The notes under the pieces: model-generated
The model's input: the letters and a program-made list of their open reading frames with translations, nothing else
What the model was told of the DNA's origin: nothing
Databases searched by the model: none
NCBI GenBank assembly: GCA_036172245.1
Contig: JAYWIR010000124.1
Coordinates: 1 to 64,000, forward strand
DNA: 64,000 bases
Direction: 5' to 3'
Source of the DNA: Raillietiella orientalis
Taxonomy: Eukaryota
Made by a program: the position numbers and the translations under genes
Part shown: piece after piece, positions 1-64,000 of the stretch
Position numbering within the stretch: the first letter of the stretch is position 1
Layout of the letters: each line of letters begins with the position of its first letter

Positions 1-108
1 CTTTCGATTTTCACCCGGATTTAGCCGGGCGTTTATTGTGAAATAAACTTTTACAAAGACGTGTGGTGGCTGGACCATTGCTCCAGCCACGCACGAAGAA
101 ACACAGAG

Positions 109-153
109 TCTGCCGGGTCAACGGTTCGCAGACCGGTACGGTCCACCACGGCA
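109..153 (-). promoter_or_regulatory. Conserved 3'UTR stem-loop (representative copy)
   Basis: CTGCCG...CGGT-CTGCGA-ACCG...CGGCAG, with equivalent hairpins in about ten other 3'UTRs. Confidence 0.6.
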
Positions 154-224
154 GCAGGGGGAAGGGGGAAAAACAAAAAACAAAACAAAAAAGAAAAGAA
201 AAGTTGGGAGGGTAAGGGAAGGGA

Positions 225-3200
225 TCACAGTTGCTGGTGGTGCCGTTGCATCCTTTGCAGGAAGCCGGCAAGCACCTTTTGTATTCCTGGATCCAGGTGA
301 GGCCATCGCGACGCTCTCCTCAGGAACTGGGAGGCTGGCTGGATGGCACCCTCGTCGCGTTGTCCTCCCGTAGCCTTGCTCCAAGCGGTGACAATCCCGC
401 GTAGGCAGCACAAAGCTGCTAACGAGGCCGCTGGCCGAAGGGCGTCGGCAACGAAGAGGGCTTTCAGTGGGTCCCTGGGGTTGCCGCTGGGGATTCCGAT
501 GGCCGCGGCAAAGCAAAACCAAAGGGGCCGAAGGGCAACACAATCCACTAGCAGGTGGGGTAGGGACTCCCGTTCCCCACACCTGACGCAATAGGGGTCC
601 ACCGCTCCCCAGGTCCAGTGGTGTTGGCGAACGTTGCATGGGAGTCCCCAGTGCTGCCACAAGAATGCCACTCCTGCCATTTTAAGGGGAGGGAGGAAGT
701 GTTCATGTGCACCGGGGGCCACTTCAGATGTTCAATGAAAATTTTGAGCAGCGCGCCCCAGCGCAGAAGTCCAATGGGAGGCGTACTCGGGGACGCAGCG
801 TCTGTTAACTGGCCCGTCTTCCACTCTCCTATCTTCTTCTCCTTTCCGGAGATTTTTACTGAAACCTTCCACTTCGCCGTAACATCGCTGTCCAGATCTT
901 CCATCAGGGAAAGCAGCGCAGCAACAAGATGGGTTCTTTCTGCCCACGCTCTCTTCCTTGGATCCTCCAGGATCTCGCGGAGCGTGCAACTGCTGTAACT
1001 CCCAAACAGAAACCTTCATTTCTGTTGGGAGCATTGCATGCCGAACTGTCCCCACGTTCGAACAGTTTCCTGCAACCAGGCACTACCGTTCAACGGGCGA
1101 CAGGTGAGCAATCCTGGGTTTTTTTGATACCGCGCAGCCACCCTCCGTAGCTGGAGTCCGCATCGGTTGACGCGGCGACGGAGTACAAGAAACGACGTCA
1201 GTCCCACCTTGCCGGTGGCTTGCTGGAGAAGGAGACGTGCAGGGACGCACCAACAGGTGCACCACAACTCTGGAACGAGTGCCGACAAGCGGAACCTGAG
1301 GTGAAGCTCCAGCCGCTCCAGCATCAAGAGGCCCAGACCACCATCCCGACGAGGAGCGCACAAGTCCTTTAAGCGGACTCGGGCCCACCCGTTGCCCCAA
1401 AGGGCGATACGGAGGTGGTCCTTTTTCAGCTTTTGAATTCTCTCTTTGGGGGAGCAAACAAAAAGCAGGGGGCGGAGGAGAGGAGCCGCGAACGTGTCCC
1501 AAACCGCGGCCCGTTCAGGCAGGAAAAACCTGCCACCACGGAACGGGCCGATCGCCGTCTCTACTTTTTGGAGGCAGCCGGACCAGGCTTCCGCAGGGTA
1601 GTAGTCCCCCAACGGCACACCAAGGTACTTGAAGTACCTCACCGTGGGGATCCCCAAACGGACCCAGTCCTGCTGCCCTGCCCACGCCGCACCAACTGGC
1701 ATCACGGACGACTTCGCCCTGTTCAACGTATGTCCGGTTCCCCGATGCAGCAGGTGGAAAAACTCCTCGACCGCCGAAGCCGGGGTGGACATAGGGAGCA
1801 GCAGCAGAAGGTCGTCCGCGTATGCTAAAACGGCGGCGTACCGGCGCAGTCGTGCGGCAGGTGCGCCAGTGTTCCCCTGTACGCTCTCAGTACCAACTCA
1901 AAGTAGGTACTGAAGAGCAAGGGGCTCAGGCTGTCTCCCTGCCGGATCCCACGACGCACCGGCACGCCGTGCACGGTCTGCCCGCTGAAAGTAACATTGA
2001 TGAGCGCGTCGCGCCAGCAGGAGCGCAGATAGGCCACTAATAAGGCCGGGAAGCCCAAGCGTTCTAGAAGCTACAGAAGGAGATTCTGGTCGACGCAATC
2101 GAATGCTTTCCGCAAGTCGATTGCGACCGCAAGGGCTCCCTCCCCCACCCGACCATTTAACCCCTTGCCGGCGCACGCACCGGAATTCCGGCTGCGCACC
2201 AAGCTCCTTTCATGTTAGAGCTCTAGCCAGGTGGAAGCGTGGAACAGTTTCGCCTCCATGCTTCGCCCGGGAACAGCATATGTCTGTTCCGGACTGACGA
2301 AGATGTTGGCAACCCGTCGAAGACGCTCTGCCCAAACCTTTGCTAGCAACTTGGCGTCCGTATTCACTATTGTGATGGGACGCCGGTTGTTCATGCTCCT
2401 CAGACCTCCTCCCTTAGGGAGGAGCCGCACCTTTGCCGAACGAAACGAGGCGGAAACGTCGTATGTTTCGCGTATCAGGAAGGTGAGTTGATGTAATAGG
2501 GGGTTTAGCTCAGCCGCGAAAGTTTGATAAAACTCCGCGGGCAGGCCGTCCTCCCCTGGAGCCTTTCGCCTCTTGAGCTTTCCGATGGCCGAGAGGATCT
2601 CGTCCATCGTGAAAGGCTCGTCGAGGGTCTTTCTCTGCTCCTCCCCGATCGCTGGAGCGCCTTTCGGAAGCAGGAGTCGTGAGACGTTCCCCTCGGGAGG
2701 TGCCCTGGCATACAGGGAGGAGTAGTAACTCCGCAGCTGGCCGCGGATTTAAGCAGGTGGCGAGTGCTCCTGGCCCTGATCGTCCAGTAAGCTGGCCGAT
2801 CCGGACTGCCAGGCTTGCCTCTCGGCTCCCGCTTTGTATTTTGCCAGCCTGCGGATGTCGGGGGTCCTGGCGTAACCACGGGCCTGCAGCTAGGCCCGTT
2901 CGTCACGGACCCCAGTCCCAAAACCCGTAGGTAGGCGGTGCAGAGGGAACTGGTCGCAGAACTCCTGGACCGACCGCTTGAAGCGGTCCCAATCCTGGAG
3001 TGTCCGCAGCCTGAAGCTCCGTATGAACGTGCGGAGATGTTCCGCCGCGTCCGGGAGCTTCAGCCAGTCCCCTGGGAGACGCCATGCTGACGAGGAGGGG
3101 CCCCTGTCGCAAGGATGGATCTCGAGGACTAGCGGGCGATGGTCGGATAGCTCGCACGGTAACTTGCCGCGCCTGCCCACGCGAGGGCACAGGTGCTCGT

Positions 3201-3804
3201 CAAGAAACACGTGGTCAATGCTGTATTCCATCCCCGGTGCACTGGCCAACAAATTACAGGTGTGAACCGCCATGCACACCTCGTTGACCAGGTCACGCTC
3301 GGGATTCTGCCCATCTGGTTTCAGGCGAACGTTGAAATCGTTTGCAACCAGATGGGCATCCCGCACGCCTGCTTCGGTCAGCCAGTCTCGCCGGATGGCA
3401 AGGAAAAACTCTTTCCTTGCCCTCCTGTTCATCAGGTCTTTGCCGCTCGGTGCGTACACGTTCGTGACGATCAGATCGATCGAGTCGGACCACCTGAGAG
3501 TCAGCTGGCCGACACGACCGTGATCGTCGAACCGCACGCCCCGAGCCGCGGCCTCGACGGCTGGTTGAAGAAGGTAGACGACACCGCAACTTTTCGCTCT
3601 CCCACACCTGTACCATAGCCGCCCTCCGGAGATCCGTCCGATCTCTTGCGCTTGTTCTGCAGAGATCACGTGGATTTCCTGCAGCAGCGCAAGGTCGCTT
3701 GACTCCAGAAGGGCGGCCATGTCTCCTCTCATGCCGGCGTCCGTTATGCCGTTCACGTTCCAAACGGCGATGCGCAGACGACGGCGGGAGGAGATTCCCG
3801 GCAT
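225..3804 (-). pseudogene. ORF2 (APE endonuclease + reverse transcriptase + C-terminal Cys/His finger), frameshifted, ~1190 codons
   Basis: ORF pieces 2890-3804 (WNVNG, LQE, NVYAP, DFN, SIDH, SDH), 2215-2607 (KAPGEDG, RPIT), 1825-2058 (GIRQGDSLSP), YADD at ~1812-1823, 1016-1792 (KYLG, GGLG), 548-904 and 225-722 (CxxC...HLLVDC). Confidence 0.92.
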
Positions 3805-5310
3805 TACTGCTGGGAAGATTAAGGTGTGGGAGAGCCCTCCTCTTGCGAGGCGGGCGGGATGTCCATAAGGGTTTCGGCCTTCTCAGGCACCTGTGGCACC
3901 TGTTCGGCCTCCACCCTCTCCATCCCCTCCGTGTCCGCGCGTGGGAGTCTCTCGGGCGACGGGTCCCGAGAGTTTTCCACGCTCATGGCACCCTCGCTTG
4001 CGGAAGCCATCTCTTCCCCTTCGACGGGGGAGACGAGCTTCCTTGGCTTTGTGGACTTAAGTCCAGCCTTCTTGCGCGGAGCCCTGGAAACGGAGGCTGC
4101 GCTTCCGGCCTCCACCTCGGGGTCGGAAGTGGGGGACTCTCGAGGGGAGGCCGGACGCCTTACGGCCTTCTTGCCAGCCTTGGAGGGTTCTGGCTGCAAC
4201 GAAGCTGCCAGCTCCTCCGCGGCCTGCGCAAAGGCTACGTCATCGATGGTGGTGTCGATGACGGACGCCGCCGCCGGCTCGCTCCCCTCGCTGTTGACTG
4301 TGTCAACAGAGGGGAGGTCGTTGGTAGCGGCGAGTTCTTTCCGGCAGCGTTAGGCAACATCGAGAACGCGTTCGACAACGACGCTGCACTCTTTAATTAT
4401 CGCGCTACCCTGCTCTTTCTTCTTCTGTTGGTAGGCGATTTTCTTTTCCATCCTCCTCTCCTTCTTTGATTTTTTGGCCGTTGCCAATTGCCACCCAGTC
4501 TCCTGGCCGGCTCCCTCAACTTTTCCGGCGTTGGTCGCCAGGGTCTCGGGTGCGGCCTGGGTCTTTGGCGCGGGTGGCACAGCCTTCGCGGCAGCTTTCG
4601 CCGCCACCCTTTTCTGCAGAAGCCGGACGCGTTTTTTAAGGTTTCTCTTGGAAACCACCCGCACTGCTGCTTTTAGGCACACCTCCCTCGTGTGACTTAT
4701 TGTGCCGCATACTTGGCACTGCACATTGGGACACCTCTTTTTGAGGTGGCCCGACATATTGCAGAAGCCACAGTATTTCGGCTTCCCCACATACCAGAGG
4801 TCGACGGATTCGCCTTCGACCACCAGTTTGTGGGGTAGAGTGCAGCCCCCCCGAACGGTCACGCGCGCAGAAGTGAGGCCGTGTTGCAGCCCCGTGTAGT
4901 CCTCGAAAGGACTAACTTTCGTCCACTGCGCGTGGACCGTTCCGTATTCCTCCGACGCGGCGCGAACCTGTTCCTTGCGCATCCGCGCGGTAACACCTAA
5001 AAGGTGGAACACCAGGCTGCGGTCCACCGTAATAGGAAGGAGCCTGCGCGTCCCCATCACAACGGGGGTTTTAAGCAGTCGTTGGGCCAGTTCTGCATGT
5101 TTGCAGATGACCTCAACGTACTGACCCCCGCTGCGGATGGTCATAGCGCTGAGCTCCTCCTCTTTCACATCCAGAGCGCGCATGCCCTTCGAGAAGGCGC
5201 GCGCGCTCTCTAAAGAATATAAATTGCCTACCTTGTAGAACAATGAGAGGCTGTACCCCTCCTCTACATAGGCCGACAATTCCGCTCCGGCTGCAAGCGA
5301 TGGCGCCGAC
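3804..5310 (-). pseudogene. ORF1 gag-like nucleic-acid-binding protein (type A), in-frame stop at 4350
   Basis: CGFCNMSGHLKKRC and CQVCGTISHTREVC knuckles. ORFs 4350-5279 and 3819-4199 are in the same frame. Confidence 0.88.
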
Positions 5311-6540
5311 TGTCCTCGATCCTCGTGGCCTACCAGCGCAGCCTCTGCAACTGTGGCCCCGATTTGCGCCAGATGGTCGCCCTGATGAGGGAGAATACCT
5401 GGATCTCCTGCATCCCCGCGAACTGCACTGCCTGGCTTCAGGAGTCAGCTTCCGCGTAGGCTAAGACCAACGGCACGAGCGAGGCGGAATACAACTGCCT
5501 ACGACGAGGACCGTAGGCTCGACAGCCGCTGCAGGTTATTATCAACACGCCCCGGAAGTTTCTGGGGGCTTCTTTCAGCCCCCTTCCCCCTGTTCTGTCC
5601 TCCCTTGAAAACACTAGGAGCAGCAACGAGCTGGCATCGTGGGAAGTGTCCTGCCTCATCCGAGGCAGGAAAAAACCTTCAAAGGCGTGAACGACTCGGG
5701 AGCTCACGGACGCTTGCACCCCGAGCGTCCCGCCTCACGGACTTGCGCGCTGAGGAGAGCTGCTCGCAATACCTTTGGACGAGGTGAAGTGGCCCCCAGC
5801 GTGTTGGGATTGCGGCACACTTCCGTTGAAGTGGCAGGAGACGGCGTTGCTATTTCTGCACTGGGGACTGTTAAGCAGAGCACGCCTGTCTCACTGGACA
5901 CTGGGAAATGTGGATGCCTGCTGTGTCGAGTGCGGAGAAAGAGAAACCTTCCCGCATCTCACCCTCGAGTGTGTCGCCCTGGATGGACTCTGGAGTCGAA
6001 TCGCCCCAATCCTCTATCTTCCAGTAGGCGACTCTAAGGAAATTTACCGTCGCCTCTTTCTGCGTGACGGCCTGTGCCCCGCTGCGTCTCTAGCAGTCCT
6101 CTGCTGCGTGCGCGGCATTGTGCAAAGGTGGCACGCCAGAAGAAGAGGCCCAAGATGCAGGGACGCCATCCACTGGACGACGATCTCTTTAGAGACGGCG
6201 ACAAGGTGGCGTCTACCTTTCACAATAAAAACTGAACTTGACTGCATCCTCAACAGGATGCGGAGGACCGACCCAGGCGCCCAGTGATTCCTTCCCTGCC
6301 CCGTCTCTCCCCACACAACTGTTTTCCTCCTCGTTATCTCTCTTTTTGTTTATTTTTGTTCTAGTTTTCCTTCCCCATGCGCCTCGGGAATGGACCTAAC
6401 CGGTCTACGCACCGGCAACAAACACGTCAACCAAGGTGGAAAAACCAAGTGTTTCCCACAATTAACTTTTGAAAGACGTTATTATCTAATTTTTGTAAAA
6501 AATTAGAATAATAAATGCCCCGGCATATCCGGGTGGCAAA
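5311..6540 (+). mobile_element. 5'-truncated LINE fragment: ORF2 C-terminus plus 3'UTR
   Basis: ORF 5775-6287 (KWQE..LHWGL..CVECGERETFPHLTLEC). Homologous to 18850-20090. Ends AATAAAT...CCGGGTGGCAAA. Confidence 0.88.
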
Positions 6541-9500
6541 CTTCGGCTGCAGCCGAGCATTCCTGGCCAGCGTCATCGAACAGACAAGCCGCTCCAAACT
6601 GCCAAACCTGGCGCTCGGCCCTGGCCTTATACTTCGCCAGACGCTGGACGTCCGGGCATCGTGAAAAGGTAGGTGCCTGCAGATAGGATCTGCTGTTGGC
6701 GACACCCTCCCCGAAGCCGCGGGGAAGCAGGTGCAAGGGGAACCGGCAGCAGAACTCGTGGACTGATCTTTTCAGGTCGTCTCAGTCCTCGAGTTCATAG
6801 ATGGCGAAGCCCCGGAGGTGTTGGTGGAGATGCTCCGCCGCCTCCGAATTGCTAAGCCAGTCAGCCGGCAACCTCCAGACATTCATCGGAGGCTCTGTGC
6901 AAGGCTAGAGGAGCTCGAACTCTAGTCTAGGATGATCCGAAATCGCGGACAGCAGGCGCCCTCCGTGAGAGCAGGTGTTCTTCGAGGATCGCATGGTACG
7001 GCGACCTCTCTATCCCGGGCTCACCAGCAAGCAAGTTTTGCACGTGCACGGACGTGCATACCTCGCTCACCAGTTGCTTCTCCCTCAAGCGGCATCTCTC
7101 CTCTGTTAGCAGGTGGACGTTGAAGTCTCCTGCAAGGAGGTGCGCCACGTTAGCGCCGGAGTCAGAGAGCCAGCGGCTGCGCAGGCCTCCCAGGAATGCA
7201 AGTCGCACGGCGTAATGCCAGCCTCAGCTCGGCGCGTAGATGTTCGTAACGACCAGGTCGATCGACTCGGACCACTTGAAAACAAGTTGGCCCACACGAC
7301 CTTCCTCGTCGAAACAAACGTTCCGCACCGCCTCCGCCACCCTGCCTCGGACGAGGAACGCCACTCTGCACGTGTGCGCGGAGCCTTGCCGCCAGTGTAG
7401 CGTCCCGCCCGCGCGCTCTTTTAGATCCGATGCCTGCCGTACGGTGATGCTATGTATCTCCTGCAGCAGCACCAGATCGAACGCGCACAGAGCGTTGGCT
7501 ACCGTCCGCCTTTTGTCAGCATCACGTAGCCCGTTGACATTCCAACAGGCCACGCTGACGGGACGAGCGGACGCGAGTTTAAGCATCACTGCTGCGGACA
7601 CGACGGCGTGATCCTCGCGCCGTCCGGCGTGAAGTGAGCTGGTAGGAGAGCGGATTGGGAAGCGGAATCGCTCCCGTTCGCCGCCACATCGCGCCCAGCT
7701 GAGTCCTAAGAGCTGAGGATCATCGCCTCGGTCTCCGTGCAGGAGCCGGAACCGCCTCCGGCAACAGGATCGTGCTTTCGCACTTTAGCCCGTCGCGCTA
7801 CAGGCTTACCCCGGGATGCGCGCTCCATTTGTTTGCACTCGGACTCCACCTCGGAGTCCGAGTGCCTGGCGCGAGACTGGCGTTTTGCCAGTCTCTTTTT
7901 GTTTCGGCAGGTGGAGGCTTGCCCTGCCCGCGCGGGGGTCGTCCCAGTCGCCAACGCAGCTTCCCGAACTTTGGCTTCCGCAGCCGCCCTCTCGCGCGAA
8001 GCGACGGAGACAGAGCACGCAGCCGTAGTGCGTACCTGCGTACGCACCTTCTTCGGCGTGCTTCTCTTTTGCCTCCCACCTACCTTAAGGAAGGGGAATA
8101 TTGAAGAATCAACCTTCTTCTTCCCCTTTGTGGGCGTCCTGGAGACTCGAGTCCAGCCCGCGTCGGGGACGCCCTCCTGGGAGGCCGACGCCTCCCTCAA
8201 TTGTTTGGCCGGAGATGCCGGCTCACGTTTCGCGCTCGCGGCGGGAGACGGCTCCGTCCCCGTTACGCACTGCACCTGCTACTTAGCCGATGCGGGCGAA
8301 GCGGCGGTCATTGCCGTCGTCTTGCGAGGCGCTATTGCAGCCTTCGCTGCTCGTGCCTTCGGCGTGGAAGACGTGATCTCCACCGCCGTAGGAGGAGACT
8401 GCCGTTCAGAGGCAGCTCCGAGGGTACCCGCGCACGGTTTCCCGTGTGCTCCGCTGGACGCGCAAGCGGACGCGGACGGTTCAGCAGCCTTGATTGAGTG
8501 CGTGCCCGCACTCTTTGGCTGCTTCGAAGGTGGCGATTCGCCCCCAGGGCGACGTGGCATCTTTCCCGTCTGCGCGGTTGTCTGGGATGGTGGCTCTCCT
8601 GAAGAAACCGCGCCCTTTTTCGCGGGACCTCCACTCAAAGATGCCCCGCCCTTCGCGCCCGATTTCTCCCGTGGCACAACGGGGGAACTTTTCGGCGCGG
8701 ACGGGGTCGATTGTTGGCGGCTTTTTGCCTGCTCCTTACTCTTCAGCTCGGCGCACTCTTTGATGGAGTGGCCGAGCTGTTTACAATAGCGGCAGTTGCG
8801 TGAAGGGCACGTCCACGGACGGTGGCCCTCGGCACCGCGAATGCTGCAAGCCTGTTGCTGACCCGCAAATTTTAGGTGGACGATCGCATCGCCCACCTGC
8901 AAGTGCGGAGGCATTTGCCTCCTATCCGTCATGGTGACACGCACCATGGCAAGTCCGCTGTGGAGAGATGCAATCCTTTTGATCGGATTTTCTGCTCTCC
9001 ATGACGCGTGCACCGTGCCGAATGCACTCAGTGCAGCGACGAGCACGCGATCGGGCGTGTCCACCTGGACAGCGGATAATCGGACCACGAACGACTGCTC
9101 CATGGCCGACGGGACGACCTCCTTCCCGCGGATATTTAGCAAGGTGCGGAGAAGGCGCTGGACTAGGGATGCCTCATTGCAGTGCACCTCCCAGTGTCCG
9201 AGCGCTTTAACCGGCATGACGGCCAGGAGGTCGTCCTGTCGGACCCCAACGCGCAAAAGCTCGTCCCACGAATTTTCTCCGACCCCGTCGGAGATAGAAG
9301 CACTCACCGGATAGCAGAGCGCAGGCTTGTAGCCATGGGCTGCATATGCCTGCTGCTCTGCTTCGTCGGGCGTTGCTCCGTTGGCAGCCGTCGCCTTGAC
9401 GACGGCGGCGAAGCTTCTCGCCGGTGGCGAGACACAAGAATCAGAGGCGGACCGGACATCTGGAGTAGGGTCTCCACTGCCATTAGCAGCCTCCACATCC

Positions 9501-9607
9501 ATCTTTTGCTGCGGAGGCTCCGTGGACATCATAGTGGACGCACTCGGGCACACCACACACAAGAAGACGGAAAGGAATCACGCTCGAGGAGCAACACAGA
9601 ACACGTC
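6541..9607 (-). mobile_element. LINE 5' half, subfamily C: 5' end, ORF1 (7706-9562, internal stop at 8279), degenerate APE and linker
   Basis: 5' GACGTGTT at 9600-9607. ORF1 with CRYCKQLGHSIKEC. APE motifs WNVNG, LQE, NIYAP and GDFN in 6927-7601. Confidence 0.88.
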
Positions 9608-11067
9608 AGTGCACCGTTGTCGTCGAGCGGATTCCCGCCATCGACGAATGCGGCGCTTAAGAACTCGCTGCTGCCCCTGCTCAACCCTTTGTTGACCAAG
9701 TCAACAAGGAGGGGAGCGAGGCGGCGGCGTCTGTCATCAAGCGCACGCTCGATGACGTCGCCATCGAGCGCGCCGCAGAGGAACTGGCTGCCTCGTTGCA
9801 GCCTGCCGCCCCCAAGGCTGGCAAGAAGGCCGTCAGGCGTCCGGCTTCCCCTCAGCAGTCGGCCACATCCGACCCCGAGGTGAAGGCCGGAAACACAGCA
9901 TTCATCTCCTTGGCACCCCGCAAAAAGGAAGGACGAAACTCCACAATGCCCTGAAAGATCGTCTCCCCCGACGAAGGGGAAGAGGGTAAGATGGGTGCGA
10001 TGAGCGTGGGAAACTCCCGGGACCCGTCGACCGAGAGAATCCTACGCTTCGGCACGGAGGAGATGGAAGGGGTGGAGGCCGAACAGGTGCCTTTGTTGCC
10101 TAAAGAGGCCTCCGTCATCATGGACATCCCGAACACCTGCCCCGCGGCAGGTGGTGCAGCGCCACCTTCCCAGCAATAAAGCCGAGAATCGCCTCCCGTC
10201 GGCGTCTGCTGATCGCCTGCTGGAACGTCAACGGGCTAAGCAACGACGGCAAGAGGCGTGACGTGGCCGCCACCCTGCCATCCTTTGACCTGGTGCTGCT
10301 GCAGGAGATCCACGTGATCTCCGCAGATCAAGCCCGGGAGATCGAACGGATCTCGGGTGGTGGGCTGCTGTAGCGCTGCGCTACCGCGAAATCTAGCGGT
10401 GTCGCCTTCCTGCTCCGACCAGCCATCGAGGCCGCAATAAAGGAAGTACGGTTTGATGACGCCGGCCGCTACGGTCAGCTGACTCTTAGCTGGTCCGACT
10501 CAATCGACGTGGTCGTCACCAACCTGTACGCTCCTAGCGGTAAGGACGCGTTGAGGGCGAGGGCAAGAAGAGAATTCTACCTTGCCCTCGGACGCGATTG
10601 GCTGATCGAAGCAAGTGTTCGCAAAGCGCACCTGATCGCAGGTGACTTCAACCTGTGCCTGCTTTCAGGTGCGCCGGATACACTGAACGACCGCGTCAAC
10701 GAGTTGTGCGCGCAAATGCACACGTGCAACTTGCTGGCCGGAGATACGGACATGGAACGGAGCATCGATCAAGTGTACCTTGACCAGCACCTATGCTCTC
10801 GCGTGGGCAGGCGTGGCAAGTTACCGTGCGAGCTATCGCACCATGGCCGAATCATGTTCGAAGTGCATCCGCGCGACAAGGACCCCCCCTCGTCAGCGTG
10901 GCGTCTGCCAAAGGACTGGCTGAAGTTCTCGGACGCGGCGGAACATCTCCGCGCGTTCATACGGAACTTCGGGATGCGGACGCTTCAGGACTGGGGCCGC
11001 TTCAAGCGGTCGGTCCAGGAGTTCTGCGAGCGGTTCCCTTTGGATCGCCTACCTGCGGGATTTGGGG
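9608..11067 (+). mobile_element. Internal LINE fragment: A-type ORF1 C-terminus plus APE domain
   Basis: Homologous to 3800-4390. ORF from 10509 has NLYAP, GDFN, SIDQ and WRLP. Broken at ...LPAGFG. Confidence 0.88.
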
Positions 11068-11280
11068 TTGTCACCCGAGTACGCCCGCAACGTTTATTGA
11101 AAAAACTCTACATAAACGTGGTACGAGGCTCCACTAACGGCCACACAACACCGGACCTGCCGGGACGCTGGGACGCAGCCCGGCGTGACACTCCTCGGCA
11201 GTGGAGGGGGATAGGGATCAAAACAAAAAGAAAAATAAAGATAAGGAAAACAAAAAAGAGTTTGGAGGGAGGGGAAGGGA

Positions 11281-14200
11281 TCACGTTCTACGTAGAGGAG
11301 GGTCCATCCTTCGCAGGATGCCCTCTAGGTCCATCTTCATGTTTCCCAGATGGGGCCATCTCGCTGCTCTCCGCATGAAGCAGACCGCATACGGGATGAC
11401 ATCCCTCACGTTGGCATCCACTCCTTCGTAGCGAATGTCGCTCCATGCCGCCACGATGCCCCGGATGCAGCAGAGGGCTGCGAGGGCTGCGGCGGGCTGC
11501 AGGGCGTCCCGCACGAATAGGGGCCGAAGAACGTCTCTGGGCGCGCTGCCCGTTGGGAGCCCGAAGTTCGTCCCGAACTGTTCCCACAGGAGTCGGAGGG
11601 CAGCACATTCAACTAGTAGTTGGGGGAGCGATTCTTTTACTTCACACCTGGCACACTCAGGCCTTACACTGCCCCGCGTCCAGTGGAAGCGGCGCGCGTT
11701 CTTTTCCTTGCCTGCGATTCGGCAGGAGACTTGCCACTTTGGCTTGCGGCCGCTCGTTAAAGCCCTTCGTAGGAAGGGCAGGCTCGAAGCTAGGGGGGTA
11801 GTCTCCGCCCACGTGCTCTTGGCGGGACACTGCAGAGTAGTCCGCAGTGTGCAGCAGGCGTTGGGGCCGAATCGCAGGCGGTTCCATTCCGGGGAAGTCT
11901 GGAGGTTCAGCTTGGCCCACGTCGCAACGGATTCCTCCAGCCAGGCGGAGGAGTTGGCGGGGCTGCATACCGTCCAGCCGTTGTCTCTGACCAGGGCTTC
12001 CATGCGCCCAAGGAGAAGGCCGCATCTTCTCACCTTCCTGCCGGAGCACAGAAGGTACGACGCGAGTCCTTGCGTCCTTGACACACGGCTGGCGAGGATG
12101 CGGGCCGGAACGCACCAAGGGGTGCTCCATGACTTTGCTGCGATGGCAAGGGTGTGCCATCTCAGCTGTATGTCCAGGCGCTCCAGCGTCAGTAGGCCGA
12201 GACCGCCGTCCCGACGAGGAGCGCATAAGTCATCTAGAGGCACACGTGGTCTCCCGCTGCCCCAGAGGGCGATGCGGAGTAGGTCCTTGGTCCTCTCTTT
12301 AACGTCACGGAAGACGGGGCACACAAAAAGCAGGGGGCGGAGGATGGGAGCCGCGAAGGCGTTCCACACCGCGGCCCGTTCCGGCAGAAGGAACTTGCCT
12401 TCCAGGAACGGGCCGATTGCCAACTCTACCTTCTGGAGACGACCTGACCAGGATTCTGCGAGGCAGAAGTCCCCCAGCGGGACACCCAGGTACTTCAGGT
12501 ACTTGGCCGTGGGGATCCCCAAGCGGATCCAGTCAGGCCGTCCGACGCACATCGCACCCACCGGTACGACCGACGACTTCGCCTTGTTTACCCGCAGTCC
12601 AGTCCCACGACTTAGCAGGTCGAAGAAATCCTCGACTGCGGCTGCCGGGGCGGACATTGGCAACAAGAGCAGAAGATCGTCGGCGTACGCTTCTACGGCG
12701 GTCGTGCCGGGGCACGAGCTCGGCAAGGGGGCCAAAGTCGCCCTGTACGCTCTCAGCACCAACTCAAAGTAGGTGCTGAAGAGCAGGGGACTGAGGCTAT
12801 CGCCCTGCCGTATGCCCCTCCGCACCGGCACGCCGTACACCTGTTGGCTGGAAAAGCAGATGTTAATTATGGCGTCGCTTTAGCATGAGCGAAGGTAGGA
12901 GAGAAGGGAGGGTGGGAAACCCATGCGACCCAGGAGCTCCAAAAGTAGCTCCTGGTCAACGCAGTCGAACGCCTTATGGAGATCGACCGCGATCGCTAGG
13001 GTTCCCTTCCCAGCCCGGGTGTCCATTCCCAGCCCAACTGGCGGCCCCAATGTGGGGTTGCCAATCTTTCCGCCAGTTTCATTCAGGCAGCGTTGCACAT
13101 GGAACCATGTGCACGCGAAGAACAGGTTGGCATTTATACTTCGCCCGGGAACAGCGTATGTCTGCACCGGGCTAATTATGGAGTCTGCCACCTGTCCTAG
13201 ACGCGAAGGCCACAATCCAGCGATCAGCTTGGCGTCCGTATTCACAATTGTGATCGGACGCCAGTTGCCTTGGGATCTCAGGTCTCCTCCCTTCGGGAGG
13301 GGCCTCACACGGGCTGACCGAAACGAGGCGGGAACGTCGCCTTCGTCTCGGATCAGCCCGGTCAACTGGAGCACCAGGGGGGCCAGCTCAGTCGCGAAGC
13401 ATTGAAAAAAATTTGCAGGCAGGCCATCCTCCCCTGGCGCCTTACGCCTCTTAAGCCTTTCAATACCGGCGAGAATCTCACCGGTGGAAAAAGGCTCGTC
13501 GAGGCTGATCCTCTCCTCCTCCCCTATTGCCTGGCCTCCGTCTGGAAGCAGGAGCCGCGAGGCGTCCCACACTGGGGGTGCCCTAGCGTAAAGAGAGGAA
13601 TAATACTGCCGCACGAGGTGCCTGATCGCGGGTGGGGCCGATCGCTCCCGGCCCTCGTCGTCCAGCAAGCTGGCCGACCCGGATTGCCAGGCTTGGCGCT
13701 CGGCCCCGGCTCGATATTCGGCCAGGCGACGGACATTGGGGGTTCTCTGGTACCGGCGGGCCTGTAAATAGGCCCTGTAATTCCCAGTACCCTCCCCAAA
13801 TTCGGGGGGCAGGCGGTGCAGGGGGAATTCCTCGCAGAACTCGCGGACCGAGGCCTTGAAGAGGTCCCAATCTTTGAAACTGCAGAGGGTGACGCCTCTC
13901 AGGAATTCGCGAAGGTGTTCCTTCGCTCCTGAGACCCGCGTGCAGTCCCCAGGCAGCCGCCACGCCCTGGACGGGGGTGCTTTGTCGCGCGGGCAAACCT
14001 CGGCGATGATCCTGGAATGGTCCGACAGCGTCGACGCAACTTTTCCTGTTGGCCGACCCGCGAGCACAGGTCGACATCCAGGAAGAAGTGGTCGATGCTG
14101 CGGTCCATTCCCTCCGCGTCTGCCAACAAGTTGCGCGTGCGCATGGCAGCGCACAACTTGTTGCCCCTGCGTTCTTGTGCTTCGGGCTCACCTGACAGCA

Positions 14201-14674
14201 GACGGAGATTGAAGTCTCCAGCTATCAGGTGTGCCTTCCGCACATTCGTGTCGGCCAGCCAATCGCGCTTCAGGGTTTCCAGCAGCCTGGTACGGTCGCT
14301 GTATCCTACTTTTCCTCTCGGGGCGTACACGTTCGTGACGATCAATTCGATCGAGTCGGACCAGCTGAGAATCAGCTGACCGACCCGACCGTCGTCATCG
14401 AAGCGTACGCCCTTCACGGCAGCGTCGATGGCCGGCTTCAGGAAAAACGCGTCCCCACAGGTGTTGCGGGCGCCGCATCGCCAATACAACCGAACCCCGC
14501 GATCGTCTCGATCTCCTGGGCGTCTGCCGCGGTGATCACGTGGATCTCCTGCAGCAGGGCCAGATCGAAATCACGCAGGGTGTCGGCCGTATCTCGTCTG
14601 TTGCCGTCGTCACGCAGCCCGTTGACGTTCCAACTGGCCACGCGGATTCGACGGCGACAGGCGAGCCCAGGTGT
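11281..14674 (-). pseudogene. ORF2 APE-RT-Zn finger with two frameshifts, one stop and an in-frame C-terminal deletion
   Basis: ORFs 14438-14641, 13899-14489, 12880-14154 (KAPGEDG, DLHKAFD) and 11281-12840 (QGDSLSP, YADD, KYLG, CARC). Confidence 0.92.
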
Positions 14675-16422
14675 TATTCCTGGGAAATCGGCTGTGCGGC
14701 GTCCACCACCTGTTGGGGCGGGACGCTAGGTGGAGCAGGAGGGACAGGTGCCTCGAGCACGTGGTCCCCCTGCTCTATCGGTAGCGGCGCGTCGAGCGGG
14801 TCACCCTCCGGTGGGGTCGAGCCTACCTGTTGGCCCTCCTCCATACGGTTGGGCTGTACAGGGGCCGCGCCGGCAAGGAGGACTTCGCCCCCCTGCTCAC
14901 CCTCCTCCATGGGGGTGGCCTGCTCGGCGACTTCCGCGCGTGGGATTTCCCCCTCCGGGATTCCCACGCTGCCGTCGGCTTCCTGCTTCTCCTCCTCGCT
15001 CGTGGAGGGGAGGCGCCTCCTCGGCTTTTGGGACTTGCGTCCCGTCTTCCGGAGGGGTGCCTTCGACGAGGAGGATGCACTTCGGGCCCCCAGGTCGCAC
15101 TCACCTGCGGGGGCCTTCTTCGGCGGAGCCGGCCTTTGCACGGCCTTGCGTGAGGGGTTCTCACGCTCGGCCAGCGTGGCCGCGAGCTCCTCCGCCGCTT
15201 GCGCGAACGCGGCGACCTCGCTTTCGGCACGCGCTTCGCGCGGCTCACCCTCTGTGCAAACAGAGGGTACGTCTTCGCGAACCTCGGGCGCGGCGGAAAC
15301 GGCGTGGGAAGGCTCGTCGCCCCGGGTGGCAGTCTCGGGAGCGGCTATGCGCTCCAGTGCCACCGTACACTCCCGCATGGTCTTGCAGCGCGGCCCAGGT
15401 TTTTTCGCCTTGCCGGCTGTCTTGCGCTCTTTGCTCTCCGCGGGTGGGAGTTTCCTTGGCTTTCTAGCCCCTACAAGCTGCTATCCCTCTTCGCCTTCCA
15501 CCGTTTCAGATGGTTTATCCTCTGGTTTACGCGCCGGAGGTTGAGGTGTTGGCAGCTTGTGCTGGCCCTTTTCTACTTTAGGTCTAGAGACCTTTGAAGC
15601 GCGTTTCCCCTGCGCTTTTTTCGCAGCAGGGAAAACCGGGGTGGGGCGTTTGGGGCACACGCGCCGAACGTGGCCCCGCTCCCCGCACAAATGGCATTGT
15701 ATATTGGGACACCTTTTACGTAGGTGTCCCACGGTATCACAATACCCGCAATACCGGGGCTTCCCTACATACCACAGGTCGACGTTTTCTTGCGCCACCT
15801 GTAGTTTGTGGTAAAGCCCACAATTCTCCCTTACGGTGACCCGCGCTGCAGCCTGCCCACCAAAAAGGCTATCGAAGCCGTCGAAAATGGAGGGTTTCGG
15901 CCACAGTGCGTGCACCTCACCGTACTTTCGTAGTTTCTCACCAACCGCTGACCGCGTCATGCGGCTGGTGATGCCAGTCATGTGGACCACCACGGAGCGG
16001 TCCATTGATACTGGCAGGATCTTGCGGCCGTCTACGTTCAGCGGCGCATGGATTAGGCGGTGAGCCAGAATGACATCTTTGCAGACCACCTCAACCCGCT
16101 GCCCGCCGCTGAGGACGGAGAGGCCGTCCAGATCCTTCTCAGTGACATTCGCGTCCTTTAACGCTTTGCTGAAGGCGCGCGCTGTCCGGCCGTCGAACAA
16201 GTTGCCTACCTGGTAGACAAGCGATGGCTTGTACCCGGAGGCCTTGTATGCGGCCATCTTCGCCATGGCTTCTGCGCTGGGCTCGGCCACCATGGCGCTC
16301 CATGTCCTCGGCGTGGCCGGGGATGATTCCGGGGCCGCTGCCCCTGCTCCAGTAGGCTGTGGGGGCGAACTAGCCTCCCCCACTCCCACCTCCATCTTGG
16401 TGTCCTCTGGCGTCGTGGCCAT
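14674..16422 (-). pseudogene. ORF1 gag-like (type D), single premature TAG at 15481
   Basis: CGYCDTVGHLRKRC and CHLCGERGHVRRVC knuckles. ORFs 15481-16452 and 14674-15378 are in frame. Confidence 0.9.
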
Positions 16423-16506
16423 TGGACACCGACGATGTACACAAAACATCACTCACAAGAAAGCGCTTTCCTACTACTCTTTGAGGAGTGAAGGAAAAAC
16501 ACGTCC

Positions 16507-17958
16507 TCCAACTGGCCTTGGAGGAGTCTGGCTGCAACGATGCAGCCAGCTCATCCGCCGCACTCTCGAAGGCGGCGTCATCGATCACGGTCTTGATGAC
16601 TTACGCTTCCGCCGGTTCGCTCCCCACGCTGTTGACATTTTCAACAGTGGGTTGCTCGTCGGTAGCAGCGATTTCTACCTTGCGGCGTTCGCCGGGGACG
16701 CGTTCCACGACGACGCTGCATTCTTTTAAATTCTCGCTAACCTGCTGCTTTTTATTTTGGTAGGCGAGCTTTTTTTCAATTCGTCGTTCTTTCTTCGACT
16801 TGTTTTTCTTTTTCGCTGTGGCTTCTTGCCATTCCAACACCTGACCGCTTTTGTCGATCTTTTCGGCATTCGTTGCCGGGGTGTCGGCTGAGGCCTGGAC
16901 CACGGGAGTGGGTGGCACAGCTTGAGCGGCAGCCTTCGCCGCCAGCCTTTTCTGTAGCAGCCGCGCGCGTTTTTTTAGGTTCCTCGCGGAAACCACGCGC
17001 ACAGCGGATTGCGGACACACTTCCCTTGTGTGACCCATTGTCCCGCATACCAGGCACTGTACGTTGGGGCACCTCCTTTTGAGGTGTCCCGACGTGTTGC
17101 AGAAGCCACAGTATTTGGGCTTCCCCACGTACCAGAGGTCGACGCTTTCTCCGCCGACCACCAGTTTCTGAGGAAGGGTAGAGTCCTCCCGAACGATTAC
17201 ACGGGAAGCCGTGAGGCCGCACTGAACTCTGGTATAGTCCTCGAAAGGACTAGGCTTGGTCCATACTGCATGGACCGTGCCTTCTTTTCCCAACGCGGCG
17301 CGTAACTGTTCTTTCCGCATCCGCGCGGTAACTCCTAAAATGTGGACCACCATACTGTGGTCCGCCGTAACGAAAGGAACCTGCCTGTCCCAATTACCAC
17401 GGGGGTTTTAAGCAGACGTTGGGCCAGATCTGCACGTTTGCAGATCACCTCTACGTACTGCCCCCCGCTACGAATGGTTATAGCGCAGAGCTCCTCCTCT
17501 TTAACATCGAGAGCGCGCATCCCCTTCGAAAAGGCGCGCGCACTCTCAGCAGAATACAAATTTCCTACCTTGTAAAATACTGATGGGTTATACCCCTCTT
17601 CCACATAGGCAGATAATTCCGCCGCGGCTGCAGGCGATGGCGCCGACACGACGGCGCTCCACGCCCGCGCTGCAGCGCAGATTGGTTTTGTGGGGGCGAA
17701 CGCCCCCACCTCCTTCGCCACTGAATGCGACGTTGCCGCCGCCTCCTTGCACTCCACCTTCTCTAGAGGCGACGTTTCCGCCGCCACCTGGCACTCCATT
17801 TCTTCAGGAGGCGACGTTGCCACCGCCCCCTGACACGCATTGGTGGTCGTGTCAGGCATTGCTGCCTGATCGACCACCACCACACACGGAGCCTACAACT
17901 AGGGACGGTTCCCGGCACGAGGAGCACCAAGGAAACACGTCCGCTCTAGCCGACGTAG
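16507..17958 (-). mobile_element. LINE 5' part, subfamily A: 5' end plus frameshifted ORF1
   Basis: ORFs 17335-17883 and 16601-17353 closely resemble 4350-5279. GGACGTGTTT at 17933-17942. Confidence 0.9.
17728..17830. repeat. 42-bp tandem repeat (~2.5 copies) in the ORF1 N-terminus
   Basis: GCGACGTT recurs every ~42 nt. Peptide VATSPPEEMECQVA / AETSPLEKVECKEA / AATS. Confidence 0.7.
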
Positions 17959-20090
17959 AGCTTTCGACTGCGTCGACCAGGAGCTCCTTCTGAAGCTCCT
18001 GGAACGCTTGGGATTTCCGACCGTCTTCCTGGCCTACCTGCGCTCCTGCTGGCGCTTCACGTTCATCAATATTAATTTCAGCAGCCGGCACGTGTTCGGC
18101 GTGCCGGTTCGTCGTGGCATCCGGCAGGGTGACAGCCTCAGCCCCCTGCTCTTCAGCATCTACTTTGAGTTGGTGCTGAGAGCATACAGGGAGACTTTGG
18201 CAACCTTGCCGAGCTCGTGTCCCGGCACGCCTTCCGTGTCGGCCTATGCCGACGATCTTTTGCACCTGCTTCCCGGGTCCACCCCGGCATTGGCGCTCGA
18301 ACATTTCTTCGAGTTGCTATACCGTGGGACAGGCCTCCAGGTGAATAGGACGAAGTCGTCGTTGCTTTTCACCGACTCGACGAGGGCCGGACGGTCGGAC
18401 TGGATCCGCTTGGGGATCCCCACGGGCAGGTACATCAAGTACCTTGGCGTTCCTTTGGGGAACTTCTGCTCTGCAGAAGCCTGGTCCGACCGTCTACAAA
18501 AGCTGGAGCTGGCGATCGGCCCGTTCCGGGACTGCATGTTCCACTTGCAGGAACGGGCCACGGTATGGAACGCTTTCGCTTCCTACTTTTTGTGTGCCTT
18601 ACCCCGTACCAAATCAGGACACGGACTAGGGGCCTTATACGGAAAGCCCTCTGGGGCAACCGGAGGCCTCGCTTCCGGCTCAAAGACTAGTGCGCTCCAC
18701 GCAGGGACGGTGGACTTGATCTTCTGACGTTGGAGCGCATGGAGCGACAGCTCCAATTCAGAAAACTTGCCCTTGTGGCAAAGTTTTGGACAGCACCCTG
18801 GTGTGCACCGGCAAGACTCCTTGCTCACAGGGCAACCGGCTGCTTCGGATTGACTTCAATCCTGGTAGGCAACGAACGCAGCCTGAACCATTGTGGTTAT
18901 CAGCTGCGGGATTTGGTTGCTCTGATGAGAGACATCATTTGGATCTCCTGCATCCCAGCGGACTGGACTACCTGGCTTCAGGAGTCCGTATCCGCATGGG
19001 CGAAGATCAATGGCACCAGCGATGAGGACTTATCCTGCCTCCGCAGAGGGAGGCACGCTGGTCAGCCACTCCAGGAGATCGTTTCCAACCCACGGAAACT
19101 TCTGTGGGCTTCCTTCACCCCCCTTGCCCCAGTGCTGCCCTCCCTCAGGGAAGTTCGGGACAGCCACCAACAGGCATCGTGGGAAGTGTCCTGCCTCATC
19201 GGAGGCAGGAAAAAATCACTGAAGGCGTGGACGCCGAGGGAACTAGCGGACGCTAGTACCCCGAGTGTCCCGCCGAACTGACTTTTACGCTGGGGCGAGC
19301 TGCTCGATATACCTCCGGAGGAGGTGAAGTGGCCCCCAGCGTCATGGGACAACGGCACCCTTCTTCTGCAGTGGCAGGAGACGGCGTTGCTTCTGCTCCA
19401 CTGGGGACTTTTAAGCAGAGCACGCCTGTCTCGCTGCACAACGGCCAATGTGGATGCTACTTGTGCAGAGTGCGGGGAAAGGGAGACTTTTCCCCACTTG
19501 ATTCTGGAGTGTGTTGCCCTCCGCGAAATGTGGGACAGACTCTCGTCGATCCTCAACATTCCGGGGGGTAACCCGAAAAATTTATTCAGACGCCTCCTGA
19601 CGCAAGACGGCTTGCCAGTCAACGGGAGCGTAGCAGTGCTCTGCTGCATACGCGGTATCCTGGAGAAGTGGACCGCGTCTAGGAGAGGAAGGACCAGCCG
19701 GAATGCCATCCACTGGGCAGCGATCTCCTTGGAGAAAGCGTGCCGTTGGCGCCGACTTCAAACACATTTGCCGGCACTTGTTCGCATCCGAAACCGGATG
19801 CAAAGGCCTGCTCACGGCGCACCGTGATCCCCTCCCTTCCTCCCCCTCCCCAAAAAACACTGCCCTCCAGACGTTTTTCTTTTTTGTTTTTGTTTTCTTT
19901 CATTTTTCCCGTCCCGGCGCCAGTGAAGGACCTTATCGGCCTCCGGGTCGGTAAGGACAAGTGCTACTGAACTTCTGCACTGAACTTCTGACGTCGTAAA
20001 GAGAAAAATTTTAACAACATAGACTTGATTACAAAATTTTGTAATGTAAAAATTTCAGTAATAAAAGCCCAGGCTTACCCGGGTGAAAAA
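17959..20090 (+). mobile_element. LINE 3' part from the RT AFD motif to the 3' end
   Basis: ORFs 18008-18727 (QGD, YADD, KYLG), 18730-19281 and 19324-19827. Ends AATAAAA...CCCGGGTGAAAAA. Confidence 0.9.
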
Positions 20091-21943
20091 CCCTGTCGGG
20101 TTTCGTGGAGACTTCGCGTTGCTTCGCGGCGGGCGTTGCCTGGCTGCCTACTTTTGATCGGTGAGCACACGCTTTTGAACGAGTTGTCCTCGTCTCGGTG
20201 ATCGGAATGGCATCCATTTCGGAGTCCGACCGGCGCATGTTCGATCTGCTTTGGCCTTCCGCAAAGCAGTGACAGGTTCTGCTGGATTGACAGCTGTCCT
20301 GTTGTCGTTTTCCGTCACCAGAGCATCGCTTTTGGTGACGGCTGCTTTCCCGGCGCGCGCGTTTTCAGCGTGCTCACGCGCAGCTCTACGAGTGACCTTT
20401 GCTGAAGTCTTCTTTACTTCATTACGGTTCCTCACTTCGCGTGGCGCCGTAAATGGAGATTGTGCTCCATTGCCATCTTTGAAGCCATCCGCGTCTTTGG
20501 ACGGGAGCACTTTGGATGGCTCCGACACGCTAGTCATGGACGCTGCCTTCGGAAGGGCTTTTAATCCCTTCGTTGGCATGGCATCCGCGCCAGTCGAGAG
20601 CTTGCTCTCCGACTGCGACGGCGTGAGATTTTTCTCCGCTTTCGCGGTGTTGGATCGCGACGCGGATTTTTTTTTGCCGACTTTCGAGGTCGACACGGCA
20701 CAACGCTTCTTACCCGATTTGGGCTTCTGAGCTACTGCAGGAGGTGAAGGAATGGATCTGACGGTACTGGAAGTGTCCTTACCGCCGTTGCCCATTGCCC
20801 CGCCGGCTGCTCGAACTCCGAGAGAGCCGGGCGTTCTTGGAAAGGACCGCTATTGCGCATAGGGGGAATTACCATTGCCCCGTATTCCCCGCACCCTTTC
20901 TTTTGCGGCTCTTCTGTCGCGTGAGGGGGCGCGCAGGGCTTCGCGTGCGAGGTTTCCTGCTGCTTTGGGGCGACATTCCGCCTCGCGTTTTTACGGAATT
21001 TCTGCCGTGAGGCCTCCAGCTTTTTCGCAGGATTTTTTTTCTTATCCACGCTTTGTTTTTCAAGATGGAGCTTTGCGGCTGCCTTTTTTCGCAAAAGATC
21101 CTGGCAATTTTTCAATTGGTGCCCGGATAGTTTGCAATAACGGCATTTTCCAGAGGGGCGTTTATCCAAACAATGCCCCTCCTTCCCGCATTGCTCGCAC
21201 GTTCTTACTTTGCCCACGAACCACAGGTGAACGACCGTGTCTTTCACCTGTAGTTTGGTGGGCAGCAGACGGCGGTCCGGCATTGTAAGCCGGACTCCAG
21301 CGACTCCGCTGTGTATGGACGGGAAGTCCTTGAGGTTGCTACGCACCCTCCACAGCGCATGGACCATGACGAATTTTGCCAACGCGATCCGAATATCAAT
21401 AGCGGAGATTTCCGACACGATGTCGAAAATCTCCGCCACAAATGAGTCGTCCATGGCGGCCGGGAAGACCTTCTGGCCACGGATCGACAAGGGGGTGCGC
21501 AGCAAGCGTTGCACAAGTGCAGCGTCTTTGCAACACACCTTGAAATAGCCCATATCCTTTACGGGCATAATAGCGAGGAGGCCCTCCTCCCGCACGGCAA
21601 CACGGGTCAGTTCATCGTTGAACTGATTCCCGTCGCGCGCAGAAAGAAAACCACTCACCTTATATCGGAAAGCAGGTCTATAGCCTTGGTTACGTATGCC
21701 CGCAACTCCGACTCGTCGAGTGGTTTCCCTGTGACGGCTGCTGTGGCAGCAACTTCAGCAAAACTCCTCTCCATTGGCGGCAAAGACGAAGTGGAGGCGG
21801 CCGTCGGTTCCGCGATTGCAGATCCCGATGCTGTTCCTCCAACTTCAGTAGCTTCGGGTTGGGTCGACATCGTCGTCAAAATGTACGACGCCAAGATGAA
21901 GCGGATGAAAGCACGGAGACGAGAGCGAAGAAAAACACGTCCC
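20091..21943 (-). mobile_element. LINE 5' part, subfamily C: frameshifted ORF1
   Basis: ORFs 21655-21894, 20732-21658 (CEQCGKEGH, CRYCKLSGHQLKNC) and 20148-20795. 5' motif at 21931-21942. Confidence 0.88.
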
Positions 21944-24423
21944 CACTCGATTGAAATCTCCCTCTATCAGGTGAGCCATTCGCACGTTCGTGTCCGCCAG
22001 CCGGTCGCGCTTCAGCGTCTGCTGCAACCTAGTACGGTCGCGGTACCGCTGGTTACCGCTGGGGGCATACACGTTTCTGACGTTTAAGTCGATTGAGTTG
22101 GACCATTTGAGAATCAGCTGGTTGACCTGACCGTCGTCATCAAAACGCACGCCCTTCAAGGCAGCGTCGACGGCTGACTTCACAAAAAGCGTGACCATAC
22201 GGATGTTGCAGGCGCCGCTTTGGTAGTATAACAGACCCCACGCGATCGATTCGATCTCGTGGACGTCCACCGCAAAGATCACGTTGATCTCCTGCTGCAG
22301 AGCCAGGTCGAGCTCACGCAGCGTGTCGGCTGTATCTCGTTTGGTGCCGTCGTCGCGCAGCCCGTTGACATTTCAACAGACCGCGCGGTTCCGACGGCGA
22401 CAGGCGAGCCCAGGTGTGAATCCTGGGAAAGTGGCATTGCGGTGTCCGCCAACTCTTGGGGCGGGAGGCTAGGAGGGAAACGGGTCATGCGTCGAGAACC
22501 TGATCCTCCTCCTCCATTGGTGTCGGCGCCTCAGGTGTGTCGCCCGAAGGTGTGATCGCGCCTACCTGATCGCCCTCCTCCATAGAAGCGGGTTTCTCGG
22601 GTTCGTCGCATGCAGGGTTGGCTTCGTTACGCTGCTCACCCTCCTCCATAGGCGTCGCCTGTGCGCCAGCGTCCGCGCATGGAGGATCCCCCTCCGGGGC
22701 TGCCACGCTGCCGTGATCTTCCTCTTTTTGCTCCTCGCTCGAAACGGGAAGGCACCTTTTGGGCTTCTGGGACTAGCGTCCTGCCTTTCGAGGAGGTACC
22801 TCCGCGGAGGAGGATGAATTTCCGGCCTCCCGGTCGGACTCACTTTTGGGAGGCATTTTCTTCGGTGCCGGCCTGCGGACGCCCTCGTGCAACGGGGTTT
22901 CGCGCTCGCCAAGCGTTGCTGCAAGCTCCTCCACCGCTTTTTCGAAGGCGACGTCCTCGCAAGCGGTGAGCCTTGCCGCGGGCTTTTCCGCGACCTGATT
23001 GAGCGCGGCGTCCTCGCTGGCGGCAAACGTTGCCGCGGCCTCCTCCGCGACCTTACCGAGCGCGGCGTCCTTGCTGACGGCGAACGTTGCCGCGGGCTCC
23101 TCCGCGACCTTACTGAGCGCGGCGTCCTCGCTGTCGGCCCGCGAGTTTCGCGTCTCACCCTCTAAACGTAGAATGGGTTCGTCCACGCGAGTACCGGTCG
23201 CGACCTCAGCAGCTGTCTGTTGAGCAATGCCGTAGGCGGCCTCGGCAGGAACGGCTAAGCGTACCAATGCCACCGAGCATTCCCGGAGTTCTTTAGAAAG
23301 CGGCGCGGCTTTTTTCTTTTTGCCGGCAGTTTTCTTCTCCGACTTTTCTTCTGCCAGAATTTTCTTGTTTCCTCTCTTAGCCTTAACCAACTGCCAACCC
23401 TCCTCCACTCTCGCGTCTTCGAGAGTATTTTCTTCCCCCGCCTTTGCGGGAGGAGCTGGGGCTGGCGGCTGGGAACGGCCGTTTCCCTGCGTTGGTCTTT
23501 CGACCAGTTTCGCACGTTTTCCCTGTGCTTTTTTGGCAGCAGTGGGCACCAAGGTAAGGCGCTTGGAGCACACGCGTCGAACGTGCCTTTACACCATGCA
23601 TAAGTGGCACACAATGTTCGGGCACCTTTTCCTAAGATGCCCTACTGCATTGCAGTAGCCACAAAATTGGGATTTCCTTACTTACCAGACGTCTATCGCT
23701 TCTTGGCAGACCTCCAGCTTGTAGGAAAGCGCACCGCCCTCTTTTACCGTGACTCACGCCGCGGCTTGGCCCCCGAAAAGGCTATTCTAGCTTTTAAAAA
23801 TCGTAGGCGTCGGCCACAACGCGTGCACTTCGGCGTGCCTGCGCAACTGATCACCAACCGCTGACTGCGTCACTCGGCTGGTGGTCCCGATGAGATGGAC
23901 CACTACGGAGCGATCCATCGTCACCGGCAAGATCTTCTCACCATCAACGATCAGCGGATCGGCGATCAGGCGTTGGGCCAAGGTGATATCTTTGCATACC
24001 ATCTCGACCCGCTGACCCCCGCTGAGGACGGAGAGGCCGTGCAGATCTTGCTCTCTGACGTTCGCGTTTCGCCGCGCCTTCGTAAAGGCGCGTGCAGTCC
24101 GCCCATCAAACAATGGACCTTCCTTGTATACCAGCGAGGGTTTTTACCCTGCTGCCCGATAGGCCTTCTGCTCTGCCAAGGCTTCGGCGCTGGGCGCTGC
24201 CACCATGGTACTCCAAGTCCTTGTCTGTAGCGGCGGGGACGAATCCGGGGCGGATGCCCCTGATTCAGTGGGCTGTGGGGACGAACAAGCCTCCCTTACG
24301 CCTACTTTCATCGCAATGCACTCTGGCATCGTAGCCATCGGACACCGACGATGTGCAAGCACAAAATGCTCAAGTAAAAACGCTCGCCTTGCCACGCAGG
24401 CGGAGCGACGGAAAAACACGTTC
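21944..24423 (-). mobile_element. LINE 5' part, subfamily D: degenerate ORF1 plus APE N-half, ending at GDFN
   Basis: Homologous to 14200-16506. 5' GAACGTGTTTTT at 24412-24423. Confidence 0.88.
22917..23133. repeat. 57-bp tandem repeat (~3.8 copies) encoding EDAALxKVAEExAATxAxS
   Basis: CCGCGACC at 22988, 23045 and 23102, a period of 57. Confidence 0.85.
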
Positions 24424-24437
24424 GCTCACGATGAAGA

Positions 24438-27365
24438 GGGTTTGGGGAAGGAACTCGCAACCTAAATGAGTATTTATACGCCCGTCTTTATGCAAGGACC
24501 CTCAACGTCCGTCGCCTGGCCGAGTATCGAGCTGGGACTGAGCAGCAAGCTTGGCAGTCCGGGCCGCTTACCCTGCTGGACGACCAGGACCGTGAACACT
24601 CGGCCCCGTCAGCAAATCGACATATGCTGAGAAAATTTTATTCCTCACTGTACGCCAGGGAGCCTCCTGAGAGGGACGTATCGCGACTGTTGCTCCCGGA
24701 GGGATCCCCGGCCTTAGGGGAGGAAGAGATGAAAAGCCTCGACGAACCTTTTACAACCGGTGAAATCCTAACCGCGATTAAAGGGCTCAAGAGGCGGAAG
24801 GCCCCAGGGGAGGGAGGCCTGCCCGCGGAGTTTTTTTAAAGCTTCGCGGCAGAGTTGACTCCTTTGGTGCACAGATTGATACAGCTGATCCGGGAAGAAG
24901 GCGATGTTCCTGCCTCGTTCCGGTCAGCTAGGATGAGGCTTCTCCCTAAAGGAGGAGACCTCCGTATTCTAACCAACTGGCGTCCGATCACAGTTGTGAA
25001 CACGGACGTCAAGTTGGTCGCGAAACTGTAAGCTGCGCGGCTCGGACAGGTAGTTGAATCCGTAATTAGCCCGGAGCAGACTTACGCTGTTCCCGGGCGA
25101 AGTATAAAAGCTAACCTGTTCTTCGCCAGCAGATGGTTCCATGTACAAGACGAAATGAAAGAACGCAAGGGATCTCTCGAAAACCCCTATTTAAGGGTGA
25201 CCGCTGGTCAGAATGGAGACAGCCGGAAGGGCAAGGGTGCTCTAGCGATCGCAGTTGACCTTCATAAATCGTTCGACTGCGTGGACGAGAAGCTCCTCCT
25301 AGAGCTTCTGCATCGAATGGGCTTTTCTCCTACTTTAACGGCGCACCTGCGCTCTTGCTGGCGCGCCGCGATAACAAACCTCTGTTTCAGAGGACAGAAC
25401 GTGTACGGCGTGCCGGTGCGCTGCGGGATTCGGCAGGGCAAAAGCCTCACTCCCCTGCTCTTTAGCACTCACTTCGTATTGGTGCTGAGAGCACGCAGGA
25501 TTACTTTGGCTGCCTTGCCAGCCTCAAGTTCCGGCACGCCTGCCGTGTCCGCAAATGCCGACGATCTAGGGCTCCTGCTTTCATTGTCCTCCTCGGCAAC
25601 GACAGTCGAACATTTCTTCGACCTGCTAAGCCGTGGGACAGGGCTACGGGTCAACAGGGCAAAATCGTTGATAATGGCAGTTGGAGCAACGTGGGTAGGA
25701 CCGTTTAACTGGATCCGCCTGGGGATCCCGACGGGCACACATCTGCAGGACCCTGGCGTTCCGCTAGGGGACTTCTGCCCGTCAGAAACATGGTCAGGTC
25801 GTCTTCAGCAAGTGGACTTGGCGATCCGCCCGTTCCTGTAGGGGCAGTTCCACTTGCCGGAACGGGCCGCAGTATGGAGCGATTTTGCGGCCCCCATCCT
25901 TCGCCCAATACTTTTCGTTTGCCCCGTCCCCATGAATATGAAAAAAAGGACAAAGGACCTCCTGCGACCTTTGGGGCAAGGGGAGTCCCCTAGACCCTTT
26001 GATGGACTTGTGCGCTCCGCGTCGTGATGGTGGTCTTGGTATCCTGACGCTGGAGCGCATGAAAATTTGCTGCGATGGCGAATGTTCGCCATCGCAGCAA
26101 AGTTGTGGAGCACCCCGTGGTGTGTTCCTGCCCGCTTCCTTGCCAGATGTGCATCCGGAACGGGAGAACTCGCATCTCTTCTTTTATGTCGTGGAAGGAA
26201 GACAAGAAGATGCGGCCTTCTCCACAGACGTGCAACCCCTCTGGCGAGGGAGAATGCGTGGATGATATGCAGCCCCGTCAACTCCAGCTTATGGCTCCAG
26301 AAACAGTTAACACGCGGACGATAGTGAATCAGAAGTGCCACGAGAGGTGGAATAGCCTACGGCGAAGCAAATACTCCCGCTGCACTTTACGCGAGATCCT
26401 GGAGTGTCCAGCCAGAAGAACGTGGGCAGACACGACCTGCCTGGCTACGGTGCTGCCCTTCCTACGTAGGGCCCTTGTCAGCAGCCGGACGCCGAGGTGG
26501 CAAGTCTCTTACCTTATGAAAGGCAGCGAACAATTATTGAGCGGTTGGACAATGGTTCATCTGGCGGACACCACAACCCTGAGCGTCCTTCCCAAAGGAC
26601 TTCAAGGAAGGGGCGAGCTGCTCGGCATCACGACTAATGACCTGAAGTGGCCCCCAGCGATAACAGGAACAAGCATCCTTTCCCTGAAACGGCAGGAGTC
26701 GGCGCTGATGCTGTTGCACTGATGACTCCCAACCAATGCCCGCCGTCACCATTGGACTGGGGAAACTGTGAAACCAAACTGAGCCCGGTGTGGGCAACGT
26801 AAAATCCTCAGGCACCTTTTAGTTGTCTCTGCTGCTCTCTGGCCTCTGTGGGAACGTTTCGGTTCCTGCTTAGGGATCCTGGAAGGTGGCCTTCCCAGAG
26901 ACGTTTCTCGGCTCCTCTTTGTGCGGTACGCCCTGCAGCCAGCCGCTGTAATAGCAGCTCTCTTCTGCGTTCGCGGTATTGTGGCAGCTTGGAGTGGATC
27001 CAAAGAAGCAGAGGATGTCAGCAAAAAAAATGCCATGGAGTTTGCAGCTCGCTTTCTGCGAACAGCAACCCGATGGCCTTTACTGGGAAATCAGTACAAG
27101 GACCTCGTCGGCATCCTGGAAAGGATGGAAGCTCCGCGAAACGGGCAGTGATTTCATCCCGGCCCTCCAATTGACCAGTGTTTTCACTGTTTGTTTTCCT
27201 TTTATTTTTGTTTTTCATTTTTTCAACCTATCCGTTGCCGTGAAGTGTCAAGTTGGTCTAAGCACCGACTACCCGACATCACCAGAGAACTACTGGCCGC
27301 AGCAAGGCCTTGTACTACAAAGACTGTTAGTATTTTAATAAACGCCCTGGCATTCTGGGTGAAAA
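24438..27365 (+). mobile_element. LINE 3' two-thirds (linker, RT, Zn finger, 3'UTR), heavily degenerate, D-like C-terminus
   Basis: ORFs 24624-24839 (KAPGEGG), 25155-25841 (DLHKSFD, NADD) and 26921-27151. Ends AATAAACG...CTGGGTGAAAA. Confidence 0.9.
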
Positions 27366-30300
27366 CGGCGAGAGAAGGAAGCAACATACTGAAGAGCACT
27401 TCAACGAGGCACACGAATCCACGAAGAATCACGTGACTTTTTCGTTGAGCGCATTGCGTACAATTGGAAACATCCAATGGGCGTTCCATTGGGAAGCACA
27501 TCGAACATAAGATAGACGAGAACATTCGGCGAATGACGACGGAATTACCAAACAAGAACGAACAAAAATAACCCAAAAGATCACAATTTAAAGGGAAACA
27601 ACAGAGGCAAGCAATGTGACATAGGATGCAGGAATAGCTGCAAAGGGAAGACAAAATCACTATTTTGCAAGTATGCAGACTCGGAACCCGTACGCAAGTG
27701 CGTTCGATGGATGGACCCATGCCAAGCGCGCACGTGACTTTCGGAAGGTCGCAGCTCCCGTTCAGCGGATCCGCGAGTATGAATTCAAATTTATTCAAGT
27801 CATCCCCAGAAGCCATCAGTGACCGGCAAGAATGGCTTCCGTAAAAGCGCACATGGTCAGAAAAAGGACAATGAGAACCAACGCAGTTTCCGCAACGGGT
27901 AAGTGAAGATGTCTGAACATTGGACAAGTCGTAACAGCAGCACACACTCAGTGTGAAGTTCCAGACTCGCAAAGAAGCAATCACTTCTTTAGAGAGTACC
28001 ACGGAGCCCAAGTCTATCGACAACCTCGGTACAAATTGGAAAAATTCAGTTCTGCGACGCGATGAACGCAAGTTTATACGAAGTTTCGTTTCGACGGTAG
28101 CATCCACGGTGAAGGAACACGCGCGACCCAAGAAGAACCAGACCACATACTTCCGCAGTTGCTATAGGGACGGACTGAGATCAAAAGAAGCGTCCCGTAA
28201 CTCTCAGTGGCGCAATGAAGTCGACTGCGGACGCCGGATAAAAGAAGTTGCACGCAAGAAGAGGAAAAGCGGTCCGACCAGAGATGCAATAGCTCTTTCT
28301 ACTAATGCTGCTTACGATGGTTAACAAGATGCGCCACAGCATGCTGCTGCCTTCCATAACTTCGCACAGGACGAGTGGTTTCTTGAGCGCTGCATTCAGC
28401 AGAGGCGCGGATTTTCTGCAGCATTTATACCGAATTACGCACATTTCCAACCAATACCAGCCATGGTCAACACTTGGAACGACAGGAGTCAAATGTGTCG
28501 AAGACACATGGTTCTGGATTGCCTCGCATCGTGGTATCGGTGATGCAATCCTAAAGGATTGCCAGCTGCAGGAACCTTAGCTGCAAATCAGACGAGCGAA
28601 GTCTCCACGAAACTGCGCTACAAACATGCGTTTACGATTATCGGCAAAACGCCGTGAGAAGACACAGATCACTGCAGCCTCCCGATCCGCCCGGCAAAAC
28701 GGCAAAGAAACTTATGCAGCCAAGGGAGATTTTTTTCAAAATATGCTGTTTCCACAGTAGCTACTAACAAGAAATACCTACAAATCAAGTGATGCAAAAC
28801 GAATAATCTGCGTATAGTAGGAAAAAGGACCTCGCAGCTTGATATCGAACACTACATGTCCACAGGAACAAAGGAAGTTGAAAGGCCACAAAAAGCAATG
28901 CGAGGTCGCGGGCGTTTTTTTGCTCCTTAAGGCTGCGTTGATCCAATGTTGCTCGACAGCTGAGAGGTGCACGAGTGAGGCATTCCTCGAACAGATACAT
29001 ACTATCAGACTGTCGCAACGCTTCCAAAACGAACGTCCCAAACGAGTCCAGTTCGCTATTCGGAATACCTCCTCCAGCTAGATTTAAGTTATAGGTTCAA
29101 AATTCATACCATTAATTATAAAACGCCTGCATCTCTGCTGCAGCGTCTGTTATCCAACACAGGTATGCGGAATTTCTCCAAGTAGGAAGCCTCGTAGAGA
29201 GTGGGGAGAGTTCGAAACTTGGCAGGAAGGCCGTCAACTTCCAAGCAGGTTTTGCGAGAATTACTTGATTACGCTTCTTGTGCTGCGATCGCCGTTCAAA
29301 TGCATGTAAGCCGAAAAGCAGGTTCCACCATCGCACGAAGTCTTCCATGAAGTCAGTGACATGAGAGATTTAACCGCAAGCACGAGGTGCATCGCCTGAC
29401 AGTTGTGAAAGAGGATACGCCAAGCTTCCTTCATGTATCAGTTCTCAGTACATTTGCTGTCAACTGCACTCCCCATTCCGATGTGTTTTTTCAAAGAGGG
29501 CATCATACCGTTGGCAAGGTAGCAGAAGATCTCATACAAACTGCCAATTCTAGCTTAAAAGCGAATGACACTACCGGATGCTCCCTTGGAGATTCTCCGA
29601 AAGAGCTCTGCATGCTTCGTCAAGGGATCACAGCACATTCTCTTTTAAAGAAACAAATCGGAACTGGAGAAAAACGAAGAAACGTGCATTTGTAAAGAAA
29701 ATGTGATCGAGATCAAAACAAATTGGAGAGATTTGGCAGATAAAAACGATAGAATTAATTGCGTCGTTCGAGAACGCACAACAGAGAGGAAAAAGTTCCC
29801 GAACACGGCAATGATGGCGAACCCCGGCAGCTGGAAGGGCATTTCTTATGTTCTAACTCGACAGTGCGAGATGCTGATTCCCCATTTACTCAGCTGAGAA
29901 CGGCAGCAAAGAGCTCAAAATCGCATTTTTGTCCAGCTGATTGGATTGGTGTGCTACCTGCTCTTAAGGATCGACTCCTAGTTTTTCTACAGCTTGACTC
30001 ATCTTGGAGGACCACTGTCACTGGCACATGGCAAAGATGCCTCCAAAGAACAATTGGAGATCTCGGAAGGCTAGAAATTCTCATAAGCGAGTAGTGCTGC
30101 ATAGAGTCAGCACACATGGAGTACGCATTTTTCGTGCTTCTAACCGAAAGAAATCAAGGTTTCGAATCCTCGTCTCGGGACATTGGAATGAGCATCCTCA
30201 GGCAAAACACGATGCAGCGTCATCACCTGTTTCGGAAGTTAGCCCAAGCTGCGAAGTTTCCGATCACCTATACTTTCCGGCCCAGCACGATGGGCTGGAG

Positions 30301-32362
30301 TTTCTCCCCAATCTACTGCGACCCAAAAATGCCCCGACTTGCACATGAGCACCGACAGATGGTTTCCGCGGTGGTGATCGGAACTTAAAGAAAAAAAAAG
30401 TGCTCCGAATACATTCTCATTCTCAGCTCATGCTCATTCCTTGTTCCAGGAAGCATCGAGGAAACAAAGAAGACGTCATTGCCTGGAATAAATTTAACTG
30501 CTTTCGCGCAAACGATTGTGAGTAACAGCGTAGACAAAAACTTGACGACAATTGGAGGCAGATCTGCTGCAGTATCTATAGGCGCACAAATCTGTTGGTT
30601 GATTGCTACCAGTGTCAGCTGTCTGACGCTTGGAGTGCCAACGCTGTGCCTGGAGAAGGTATTTGGAAGACCGATTTAAATTGAAAACTCGTTGGCTGCA
30701 GTGGAAATTCACGCGCATAGTTTGGATAACCTCGGCTGCTTCCTGTTAAGCGGCACGACTCGGCCCCGTGATCCCGCATTGGAATATGCCATGCAACACA
30801 CGTTTCCATCAGTGCTGCAGAAAGACCAGGATTCCAGATCGAGCCGAAGTGGATGAAGGGCTGCTGCTGTGGACGTTATGAGAGTTTCGCTGTGCCATAA
30901 ATTTTTTTGGCTTCGCCGACTTTTCTGCAATCGCAGAGTGTGTTGTCTGCGGGAAGAGTGCGCGGTGCACATAGTGCTGTGAGAGAGCCACGATCGTTAG
31001 CCGCTTCGCGACTCCGCCTTCTCACTTGCATGAGCGCGGCGCCTTAGCGGACACCTAGGAAGCCGTTACCTCTTTTTTCCGTGTTTTTGGCTTGAAAATA
31101 TCCCAAACGTGAGCACACCGAACCATAGACCGTACGCCTGGCCCGACGCATTAGTCTTGCTTCTCGAATGAGCAGAGCACAAACTCGAAATCGGAGGGTA
31201 CGCCGTAGACTGTTTTGGGAGCATCGGTATGAACAAAGGAGTTCAGAATGCTGTTAGTTTTGAATTCGCAGATTCTTCCTGTGAATTTCTTATGGTTGAG
31301 TTACTGCGTGAAAACTTGAAGACGTGTTCTTCAATTCTTAATGAGAACGTGCTTAAAACACATCAGAAAAAACGCTATTTCTTCAGTTTCATAGGCAGGC
31401 TCTATAGAAAGAGAGAATCTCGCTTGAGAGCTCATCTACCAACCCGCTGATGAGGAGTTTGTGAAAAATGCTCGTTTAAAGGAGATGGATAAGTGTATGG
31501 TAGGTAACGCTTTCAAGTCAGTATTTTTTGTTCGAATGAAAGTTCGGAGGAGTTGACTAGTAAAGCCTAGTTAGGTGCTCAAGAAATTATACTGATCCAA
31601 TACGGATCAAAAACTACTGAATTACATTTGCGGAAACATATGTTTCGTAAAACATATAAACAGATATGTTTTAAATTTTTTTAGATGACACCTGCGCCTT
31701 ACGTAATTCCAGAGAGAGAATTCTTCAGGGAGTTCATGATTGATTTCATGCAGAGAACCACTTGCTCTTTTTAATATCAGGTGAGTAACAAAAGGAATTC
31801 ATTTATATCGATTTCAGCGTGAGACTCCTGATGCAAAGGAAGCACGTTAACACAACAGCCAGAGATACAAATCATATTCAAATACGTTAACGAAGATCAT
31901 CCAAGCAAAAAAATTCCTGTTCATTGCAACGAGCTGCTACTCCTAATGATGACCGTGAGCGCAAAGAAGCGCGAAAGCATCCAATAGCAATGATGTTCAT
32001 TGCCCTTATATACCTTGTGCCTATCTCTTTTGAAAACTCACAAGACTTGCAGGCATTACACGTGACTGGATTGTAATTAGGGCAAGCAAAAATAGCATCC
32101 ATGCTGCTACATTGGAAGAAAAAAAGTTCCCCGTTGGATCAGGAAGAAGAAGGCATTTCCTTTTGCGGAGGAAAGGGCAGCAAAGCATGAACGCCCACAC
32201 GATTTGAACACTTCCACGGCAGAACTGAGGATGAAATGGAAAGCAGCGCAGAAATTACAGAGACCCCTCCCAAACGTTAAAGGAAGGCGACGGATTCTTC
32301 ACACCCACACTGCCCCATCTTTGGCGCCTCTAGGCGCCGCCACCGAGTCTAGTCTTCCTGGG
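27366..32362. repeat. Unidentified ~5 kb low-copy unit, copy 1 (left arm of the inverted repeat plus spacer)
   Basis: Its reverse complement matches 32400-35810 and 46324-51410. No recognisable protein over most of its length. Confidence 0.9.
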
Positions 32363-32399
32363 TGTAACATTATCTGAGTTTCTGATGAGGCGCCTCACC

Positions 32400-35300
32400 C
32401 ATGCAAGTGAAAAGGCGGAGTCGCGAAGCGGCTGACGATCGTGGCTCTCTCACAGCAGTTGTGCAGCGCGCACTCTTCCCGCAGACAACACACTCTGCGA
32501 GGTTTCATGTTAAATCGGTCGTGCAAATATCTTCTCCAGGCACAGCGTTGGCATTCCAAGCGTCAGACAGCTGACACTGGTAGCAATCAACCAACAGATT
32601 TGTGCGCCTATAGATACTGCAGCAGATCTGCCTCCAATTGTCGTCAAGTTTTTGTCTACGCTGTTACTCACAATCGTTTGCGCGAAAGCAGTTAAATTTA
32701 TTCCAGGCAATGACGTCTTCTTTGTTTCCTCGATGCTTCCTGGAACAAGGAATGAGCATGAGCTGAGAATGAGAATGTATACGGAGCACTTTTTTTTTCT
32801 TTAAGTTCCGATCACCACCGCGGAAACCGTCTGTCGGTGCTCATGTGCAAGTCGGGGCATTTTTGGGTCGCAGTAGATTAGGAGAAACTCCAGCCCATCC
32901 GTGCTGGGTCCAGAGTATAGGTGATCGGAAACTTCGCAGCTTGGGCTAACTTCCGAAACAGGTGATGACGCTGCATAGTGTTTTGCCTGAGGATGCTCAT
33001 TCCAGCACCCTGCAATGCGGATTCGAAACCTAGATTCCTTTCGTTTACAAGCACGAGAAATGCGTACTTCATATGTACTGACTCTTTGCCGCACTATTCG
33101 CTTGTAGGAATTTCAAGCCTTCTGAGATCGCCAGCTGTCGTTTGGAGGCATCTTTGTTATGTTCCAGATACAGTGATCCTCGAAGAGGAGTTGGGCTCTA
33201 AAGAAACTAGGGAACGATGCTGAGGAAAAGTTAGCACACGGATCCAATCAGCTGGACAAAAATTCGATTTTGAGCTCTTTGCTTCCGTGCGGGGTTCAGT
33301 GAATGCAGAATCAGCATGTCGCACCGTCCAGTTAGGACATAGGAAATGCCCTCTTAGCTGCCAGGGATCGCCATCATTGCCGTGCTCGGGAACTTTTTCC
33401 TCTCTGTTGTGCGTTCTCGAACGACGCACTTAATTCTATCGTTTTTATCTGCCAAATCTCTCCTATTTGTTTTGATCTCGATCACATTCTCTTTACAGAT
33501 GCATTTTTCTTCGTTTTTCTCCAGTTCCGATTTGTTCTTTTAAAAGCGAATGTGCTGTGATCGCGGGACGCAGCACGTGGTGTGCTTTCGGAGAATCTCC
33601 AAGGGAGCATCCGGTAGTGTCATTCGCTTTTAAGCTAGAATTGGCAGTTTGTATGAGATCTTCTGCTACCTCTTTGAAAAAACACATCGGAATGGGGAGT
33701 GCAGTTGACAGCAAATGTACTGAGAACTGATACATGAAAAAAGCTTGGCGTATCCTCTTTCACAACTGTCAGGCGATGCAACTCGTGCTTGCGGTTAAAT
33801 CTCTCATGTCACTGACTTCATGGAAGACTTCGTCACATTCAGTGAACCCTTCACTTTTCAGCTTGTGCATTTGAACGGCGATCGCAGCACAAGAAGCGTA
33901 ATCAAGTAATTCTCGCAAAACCTGCTTGGAAGTTGACGGCCTTCCTGTAAGTTTCGAACTCTCCCACTCTCTACAAGGCTTCCCTACTTGCTGGAGAAAT
34001 TCCGCATACCTGTGTTGGATAACAGACGCTGCAGCAGAGATGCAGGCGTTTTATAATTAATGGTATAGATTTTGCGTTCTCGCAACAAATCTGGCTGGAG
34101 GAGGGAATTCAGAATGGGGAACAGCACTCGATTGCGACTTACGTGTTGGGAGCGTAGCGACAGTGTTCTTGTATGTCTTCGTTCAAGGAAAGCATCACTC
34201 GTGCAGCACTCTGCTGACGAGTAGCATAAGAGAAACGTAGCCTAGAGGAGCATAAAACCTGCTGCGATTTCCCATTGCTTTTTCTGGGCCTTTCAGTTCT
34301 CCTTGTTCCTGTGGACATGTAGTTTTCGATATCAAGCTGCGAGGTCCTTTTTTCTACGATACGGAGTTTGTTCGCTTAGCATCACTTGATTATCAGGTAT
34401 TTCTTCCAAGTAGCTACTGTTAAAACAGCAGATCTTGGAAGAATTCTCCGCTGGCCTTGTTAGTTTCTTTGCCGTTTTGCCGCGCGGATCGGGTGTCTGC
34501 AGTGATCCTTTCCTACACACGATGTTTTTCTGATAATCGTAAAGGCATCTTTGTAGCGTTGATACGTGGCGTCTTCGCTCGTCTGATTTGCAGCTAAGGT
34601 TCCTGCAGCTGTGAATCCTTTGGTGTTGCATCACAGATACTGCAATGAGGGGCTTTCCAGAAGTATGAGCTTTCGAAACACTTGACTAATGTCGTTCCAA
34701 GTGTTGACCATGGCTGGTATTGGTTGGCAATGTGCGTAATTCGGTATAAACGCTGGAGAGGTTACGCGCCTTTCTTGAATGCAGCGCTCAAGAAACCACT
34801 TGTCCTGTGCAAAGTTCTGGAAGGCGGCAGCATGCTGTGGCGCATCTTGTTCACCATCGTAAGCAGGATTATTAGAGAGAGCCATTGTATATTTGGTCGG
34901 ACCGCGTTTCCTCCTCTTGCGTGAGGCTTCTTGTATCCGGCGTCACGCAGTCGACTTTCATTGCGCCACTGAGAGTTACGGGACGCTTCTTTTGATCTCA
35001 GTCCGTCCCTATAGCAACTGCGGAAGTATGTGGTCTGGTTCTTCTTGGGTCGCGCGTGTTCCTTCACCGTGGATGCTACCGTCGAAACGAAACTTCGTAT
35101 AAACTTGCGTTCATCGCGTCGCAGAACTGAATTTTTCCAATTTGTACCGAGGTTGTCGATAGACTTGGGCTCCGTGGTACTCTCTAAAGAAGTGATTGCT
35201 TCTTTGCGAGTCTGGAACTTCACACTGAGTGTGTGCTGCTGTTACGACTTGTCCAATGTTCAGACATCTTCACTTACCCGTTGCGGAAACTGCGTTGGTT

Positions 35301-35940
35301 CTCATTGTCCTTTTTCTGACCATGTGCGCTTTTACGGAAGCCATTCTTGCCGGTCACTGATGGCTTCTGGGGATGACTTGAATAAATTTGAATTCATACT
35401 CGCGGATCCGCTGAACGGGAGCTGCGACCTTCCGAAAGTCACGTGCGCGCTTGGCATGGGTCCATCCATCGAACGCACTTGCGTACGGGTTCCGAGTCTG
35501 CATACTTGCAAAATAGTGATTTTGTCTTCCCTTTGCAGCTATTCCTGCATCCTATGTCACATTGCTTGCCTCTGTTGTTTCCCTTTAAATTGTGATCTTT
35601 TGGGTTATTTTTGTTCGTTCTTGTTTGGTAATTCCGTCGTCATTCGCCGAATGTTCTCGTCTATCTTATGTTCGATGTGCTTCCCAATGGAACGCCCATT
35701 GGATGTTTCCAATTGTACGCAATGCGCTCAACGAAAAAGTCACGTGATTCTTCGTGGATTCGTGTGCCTCGTTGAAGTGCTCTTCAGTATGTTGCGTCCT
35801 TTTCTCGCCGTGATATCAAGTGTTGCATTGCTCGAGAATGCCCTTGATTCACGTTGCGCAAGCTGCTTGCTCGTGTCTGCGCAAACTGCTTTTCGTTTTT
35901 ATTTTCGTATGTTTCACTGAGAGCTTGTTTTTTGTAGGTT
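32400..35940. repeat. Same unit, copy 2, inverted relative to copy 1, with a ~250 bp deletion at 32500
   Basis: ORF translations 35030-35920(+) and 27223-28146(-) are identical up to ...VEVLFSML. Junction ...CACTCTGCGA|GGTTTCATG skips 47830-48075 of copy 3. Confidence 0.9.
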
Positions 35941-38760
35941 TCCATTGTGGTCCTGTTCTGTAGTAGAGGTAGCCAGTGTTTCTCCTTGTGTAAGAACGTC
36001 ACTTTGAATGAGGATAGAATCATCGAAGATCAGCTGTACTTTACGCATCAGACAGGGGCGTGCCTTCTTTTTTTTGACAACACTGGAACTAATTGTGATG
36101 TATGGCTGAGTAATCGCAAACGTCCTACACCTGGGGGTAGTTGCAGTTTGGACATTGAGGTGAGCAAATTCTATGTGAGCCGCGAATATTGTTTGATTTT
36201 AGGTGGAGGGGCCTCGTGCTTCTGAGCAGATTAATTTCTTCCTTGAAGGACCAGACCGTTCTTGTACTGTAACTTATTCTCAGAGTGTTGCCACGTATGT
36301 ATTTTTGTGCATTCTTGTTTCCATTTTAAAACGATTTGCTTTTTGCCGAATTTGAATCGAATACATATTTGCTTCAGACTTCTACTACTGTGCATGTCTT
36401 CTGCGAAATCATTTACTAGAAATTGCTTCTGCTTTCTGTTGATAATTATATACATACTATATCTTTTTGATGTTTGTGCAGCTGGGGCATTTAAAATCTT
36501 CGTCTGAATTCGCACGGGTTTCAAAAAATTATCGGAGAGCTTCAGTTTGCAATTATTGACTTCAACCTTCTCTTTGCTGCTACTTTCTCACATCATCTGG
36601 AAGGAATATAATTTGCGGAAGCAAGATGTTCTATTCTTTGAATGCTATGCCGGATTCTAATGGATTGTTTTTGATTCCGTACAAATGCGTGGGGATTCTT
36701 TTAGGCTACGTCAAGGCCGGAATGTGAACCCTGTACCTGGCAAACTAAAATGCACATGGAGGTCTGGAACGATCGTCACTGTAAAGTTGAAGAGCTTAAC
36801 TAACTAAAAGCGTTATTATTCTTCAATTCGAGAAGAAAAGTTCCTTTCCATTTTGCTGTTTATTTTTCGTGGAAATTTGAATTATTTTAAATAAAAAACT
36901 TATTGCACAGATATCCTTTCTTCATAGGACCTCATGTGTCGACCAAGTAATAAAAGCACAATTAAATGGACTTTTCCTATCCTCATTTACATTCTGGATT
37001 CCGCATCACACAAAAAACTGATATGTTCCAAAAATATAGATGCTAGATTTCCTGTCTTTAGAGAATTTTAAAATGGTTTTCATTCTCTGATTTTCCAGAA
37101 TTTAACCTTTAGTTGTTAGATTTTCATATTATTCGTTCTCAAAGAAAACAAGTTGTTGTGTGCATTTCGTGATAAATAGTTGACTGCTTTGTTTGAGGAT
37201 GTTATTATAATGTCAAACATTGAAACTAAAGTTTCACTTTATTAAGATCTACTTCAATGATTAATTAGGTCAGTGGTTGTCATAATGGCGAACAATCCAC
37301 TAACAATTATTTTATCGCATTTATCCATCTCTCTTATAGAGTTTTTTTTACTATAAGATTAATAAGCATTATCCGTCACTAGTACCATCGATTGTTTACA
37401 TTTAAGATCATCATTATAATTTCTAGCTTCTTTGCATTCGATCCTGAAAGTGTTCCTTCTGCACTTAAGCTGCACTGTTATTCAGAGCATCTTTATCAAC
37501 AATAATCAAAACTGCTCCCATTCAACCTTCAAATGAATTTTGAATCCCGCTTGCAAGAACTTATGTGCACAAATTATTCCTTCCAGTCAACAGTTTTATC
37601 ATAGAAATATCCATTTCCAGTCAAACCATACGCACCATATGGATATCCTTCTTTTTTGTACCTCACGTATAACTTCCTTTAAGTGGAAAATGTGTAGACA
37701 ATCCGTCCGCAGGGAGTCGATACGCCGGAAAGACTGCAAAGTCTCGCTCGCCTCTCCAGAATCCTTCGAATTTGTCCGTACCTCGCGATAAGAAGGCGAA
37801 AAATCCAGAGGTAGCGAGAAAGCACCTCACTAGGATAGCCCAACGCGTAGACGTCGAAAGGCCGTTGCATCGAGCCGAGGCAACTTAGAAGACGACGAAA
37901 CCGTCTCTACTCTTGTCGGAGGGGGAGAAGAAACACAGAAAGCCAAGAGATGCTTTCCATTTACCCAACTAGAAAAGTGGGAGGTGTGACGAGGCATCCC
38001 CGTGCGTCAAGGGATTTGCAAGAAAAAGTTTCCACTGCGTTTGCGTGCCCTGTCGCTTCTGCGGGCCGCGAAAGGGAAGTTGATAACGCGGAAACTTTGA
38101 GAAGGGGATCATCGATGGCGGCACCTTCGCTGAATGCTGGAGCAGATTCAAGCTGCCCAGTAAAAGTGCAGATAGAAAAAACATTTATCGTGCACACGAT
38201 ATTTATACTCCGAGGTGGAGTCCGATGGTTGCTCAATGGGTCCCCAAGTTTCTTGGAAACCCTAGGCTACTCGGAAAACCAAAGTTTCCAGGAGTAAGCC
38301 TGATTCCGCGAACGGTTTCCGATACTCCACGAAGTCCAAGACAATGTTCTTTGACTTCTGAGAGAGGGCCAAGCGCGGCGTGGAGGAGAGCCAGCATGGT
38401 TGCGCTCCCGAACATGCCGCGCTCCAGGGTGATGCCGCGCCGGACAGGGCAGGGAAGGCACCGCCATTTCCGCAACATTAATGAGTGGGCTCTTATCTTC
38501 TCGTTGCGTCCCCATGATCAGCTGAAACATCAACAGGCTGCAGGTTTATGATGATAGGCGGTTGTTGGCTCACGTATTGCGCGAAGTCCCATCAGGTCAT
38601 GCTGCTGAAGGCACGCCTCTTCTCCGAACCGCAAGCCGCCGATCTGGCCGATTTCTCACGTAGGACACCCAATTAACGGCAAAACTCTCAGAAAGCGTGC
38701 AGAATACCATTCGTTGTCCGGAAGAGGGTGAAAGGGGAGGTGCGGAACTTCCTTTTCCAT

Positions 38761-39230
38761 GTTGCCACCCGGTCACAGAGGGCCATTTATTATAAAGAAA
38801 ACAACCGATTCGGTAAAAGGGCCCCTCTACGGCTAACACAACAACGGCCCTGCTTGCTTGTTGGTGGGCAGACCGACTCTACTTTCCACAGCAGCGGACG
38901 TGGAAAGAGGAAAAAACAAAAAAAAAAATAAAGCAAAATTAAATAAAGAAAATATTTGGAGGCTCGGTAAGGGATCTCTACCCGCTTGATGCAATGTGCA
39001 TTTACTGCAGGATGTCTTCGAGGAACTTTATCATATTCGTTTATAGTTGGGGCGATCGTGTTGCTATCCACATGAAGCGAACTGCATATCCGATCACGTT
39101 CCTGTAGTAGTCATCACCTTCTTCGTCACATATTCTCCAGGCGGCGATAGTACTGCGGAAACATGAAAACGCTGCTACCGCTACGGCTCACTTCCAGGCG
39201 TGCCGCACGAAGAGGATCCGAAAAACAAAT
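38761..39230 (-). mobile_element. Short LINE 3' fragment (end of ORF2 plus 3'UTR)
   Basis: Decayed FRILFVR..AAW..YAVRF translation, U-rich tract, hairpin, and AATAAAT...CCGGGTGGCAA end. Confidence 0.75.
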
Positions 39231-39450
39231 CTGCAAACTCAAGGAAAACTTCCACGCTACGACCCTGAGTGTCCCGCCGGGAGGATTAAAGAGATGAGGC
39301 GAACTCTTCAGCACCCGAGGGAATAACCTGAAGTGGTCCCCGATATTCACATGATCCAGGATTCATCCCCTAAGCTGGCAAGAGTCAGCTCTTACGTTAT
39401 TGCAATGGGTCTTTCCGGTAACTCACGCCGCTTCTTATGGCCGCTGGGAA
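39231..39450 (+). mobile_element. Small ORF2 C-terminal fragment
   Basis: Decayed ATTLSVPP..NLKW..WQESAL..RRFLW, homologous to 26560-26760. Confidence 0.7.
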
Positions 39451-40249
39451 GTTCTCACCAAGCTACGCCAAGGCGTTCATTAATAAACACTTTACATCTA
39501 CGATGCTAGGACCCGCAACAGTTAATAGTTTATAAGATCTGCCAGAAAGCAAGTTTGCAGACCGGATACACTCTCCTCGGCAGTGGAAGGGGACAGGGTG
39601 TAGGAACAAAAAGAAAAATAAATGAAATAAGCAAAAAGAAACTATTTGGTGGGCCGGGAAGTGTTTGCAGCCCGCTGGAGGAAGAGACCATCTTTAACGG
39701 GATGCCCTCGATGTCCGTCCTAATATCTCCCAGATGATACCAGCCTATCACGATTCGCATGTAGCGACCCGCGTGTACGACTGGGCCCCTGTCGCTGCTT
39801 CCTCTTTTGGCTACGCTGCACGAGGCCACAATGTACTGCCCTCCGCAACGTATGTTCATAGAGCACAGCTCCTCCTGCTGTACATTGTTAGCGCGCATCC
39901 CTTTCAAAAATTGAAGCAGGCTTTCAGAACAATACAGATTGCCTACCTTGTAGAACAGCGAGGGGTTGTATCCCTCTTCCACATAAGCAGACAGTTGCGC
40001 CGCGGCAGCAGGCGACGACGCCGACACGACGGCGCTTCACGCCCGCGCTGCATCGGGGACCGATTCCACGGGGGCGGATGACCCCATTTCCATCGCCACT
40101 AAAGGAGACGTTGCCGCCGCCTCCTGTCACGCACTGGTGGTCGTGTCAGGCATCGCTGCCGGATCGACAACCAACACACACGAAGTCTACACCTAGGCGT
40201 TTCCTGGTACGAGGAGCACTGAGTAAACACGTCCGTCCTAACCGGAATT
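39451..40249 (-). mobile_element. ~800 bp chimeric internally deleted element: A-type 5' end and ORF1 start fused to a D-like 3' end
   Basis: ORF 39530-40027 switches from ORF1 (EEGYNPSLFYKVGN..GGQY) to the ORF2 terminus (IVA..WYHLG..EGI). Both terminal motifs are present. Confidence 0.75.
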
Positions 40250-42364
40250 AAGCATTTGACTGCGTCGACCGGGAGCTCCTGCTGGAGCTTTTAATGCGCT
40301 TGGGCTTTCCGGCCTCTTTATTGGCCTTTCTGCACTCTTGCTGGCGCGACGCGCTGACCAATGTAACTTTCAGAAGAAGGAAGAAACGTGTTCGGTGTGC
40401 TGGTGCACCGTGGGATACGCCAGGGTGACTGCTGGAGCCCCTTGCTCTTCAGCACCTACTCTAGGCTAGTGATGAGGGTGTACAGGGAAACTTATGGTCG
40501 CCTGCCGCGCGTGTGCACAGGTACACCGGTCGTGGGGTCGTATGCGGACGAACTCCTGCTGCTGCTCTCCATGTCCACCCCGGCGTCGGCGGTCGAAAAC
40601 TTTTTCGAGCTGCTGCGTCGCGGGACAGGGCTGGAGGTAAACAGAGCGTAGTGGTCCGTTGTTGCAGTTGATTCGTCGTGGACATGGCAGCCGGACTGGT
40701 CTCGCTTATGGATCCCAGCGTTACCGTACTTCAAGTACCTCGATGTGCCGTTGGGGGACTATTCCTTAGAGGAAGCGCGGTCTAACTGCCTCCATAAGGC
40801 CGAGAGGGCTATCGGCGCTTTCCTGGATGGCAAGTTTTTCTTGCCGGAACGGGCCGTGGTGTGAAACACGTTTGTGGCTCTTCTGTTTCTCCCCTTGCTT
40901 TTTGTTTGCCCTTCACCTTGCGGTGTGAAAAAGCGGACAAAGGACTTCCTAAGAATCGCCCCTTGGGGCAGTGGGAGGCCCCGATTCCGCCTGAAGGACT
41001 TGTGTGCTCCTCGTTGCGATGAAAGCCTCGGCCTCCTCACTGGAGCGGCTCGAACTGCAGCTGTAGTTCAGGACGTTAGTCCTAGTGACAAAGACATGGA
41101 GCACCAGCTGGTGCGAGCTTGCACGATGCCTTGGTCAGCAAGCCGGCGTCTGCGGGGGAATGTCTACCTTCCTGGTGCGCCGCAAACGCCGGTATCTGTT
41201 CCACTGCGGACTGGCACTTCGGCGAGTGGCAGAGCTGACCAGCAAGAGCATTTATATCTCCTACCGGCCCGCGAACGGCACCTCCTGGTTGCAGGAAAGC
41301 CTTCGCAAGTGGGCCCAGATTGAGGAAGCGAGCCCGGAGTCGCGGCAGCGAATGCTGCACTCCTATGAAAAGAGCCGCCTCTGCAGGACATCATCGTGCC
41401 GCCCACCTTTAGTGCGTGGGCATAGAGGACCCCTCTTGCCACAGCATTGTCCCACCTTAAAGAACACCTGGACAGTAGCCAGCCGGCGAAGTTGGAGGTC
41501 CGATTCAGAATCTTGTCAAGAGAGAAAGAACAAGGTGGTTGGATCACAGGCCAGCTGACTGACGCCGCGACCCCAAGTGCCCTACCGAGAGGACTGTCGC
41601 GCTGGGGAGAGCTGCTGAGCATCCCTCTGTATGTACTCGAGTGGCCCTCACTGCTGAGGAACACCCGGGCCCTCCTTCTGAAGTGGCAGGAGTCGGCGTT
41701 CTTCGTGTTGCACTGGGGACTCCTTAGCAACGCTCGCCGTTCTCACTGGACGAGGGGGGCTGTGAACCCAAACTGTGCCAGGTGTTGGGAACAGGAGTCC
41801 CTTTCGCACCTTCTTGTTGACTGTGTTGCCCTCCAGTTGCTGTGGTAACATTTCGCAACGGCCCATGGTGCACCCTTGCACGCTCGCAGAGACGTTTTGT
41901 AGCGCCTCTTTGTGCGCGACGCACTTTCGCCTGCCACAGCCCTTGCAGCCCTTTGCTGCCTACGAGGGATAGTGCTGGCCTGGAACACCGCCAATGATGG
42001 ACCGAACGACAGCGACATCATCTGCTCTGCTCTGCGCGTCCTGAGGACGGCAGCCGGATGGTATCATCTAGGACGAATGCGGACTCAACATGCCAGAATC
42101 CTTGAATGGATGTAAAGGACGACCCCAGCGGAACGTGATTCCATCCCCAACTCCTCCCTGCTGTTGTAAATTGAGTTTACTTTTTGGTTTTGTTTGTCCC
42201 TTCCCCCCCGCTGCCGAATCAAAATCGCCGGCCTGCCTGCTGGTTTCCCGGCGAGTTTAAGACTTTCATAAGAACATTTTTTGAACGCTGTAGGGGCAAA
42301 AGCCCTACAAATCCTAGTTTGTTTTCATTGCAAAATAAACGCTTCGGCGCTCCCAGGTTTCAAA
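40250..42364 (+). mobile_element. LINE 3' part from the RT KAFD motif to the 3' end, degenerate
   Basis: GIRQGDCWSP, YADE, KWQESA..LHWGL, CARC..HLLVDC and a 3'UTR with AATAAACG. Confidence 0.88.
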
Positions 42365-45037
42365 GAAGTGCCGACTGTTGCCACTTCGTGGGGAGGAAGT
42401 ACGAGTCCATGAGCACCGGGGCACTTGAGAAGTTCCTCGGAACTTCCAGTAGCTCTTGTCAGAGCAAGAGTCCATTTGGGGTGGTCCTCGGGATCGCAGC
42501 GTTGGAAAGCTGACCCGTTCTCCAGTCCCCGATCTTGTTTTCCCTATTCGCGATGCTGAAGGTAACCTCCCATTGTGCATCGATGTCGCTGCCCAGATGT
42601 TCCCGTAAAGTAGACAGTACCGCAGAAAGGGAGGTTCTTTGTGCCCACGCTGTGCTTCGGGGATCCTCCACGATTTCTCGGAGCGTGCGGTGGGCGTGCG
42701 TCCCGAAAAGAGCTTTTCTCTCGTGTTGCGGGCTCTGCTCATGAGTCATCGACCACGTGCGCACGGTTTCCTGCAGCCAGGCAAGACCCTTCACGGGGCG
42801 TACAAGAATCCGGGCCGAGATGGTCTTCACGAGCTTGGCCGCCCTCCGAAGCTGAAGTCCGCAGTGGCAGATGGGGCTTCGAAGTGCAAAGTAGGACAAG
42901 AGTCCCGCATTGCCGGTGGCCCGCTCGACGAGGAGACGTGCAGAGAGGCACCAGGGTGTGCACCAGTTTTTTGCCATAAAGGCAAGTATCCGGAACTGGA
43001 GCTGAAGCTCCAGCCGCTCCAGCGTCAGGAGGCCCAGACCACCATCCCGACGCGAAGCGCACAAGTCCGCGAGACATACTCGGGGCCTCCTCCTGCCTTA
43101 AAAGGCTATCCTCAGGAGGTCCTTCGTCCTCTTTTCCATCTCCGCTGAGGGGGTGCAAACAAAAAGCAAGGAGCGAATTAGGGGGGCCGCAAACGCGTTT
43201 CACGCCGCAGCCGTTTCTGCAGGAAGAACGTGAGGTCCTGGAACGGGCGGATCCCCTCCTTGGCCTTCTGAAGCCAGCCGGACCACGCTTCCACGGGAGG
43301 ATAATCCCCCAACAGCACACCAAGGTACTTGAAGTACCTCACCGTAGGAACCGTTAAAGGTACCCAGTCGTGCTGCCCTGCCCACGCCGCTACGACTGGC
43401 AGTACAAACGACTTCGCCCTGTTTACCTTGAGTAGTGTTCCCCGACTGAGCAGATGGAAAAAGTCCACCACCGCCTAGGCGTTGGTGGATATAGGGAGCA
43501 GCAGCAGGAAGTCGTCCGCGTAAGCCAAAACCACAGGGGTACAGCGACAATCGCGCGACAGGTACGCCAAAGTCTCCGTGTACGCACTCACCACCAACTC
43601 AAAATAGGTGCTAAAGAGCAAGGGCCTGAGGCTGTCTCCCTGCCGTATGCCACGTCGCAACGGTACGCTGTGCATGGTATTCCCGATAACAAACACATTA
43701 ATAAGCGCGTCGCTCTAGCTGGAGCGCAGTTAGCCCAGCAAAGAGGCCGGGAAGCCCAAGCGTTCCAGAAGCTCCAACAGGAGATTCTGGTCGACGCTGT
43801 CGAATGATTTACGCAAGTCGACAGTGACCGCACGGGCCCATTTCCCCACCCGACCGTCGCGTTTCCCATCAACGTACGTACCAGAATTCCGGCTGCTTAT
43901 TAAACCCCTTCCTTGTTGGAGCTCTAAGCATGTGAAAGCGTGAAACAGGTTCGCCTCCATACATCGCCCGGGAACAGCATATGTGTGTTCCGGGCTGATG
44001 GAGATGTTTGCAACCCGTCCCAGACGCTCTGCCCACAGTTTGGCTAGCAGCTTGAGGTCCGAATTCACTTTTGTGATGGAACGACAGTTGTTTATGCTCT
44101 TCAGGTCTCTTTCCTTAGGGAAGAGCAGCAACCTTCTGAACGAAACGAGGCGGAAACGTCACCTGTCTCGCGAATCAGCAAGATGAGCTGATGTACCAGG
44201 GTAGTAAGCTCTGCCACGGAAATTTGGTAAACCTTTGCAGGCAGGCCGTCCTCTCCTGGGGCCTTCCGTTGTTTGAGCTTTCCGATGTCCGAGATGATCT
44301 CGCCCACCGTGAAAGGCTCGTCGAGGCTCCTTTTCTCCTCCTCCACGATCGCTGGAGCACCTTTCGGAAGCAGGAGTCGTAAGACATCCCGCTCCGTAGG
44401 GGCTCTGGCGTACAGGGAGGAGTAAAATTTCCTAACTATCCCGCGCTTCTGAGCAGGATCCGAGTGCTCCCGGCCCGGGTCGTCCAGCAAGCTGGCCCAC
44501 ATGGATTGCCGAGATTGCCTCTCGGCTCCCGCTCGATACTCCGCTAACCTGCGCATGTCGGGGGTCCTAGCGTGACAACGGGTCAGCAGACAGGCTCGTT
44601 CGCTACGGACCCCGGTCCGAAAACCCGTAGGTAGGCGGTGCTGAGGGAACCGGTCACAAAACTCCCGGACCCACCGCTTGAAACGGTTTAAATCCTAAAT
44701 TTTCTGCAGCTTAAAGCTCTGTATGAACGTGTGGAGATGTTTCGCCCCGTCTGGGAGCTTCAGCCAGTCCCCTGGAAGTCGCCACGCTTACGAGGGAGGA
44801 TCCCTGTCGCGTGGGTAAACCCCGAGGAAAATCGGGCGATGGTCGGACAGCTCGCAGGGTAACTTGCCGCGCCTGCCCACGCAAGGGCACACGTGCTGAT
44901 CAAGGAACAAGTGGCCAATGCTGTCCTCCATCCTTGGTTCACTGGGCAACAAATTACAGGTGTGCGCAGCCATGCACACCTCCTTGACCAGGTCACGCTT
45001 GTGATTCTGCCCATCTCGTTTCAGGCGAACGTTGAAA
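42365..45037 (-). mobile_element. Internal ORF2 fragment, subfamily A (APE C-half to post-RT), many frameshifts
   Basis: Colinear with 660-3340. KAPGEDG, DLRKSFD, QGD, YADD and KYLG motifs. Confidence 0.9.
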
Positions 45038-46320
45038 TTTTTTTCCTCGTTCACGCCGGGACGTTGATTGATATAAACAAGCTGGAAACAGTTGTTTTGA
45101 GCTTTCGACAATGAAAAGATGCAGCGGAGATTTACCCCTAGCACGCAGGCCAGGAAAACGGAAGAACATGGACGACTGAGGGGTTGTCCAAAAAAAAAAA
45201 ATTGTAAACGGGAGGAGTGGGCCAGGAAACTTTGGTGACGCTCCACAGTTACAGGGAAAGTGAAATGTTTTAACACCAAAATCACTGCGGAGCGTAGAGG
45301 AAAAAGGACGCGAGAGGAAAAAAATCAATTAAAAATAAAATGAGGGCGGATCACCGGTTTCGTCGTTCTAAGCGGTTGCTCATCCGGCGATGGATACCGG
45401 TTAGCTCATCCGTTGTGTCCTCCCATGAGTGTCGACACTCTGCCGCCAACCTAATGAAGTCAAGTTCTTTCCTGGTGACACAACATCGCCGTCCAGTGTT
45501 CTCGAGCACGTCTCGGATTGTGACGACGGCGCGGATGCAACCAACAGTGGAAATCGTCGCAGCCATCGAAAGTCCTTGTGGCCTAAAGAACCGCCGCAGC
45601 ACTTGTCCAGCGTTGCCCCCCGGTGGCGGGAGACCTTCTGCTAGCCTCCGCCACAGTTCCTGGAGGGCAGGGCCGTCCATATCAGGGTGCGGAAACGAAT
45701 CGTTCGCCCCGCACCGGGCACAGTAGAAAGAAGCCACCCCACCGGAATCTCGTTGGCGCCGCTCGTTGTAGCGCAATCCCCAGTGCAAGAAGAGCAAAAC
45801 GTCTTGCTTTTATGCAGGGGGAAACACCGAACCGTCCAAACACCAGGGAGGGACTATAAGTTCCTCGGGGGCAACACCAAGAGCTTCTCCCCACCGAAGT
45901 AACCCCTTTGGTGTAGTAGGAGGAGTGGCGGCATCCGCAAGCTCGCTCGTGGCCCATTCGCCAACTGGTTTTGTTCTTCCTGCAATGATGCAGGAAGAAC
46001 CTGCAGGGGGTGGCGTGTAATTCTTCAGTGTAATATTCTTCAGGATAGGGGGCACTTCGGGATAGGGATCCGCCCTTTGAAGCCAGGAACGGCTCCGAGT
46101 CCGTTCCTCCCACGCTTGGGGAGGGATCCCCTCGGACGGAGGGATCGCAACTCCCACCCTGGTTGTCTTCAAAGAGGATTCCCGAAAAGAATCTCCATCC
46201 TCATTCTCTCTGGAGGAACACCCTCCTAATGGGGGGTGTTCCTGTCCATTTCAATTTCTCCCGAAAAAGCCCGGAAAGGAGCTACTTGTAGGAATTTCTT
46301 CTCCGGAGGTAACCCGCAGG
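45038..46320 (-). mobile_element. 3' part of a more divergent LINE lineage
   Basis: ORFs 45810-46172 (GEWATSELADAATP) and 45351-45797 (LHWGL, CARCG). Has the shared 3'UTR hairpin and ends in A7. The upstream boundary is uncertain. Confidence 0.78.
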
Positions 46321-46323
46321 GGA

Positions 46324-49300
46324 ACCGAGGAAGACTGGACTCGGTGGTGGCAAGGATGGAAGGGTGTGGGTGTGAAGAATCCGTCTCCTTCCGTTGACCT
46401 TTGGGAGGTGTCTCTGGGATTCCTGCGCTACATTTCATTCCATCCTGAGTTCTGCCGTGGAAGTGTACAAATCGTGTGTGCGATCATGCTTTGCTGCCCT
46501 TTCCTCTGCAAAAGGAAAAGCCTTCTTCTACCTTATCCCACGGGGAACTTTTTTTTCTTAATGTAGCAGCATGCATGCTACTTCTGCTTGCCCTAATTAC
46601 AATCCAGTCACGTGTAATGCCTGCAAGTCTTGTGAGTTTTCAAAAGTGATAGCCACAAGGTATATAAGGGCAATGAACATCAGTTCTATTGGATGCTTTC
46701 GCGCTTCTTTGCGCTCACGGTCATCATTAGGAGTAGCAGCTCGTAGCAATGAACAGGAAGTCTTTTGCTTGTATGATCGGCGTTAACGTATTTGACTATG
46801 GTTTGTATCGCTTGCGGTTCTGTTAACGTGCCTCCTTTGCATCAGGAGTCCCACGCTGAAATCTACAGAGATGAATTCTTTTTTTTACTCACCTGATATT
46901 AAAAAGAGCAAGTGGTTCTCTGCATGAAATCAATCATGAACTCCCTGAAGAATTCTCTCTCTGGAATTACGTAAGGCGCAGGTGTCATCTAAAAAAATTT
47001 AAAACATATCTGTTTATATGTTTTACGAAACATATGTTTCCGCAAATGTAATTCAGTAGTTTTTGATCCGTATTGGATCCGTATAATTTCTTGAGCACCT
47101 AACTAGGCTTTACTAGTCAACTCCTCCGAACTTTTATCCAAACAAAAAATACTGACTTGAAAGCGTTACCTAGCATACACTAATCCATCTCCTTTAAAGG
47201 AGCATTTTTCACAGACTCCTCATCAACGGGTTGGTCGACTTGTTCTCAAGCGAGGTTCTCTCTTTCTATACAGCCAGTCTATGAAACGGAATAAATTGTG
47301 TTTTTTCTGATGTGTTTTAAGCATGTTTCCAAAAAGAATTGAGGAACACGTTTTTTAATGTTTCTTAACATGCGTATGTGATCGAACAACGCTCTAAAAA
47401 GCATTTGATGTGAATTTTCTTCGTATTTTAGGTACACAGAGTTTCATGTTTTCACGCAGTAACTCAACCATAAGAAACTCTCTGGAAGAATCTTCGAAAT
47501 AAAAACTAACACTGTTCTGCAGTCCTTTGTTCATACCGATGTTCCCAAGACAGTCTATTTCGTACCCTCCGATTTCGAGTTTGTGCTCTTCCTATTCGAG
47601 AAGCAAGACGAATGCGTCGGGCCAGGCGTACGGTCTATCGTTCGGTGTGCTCACGTTTGGGATATTTCCAAGCCAAAAACACGGAAAAAAGAGGGAACGG
47701 CTTCCTAGGTGTCCGCTAAGGCGCCGCGCTCATGCAAGTGAAAAGGCGGAGTCGCGAAGCGGCTGACGATCGTGGCTCTCTCATAGCACTTGTGCACCGC
47801 GCACTCTTCCCGCAGACAACACACTCTGCGATTGCAGAAAAGTCGGCGAAGCCAAAAAAATTTATAACACAGCGAAACACTCAGAACGTCGGCAGAAGCA
47901 GCAGCCCTTCATCCAATCAGGCTCGATCTGAAATCCTGGTCTTTCTGCAGCACTCATGGAAGCGTGTGTTGCATGGCATGGTCCAATGCGGGATCACGGT
48001 GCCGAGCCGTGTCGCATGACGGAAAGCACCCGAGGCTATCCAAAGTATGCACGCGCATTTCCACTGCAGCCAACGAGGTTTCATGTTAAATCGGTCGTGC
48101 AAATATCTTCTCCAGGCACAGCGGAGGGATTCGAAGCGTCAAACAGCTGACACTAAAAGCAAACATCCAACAAATTTGTGCGTCTTCCAGTAATGCAGCT
48201 GATCTGCCTCCACTTGTCGTCAAGTTTTTGTCTACGCCGTTACTCACGATCGTTTTCGCGAAAGCAGTTAACTTTATTCCAGGCAATGACGTCTTCTTTG
48301 TTCCCTCGATGCTTCCTGGAACAAAGTATGAGCATCAGCTGAGAACAAGAATGTATACAGAGCACTTTTTTTTCTTTAAGCACTGAACAGCACCGCGGCA
48401 GCCATCTGTCGGTGCTCGTGTGCAAGTCGGGGCATTTTTGGGTTGCAGCAGATTAGAAGGAACTCCAGCCCAACCGTGCCGGGACCAGAGTATTCGTGAT
48501 TGAAAACTTCGCCGCTGGGGCAACCTTGCGAAACAACTGATGACGCTGCATCGTATTTAGCCTGAGGATGCTTATCCCAGCATCCTGCAACGCGAATTCG
48601 GAACCCGGATTCTTTTCGGTTACTAGCACGAGAAATGCGTACTTCATATGTACTGACCCTTTGCCGCACGAAACGCTTGTAGGAGTTTCCAGCTTTCTTA
48701 TATCGCCAGTTGACGTTTGGAGGCATCTTTGGCATGTGCCACAGACAGTGATCCTCTAAAAGGAGTTGGGCTCTGGAAGAACTAGGAGTCAACGCTGAGA
48801 AACAGTTAGCACACTGATCCAATCAGCTGCACAAAAATGCGCTCTTTTGAGCTCTTTGCTGCCGTGTAGGGCCCAGGGAATGAGGAATGAGCATCTCGCA
48901 TCGTCGAGTTAGGACATAAGAAATGCCCATCCAGCTGTCGAGATTCGCCATCATTGCAGTGTTCGGGAAGTTTTTCCTCTCCTCTGTGCATTCTCGAACG
49001 AAGCACTGAATTCTATGGTTTTTATCTGGCAGATCTCTCCTCTCTGTGTTGATCTGGATCGCTTTTACTTTACTGGCGCAGGTTTATTTGTGTTTCGCCA
49101 GTTCCGATTTGTTCCTTTAAAAGCGAATGTGCTGTGATCCCGGGACGAAGCACGCGGAGTTCTTTCGGAGAATCTCCAAGGGAGCATCTGGAACTGTCGC
49201 TCGCTTTTAAGCTAGAATCGGCAGTTTGTGAGAGATCTTCTGCTCCCTCTCCAGCGGTGGGCTGCTTGCGCTGAAAAACAGCAGGATGAGGAATGCAGTT

Positions 49301-51545
49301 GACAGCTAATGGACTGAGAACTTATACATCAAGGAAGCTTGGCGTATCATCTTTCACAACTGTCAGGCGATGCAAATCGTGCTTACGGTTGAATCTCCTA
49401 TGTCACTGACTTCATGGAAGACTTCGTCTTATTCAGTGAAGCCTTCACTTCTTAGCTTGTGCATTTGAACAGCGCTCGCAGCACAAGAAGCGTTATTCCG
49501 TAATTCTCGCAAAACCTGCTCGAAAGTTGACGGCCTTTTTTAGGTTCTGAGCACTCCTACTCTCTACAAGGCTTCCCTACCTACCCGAGATATTCTGCAT
49601 ACTTTTCTTGGATAACTGACTCTGCCGCTGAGAAGAAGGCATTTTATTACTATTGCTTTTGATTTTGCGTTCTCGCAAGTAATCTGGCTGGAGGCGGGAA
49701 TTCAGAATAGCGGACTCGACTCGTTTGCAACGTACGTTTTGGGAGCGTTGCGGCAGTCTTCTTGGATCTCTTTGTTCAAGAAAAGCCTTACTCGTGCAGC
49801 GCTCTGCTGACGAGCAACATATGAGAAACGTAGCCCGAAGGAGCATAAAACCGGCTGCGAATTCCCATTACTTTTTGTCGACCTTTCAGCTTCCCTTGTT
49901 TCTGTGTACATTTAGTTTTCGATATCAAGCTGCGAGGTCCTTTTGTTACGATACGTAGATCGTTCGCTTTGCCTGATTTGATTTTCAGGTATTTCTTCTA
50001 AGTAGCTACTGTTGAAACAGCAGATCTTGGAAGAATTCTCCGTTGTCTGCACTAGTTTCTTTGCTGTTTTGCCGTGAGGATCGGGAAACTGCAGTGATCC
50101 GTTCCTTCACACGCCATTTTGCTGATAATCCTAAAGGCATCTTTGTAGCATTGATACGTGGCGACATCGCTCGTCTGATTTGCAGCTAACGTTCCTGCAG
50201 CTGTGAATCCTTTAGTGTTGCATCATAGATACTGCGATAAGGGGATTTCCAGAAGTATGAGCGCTCGAAACACTTGACTAATGTGGTTCCAAGTGTTGAC
50301 CATGGCTGGTATTGGTTGGCAATGTGGGTAATTCGGTATAAACGCTGAAGAAGTTTCGCGCCTCTCTTGAATGCTGAGCCAAAGAAACCTCTCGTCCAGT
50401 GAAAAGTTCTAGAGTGCGGCAGCATGCTGTGCGGCATCTTGTTCACCATCGTAAGGAGTATTATATGAGAGAGCCATTGCATCGCTAGTCGGACCGCGTT
50501 TCCTCCTCTTGCGTGTGGCTTCTTGTATCCGGCGTCGCGCAGTCGACTTTCATCGCGCAACTGAGAGAATCCGAACGCTTCTTTTGCTTTCTGTTCGTTT
50601 GCATTCTAACTGCGGAAGGATGTGGTCTGGTTTCTGTAGGGTCGGGCGCATTCCTTGTCCGTGGAATCTACTGTTGAAACGAAACTTCGTCTGCACTTCC
50701 GTTCATCGCGCCGCAGAACAGAATTTTTCCAATTTGTGCGGAGTTTCTCGATAGACATAGGCTCCGTGGTACACTCTAAAGAAGTGATTGCTGCTTTGTC
50801 ATGCTGGAACTTTACATTGCGTGTGTGCTGCTGTTACGTCTTCACCAAAATTCAGACATCGTCCACATACCCTTTCTGGAATCTGCGTTGGTGCTCAGTG
50901 TCCTTTTTCTGACCATGTTCGCTTTTACGGAAGCCTTTCCTGCAGGTCAGTGATGGCTTCCTAGGATGACATTAATAAATTTGAATGGAGAGTCGCGGAT
51001 CCGGTGAACGTAAGCTACGACCTTCCGAGGGACACGTGCGCGCTTGGCATGCGTCCATCCATCGAACTTGCTTGCGTACGGGTTCTGATTCTGCATACTT
51101 GAAAAATGATGGTTTTTTCCTCCGTTTCCAATTTTTTATACATTCTATGTCATATTGCGTTTTTCTTTTGTTTTCCTTTATATTGCAGTCTTTCTTGTTA
51201 TTTTTCTTCGTCCTTTTTTGGTAATTCCGTCGTCATTCGCCGAATGTTCTCGTGTTTCTCATGTCCGATGTGCATCCCAATGGAATGCCCATTGGATGTC
51301 TTCAGTTGTAAGGAAGGCTGTCAATCGAAAGGTCACCTGATTCTTCGTGGATTCGTGTGTCTCGTGGAAGTGCTCTTTACTAAGTTGCTTCCTCTCCTCG
51401 CTGTGATATCAAGCATTGTGTTGCTCGAGAATGTCCTGGATTCACGTAGTGCGAACTCCTTGCTCATTGCTGTTAAATTTTTTTCTCTGCATTCAGCGTT
51501 TCGCATACGTTGCTATATCACTCACTGCTTGTTTTTCGTAGGTGA
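46324..51545. repeat. Unidentified ~5 kb unit, copy 3 (same orientation as copy 2, more diverged)
   Basis: Colinear with the reverse complement of 27366-32362 and with 32400-35940. Confidence 0.9.
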
Positions 51546-53119
51546 TACCCGGATTTTTATGCTATAAGGAAATTGGTTCTGATTCTTCTGACATTGGAAA
51601 TTCTACTGTTGCTTTGGACAGAGCTCTCACAGGAGTGGTGGGCTTCGAAGAGCTACGCGGACCATGTGTTTCTTTTTTTACGAACCGTGCAGGAGCATGC
51701 GAGATATCTCTAACTAATTCACGTTCCACGTTGGGTCGTGGTGTTTGCAGTGTCTTTTTATTTGTAAGCTGATTTCTTATACGCACTGATCTTATTAGCA
51801 TTTCAGACATTGGATCCCCGAGTTACTGTGCGAATTAGTCTCGTTTTGACGCAGTTCAGTGGGAACTGTTATACAGAAGTATCAGGTGTAACATGGAGGT
51901 ACGTGCTACTTGTGCTAACTGCATGTATGTATAATGGGACTATTTGTGAAAGTTTGAGTGTTGATTTTCGTTTGTTTTTGTGTAATTTTTAGCTCTTCTG
52001 AAAAAGATTCTTGAATGTGTGTATATTCCAAGCTGGTTTCTGTGTCCTTTGTATTCTTGGGATTTTGTAGACGTACTCTTTTTTCTCATCTTCCTATAAC
52101 CGCAGTATAACTTAGTGTAATCTTTGTATAACTTTGTATATCTTACTATAACCTCACTATATACTAATTTGTTAACTTTACTATACATTACGAAGTTTCT
52201 TTTTGAAAGTTTTCGCTATTTTTGTAATTTGTTTTCGGATTTCCGGTTTTTCAGTTGTTCTTCATACCGAAAACAAGCACTTCTGAGTGACTGTGCTTAT
52301 GAACTATTGCTTAATTTGTCTATTGCATTTTATGCATTTTCTAATTCCGTGTTTATCATTAAACCTGCTTAAGGCTAAATCCTGGGCCAAATCTTTCATT
52401 TGCTCCGGTGAAGTTGAGGTGTGATTGGCGCACTCTTAGAGGAAGCCGTTTCACAGTTACAGCCAGATCTGTAGCTAATTGATCAGGCGATTTTCTACAG
52501 TTCCTCTGAAGATCTGCTCGCAGAATGGGCGTTTGAGAATAAAAGCGTTCTGAACATTCCTTTGCATTTTATCAGGTTGTGGTTTTGGTTAATCTGGAAA
52601 AATATACAAAAAAAACTCTTACTTAGTGACTTGAGCATTAAGAAAAAAGGTGAAATATCAGAATAAAATGCTTGCATTAATCTTTCTACATATATTGGAA
52701 TTTTCTTTTTGAAAACACATGTTTCAGAAAGAACCTTCTGAGCTCGATCTGGTGTATCAGAACTTTCTTCGAAACACATGAAATAGCAGCTGGAACCGGC
52801 AAACATGTAGTTCTCCAAGCAAGGAGTCTCTTCTACTCACTATGCTGCAGGTTACCTTTTACCTTTCTTGAAAAACCTGTCGCTTGGTATCTCCACAATA
52901 TCCAGGGTTTTCAAAAAGAAATCAGTATTACTTCCAGAGTTTTGGAATTGCTTTTCCAGATTTTCCGCTACGAATAATGAAAATATCGTCACGTAGGCAA
53001 CGTGCAAAATGTCCCGCATTGAAATCATACGTACTCCTTCATGTGCAGACTTGTCATTGAAACGAAGCAGTGTACTTAGTTAGGAATTGGTACATTGTGA
53101 GATTCTGCCACCCCAAGAA

Positions 53120-53762
53120 GAACTGCGGCGACCGCCGAACGTGCAGGGCAAGATTCCACCTGCCAAAACAAAAAGAGACAGGAGAAACGCCAGTCTCGCG
53201 TTAGGCATTCGGACTCCAAGGTGGAGTACCAGTGCAAACAAATAGAGCGCGCACCCCGGGGTAACCCGGAAGCGCGCAGGGCAAAGGAGCGCAAGGACGA
53301 ATCTGTTGTAGGAGACGGATCCGGCCCCTGCTCGGAGCCCGAGGCGATGATTCTCGGCTCCCTGGAGTCAGCTGATTGCGATGTGGCGTTAAATAGGACC
53401 AATTCCGCTTCCCAATGCACTGTGCTGCTAGCCAACTTCTCTCCGGACTGGGCTAGGAGCCCGCCGTAATGTCCAAAGCAGTAAGGCGTGGACTTGCGTC
53501 CGCACGTCGCGTCAGCGTGGCCCGTGAGAACGTCAACGAGATGCGCGACGCCGACAAGTAATTGACGGTAGTTAACAACTTGCGCGCTTTTGATTTGGTG
53601 CTGCTACAAGAGATACAAAGCATCTCCGAACGGCAGACAGCCGATCTGGAAGAGCACCCGGGCGGGACGTTCTACTGGCTGCAAGGCTCCGCACACACGT
53701 GCGGAGTCGCGTTCCTCGTCCGGGGCAGGGCTCTTGAACGGGCAGGGACGTTTGTTTAGACG
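53120..53762 (+). mobile_element. C-type ORF1 C-terminus plus start of APE
   Basis: Homologous to 7310-7950. TAATG at 53467-53471 and FDLVLLQE. Confidence 0.82.
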
Positions 53763-54370
53763 TTTTCACCGGTAAAGCGGGGCCGTTTATTTAAAAACTT
53801 ACTGTATTTGCGGTACAAGGCCCCGCTGCGGCTAATAGTTCTGTGGAGCTGTCGCGCTTTCGGTGCACAGACCGAATTGACACTCCACGTGAACGGAAGG
53901 GGTTGGGAAAAAACAAAATTAAAAAAATAAAGAAAAAGAAAAACAATTGCCATTTGGAGGGCCGGGAAGGGATCACTGTTTGTTGCGTTAGGCTTCCATT
54001 CTATTTAGGATGCCGACGGGGTCCTGGTACAGATTTCCCAGATGGAGCCATCGGGATGCTATTCGCAGAAAGCGAGCTGCATACTCCAAGGCATTCCTTC
54101 CGTTAACATCCTCTGCTTCGTCAGATCCACTCCAAGCTGCCACAATACCACGGTAGCCGCAGAGAGCTGCTATCACAGCAGGTGGCTGCAGGGCGTCCTG
54201 TATGAAGTGGATTCGAAAAACGTCTCTGGGAGGTCTACCTTCCAGGATCCCGAAGGTGGAACCGAAACTTTCACGCAGGGGACGTAGGGAGGCACAGTCA
54301 ACTAAAAGGCGCGGGAGGGATTTCCGCTCCCCATACCGGGCACAGTTAGGGTTCACTTTTCCCCGTGTCC
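53763..54370 (-). mobile_element. LINE 3' fragment, D-like
   Basis: TRGKVNPNCAR..LLVDC..GIVAAWS, similar to 26755-27365. Ends AATAAACG...CCGGTGAAAA. Confidence 0.85.
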
Positions 54371-54382
54371 GTCTAGGGTGAG

Positions 54383-56978
54383 GAAGTGTTGTGGTATAGC
54401 ACAGCGGTCTGGTAAGTGCGTACGTTTTAGGTGATTTTGTCTTTTGTGTGGGAGAGTCGGTGTCCCATGGCAGAAAAGCCTGAGGACACCGCAATGAAAA
54501 TAGGAGGACGAGAGGCGATTTGCTTTTCATCACCCATGGAAGTGGGTGCATGCGCCCTCACGGAATCCGGGGCACTTGCCCCATCAGAATCGGGGGCAAC
54601 CGCCCCTTCGCGACCATCTTCGCCAGTGGCGAAGTGTTGCAGTGCCGTCGTTACTGCACCATTCCCGGCTGCAGTAGCCGAAGAGACAGCCTACAAGGAC
54701 AGCAGATACAAACCGTCGCTGATCTAAAGGGTAGGAAATGTGTTCGAGAAGAGCATTGCACGCTCCTTCGAAATGGAGCAACAACGATTTAACGTGAGGG
54801 AGCAAGACCTTGAGGGCCTCATCGTTCTTAGTGGGGGGCAGCGAGTTCAGATGACTTGCAAAGAGGCAAGTCTAGCGCAGCGCCTGCTTAACACCACCAT
54901 TACGGTAGACGGCCGCAGGATCTTCCCTGTGACGGAGGACCGCTCTTTCTTGGTCCACCCCACGGTCGTAATACTCCCAATGGAAAAAACCAGCGTCCAT
55001 GAGCACTTGTCAAAACAAACTAATGTGCACGCGTATTGGGCCAAACCCAATGTCTTCCGAACGTACGGGAAGATATTCAGTGGGATGTGCGCTGCCCGCA
55101 TCACACTACCGGAGTATGGTGGGTTTCCCCACAAACTAAATATCGGCGAAGAAAAGGTCGTTTGGTACGTGAGAAAGCAAAAGTATTGCGGCCATTGCGA
55201 AGAAGCAGGGCACCAAAAGCTACGGTGCCCTAGCATCCAATGCCACTTTTGTATAAACAGACGCCACATCCACAAGGGGTGCCAAAGACGAGAAATCCCT
55301 GTCCTAAACGTTGCAAAAAAGGCAAAGGGGAAACGGCCGGGAGAGACGACTAACATGAAGCAGGCAGTAAAAAGCCAGATGCCATTCCCTAAGTCATCGC
55401 CGCAAACGTCGGTTGAGAGCACTCCCGACGACGCTGGCAAAGGCGACGGCTGGCAGATGGTACAGCCCAGATGAAAGCCCGTTATTCCCGAACAAAGCGC
55501 GGGGAAAACAAAACGCAGCGCAAAAAACCGTGACGCGAAAAATTCCGCGCGTGTACCGTAAAATTGGAACGTGTGGAGTCACTCGATGCCGCCACCAGGG
55601 GAGCAATCCCCCCCCTAGCGTGCGCCGAAGCCGCGACGGTCGATGGCCAACCCCCTGGGGAATCAGAGGGGGAACCGCGCGCCGCGCTAGACGCGATCGA
55701 GAAGGCCGCCTTCCAGCAGGCGGTGGAACTCACGGCTGAACTGCAAGGCCGTGAAAAGAACTCGCGAAAAGCCTTGCGAAGGCCGGCCGCGAGGAAGGCT
55801 CCGGATGCTGGTGAGGTCGAACCGAATGGCGGAAGTTCGTCCTCCTCAACGGAGGCGCCACCAAAGAAGACGGAGTGCAAGTCGCAGAATCCCGTGAAGC
55901 ACATACGGATCAAGAAGGAAGAGGATGAACTGGCACCCGAGGGGGAAGCCGCCAGAGTGGGAGTTCAGGATGGGAAGCTCTCATTCCTCGACACAGTTAA
56001 GCGGGTGACCCTCATGGAGGAAGAAGTGCAGGTGGGTGAAACTCCCCTTCCTCTGCACGGCCCTGACGATGACTCGGACTCCATGGAGGATAGGGAAGTG
56101 GTGCGCGACGTACCTGCTCCTGCTAGCGTCCCTTTCGTCAAGGCGGCGGGTGCCCTATTGCCACTTTTCCAGGATTAACACCTGGGCTCGCCTGTCGCCG
56201 TATAATCCGCGTAGCCTGCTGGAACGTCAACAAGCTGCGCGACTACGGCAAGAGGCGGGTTACGGCCGACACCCTGCGCGACTTCGACCTTGCGCTCCAT
56301 CAGGAGATCCACGTAATCACCGCGGAGAATGCTCAGGCGATCGAGACGATCGCAGGGTGTCGTCTGTTTTCACAAAGCAGCGTTTGCAACAATTGTGACG
56401 TCGCATTTTTTATGGAGCCAGTAGTCGCCGCCATCGTAAAGGAAGTGCGCTTCGTCAACGACAGTCGGGTTGGCCAGCTTATCCTTAGGTGGTACGACTT
56501 GATCCTCCTTGTGGTCACCAATGTGTACGCTCCTTGTGGAGGATGCGGATACGGGGAACGTTCCCGGTTCCTCGAAACCCTGAGGTGCGACTGGCTGGCA
56601 GATACAAACGTTGCAAGGCACATCTGATCGGCGGAAATTTCAAGATCCGCCTGCTCTCAGGCGTGCCTTGAGGGCAAATAGAAGCAGCCAACGAGCGGTG
56701 CGCTGCTATGCGCACACGTAAGTTGCTGCGGACATACTGGAAATGGTCTAAAGCGTAAACCACGTCTTTCTTCACGCCGACCTGTGCCCACGTTTCAATT
56801 TACGAAGGAAACTTTCGTCGACGTTATCGGACCATTTCCGGTTGATATTCGAGGTTATGCCTCGCAACAAAGAACCACCATCCAGGACGCGGCGTATGCC
56901 GGTGGACTGGAAGCGCATCTCAGGTAAGGCGCAACATCTCCGCCAGTTTCTGAGAGGCGTCATCCACCGCAAACTCGA
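54383..56978 (+). mobile_element. LINE 5' part, subfamily D: degenerate ORF1 (54467-56178) plus APE
   Basis: CGHCEEAGHQKLRC and CHFCINRRHIHKGC knuckles, TAACA junction, NVYAP and SDH. Confidence 0.88.
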
Positions 56979-59900
56979 TTTAAACCCGGTTGCGCCTGGA
57001 CGTTTATTCTAACGAATAAACCTATACAATCTGTGAGTGCACCAGTAGTCCAGCCACTCCCTGGATACATTCAGCCTACCGGGCTACCGGTGCGCACACC
57101 GACGCGGTTGACCTCGGCAGCAGAGGGAAGGGGGAGCGAAACAAAAAGAAAACAGAAAAATTAACGAACATCGGGAAGGAAGCGGGAGGGGATCACTGTC
57201 CGCTGGGAGAGTCCGTCATCCTCTGGAGGATGCCAACAAGCCTTTGTTGGGTATGTGGTTCCAGATAGGGCCATCGCGTAGCCATCCTCAGGAAACGGGC
57301 GGCATACACGCTGACATCCCTGTCGCTGGATCCTACCGTCGCTTTGCTCCCTGCCACGACGATCCCGCGTAGGCGGCACAGGGCTGCAAGCAAGGCCGCT
57401 AAAGGCAGGGCGTCACGGACGAAGAGGGGGCGCAAAGCGTCTCTGGAGTTGCCTTCGGGGATCCCCAAAGCCGCGGCAAAGCGTTCCCACAAGGGACGGA
57501 GGGCAACACAATCCACTAACAGGTGGGGGAGGTATTCCGTCTCCCCGCACCTGACACACTTGGGGTTGACACCCCCCCGCGTCCAGTGGTGGCGGCGGGA
57601 GTTGCAAGGAAGGCCCCAATGCAACACCAGCAGTGCCGACTGTTGCCACTTCATGGGGAGGGTGCGCGAGTCCATGAGCATTGGAGGCCACTCGAGATGT
57701 TCCTCCGGAACATCCATTAGCTCTCCCCAGCGCGAGAGTCCATTTGGGGTGGTCCTCAGGGTCGCAGCGTTCGTCAGCTGATTCGTTCTCCAATATCCGA
57801 TCTTCTTTACCTTGTTGGCGATCTTGAAAGTAACCTCCCATTGTGCCGTGACCTCGCTGCCCAGATATTCCCTTCAGGGTAAGCAGTAGCGCAGCAAGGG
57901 AGGTTCTTTGAGCCCACGCTCTCCATCGGGGATCCTCGAGGATTTCTCGGAGCGTGCGGTAAGCGTACGGCCCGAACAGAGCTATTCGCTTGTGTTGCGG
58001 GCTCTGCTCCTGAATCATCGCCCACGTTCGCACGGTTTCCTGCAGCCAGGCAGGACCGTTCGCGGGGCGTACGAGGATCCGCGCCGAGATGGCCTTCACG
58101 AGCATGGCCGCCCTCCGAAGTTGAAGTCCGCAGTGGCAGATGGGGCGTCGAAGTGCAAAGTGGGACGAGAGTCCTGCATTGCCGGTGACCCGCTCGACGA
58201 GGAGACGTGCAGGGAGGCACCAAGGGGTGCACCAATTCTCTGCCATAAAGGCGACAACTCGGACTGGAGCTGTTGCTCGAGCCGCTCCAGCGTCAGGAGG
58301 CCCAGACCACCATCCCGACGAGGAGCGCACAAGTCCGAAAGACGGACTCGGGGCATCCATCTTCCTCAAAGGGCGATTCTTAGGAGGTCCTTCGTCCTCT
58401 TCTTTGACTCCGCTAAAAGGGGGCAAACAAAAAGCAAGGGGCGAAGGAGGGGGAGAGCAAACGCGTTCAACGCCGCGGCCCGTACCTGCAGGAAGAACCT
58501 GCCGTCCTGGAACGGGCCGATCGCCGCCTGAGCCTTCTGAAGCCAGCCGGACCACGCTTCCGCAGGGGAATGATGCCCCAGCGGCACACCAAGGTAGTTG
58601 AAGTACCTCACCGTGAGATTCACCAAACGGACCCAGTCCTGCTGCCCTGCTCACGTCGCTCCGACTGGCATTACGGACGACATCGCCCTGTCCACCGTCA
58701 GTTCTGTTCCCCGACTGAGCAGGTCAAAGAATCCCTCGACCGCCAAGGCCGGGGTGGACATGGGCAGCAGCAGCAGAAGGTCGTCCGCGTACACCGAAAC
58801 CGCTAACGTACCAGGACAATCGCACGGCAGGTGCGCCAGAGTCTCCCTGTACGCTCCAAGCACCAATTCGATATAGGCGCTGAGGAGCAAGGGCCTGAGG
58901 CTGTCTCCCTGTTGCATGCCGCGTAGCACCGGTACGCCGTGCACGGTGTTTCCGCTGAAAAAAAAATTAATGAGCGCGTGGCGCCAGCTGGAGCGCAGGT
59001 AGGCCAACAGAGGGTCTGGGAAGCTCAAGCGTTCCAGAATCTCCAAAAGGAGATTCTGGTCGACGCAATCCAATGCTTTTCGCAAATCGACAGCGACCGC
59101 GAGGGCTCCCCTCCCCTCCCGAACATTCCGTCCCCCACCGACGGACGCACCGGAATTCCGGTTGCCCATTAAGCCCCTTCCTTGTTGGAGCTCTAACCAT
59201 GTGGAAGCGTGGAATAGGTTCGCCTCCATACTTCGCCCGGGAACAGCATATGTCTGTTTGGAGCTGATGAAGATGTTGGCGACCCGTCTTAGGCGCTCTG
59301 CCCACAGCTTGGCTAGCAAATTAGCGTCCGCATTCACTATTGTGATGGGAAGCCAGTTGTTCATGCTCCTAAGGTCTCCTCCCTTTGGGAGTAGCCGCAC
59401 CTTTGCTGAAGGAAACGAGGCGGGAACGTCACCTGTTTCGCGAATCAGCAGGGTGAGCTCATGTACCAGGGGAGCAATCTCTGCCGTGAAAGTTTGGTAA
59501 AACTTTGCAGGCAGGCCGTCCTGCCCTGGAGCCTTTCGCCTCTTGAGCTTTCCGATGACCGAGATGATCTCGCTCATCTTGAAAGCCTCGTCGAGGTTTC
59601 TTTTCTCCTCTTCCGCGATCGCTGAAAACCTTCAGGAAGCAGGAGTCGTGAGACATCGTGCTCCGGAGGCGCCCTGGCGTACAGAAAGGAGTAAAATTTC
59701 CTTACTATCCCGCGTTTCTGAGCGGGAACCGACTGCTCCCAGCCCTGGTCGTCCAGCAAGCTGGCCGACCCGGATTGCCAGGCTTACCTCACGGCTTCCG
59801 CTCGGTATTAAGCTAACCTGCGCATGTCGGGGGTTCTTGCGTAACGTCGAGTCTGAAGATGGCACCTTTCGTGACGCGGCTTCTCCCCAAATCCCGCAGG

Positions 59901-60621
59901 TAGGCGATGCAGGGGGAACTGGTAGCAGAACTTTTGGACCGACCGCTTGAAGCGGTTCCAGTCCTGAAGTGTCTCCATCCTGAAGCTCCGTATGAACGCG
60001 CGGAGATGTTCCGCCGCGTCCGGGAGCTTTAGCCAGTCCCCTAACAGACGCTACGCTGACGAAGGGGGGCCCTTGTCGCGCGGATGCACTTCGAACACGA
60101 TTCGGCCATGGTCAGAAAGCTCGGACAGTAACTTGCCGCGCCTGCCTACGCGAGAGCATAGGTGCTGGTCAAGGTACACGTGGTCGATGCTGCGTTCCAT
60201 GGCCGTGTCCCCGGCCAACAAGTTGCGCGTGTTCATTTCTGCACACAACTCGTTGACGCGGTCGTTCAGCGTATCCGGCGCACCTGACAGCAGACGCAGG
60301 TTAAAATCACCTGCGATCAGTTGCACTTTGCGAACGCCTACATCGGTCAGCCAATCGCGTCTCAGGGCAAGGTAGAATTCCCTTCTTGCCTTCGCCTTCA
60401 ACGCGTTATTTCCGCTAGGAGCGTATAGGTTGGTGACGACCAGGTCCATGGAGTCGGACCAGCTGAGAGTCAGCTGAGCGACGCGACCTGCGTCATCAAA
60501 CCGAACGTCCTTTATTGCGGCCTCGATGGCTTGCCGAAGCAGGAAGGCGAATCCGCTTGATTTCGCGATGCCGCAATGCCACAACAGCCGTCCACCCAAG
60601 ATCCGTTCGATCTCCCGCGCT
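56979..60621 (-). mobile_element. Nearly complete ORF2 plus 3'UTR, A-like RT, frameshifted
   Basis: ORFs 60051-60599 (APE), 58651-59577 (RT with YADD), 58366-58626 and 57193-57717 (Zn finger). Confidence 0.92.
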
Positions 60622-60632
60622 CGTACAGCGCA

Positions 60633-62005
60633 GACATGTTTCCGCGTCTATCCGCGTTAACGATCGGGGAACTTTGTGCCTGCGTTTTCGCACGCACTTG
60701 TGTGTTCCTGTGCAATCTGCCAAGTAGCATAGTGCAACATCACCAGTACGCAGGATAGTGTGGAGGAGCAAGCCACTAGATGCACTTCAGCTGCACTTGA
60801 AGTGGCCGCATCCTCCGTAATGGTTTCCTCGCCCCCGGCTAGGAGTTACGCCGCCGTTATTTCCCAAAGACCAGGACTCTGCGATGCGGAGTTCCAGGCA
60901 TATGTGTCATTAGGATACATGCCTGCACTCCGTAATAACGTCAGTGGGCCCCTTAACGGGAGAATCGGTCGTGAGCTTAATGATGAGCTCGTCCGGATCG
61001 GTGTTCGCGAGAAGGAACTCCTTGCCATAATGCCTGCTGGCAGGATGGAATATACGGAAATTCGGTGCAAGAACGCAGCACTTGTGCAGCGCCTTCTCCG
61101 TACGCCGTTGAACATCAATGGCAAGGAAGTCCGACCTACCGCGATGGACGACTCTTTCGTCGTTCAATTGTGCGACATCGAACCTGAAATCTCCGACCGC
61201 GATGTTGTAAGCGTGCTGGCGAAGTTCACCACCGTGCACGCTTTGTGGAGGAGGCCAAACAATTTGGAGGATTTCTCCTCTCTCCACATTGTACAAGCCC
61301 CCGCGAGGATTACCGTCGCGAACAGGCGTGTTGTGCCTGAGCAGCTGCAGGTGAACGGCACGGTCGTTCACTTGTGGTTCATAGGCCAGACTCGCGCGTG
61401 CGAGCAGTGCGGCAAGGATTGGCACCGAATTAAAGAGTGCCCTTCTCCAAGATGCCGCTATTGCAAACATTCCGGGAACGAAATAAAAAAGTGCCCGGTA
61501 CTTGCAAGAAAAAGAACCGCAGCGAAAATTCGTCGGGTTCAAAAGACCACTGCACGAAAAGCCGCATCGGCAAATAAAAAACGTCGTCCGCAAAAACTCG
61601 GAGAAAACAACGAGAGATCCGCGGATGAGAAGAAAACATCCCCATCCACAACGTCCCGAAAGGGGAAAGTCACAGCGGGGAAGCCAATTAAAAACGGGCG
61701 CCAGGGTTTGACGGGTGCCGTGCATTCCCTAGCTGCCGAACTCGCAGGCACTTCTTCGAGCCAGGAACCAGGAAATCTCCGTAACGCCCTGGAAGGAAAG
61801 GTAGGAATACAGGAAGATCGCAGCAGTGCGAAGACTTCTTGCACCGTTCCGTTGTCCCTTGCGAGTTCCGGACAGCCCCATTGCAGCGCAGGCCCCTCTG
61901 CAAAGGCTAGGAAAGACGTAAAAAGCGGCGTCGCGACGAGGGAAAGCACGCTGCATGCAGTCGCTTCATCGCCGACTCGGCAGGTTTCCCCAAGTCGCAC
62001 AAGGG
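60633..62005 (+). mobile_element. LINE 5' part, subfamily C
   Basis: 5' GACATGTTT at 60633, followed by an open ORF1. Confidence 0.85.
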
Positions 62006-62115
62006 ATGGGGTAAATTTATGTTTCTATAAAAAAACACTTTTTACATTCAAATTCTCATTCACTCAATATAAACACTTTTCACTTGGGAGTCCTTGGGTT
62101 GCACAGGAGTTCTGA
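60760..62115 (+). CDS. ORF1 gag-like protein, uninterrupted for ~415 aa; last ~35 aa read into the neighbouring element
   Basis: 451-aa ORF with CEQCGKDWHRIKEC and CRYCKHSGNEIKKC, homologous to 20732-21658. It has a GTG start and expression is unknown. Confidence 0.6.
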   Translation: MEEQATRCTSAALEVAASSVMVSSPPARSYAAVISQRPGLCDAEFQAYVSLGYMPALRNNVSGPLNGRIGRELNDELVRIGVREKELLAIMPAGRMEYTEIRCKNAALVQRLLRTPLNINGKEVRPTAMDDSFVVQLCDIEPEISDRDVVSVLAKFTTVHALWRRPNNLEDFSSLHIVQAPARITVANRRVVPEQLQVNGTVVHLWFIGQTRACEQCGKDWHRIKECPSPRCRYCKHSGNEIKKCPVLARKRTAAKIRRVQKTTARKAASANKKRRPQKLGENNERSADEKKTSPSTTSRKGKVTAGKPIKNGRQGLTGAVHSLAAELAGTSSSQEPGNLRNALEGKVGIQEDRSSAKTSCTVPLSLASSGQPHCSAGPSAKARKDVKSGVATRESTLHAVASSPTRQVSPSRTRDGVNLCFYKKTLFTFKFSFTQYKHFSLGSPWVAQEF

Positions 62116-64000
62116 TTTTCAAGGGGGGAATCCAGCTGGATGGTCCCGGGCGTCGTCATTGATCCTCCTCAGGGATCCTCCCGCAGTTCCTGATACCGAT
62201 TTCACTCTTTAGGAGCCCTTGTAGGATATCCATCGGTGGTGCGGCTATCCTGGCTTTCCTCATTTTCCACCACCGCACAAGTATGCCGGTGATAAAGAGA
62301 GGGCTATGTTCGTCCTCAGCATAAGATTCTAACAGGGATCATTACAATCCTTATGAAACATCCAGGCGAGGATCTCCATAACGGACTTGTTGGTAAGTCC
62401 TATGATCCTTTTCAGGATCAGCCAGTCATGCAGCAATGTGGGACACGTCAAAACGTGAAGTCTCGTGAGGGTGTCTCCACATGCTGCGCAGTCTCGGTCT
62501 TCCCCTCTTCCGGTGAAGTGCTTCCACCGGGACCCACTCTAGATTCCTCCATTATGAAACATCAGGAGGTCGTCCTGGGTCCCCGGCGGAAGGGTACTCC
62601 TCCAGACCGTCGTGCCGATCGCTAGCAGGTTGATGCGATCGCTCCCGTAGCGGTCGGCGGTTTCTTGGAGGGCACTAATGTCTCTTTCGTACTCCTTGAT
62701 CAATCTGCGGAGGTTCATTTTGGTAACCCTCGACCCCGCGAAGTCGTTGTGGTTGATCCACACCTCGCGTGTGTAATGGGTGAACCTCCCTTACATCATC
62801 TCCATGTACCGAAGTACACGAAAGTGATGTAGGTACCCTCTTCGTTTCCACTCCTGGATTCGTTGAAGGGTAACTCTGGACCGCTGGTGGATCCAGCTTC
62901 TCGTGTCCTGCGGGACAGGAAGCATCCAAGCGATCACCAAGATGCACTCGTCCTGCCAGAGTTCCCCACTTCTCAGCACGATCTTGATTTTGTGCTTTCG
63001 CACCAGCCGTTGCTTCCTCGTCCAGGTTGGCTCGATTTTTTTCCATTCGCCTGCTTGGCCTAGCAGCGCAGTAATCAGGCCTTTCGAGTTGTTCAACAAC
63101 AACGCGTAGGCCCTGTGCGCCGCATACGGCAGGTCAACCCAGTAAGTGGCAATGTCCCGGATGTGTCGCGTATCCATGATTTCTGTGGAGTGTGCAAGCG
63201 ACTTCATCCCGGAACCGCCTTCTTCCCAGGGACGACACAGGGGTTTTAGTCGGACTCTTGGTCTATAGTGGCCCCACAGTGTTTTTCTCTGCAGCTTGTC
63301 GAACTCCCTCGTGGTGTCCTTGTTCATCCTCGCGAAGGCCGCTCCGAAAAGCACTTTTGGAAGGAGAACTCCGTTCCATATGTTGGCCTTTCGTTTCATT
63401 CCAAGGTCCGTTCGGGTGTACTTGGCTGCTTTCCTGGCCGCTTTCCCTAGGATCTTGGTCCAAAATAGCTTCGACGCGGAGACGTAGCCAATCTAGGCAC
63501 CCAGGTACTTGGCCTTGTCCACCGTTGGAAATCCTCTCGCCGCTAGAGTGAAGAGATCGAGGATCCCAACTGGCAAAAGCAGGCTTTTCTTGGCGTTGAT
63601 CTCTAAACCCAGGCCTTGATCCATCAGGTCTACCACATCCGGAAACGCTCGTTGATTTCTCGCTCCCTTGATACAGAAGAGTAGATCATCAGCGTATGCC
63701 AGATGGGTAAGACGCTGGCCATCGATTGTTATGCCTTTCAGCCGTCCGTTCTTCTCGATAAAGGACGACAACGCCTCCATGTAAATTACGAACGGCATCG
63801 GACTTTGCGAATCGCCCTGCTGGACTCCCCGTTCTATCCGGATTGCTGCCGTCTCCTGGCCGTTGATTTTGATTCGGCAGTACTGGTTCTATAGTACCAC
63901 CCTCACGAAGTTGCTGAAGTGTTCCAGAAGGCCTAGCATCTCCAGAACCTTCAGCAGCATCTCATGGTCGGTGGAGTCGAAAGCCTTCTCCATGTCAGTG
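62006..64000 (-). mobile_element. Divergent L1-clade ORF2 3' half, degenerate, runs off the window
   Basis: DMEKAFD, GVQQGDSQSP, HLAYADD, GLEINAKKS, KYLG and EEGGSG motifs. AT-rich 3' end unlike the other copies. Confidence 0.85.

Follow-up and report, generated by a model that had tools for sequence, protein, structure and literature searches.

A compensated stem-loop shared by the 3'UTRs of diverged L1-like LINE copies: a plausible cis signal for retrotransposition

All 11 of the 3'UTR copies in the 64-kb window (the whole stretch of DNA that was analysed) carry the same type of stem-loop, which we call SL1, and in each case it lies behind the C-terminus of an ORF2 or a remnant of one. The stem varies in sequence from copy to copy and its pairing has been retained through compensatory changes; the data indicate that selection acted on this structure during the time when the lineages were active. 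We put at roughly one in two the probability that SL1 was a selected RNA stem-loop serving as a cis signal through which the retrotransposition proteins of the element recognise its RNA, in the manner of stringent LINEs. SL1 is a real feature, for which a functional interpretation is plausible; the evidence base comprises 11 related, decayed copies in one 64-kb window.

RESULTS

Host elements

The window contains no N, and its GC content is mostly 52–63%, apart from two stretches richer in AT. A map based on stop-to-stop ORFs and tblastn shows non-LTR retrotransposons in decay, nested on either strand, each with an ORF1, an APE-type endonuclease and a reverse transcriptase. In ORF1, Pfam detects a CCHC knuckle (zf-CCHC, E = 2.4e-4, a match above the cut-off) and no RRM-like part. 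ORF2 encodes a reverse transcriptase (RT; Pfam RVT_1, E = 1.8e-11 to 1.6e-7) together with a piece of an APE-type endonuclease that matches both exonuclease III (E = 6e-8) and the L1 endonuclease (E = 2.6e-5). The N-terminal RT piece is closest, among solved structures, to human L1 ORF2p (E = 7.8e-24, against 1.9e-3 for R2), whereas the C-terminal piece matches R2 slightly better (2.2e-6, against 2.6e-4 for L1 ORF2p); these comparisons are with the PDB only, which holds no RT of the CR1, Jockey, RTE or I clades. It is on account of the N-terminal piece that we name the family L1-like, and the host element is probably an L1-like, APE-type LINE family. A search of public protein collections with the C-terminal piece of ORF2 gave two matches, with 65% (JGI) and 31% identity, and the ESM Atlas yielded only generic RVT_1 clusters of eukaryotes. 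A first metagenome scan found no relative; a scan with P0001 found seven loci with 22–61% identity over short segments, and these were left out of the analysis. Among the hairpin-bearing copies themselves, the ORF2 C-termini have 31–56% protein identity to the reference copy.

SL1 and its copies

SL1 is built from a core stem of 5–6 bp and a 6-nt loop, the latter usually beginning with CU, and is mostly surrounded by a second, enclosing helix; with this outer stem it spans ~45 nt. In the copy that was the starting site (c2, minus strand), SL1 occupies positions 122–135, where CGGT (135–132) and ACCG (125–122) flank the loop CTGCGA (131–126), and it is enclosed by an outer stem (110–154) in which CTGCCG (154–149) pairs with CGGCAG (115–110). 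On the plus strand, SL1 is found in c6268 at 6400–6415 (CCGGT/CTACGC/ACCGG), in c19808 at 19931–19956 (a 10-bp stem with the loop CTCCGG and a C-G closing pair, with a tetraloop as a possible further closure), in c27128 at 27251–27270 (AGTTGGT/CTAAGC/ACCGACT), and in c42116 at 42228–42243 (CCGGC/CTGCCT/GCTGG; closing pair C-G). The remaining copies are on the minus strand: c11056 at 11165–11186 (ACGCCGGG/CTGCGT/CCCAGCGT, with one C·A mismatch and a G-C closing pair), c38749 at 38861–38876 (TCGGT/CTGCCC/ACCAA, with one C·A mismatch), c39451 at 39550–39565 (a decayed CCGGT/CTGCAA/ACTTG, with its loop at 39555–39560), c45020, the most diverged copy, at 45137–45154 (CCTGGC/CTGCGT/GCTAGG), c53750 at 53859–53876 (TTCGGT/CTGTGC/ACCGAA), and c56966 at 57087–57102 (TCGGT/GTGCGC/ACCGG).

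Every one of these hairpins apart from that of c39451 had been listed in the original prediction, which saw them as common to diverged subfamilies and described a closing pair that switches and, in several copies, an outer CTGCCG/CGGCAG stem. This description agrees well with what we find: all ten strings are in place and on the sense strand, each within the sense-strand 3'UTR of a diverged L1-like copy; the closing pair is U-A in seven, C-G in three and G-C in one of the 11 copies; and the outer stem pairs in 6–8 of 10 copies, depending on the base pair considered. An nhmmer profile built from nine of the ten listed sites detects ten 3'UTR copies in all (E = 8e-55 to 2.9e-24), namely the nine listed ones (E ≤ 5.6e-36) and a new eleventh copy at 39451–39680 on the minus strand (c39451; E = 2.9e-24).

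The divergent copy c45020 gives a weak nhmmer match only, and was missed both by MAFFT and by an 81-column covariance model, which, in a search of the window, recovered just the 10 copies it was trained on (E = 0.27 for the best of the other matches). Its SL1 lies behind an ORF2 C-terminus (tblastn 45363–45779, minus strand, 31% identity; stop codon at 45351–45353), with the loop 205 nt past the stop and 79 nt upstream of an AATCAA. The same 79-nt spacing to the signal occurs in three other copies (AATAAA in two and AATGAA in one), and a spacing of 80 nt in two more. Additionally, a hairpin-only covariance model built without c45020 ranks it second among the non-training matches (15.0 bits; window-wide E = 0.47). 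The c45020 site is homologous by position.

Across the copies, the SL1 loop starts 96–120 nt after the ORF2 stop (205 nt in c45020) and 79–119 nt before AATAAA, and lies ~110–150 nt from the 3' end of the element. SL1 is uninterrupted by insertions in all 11 copies. In the contigs of the one DNA run used (share 0.08), which gave 373 pieces at 80% likeness, 280 of them <90% alike, none of the differences among those listed falls inside SL1.

Architecture of the 3'UTR

Read from 5' to 3', the 3'UTR region consists of the stop codon, two C-rich blocks separated by a T-rich tract, the enclosing helix, SL1, a further stem-loop (SL2) in some copies, AATAAA, a GC-rich hairpin region and, finally, GGGTGAAAA(C). 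In c2, all of these are on the minus strand: the TGA of ORF2 at 225–227, within GTGATCCC, precedes the loop by 96 nt; the pyrimidine-rich first part, with its C-rich block, T-rich tract and second C-rich block, occupies 155–224; SL2, at 66–90, has a 9-bp stem and a 7-nt loop (GTGGCTGGA/GCAATGG/TCCAGCCAC) and is present in the minimum free energy (MFE) structure, as is the outer stem of SL1; and the terminal module, at 8–37, comprises AATAAA (37–32), the GC-rich hairpin region and GGGTGAAAA, with no poly(A) tail. By eye, SL2 can be made out in ~6–7 of the 11 copies, with other stems and a loop of seven nucleotides that starts with GCA or GUA; it is not called by RNAalifold. The enclosing helix of c53750 and c27128 is in another register, where GTGGAG...TGTC pairs with GACA...CTCCAC.

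The element terminates in GGGTGAAAA(C) or variants of it, ~20 nt after AATAAA, and there are at most seven terminal A's in the 11 copies. This tail pattern occurs at seven distinct sites, compared with an expectation of 0.08, and every one of them is in a LINE copy with SL1; the window contains neither an orphan tail nor a short element (SINE) with the tail. Immediately downstream of AATAAA, RNAalifold predicts a small helix.

Chance expectation and covariation

As a bare motif, the hairpin is not above chance. The combination of a CT[GA]CGN loop with a stem of at least 4 bp is seen six times on the two strands; the value for 30 dinucleotide shuffles is 4.9 ± 2.4. With a CTNNNN loop it is seen 207 times, against 179 ± 11. 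The non-random part is the common position together with covariation. The latter was assessed on a gapless, loop-anchored alignment of the 11 copies, over an 8-bp helix and against 500 shuffles, which ignore relatedness. Pairing is observed in 79.5% of the cells (70/88), compared with 68.7 ± 3.2 in the shuffles, none of which reaches the observed value; moreover, when the 3' partner is slid by 1–3 columns, a control that keeps the relatedness, pairing falls to 26–43%. For the six inner base pairs alone, 60 of the 66 cells pair. Changes on both sides affect six of the eight pairs, a count that is reached by 73 of the 500 shuffles; the number of cells with such changes (17, against 8.2 ± 2.4) and the covariation score (0.552, against 0.314 ± 0.049) are both reached by none of them. 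Since c45020 was placed in this alignment for forming a hairpin, it introduces a selection bias. In a 10-copy MAFFT alignment that leaves it out and is independent of the loop anchoring, the inner helix is 90% paired with three of six pairs double-changed, and the outer CTGCCG/CGGCAG helix is 74% paired with one of six pairs double-changed. RNAalifold returns the inner helix of SL1 from an 83-column alignment, and the SL1 helix is one of only two that it returns from a 206-column alignment of the downstream UTR.

Taken as the antisense strand, 62 of the 88 cells pair, against 70 of 88 for the sense strand, and 54 of 66, against 60 of 66, for the inner six pairs. The sense strand folds better because of G·U pairs, and this somewhat better pairing favours an element that acts at the RNA level, albeit as a modest lean.

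Other pairings within the region fared less well. A competing helix between the CCGG of the inner 5' half and the CCGG of the outer 3' strand is no better than in shuffles, 327 of 500 of which reach its value. Nucleotides 1–4 of the loop are complementary to a 4-mer at +18, in the 3' strand of the outer stem, in five of the 11 copies, with one matching change, in c53750; because the other six copies have no complement at +18, we reject this pseudoknot as a general feature. A pairing between the loop and the CGCC downstream of AATAAA proved inconsistent on inspection by eye.

Phylogeny and constraint

A maximum-likelihood tree was calculated from the flanks, excluding the 18-nt hairpin core. 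In this tree, c19808 and c6268, whose closing pairs are C-G and U-A, respectively, are sisters (support 92/95), c11056 (G-C) falls inside a clade (84/94) whose four other members all have U-A, and c42116 and c45020 (both C-G) form separate long branches: the closing pair has double-changed at least three separate times. Further down the stem, the sisters c53750 and c27128 differ at its base by a U-A to G-C change. That the stem covaries had been claimed from the outset, and the compensatory changes are indeed apparent on the alignments as well as on this hairpin-free tree.

The mean pairwise nucleotide identity of the 18-nt core is 61%, against 45% for the 18 nt on its 5' side and 37% for the 18 nt on its 3' side; the corresponding value is 56% for the last 390 coding nucleotides and 62% for the 30 nt from AATAAA onward. 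Within SL1, the U at loop position 2 is invariant (11/11), as are the two G's of the 5' strand, and the C at loop position 1 is present in 10 of the 11 copies.

Folding energy

Thermodynamics does not single out SL1, and its support is weak in this respect. In single-sequence MFE folds of 63–85 nt, the exact hexaloop hairpin appears in only two of the 11 copies (c53750 and c27128), and in altered form in two others, as a 3-bp version in c39451 and a tetraloop-closed version in c19808; other pairings are preferred in the remaining seven, including c2. The z-scores relative to shuffles are -1.69, -0.69, +0.08, -0.37, -0.95, -2.90, -0.40, -1.63, -0.02, -1.65 and +0.85, and fall below -2 in one copy only (c53750, -2.9).

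DISCUSSION

Most L1-type elements are thought to choose their template by its poly(A) tail. For the elements described here, we propose a different scheme by analogy with stringent LINEs, from which the idea of RT recognition of SL1 derives. In the sense transcript, the SL1 stem would present its loop; an element-encoded protein, most likely ORF2p, would bind the loop, and binding would pick the element's own RNA as the template for target-primed reverse transcription, which would then start at a defined, tail-less 3' end (the 'stringent' mode). We infer the folding of the RNA inside cells, its binding by a protein, the identity of that protein and the need for this binding in retrotransposition. 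With the stem-loops of stringent LINEs, SL1 has in common a location in the sense-strand 3'UTR, compensatory changes combined with conserved loop letters, and a defined element end without a long poly(A). It lacks one of their usual features because it is internal, rather than being part of the terminal tail beside the start of reverse transcription.

Of the systems with which SL1 may be compared, that of the monocot L1 lineage 'monocot 1a' is described in Ohshima's 2012 and 2013 papers (PMC3472496; PMC3747384) as a conserved 3'-end hairpin with compensatory changes, whose members are LINE1-1_ZM together with ZmSINE2/3, and whose conserved letters are UCU in the loop and CGAG in the 3' flank (PMC3747384). 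The likeness lies in an L1-clade-like LINE, a variable but compensated stem and few fixed loop letters, and the monocot hairpin has been read as stringent recognition in an otherwise 'relaxed' clade. As opposed to the UCU and CGAG reported there, the SL1 loop is CUGCGN and its 3' flank is not conserved (37% mean identity); moreover, the monocot hairpin is in a 3' end shared with SINEs, whereas SL1 is internal, 79–119 nt before AATAAA, and no partner SINE is present in the window. In the L2 clade, zebrafish ZfL2-1 and ZfL2-2 have ORF2 proteins that bind the 3' stem-loop of their own element, with general binding of the stem and specific binding of the loop (PMC4176376). These elements and eel UnaL2 (PMC3747384) resemble ours in having a LINE 3' stem-loop and precise ends without a long poly(A). 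They differ in that their stem-loop is in a terminal tail followed by short repeats, whereas SL1 is upstream of AATAAA and a further terminal hairpin; in that the N-terminal RT piece here is closest, among solved structures, to L1 ORF2p; and in that SL1 is known from sequence, whereas their binding and function have been assayed.

There are two further comparisons. Silkworm SART1 (R1 clade) is likewise a target-specific APE-type LINE, for which the 3'UTR, and not only the end, is needed for retrotransposition; it ends in poly(A) repeats (PMC3747384), as opposed to the at most seven A's of the copies here. A conserved 3'UTR stem-loop has been proposed for human L1/Alu (PMC5135761), and is set beside SL1 by description only; mammalian L1 relies on poly(A) (PMC3472496). 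In the open-access literature, we found no such hairpin described for Tx1/L1-type elements beyond the works cited. SL1 plausibly resembles the known 3' stem-loops of stringent LINEs, and no described RNA family includes it.

The reading that comes nearest to ours in probability, although we consider it appreciably less likely, is that the RT reads the terminal module of AATAAA, hairpin and GGGTGAAAA, and that SL1 is a selected RNA structure with another task, such as binding ORF1p for packaging, or acting in stability, export or translation via a host factor. The terminal hairpin may be the true RT handle, because SL1 lies 79–119 nt upstream of AATAAA and another conserved module is found at the end: the last 30 nt are conserved to the same degree as SL1 (62% versus 61%), RNAalifold places a small helix right after AATAAA, and the ORF1 product has the zinc knuckle noted above (zf-CCHC, E = 2.4e-4). 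Among stringent LINEs, those studied best have their recognised stem-loop within the 3' tail proper (PMC4176376). The sequence alone does not separate an SL1 that is the RT handle from an SL1 with some other RNA-level job. Against a role for the terminal module alone, internal 3'UTR stem-loops are reportedly necessary for retrotransposition in silkworm SART1. That SL1 has no function at all is, in our view, improbable. On such an account, SL1 would be part of an inherited GC-rich, palindrome-prone UTR with CCGG motifs, and the covariation would stem from few sequences, their relatedness and the choice of alignment; this would agree with a hairpin type as common in the window as in shuffles, with the unremarkable MFE structures and z-scores of most copies, and with a set of 11 copies only, for which the count of double-changed pairs is reached by 73 of 500 shuffles. 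It does not accord with the contrast between 79.5% pairing in the true register and 26–43% in the slid ones, where relatedness is kept, with the three or more separate double changes of the closing pair on a hairpin-free tree, with a core whose conservation exceeds that of its flanks, next to a protein C-terminus that is down to 31–56% identity, or with the recovery of the left-out copy c45020 at the expected spacing.

Much less probable still is an element that acts as DNA or in the antisense direction, be it a palindromic protein-binding site, a structure in an antisense transcript or a landing site for other LINEs of the nest. The stem is, of course, an inverted repeat in the DNA too, and 62 of 88 antisense cells pair, but the sense strand folds better (70 of 88) and none of the 11 copies has an insertion that interrupts SL1; a sequence-specific DNA site does not fit, because the stem letters vary while the pairing is kept. 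We attach the lowest probability of all, marginally below the last, to an element for 3'-end processing or a self-cleaving RNA. SL1 is in the 3'UTR and upstream of a conserved AATAAA, as such an element might be, but the canonical signal by itself explains an element end ~20 nt further on, and 79–119 nt from AATAAA is farther away than upstream processing elements usually lie. The original prediction had left room for 3' processing or self-cleavage, an option for which we find no support: no 3'UTR has a match in Rfam 15, ribozymes included, at the gathering score or at E ≤ 1, and the canonical AATAAA accounts for processing. Over the whole window, the one Rfam match at E ≤ 1 is to an unrelated miRNA model (14347–14392, E = 0.4), and ARAGORN finds no tRNA-like gene. 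The loop letters of SL1 do not fit the CAGUGN hexaloop of the IRE, the CNGG loop of Smaug or the histone stem-loop, for which Rfam likewise gives no match.

Returning to SL1 as a signal for the element's own proteins, the cited papers describe structured 3' signals among L1 relatives in few lineages, namely one monocot lineage and one green alga. The present elements would add a case in which lineages with ~30–55% protein identity have kept both a hairpin within the UTR and an end that is capped by a hairpin and lacks a tail. A doubtful extension is that the co-resident, long-diverged L1/Tx1-like lineages use a two-part 3'UTR code, made up of an internal stem-loop with a common CU start and a terminal hairpin at the tail-less end. 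Were this the case, the L1 clade would include stringent, and perhaps bipartite, recognition of RNA beyond the green plants, and sister lineages in one genome would share, or compete for, one RNA-binding partner. Such a code would also support stringent recognition as ancestral to L1, as put forward by Ohshima (PMC3472496). SL1 with its outer stem is a compact RNA of ~45 nt that is available for binding studies.

Secondary structure of the LINE 3' UTRs

The loop of SL1, the hairpin found in the 3' UTRs of 11 L1-like LINE copies in the window, is in some of these copies related in sequence to the second helix that encloses it. In 5 of the 11 copies, loop bases 1-4 and the end of the 3' strand of this outer stem are complementary in sequence, the outer-stem 4-mer lying 18 nt past the loop start: CUGC is matched with GCAG (for example, 128-131 with 110-113, minus strand), whereas in copy c53750 it is CUGU that is matched with ACAG (53867-53870 with 53849-53852, minus strand). 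In these five copies the loop thus repeats the 5' strand of the outer stem, and this might permit an alternative fold. The same complementarity at +18 was not found in the remaining six copies.

Mismatches or wobbles within the SL1 stem are present in c38749 (C.A; 38872-38876), c11056 (C.A; 11165-11172) and c27128 (a U.G wobble; 27251-27257). All three sites are CpG in other copies, CCGG having become CCAG or TTGG, and the changes look like CpG decay following insertion. If so, the SL1 alignment would point to a methylated genome.

SL1 is followed, at a distance of 30-45 nt, by another hairpin, SL2, which has a 7-nt loop that starts with GCA or GUA. The stem varies strongly among copies: it is 9 bp long in c2 (66-90, minus strand) and 7 bp in c42116 (about 42290-42315, plus strand), with only 3-4 bp in the others. 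A further example is located at 27295-27309 (plus strand), and SL2 occupies the equivalent relative position in c53750, c38749 and c11056; it is missing or unrecognisable in c6268, c19808 and c45020, and was not called by RNAalifold in the LINE 3' UTR alignment.

A covariance model of SL1 alone, built without c45020 and searched over the whole window, gave as its top non-training match 18234-18257 (plus strand; 16.6 bits, E 0.21 for the window). This falls within RT coding sequence and was set aside as a chance match.

Boundaries of the LINE 3' UTRs and flanking sequences

Immediately 3' of the ORF2 stop (GTGATCCC...) is a conserved C-rich block (205-224, minus strand, and the equivalent place in other copies) containing three or four C3 runs, which are G runs on the antisense (cDNA) strand. 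At the opposite boundary, the end of all copies runs from AATAAA(Y)G through a hairpin region of high GC content to GGGTGAAAA(C), without a poly(A) tail. Examples are found at 8-37, 11067-11098, 38760-38791 and 56977-57008 on the minus strand, and at 6510-6541, 27337-27366 and 42334-42365 on the plus strand, with further sites in the window; seven distinct sites were seen for this pattern, against 0.08 expected in the window. RNAalifold called a 4-bp helix immediately 3' of the AATAAA in the LINE 3' UTR alignment.

The 3' ends of c11056 and c56966 (11056-11066 and 56955-56966, respectively) adjoin, in antisense orientation, the ORF2 linker region of plus-strand LINE copies (approximately residues 99-131 in the N-terminal RT piece), an arrangement that would agree with nested, site-specific insertion. 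The end of c27128 coincides exactly with the start of a repeat of about 4 kb, which is present in the AT-rich parts of the window, with inverted copies (27365-30691, 32498-35811, 47443-51401 and 46364-47351; identities of 90% and 83%). Two of its copies encode a Cys-rich ORF of 301-312 residues (27223-28161, minus strand; 35015-35920, plus strand), for which there was no Pfam match in the one copy scanned; the two translations are identical over most of their length.

Follow-up and report, generated by a model that had tools for sequence, protein, structure and literature searches.

Antisense joints between A-type LINEs and one reverse transcriptase codon of sibling LINEs in Raillietiella orientalis

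INTRODUCTION

Known targets of site-specific LINEs include rRNA, snRNA and tRNA genes, telomeric and microsatellite repeats, and one DNA transposon. Target-specific LINEs of the APE type are found in the Tx1 and R1 groups: Tx1L inserts into the Tx1D transposon, Keno, Dewa and Mutsu into small RNA genes, and R1 into 28S rDNA. LINEs of the Zepp type are known to pile into their own copies.

How such self-made clusters arise has been described in green algae. There, Zepp and ZeppL, elements of the L1 clade, form one cluster per chromosome by insertion into existing copies (PMC3446292, PMC8226300). Nested insertion then yields arrays of 3' ends; these accounts name no rule of codon or antisense orientation (PMC3446292, PMC8226300). 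LINE sequences can also be joined during reverse transcription itself. For human L1, a recent preprint describes twin priming with template switching, as well as recombination between two growing cDNAs (bioRxiv 10.1101/2024.08.27.596794), and template-switch chimeras (U6-L1 and others) are reported too (PMC4476161, PMC13174262).

Here we analyse 64,000 nt of the Raillietiella orientalis contig JAYWIR010000124.1, a stretch that we call the window. APE-type LINEs of several subfamilies make up nearly all of three clusters in it. These resemble the Zepp and ZeppL clusters in several ways: they are LINE-only and richer in G+C than their surroundings, with LINE beside LINE throughout and many 5'-truncated copies that end in 3' termini. 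Unlike the clusters described for Zepp and ZeppL, those of the window combine different subfamilies, contain numerous head-to-head pairs and show no split host.

One subfamily, the A-type, is joined antisense, by its complete 5' end, to different sibling LINEs, at the first base of the Ala codon in their RT motif K-A-F-D, and this has happened at least twice. The parallel with the Tx1 and R1 groups is that an APE-type LINE recurs at a single short sequence and always in one orientation, that the target is multicopy, and that reverse transcription could conceivably be read-through-primed on target bases, here TCGA. Unlike those groups, the A-type would have as its target the protein-coding DNA of sibling LINEs, at catalytic motif A of the RT; its specificity is not strict, one of two 3' junctions lying elsewhere, and the window contains no intact insertion with both flanks.

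RESULTS

LINE subfamilies of the window

The clustered LINEs encode ORF1, APE and RT, with putative CCHC knuckles in ORF1 and a putative C-terminal zf-RVT domain, and have a G+C content of about 0.58-0.63, against 0.38-0.50 in the surroundings. A Pfam scan of the 148 ORFs of the window found RVT_1 in seven of them, six above the curated cut-off. Exo_endo_phos was found in three, one of them above the cut-off (60054-60647, minus strand; 25.1 versus 24.5 bits), zf-RVT in four, all under the cut-off (21.3-24.8 versus 27.5 bits), and zf-CCHC in a single ORF1 (21.5 versus 20.8 bits). In the A-type ORF1, CxxC...HxxxC strings are visible. APE is followed by RT on one strand in copies #1, #6 and #19, the order within ORF2 that defines APE-type (L1/Tx1-like) elements. 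The conserved 3' terminus of these LINEs consists of AATAAA, a hairpin and GGGTGAAAA; in the A-type it reads ...CCGGGTGAAAA. At the other end, the conserved 5' motif of the A-type is GGACGTGTTT, with a 17-nt terminus on its outer side.

Two A-type 5' ends meet the KAFD Ala codon

At 17959/17960 (J1) and 40251/40252 (J2), an A-type LINE on the minus strand, complete at its 5' end, meets a plus-strand LINE ORF2 that starts at the Ala codon of K-A-F-D, as a first-pass annotation of this DNA had claimed for the two loci. In both cases the ORF2 arm reaches its own 3' end. The left arm of J1 (#7, 16506-17959, minus strand) corresponds to positions 1-1454 of the reference. It comprises the 17-nt terminus (17943-17959), the motif GGACGTGTTT (17929-17942, minus strand), a 5' UTR of ~85 nt, ORF1 with one frameshift, and ~95 nt past ORF1. 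The right arm (e8, 17960-20090, plus strand) is the ORF2 of a C-type LINE, which starts with the Ala codon (reference position 3514) and ends in its own 3' terminus, ...GGGTGAAAAA. Its codons from 17960 are GCT TTC GAC (A-F-D), and in about 1.55 kb it has only two disruptions, one frameshift and one in-frame stop. The RVT_1 match in this arm (17903-18724 of the window, plus strand; E 4e-13) covers profile positions 77-204 only, so the N-terminal third of the domain is absent. At J2, the left arm (#13, 39806-40251, minus strand) corresponds to reference positions 1-531, with the 17-nt terminus at 40235-40251. The right arm (e14, 40252-42364, plus strand) again runs from the KAFD Ala codon, here GCA TTT GAC from 40252, to the 3' terminus; it is heavily decayed, with seven in-frame stops in 1.7 kb.

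When both loci are mapped to a single A-type reference, the plus-strand arms start at base 3514/3515 and the minus-strand arms end at bases 1 and 7. The spacing reported by the annotation is exact: ACACGTCC ends at 17942 and 40234, and at both junctions it lies 17 nt from the Ala codon. These 17-mers are identical at 10 of 17 positions. Both full-length A-type 5' ends in the window lie at the KAFD Ala codon, so that full-length 5' junctions fall on one target base, as they do in Tx1- and R1-style elements. Four non-A 5' ends (pieces #4, #6, #9 and #10) also have the terminal motif, and none of them lies there; the joint is restricted to A-type partners. An uninterrupted KAFD is kept in six of eight RT copies, so filled and empty sites coexist. 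GCT serves as the Ala codon in e8 and in the divergent e21, and is absent from e1, e6, e11, e14, e15 and e19.

The joint occurs again in another public sequencing run (X1), in which 15% of the sampled words matched and contigs are short. A contig from this run joins A-type base 17942 to the K codon of an RT (joint 12975/17942). That RT arm is of a third kind and most resembles e6, which is the RT of copy #6, a B-type. No other usable sequence came from X1, whose contigs did not reach the DNA left of window base 1. The recurrent A-type/KAFD joint is confirmed as a real feature of this DNA.

Could the left side of the joint be something other than an A-type terminus? The 17 nt and the A-type 5' UTR were compared with RT sequence upstream of KAFD, and local alignments were no better than shuffles: across 10 comparisons, 12 to 292 of 300 shuffles reached the observed score. 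An 8-base identity with e11, GCTCTAGC, is probably due to chance. The 17 nt are not common to all LINE 5' ends, as non-A ends stop 0-14 nt past the motif, and a 14-base match to the motif within #6 (14441-14454) is not a 5' end.

Proteins related to these ORFs were sought in several ways. A word-index search with the e6 ORF gave, among proteins of near length, one protein with 65% identity (P0001) and one distant match only; there was no match among longer proteins. With P0001 as the query, the remaining relatives came from ticks, frogs, fishes and plants at no more than 32% identity, the nearest named proteins at no more than 30%. A phmmer search of the whole library with the J1-spanning ORF found two close relatives, P0001 and P0087; both keep an uninterrupted ...DLRKAFD and so provide no further example of the joint. 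A first metagenome scan for relatives found no match. The 49 metagenome loci of a second scan, which used an alignment as the query, belong to other LINE families (22-43% identity) and were set aside.

The 3' sides of the A-type copies

A third composite, J0, lies at the left edge of the window. Its A-type copy (#1, 8-5310, minus strand, reference positions 306-5621) has its own 3' terminus at base 8, from which the sequence reads as the reverse complement of the conserved LINE 3' terminus. The right arm (e2, 5311-6540, plus strand) is the 3' part of a C-type ORF2, from reference position about 4400 to the 3' end, and is sister to e8 (100/100). Compared with J1, the J0 joint is without the stretch that matches 17650-18847, and by this comparison it reads as a J1-like joint minus 1.2 kb.

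The A-type 3' end at base 8 is flanked by CTTTCGA (1-7, plus strand), the same seven bases as at the J1 KAFD site (17961-17967), so the recurrence noticed by the first-pass annotation is real. It makes bases 1-7 a candidate half of a target-site duplication. Here the annotation stands in part: the 7-base match holds, and the evidence for a duplication consists of window-edge bases of J0, a composite whose 5' joint is not at KAFD. By our own estimate, the residual match would have a chance of ~1 in 32 if the A-type merely prefers YTCGA, and the first two bases are also compatible with a continuation of the D-type ORF broken at 6541. At both visible A-type 3' junctions the preceding bases are YTCGA, read on a coding strand that belongs to a LINE or to DNA outside the window. 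The second belongs to e19, an A-type copy 5'-truncated at position 1942 (56976-60649, minus strand). Its 3' end, at 56979, follows ...AAACTCGA of the plus-strand LINE #18 at position about 2625, not KAFD, an exception sharing only TCGA that the annotation had itself pointed out. One of the two A-type 3' junctions in the window thus matches seven of seven visible KAFD-site bases, at the window edge, and one lies elsewhere.

What became of the other half of each interrupted RT? The annotation had pictured a host RT split by its guest. Plus-strand RT ending in D-L-x-K-A-F was not found beside the guest 3' side at J1 or J2, and this part of the picture is not supported, there being no left half next to either guest; the corresponding side of J0 falls beyond the window. 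The J1 guest is only 1454 nt long, and next to it a full-length B-type LINE begins: the 5' terminal motif of #6 (11068-16506, minus strand, near full-length) meets the guest at reference position 1454, and its 3' end meets the plus-strand piece #5 (9608-11078). Although no other plus-strand piece lies left of J1, we rejected #5 as the missing left half of e8; it belongs to the A clade as sister of e19 (100/99) and ends at position 3009. The J2 guest, about 530 nt long, is followed by B-clade 3' fragments. These are #12a and #12b, which stand in tandem (38762-39805, minus strand) where the rest of the J2 guest or the left half of the host would be expected; #12b was rejected as the 3' end of the J2 guest. 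Weak tblastx matches at 38835-38879 and 62123-62298 were judged spurious.

The same absence holds for the window as a whole. None of its nine 3'-truncated LINE pieces continues across the interrupting element, so simple nested insertion is not the pattern of this cluster anywhere; nor does the window contain clusters of the Zepp style, with nested copies and split hosts that resume past the interrupter. J1 and J2 show no split target of the Tx1/R1 style with both halves and a duplication of fixed length, and no convincing duplication flanking any whole composite was found in the window. Within each composite the two arms have 1.06 versus 1.29, 0.96 versus 2.49, and 5.4 versus 4.0 disruptions per kb. 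The hosts are no younger than the guests in J0 and J1.

J1 and J2 are separate events

The A-type (left) arms form one clade (100/100), with path lengths of 0.28-0.41 (0.34 between J1 and J2), and lie at least 1.03 from all other ORF1s. The RT (right) arms of J1 and J2 are of different lineages, with a path of 0.86. In the right-arm tree, e8 pairs with e2 (100/100) and e14 falls with the A clade (99/99), to which its lineage is basal, in keeping with the different C-terminal sequences that the annotation had seen in the two hosts. The left arms are ~2.5 times closer to each other than the right arms are, even though, in the comparison of A with B types, ORF1 is the faster-evolving part (1.03, versus 0.66 for the RT half). 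Agreement of the guest tree with the host tree had been named beforehand as the sign of one old, duplicated junction. The trees came out incongruent, monophyly of the three right arms being rejected by the AU test (p=0.012).

The right arms also diverged as genes. In frame, omega is 0.41 for e8-e14 and 0.27 for e8-e2; it is 0.87-1.5 in shifted frames, and neutral simulations gave 0.56-1.25, mostly 0.8-1.0. These values point to purifying selection, specific to the reading frame, during the divergence of the RT arms. No local excess of e8-e14 similarity close to the joint was found in any part of e8. J1 and J2 are separate events, not copies of one old junction, and the number of such A-type joining events is probably three or four.

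Other head-to-head pairs

Head-to-head pairing is widespread in this LINE cluster, and other subfamilies pair at other ORF2 positions. The window has seven such junctions, with truncation points at 1232, 1942, 2697, 3514, 3514, about 4400 and 5008. Only the two with a full-length A-type partner coincide, and they do so to the base. A random coincidence of two of seven joints in about 5 kb has a probability of roughly 21/5000 (~0.004), a rough estimate.

One pair is an ordinary 5' inversion of the twin-priming kind. In #10/#11 (21950-27365), #10 (minus strand, B-type positions 1-2291) is joined at ~24439 to #11, a plus-strand B-type piece that starts at position 2697 and reaches the 3' end, and the two arms are of one lineage, each sister to #6. 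The breakpoints of its inverted and direct parts, 2291 and 2697, compare with 1454 and 3514 in J1 and with 531 and 3514 in J2. Both arms come from one RNA in #10/#11; in J1 and J2 they do not, as the arm trees are incongruent. The close-lying breakpoints of twin priming are likewise absent from J1 and J2, where 2-3 kb lie between them.

DISCUSSION

What brings the A-type 5' end to a single codon of other LINEs? We consider its sequence-directed integration into LINE DNA the most likely cause, with a probability of roughly 0.4. The coding strand of a resident LINE would be nicked behind ...TTCGA, and A-type RNA would be reverse-transcribed from the nicked end. The full-length cDNA would then be joined 7-8 bases upstream, creating the duplication GCTTTCGA and splitting the host RT within catalytic motif A. 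Later LINE insertions accompanied by deletions, a mark of the whole cluster, would have taken away the other halves. We infer the nick site, the duplication, the order of guest after host and the later deletions. Endonuclease targeting with a target-site duplication is a proposed mechanism, the support for the duplication being seven bases at the window edge.

Several observations favour site-directed integration. The J1 and J2 junctions are identical to the base, and the histories of their arms are decoupled; the right arms diverged as coding genes, e8 is almost intact, and the X1 contig carries the joint. A-type 5' ends lie at KAFD in two of two cases, non-A ends in none of four. YTCGA precedes both A-type 3' junctions, and the window-edge flank matches seven of seven C-type KAFD bases, including GCT. 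J0 as a J1-like joint, hosts no younger than guests in J0 and J1, and the coexistence of filled and empty KAFD sites point the same way. Other observations weaken this reading. The guests are 3'-truncated at 1454 and 531, where B-type LINEs take over, and site-directed integration must therefore assume a secondary deletion at each of the two loci. One of two A-type 3' junctions lies off KAFD, CTTTCGA is found in a composite without a 5' joint at KAFD, and the like decay of the two arms in each composite fits co-insertion too. Non-A 5' ends, for their part, run on for 0-14 nt past the motif, which leaves more than one possible source for the 17 nt. Of the overall interpretation in the first-pass annotation, the independent antisense joints at one RT codon stand; targeting with a duplication is a hypothesis, one of the two visible A-type 3' ends being elsewhere.

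It is possible, and we put it forward more tentatively, that the A-type is a 'hyperparasitic' LINE whose machinery recognises the DNA for KAFD motif A of sibling RTs and inserts antisense to it. Such an element would land in a safe, ever-renewed multicopy target while disabling its competitors, and its insertions would be expected to inactivate the host elements. The target would be hard to escape, since a change of the KAFD motif would kill the RT.

A different process could dispense with hosts altogether. Both strands of one break might prime reverse transcription, each on the RNA of a different LINE and with template switches; once complete, the A-type cDNA end would anneal to opposite-strand LINE cDNA or to resident LINE DNA at a favoured site adjoining KAFD, and the RT arm that starts at KAFD would be the 5'-truncated partner of the same event. 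We regard this as somewhat less likely, and much in the window agrees with it. In three of three A-type composites, LINE 3' termini face outward on both sides (8/6540, 11068/20090 and 38762/42364), the arms within each composite are equally decayed, and no extra events are needed for the missing host halves and short guests. The same architecture occurs with other subfamilies at 1232, 1942, 2697 and 5008. The pair #10/#11, B-type in both arms, is a 5' inversion, so a twin-priming process does operate in this LINE family, and the same-strand joints #6/#7 and #9/#10, in which the 5' end of one LINE meets an internal site of another, resemble template switches. J1 and J2 share with human L1 twin priming an inverted 5' part and a direct 3' part with its own 3' terminus, a pattern that #10/#11 fits fully; they differ in having arms of different lineages, distant breakpoints and a joint that recurs at one base. 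The L1 chimeras show that one integration may hold pieces of several RNAs end to end, as #6/#7 and #9/#10 seem to do, but those known are same-strand and switch to the 3' end of the second RNA, which leaves an antisense joint at a fixed codon unexplained. A base-precise hot spot is indeed the difficulty here. The A-type terminus and the codons before KAFD share one or two contiguous terminal bases, or three to four of the last five, and the left side has no significant similarity to RT upstream of KAFD. Position 3514 is the start of none of the other 5'-truncated copies, no convincing duplication surrounds any composite, and the CTTTCGA flank would be a coincidence.

The remaining explanations fare worse. 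If one old junction had been copied later, as DNA or as a retrotransposed chimeric transcript, decay or gene conversion would have to account for the differences. The alignment of the two loci does run straight through the joint, with 10 of 17 bases shared in the 17-mers, and left arms of variable length (5.3 kb, 1454 nt and 531 nt) beside right arms that always reach the 3' end are what a 5'-truncated plus-strand chimeric RNA would leave. Yet the right arms are not monophyletic, the left arms are much the closer pair despite a faster ORF1, and arms unable to function once truncated show frame-specific purifying selection; e8 is almost intact and no excess of e8-e14 similarity adjoins the joint. 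A single old junction is largely refuted, and we consider it improbable. More improbable still is that the antisense RT piece belongs to the A-type itself, as a long 5' UTR, or as a 5' transduction that moves with the element whenever it retrotransposes. The joint always involves A-type 5' ends, and all three right arms reach a LINE 3' terminus, as such a leader might; being non-coding, it should be neutral and monophyletic, but tree and omega say otherwise, and e14 groups with genuine A-clade ORF2s. Chance coincidence or repeat misassembly is just as improbable. The region is highly repetitive, and the outside support comes from one run with short contigs; against this, two diverged loci carry the same base-precise joint, the independent X1 contig carries it again, and a coincidence of two among seven joints has the low chance estimated above.

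The recurrence of the A-type joint at one codon points to a sequence-directed integration of LINE into LINE. If cDNAs were joined at a hot spot, events of the twin-priming type could use two LINE RNAs with strong site preferences. That reading bears on the building of LINE-only clusters, possibly centromeric as in some green algae. If instead the A-type aims at the catalytic-motif codons of other LINEs, its choice of target would be of a new kind, and it would offer a clean case of transposon lineages competing within a genome, with the target held fixed by selection on the victim's own enzyme.

Results

LINE content of the window

Three blocks (about 1-27.4 kb, 38.7-46 kb and 53-64 kb) have a G+C of 0.54-0.63; the stretches separating them have 0.38-0.52. 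A Pfam scan of 148 ORFs, each at least 120 aa long, matched RVT_1 in seven, Exo_endo_phos in three, zf-RVT in four and zf-CCHC in one. These matches identify the G+C-rich blocks as LINEs of the APE type that carry an ORF1. About 21 LINE pieces (numbered # here; e marks the RT/ORF2 part of a piece) were placed by blastn and tblastx on a mapping reference, copy #1 plus an extra 5' end taken from copy #7, whose coordinates are approximate; A, B, C and D are subfamily labels introduced in the present analysis. None of the elements has a poly(A) tail: every one terminates in AATAAA, then a short G+C hairpin, then GGGTGAAAA. In the first two blocks, the minus-strand elements that retain their 5' end begin with the conserved motif GGACGTGTTTTTCC, which lies about 85-100 nt upstream of the ORF1 ATG. 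At up to three mismatches this motif has 15 matches against 6.9 expected, and four of the listed matches are located at LINE 5' ends. Only two close relatives of the family were found among 1.84 billion representative proteins, both with RT catalytic motif A (K-A-F-D, hereafter KAFD) intact; the family is almost unsampled.

A second repeat family of lower G+C (about 0.45-0.47) occupies 27365-35872 and 46324-51465 in three copies of 3.3-5 kb with 83-90% identity. Two copies form an inverted pair (27365-30691 and 35811-32498), none of the family's ORFs of at least 120 aa has a Pfam match, and the 3' end of LINE #11 adjoins the family's edge at 27365/27366.

Two joints at the KAFD codons

The first-pass annotation had described a minus-strand A-type 5' end abutting a plus-strand RT that starts at KAFD, at two loci, and this arrangement holds, as do the other facts stated there. 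At the first joint (J1, 17959/17960) the A-type arm #7 ends at 17959 and contributes its 5' UTR, ORF1 and about 95 nt more (reference positions 1-1454); its copy of the 5' motif, with four mismatches, was identified by direct reading. The plus-strand arm e8 opens at 17960 with GCT TTC GAC (A-F-D of motif A) and reaches its own 3' terminus at about 20090. At the second (J2, 40251/40252) the minus-strand A-type arm #13 covers 39806-40251 (reference positions 1-531), and the plus-strand arm e14, arranged as in J1, extends from 40252 to about 42364. Both RT arms start at reference base 3514/3515. The reported spacing of exactly 17 nt between ACACGTCC and the Ala codon is likewise confirmed in both joints, the two 17-mers being identical at 10 of 17 positions. 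Also as reported, window bases 1-7, CTTTCGA, which adjoin the 3' terminus of A-type copy #1, are the same as those at 17961-17967. In this flank the Ala codon is GCT, as at the C-type site; the divergent e21 has it too, and e1, e6, e11, e14, e15 and e19 lack it. A second A-type 3' junction lies behind YTCGA on the LINE coding strand; its TC aligns with host bases.

Two side observations concern these sequences. The APE domains carry an A-F-D-L-V string (GCNTTYGAT) at 53586 and 7484 that is caught by the KAFD regular expression and is uninterrupted in both. A-type ORF1 carries, in its N-terminal coding part, about three tandem copies of a ~42-nt unit in J1 (17700-17830) and one in J2 (40100-40125); this difference is the 84-column gap in their alignment, so the ORF1 N-terminus varies in repeat number.

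Separate origins of J1 and J2

Because the alignment of the J1 and J2 loci continues across the joint, common descent was put to the test. A tree of the RT-to-3' half, built on 2013 columns, pairs e8 with e2 as sisters (100/100) and groups e14 with the genuine A-clade ORF2s e1, e15 and e19 (99/99); e2 is the plus-strand arm in a third composite (J0, joint 5310/5311). Constraining e8, e2 and e14 to a single clade lowers the log-likelihood by 17.5 units (AU p=0.012). When the 5' UTR and ORF1 are analysed, the A-type arms, three in all, group as a single clade (100/100); paths within it are 0.28-0.41, and every other ORF1 is at least 1.03 away. Between A and B types, ORF1 evolves faster than the RT part (1.03 vs 0.66); a shared history therefore predicts left arms further apart than right arms. 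The J1-J2 distances are the reverse, 0.34 on the left and 0.86 on the right.

Read in frame, the tblastx codon pairs yield a Nei-Gojobori omega of 0.41 (e8-e14) and 0.27 (e8-e2). Shifted frames of the same alignments gave 0.87-1.5, a control independent of the substitution model of our neutral simulations; these, run in the same pipeline under a simple model, gave 0.56-1.25, mostly 0.8-1.0. Since selection cannot have acted on an RT without its N-terminal half, the arms evidently diverged prior to truncation. Over about 1.55 kb, arm e8 carries a single frameshift and a single stop, and nowhere along it, joint included, is there excess similarity to e14 relative to other copies. In X1, the one public sequencing run found to match the window, a contig connects A-type 17942, on opposite strands, with the K codon that precedes A-F-D in the B-type RT e6 (base 12975): the J1/J2 joint with a third kind of RT arm, seen in one contig with 34 letters on the shorter side and 80% likeness. 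The arm trees, omega, the state of e8, local similarity and this contig together argue that J1 and J2 arose separately and are not one duplicated junction.

J0 aligns with J1 on both sides of a gap corresponding to 17650-18847, and is either a J1-type joint after a 1.2-kb loss or a further, different joint. Topology within the A clade depends on the region, (e5,e19)+(e1,e15) in APE (9608-11078 vs 59885-60634) and (e1,(e15,e19)) in the RT-to-3' half, which hints at recombination between LINE lineages.

Head-to-head architecture and missing halves

Head-to-head pairs make up the window. In each, the 5' end of a LINE lies against an opposite-strand LINE that is 5'-truncated at a variable point: 1232 (#5), 1942 (#19), 2697 (#11), 3514 (e8 and e14), about 4400 (e2) or 5008 (#17). 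Every truncated partner but #5 reaches its own 3' end, and all three A-type composites have outward-facing LINE 3' termini at both ends. The two arms of a composite are about equally decayed, within small counts (1.06 vs 1.29, 0.96 vs 2.49 and 5.4 vs 4.0 disruptions per kb). Both arms of #10/#11 are B-type, each sister to #6, and the pair looks like an ordinary twin-priming inversion.

Two joints are same-strand: the 5' motif of #6 follows #7 position 1454 (16506/16507), and that of #9 follows #10 position 2291 (21942/21943). Their appearance suggests either a template switch from the 5' end of one RNA to an internal position in another or an insertion that lost the downstream host part. Six of eight LINE 3' junctions on another LINE are opposite-strand (6540, 11068, 20090, 42364, 53761 and 56976; the other two being #12b on #12a and #16 on #15), which may reflect an antisense bias in LINE-into-LINE integration, not significant at n=8.

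If an A-type guest had simply split a host RT, the host's left half should lie at the guest's 3' side. That expectation fails: there is none at J1 or J2, and no plus-strand RT ending in K-A-F anywhere in the 64-kb window. The J1 guest ends precisely at the start of the 5' terminal motif of #6 (B-type, near full-length). Left of #6 lies the plus-strand A-clade piece #5 (reference positions 1232-3009); as the sister of e19 (100/99), it is ruled out as the missing half of e8. After the end of the J2 guest come two B-clade 3' fragments and then non-LINE DNA. Not one of nine 3'-truncated pieces (#3, #5, #7, #9, #10, #13, #15, #18 and the APE fragment 53122-53762) continues beyond its interrupting element. 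The neighbourhood evidence speaks against a simple guest-in-host picture.

Discussion

Sequence-specific APE LINEs are well known. A limited literature search, not aimed at proving absence, found no mention of a landing or joining preference within the codons for the catalytic motif in sibling RTs. In green algae, Zepp and ZeppL have been described as forming self-targeting LINE clusters (PMC3446292, PMC8226300).

How, then, did the joints form? The evidence comes from a single 64-kb window with small event counts. A possible but less favored answer is twin-priming-like joining of two cDNAs with template switches. With it, the architecture, the absence of the other halves and the equal ages are all explained, and L1 variants described in a preprint (bioRxiv 10.1101/2024.08.27.596794) support it. 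However, it gives no reason for the same base being used three times, solely with A-type partners: microhomology at the terminus amounts to 1-2 bases, the left-hand sequence does not significantly resemble the RT sequence before KAFD, and no other truncated copy begins at 3514. That one old junction was later copied is improbable. Still less credible are an antisense leader borne by the A-type element itself and, equally, chance or misassembly.

Our tentative preference, at a probability of roughly 0.4, is site-directed integration of A-type elements into LINE DNA. It accounts for the recurrence of the joint, the antisense rule and the 7-base flank. It would require two later deletions and would tolerate one off-target insertion. 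A-type integration may be directed, in antisense, to the RT site of sibling LINEs.
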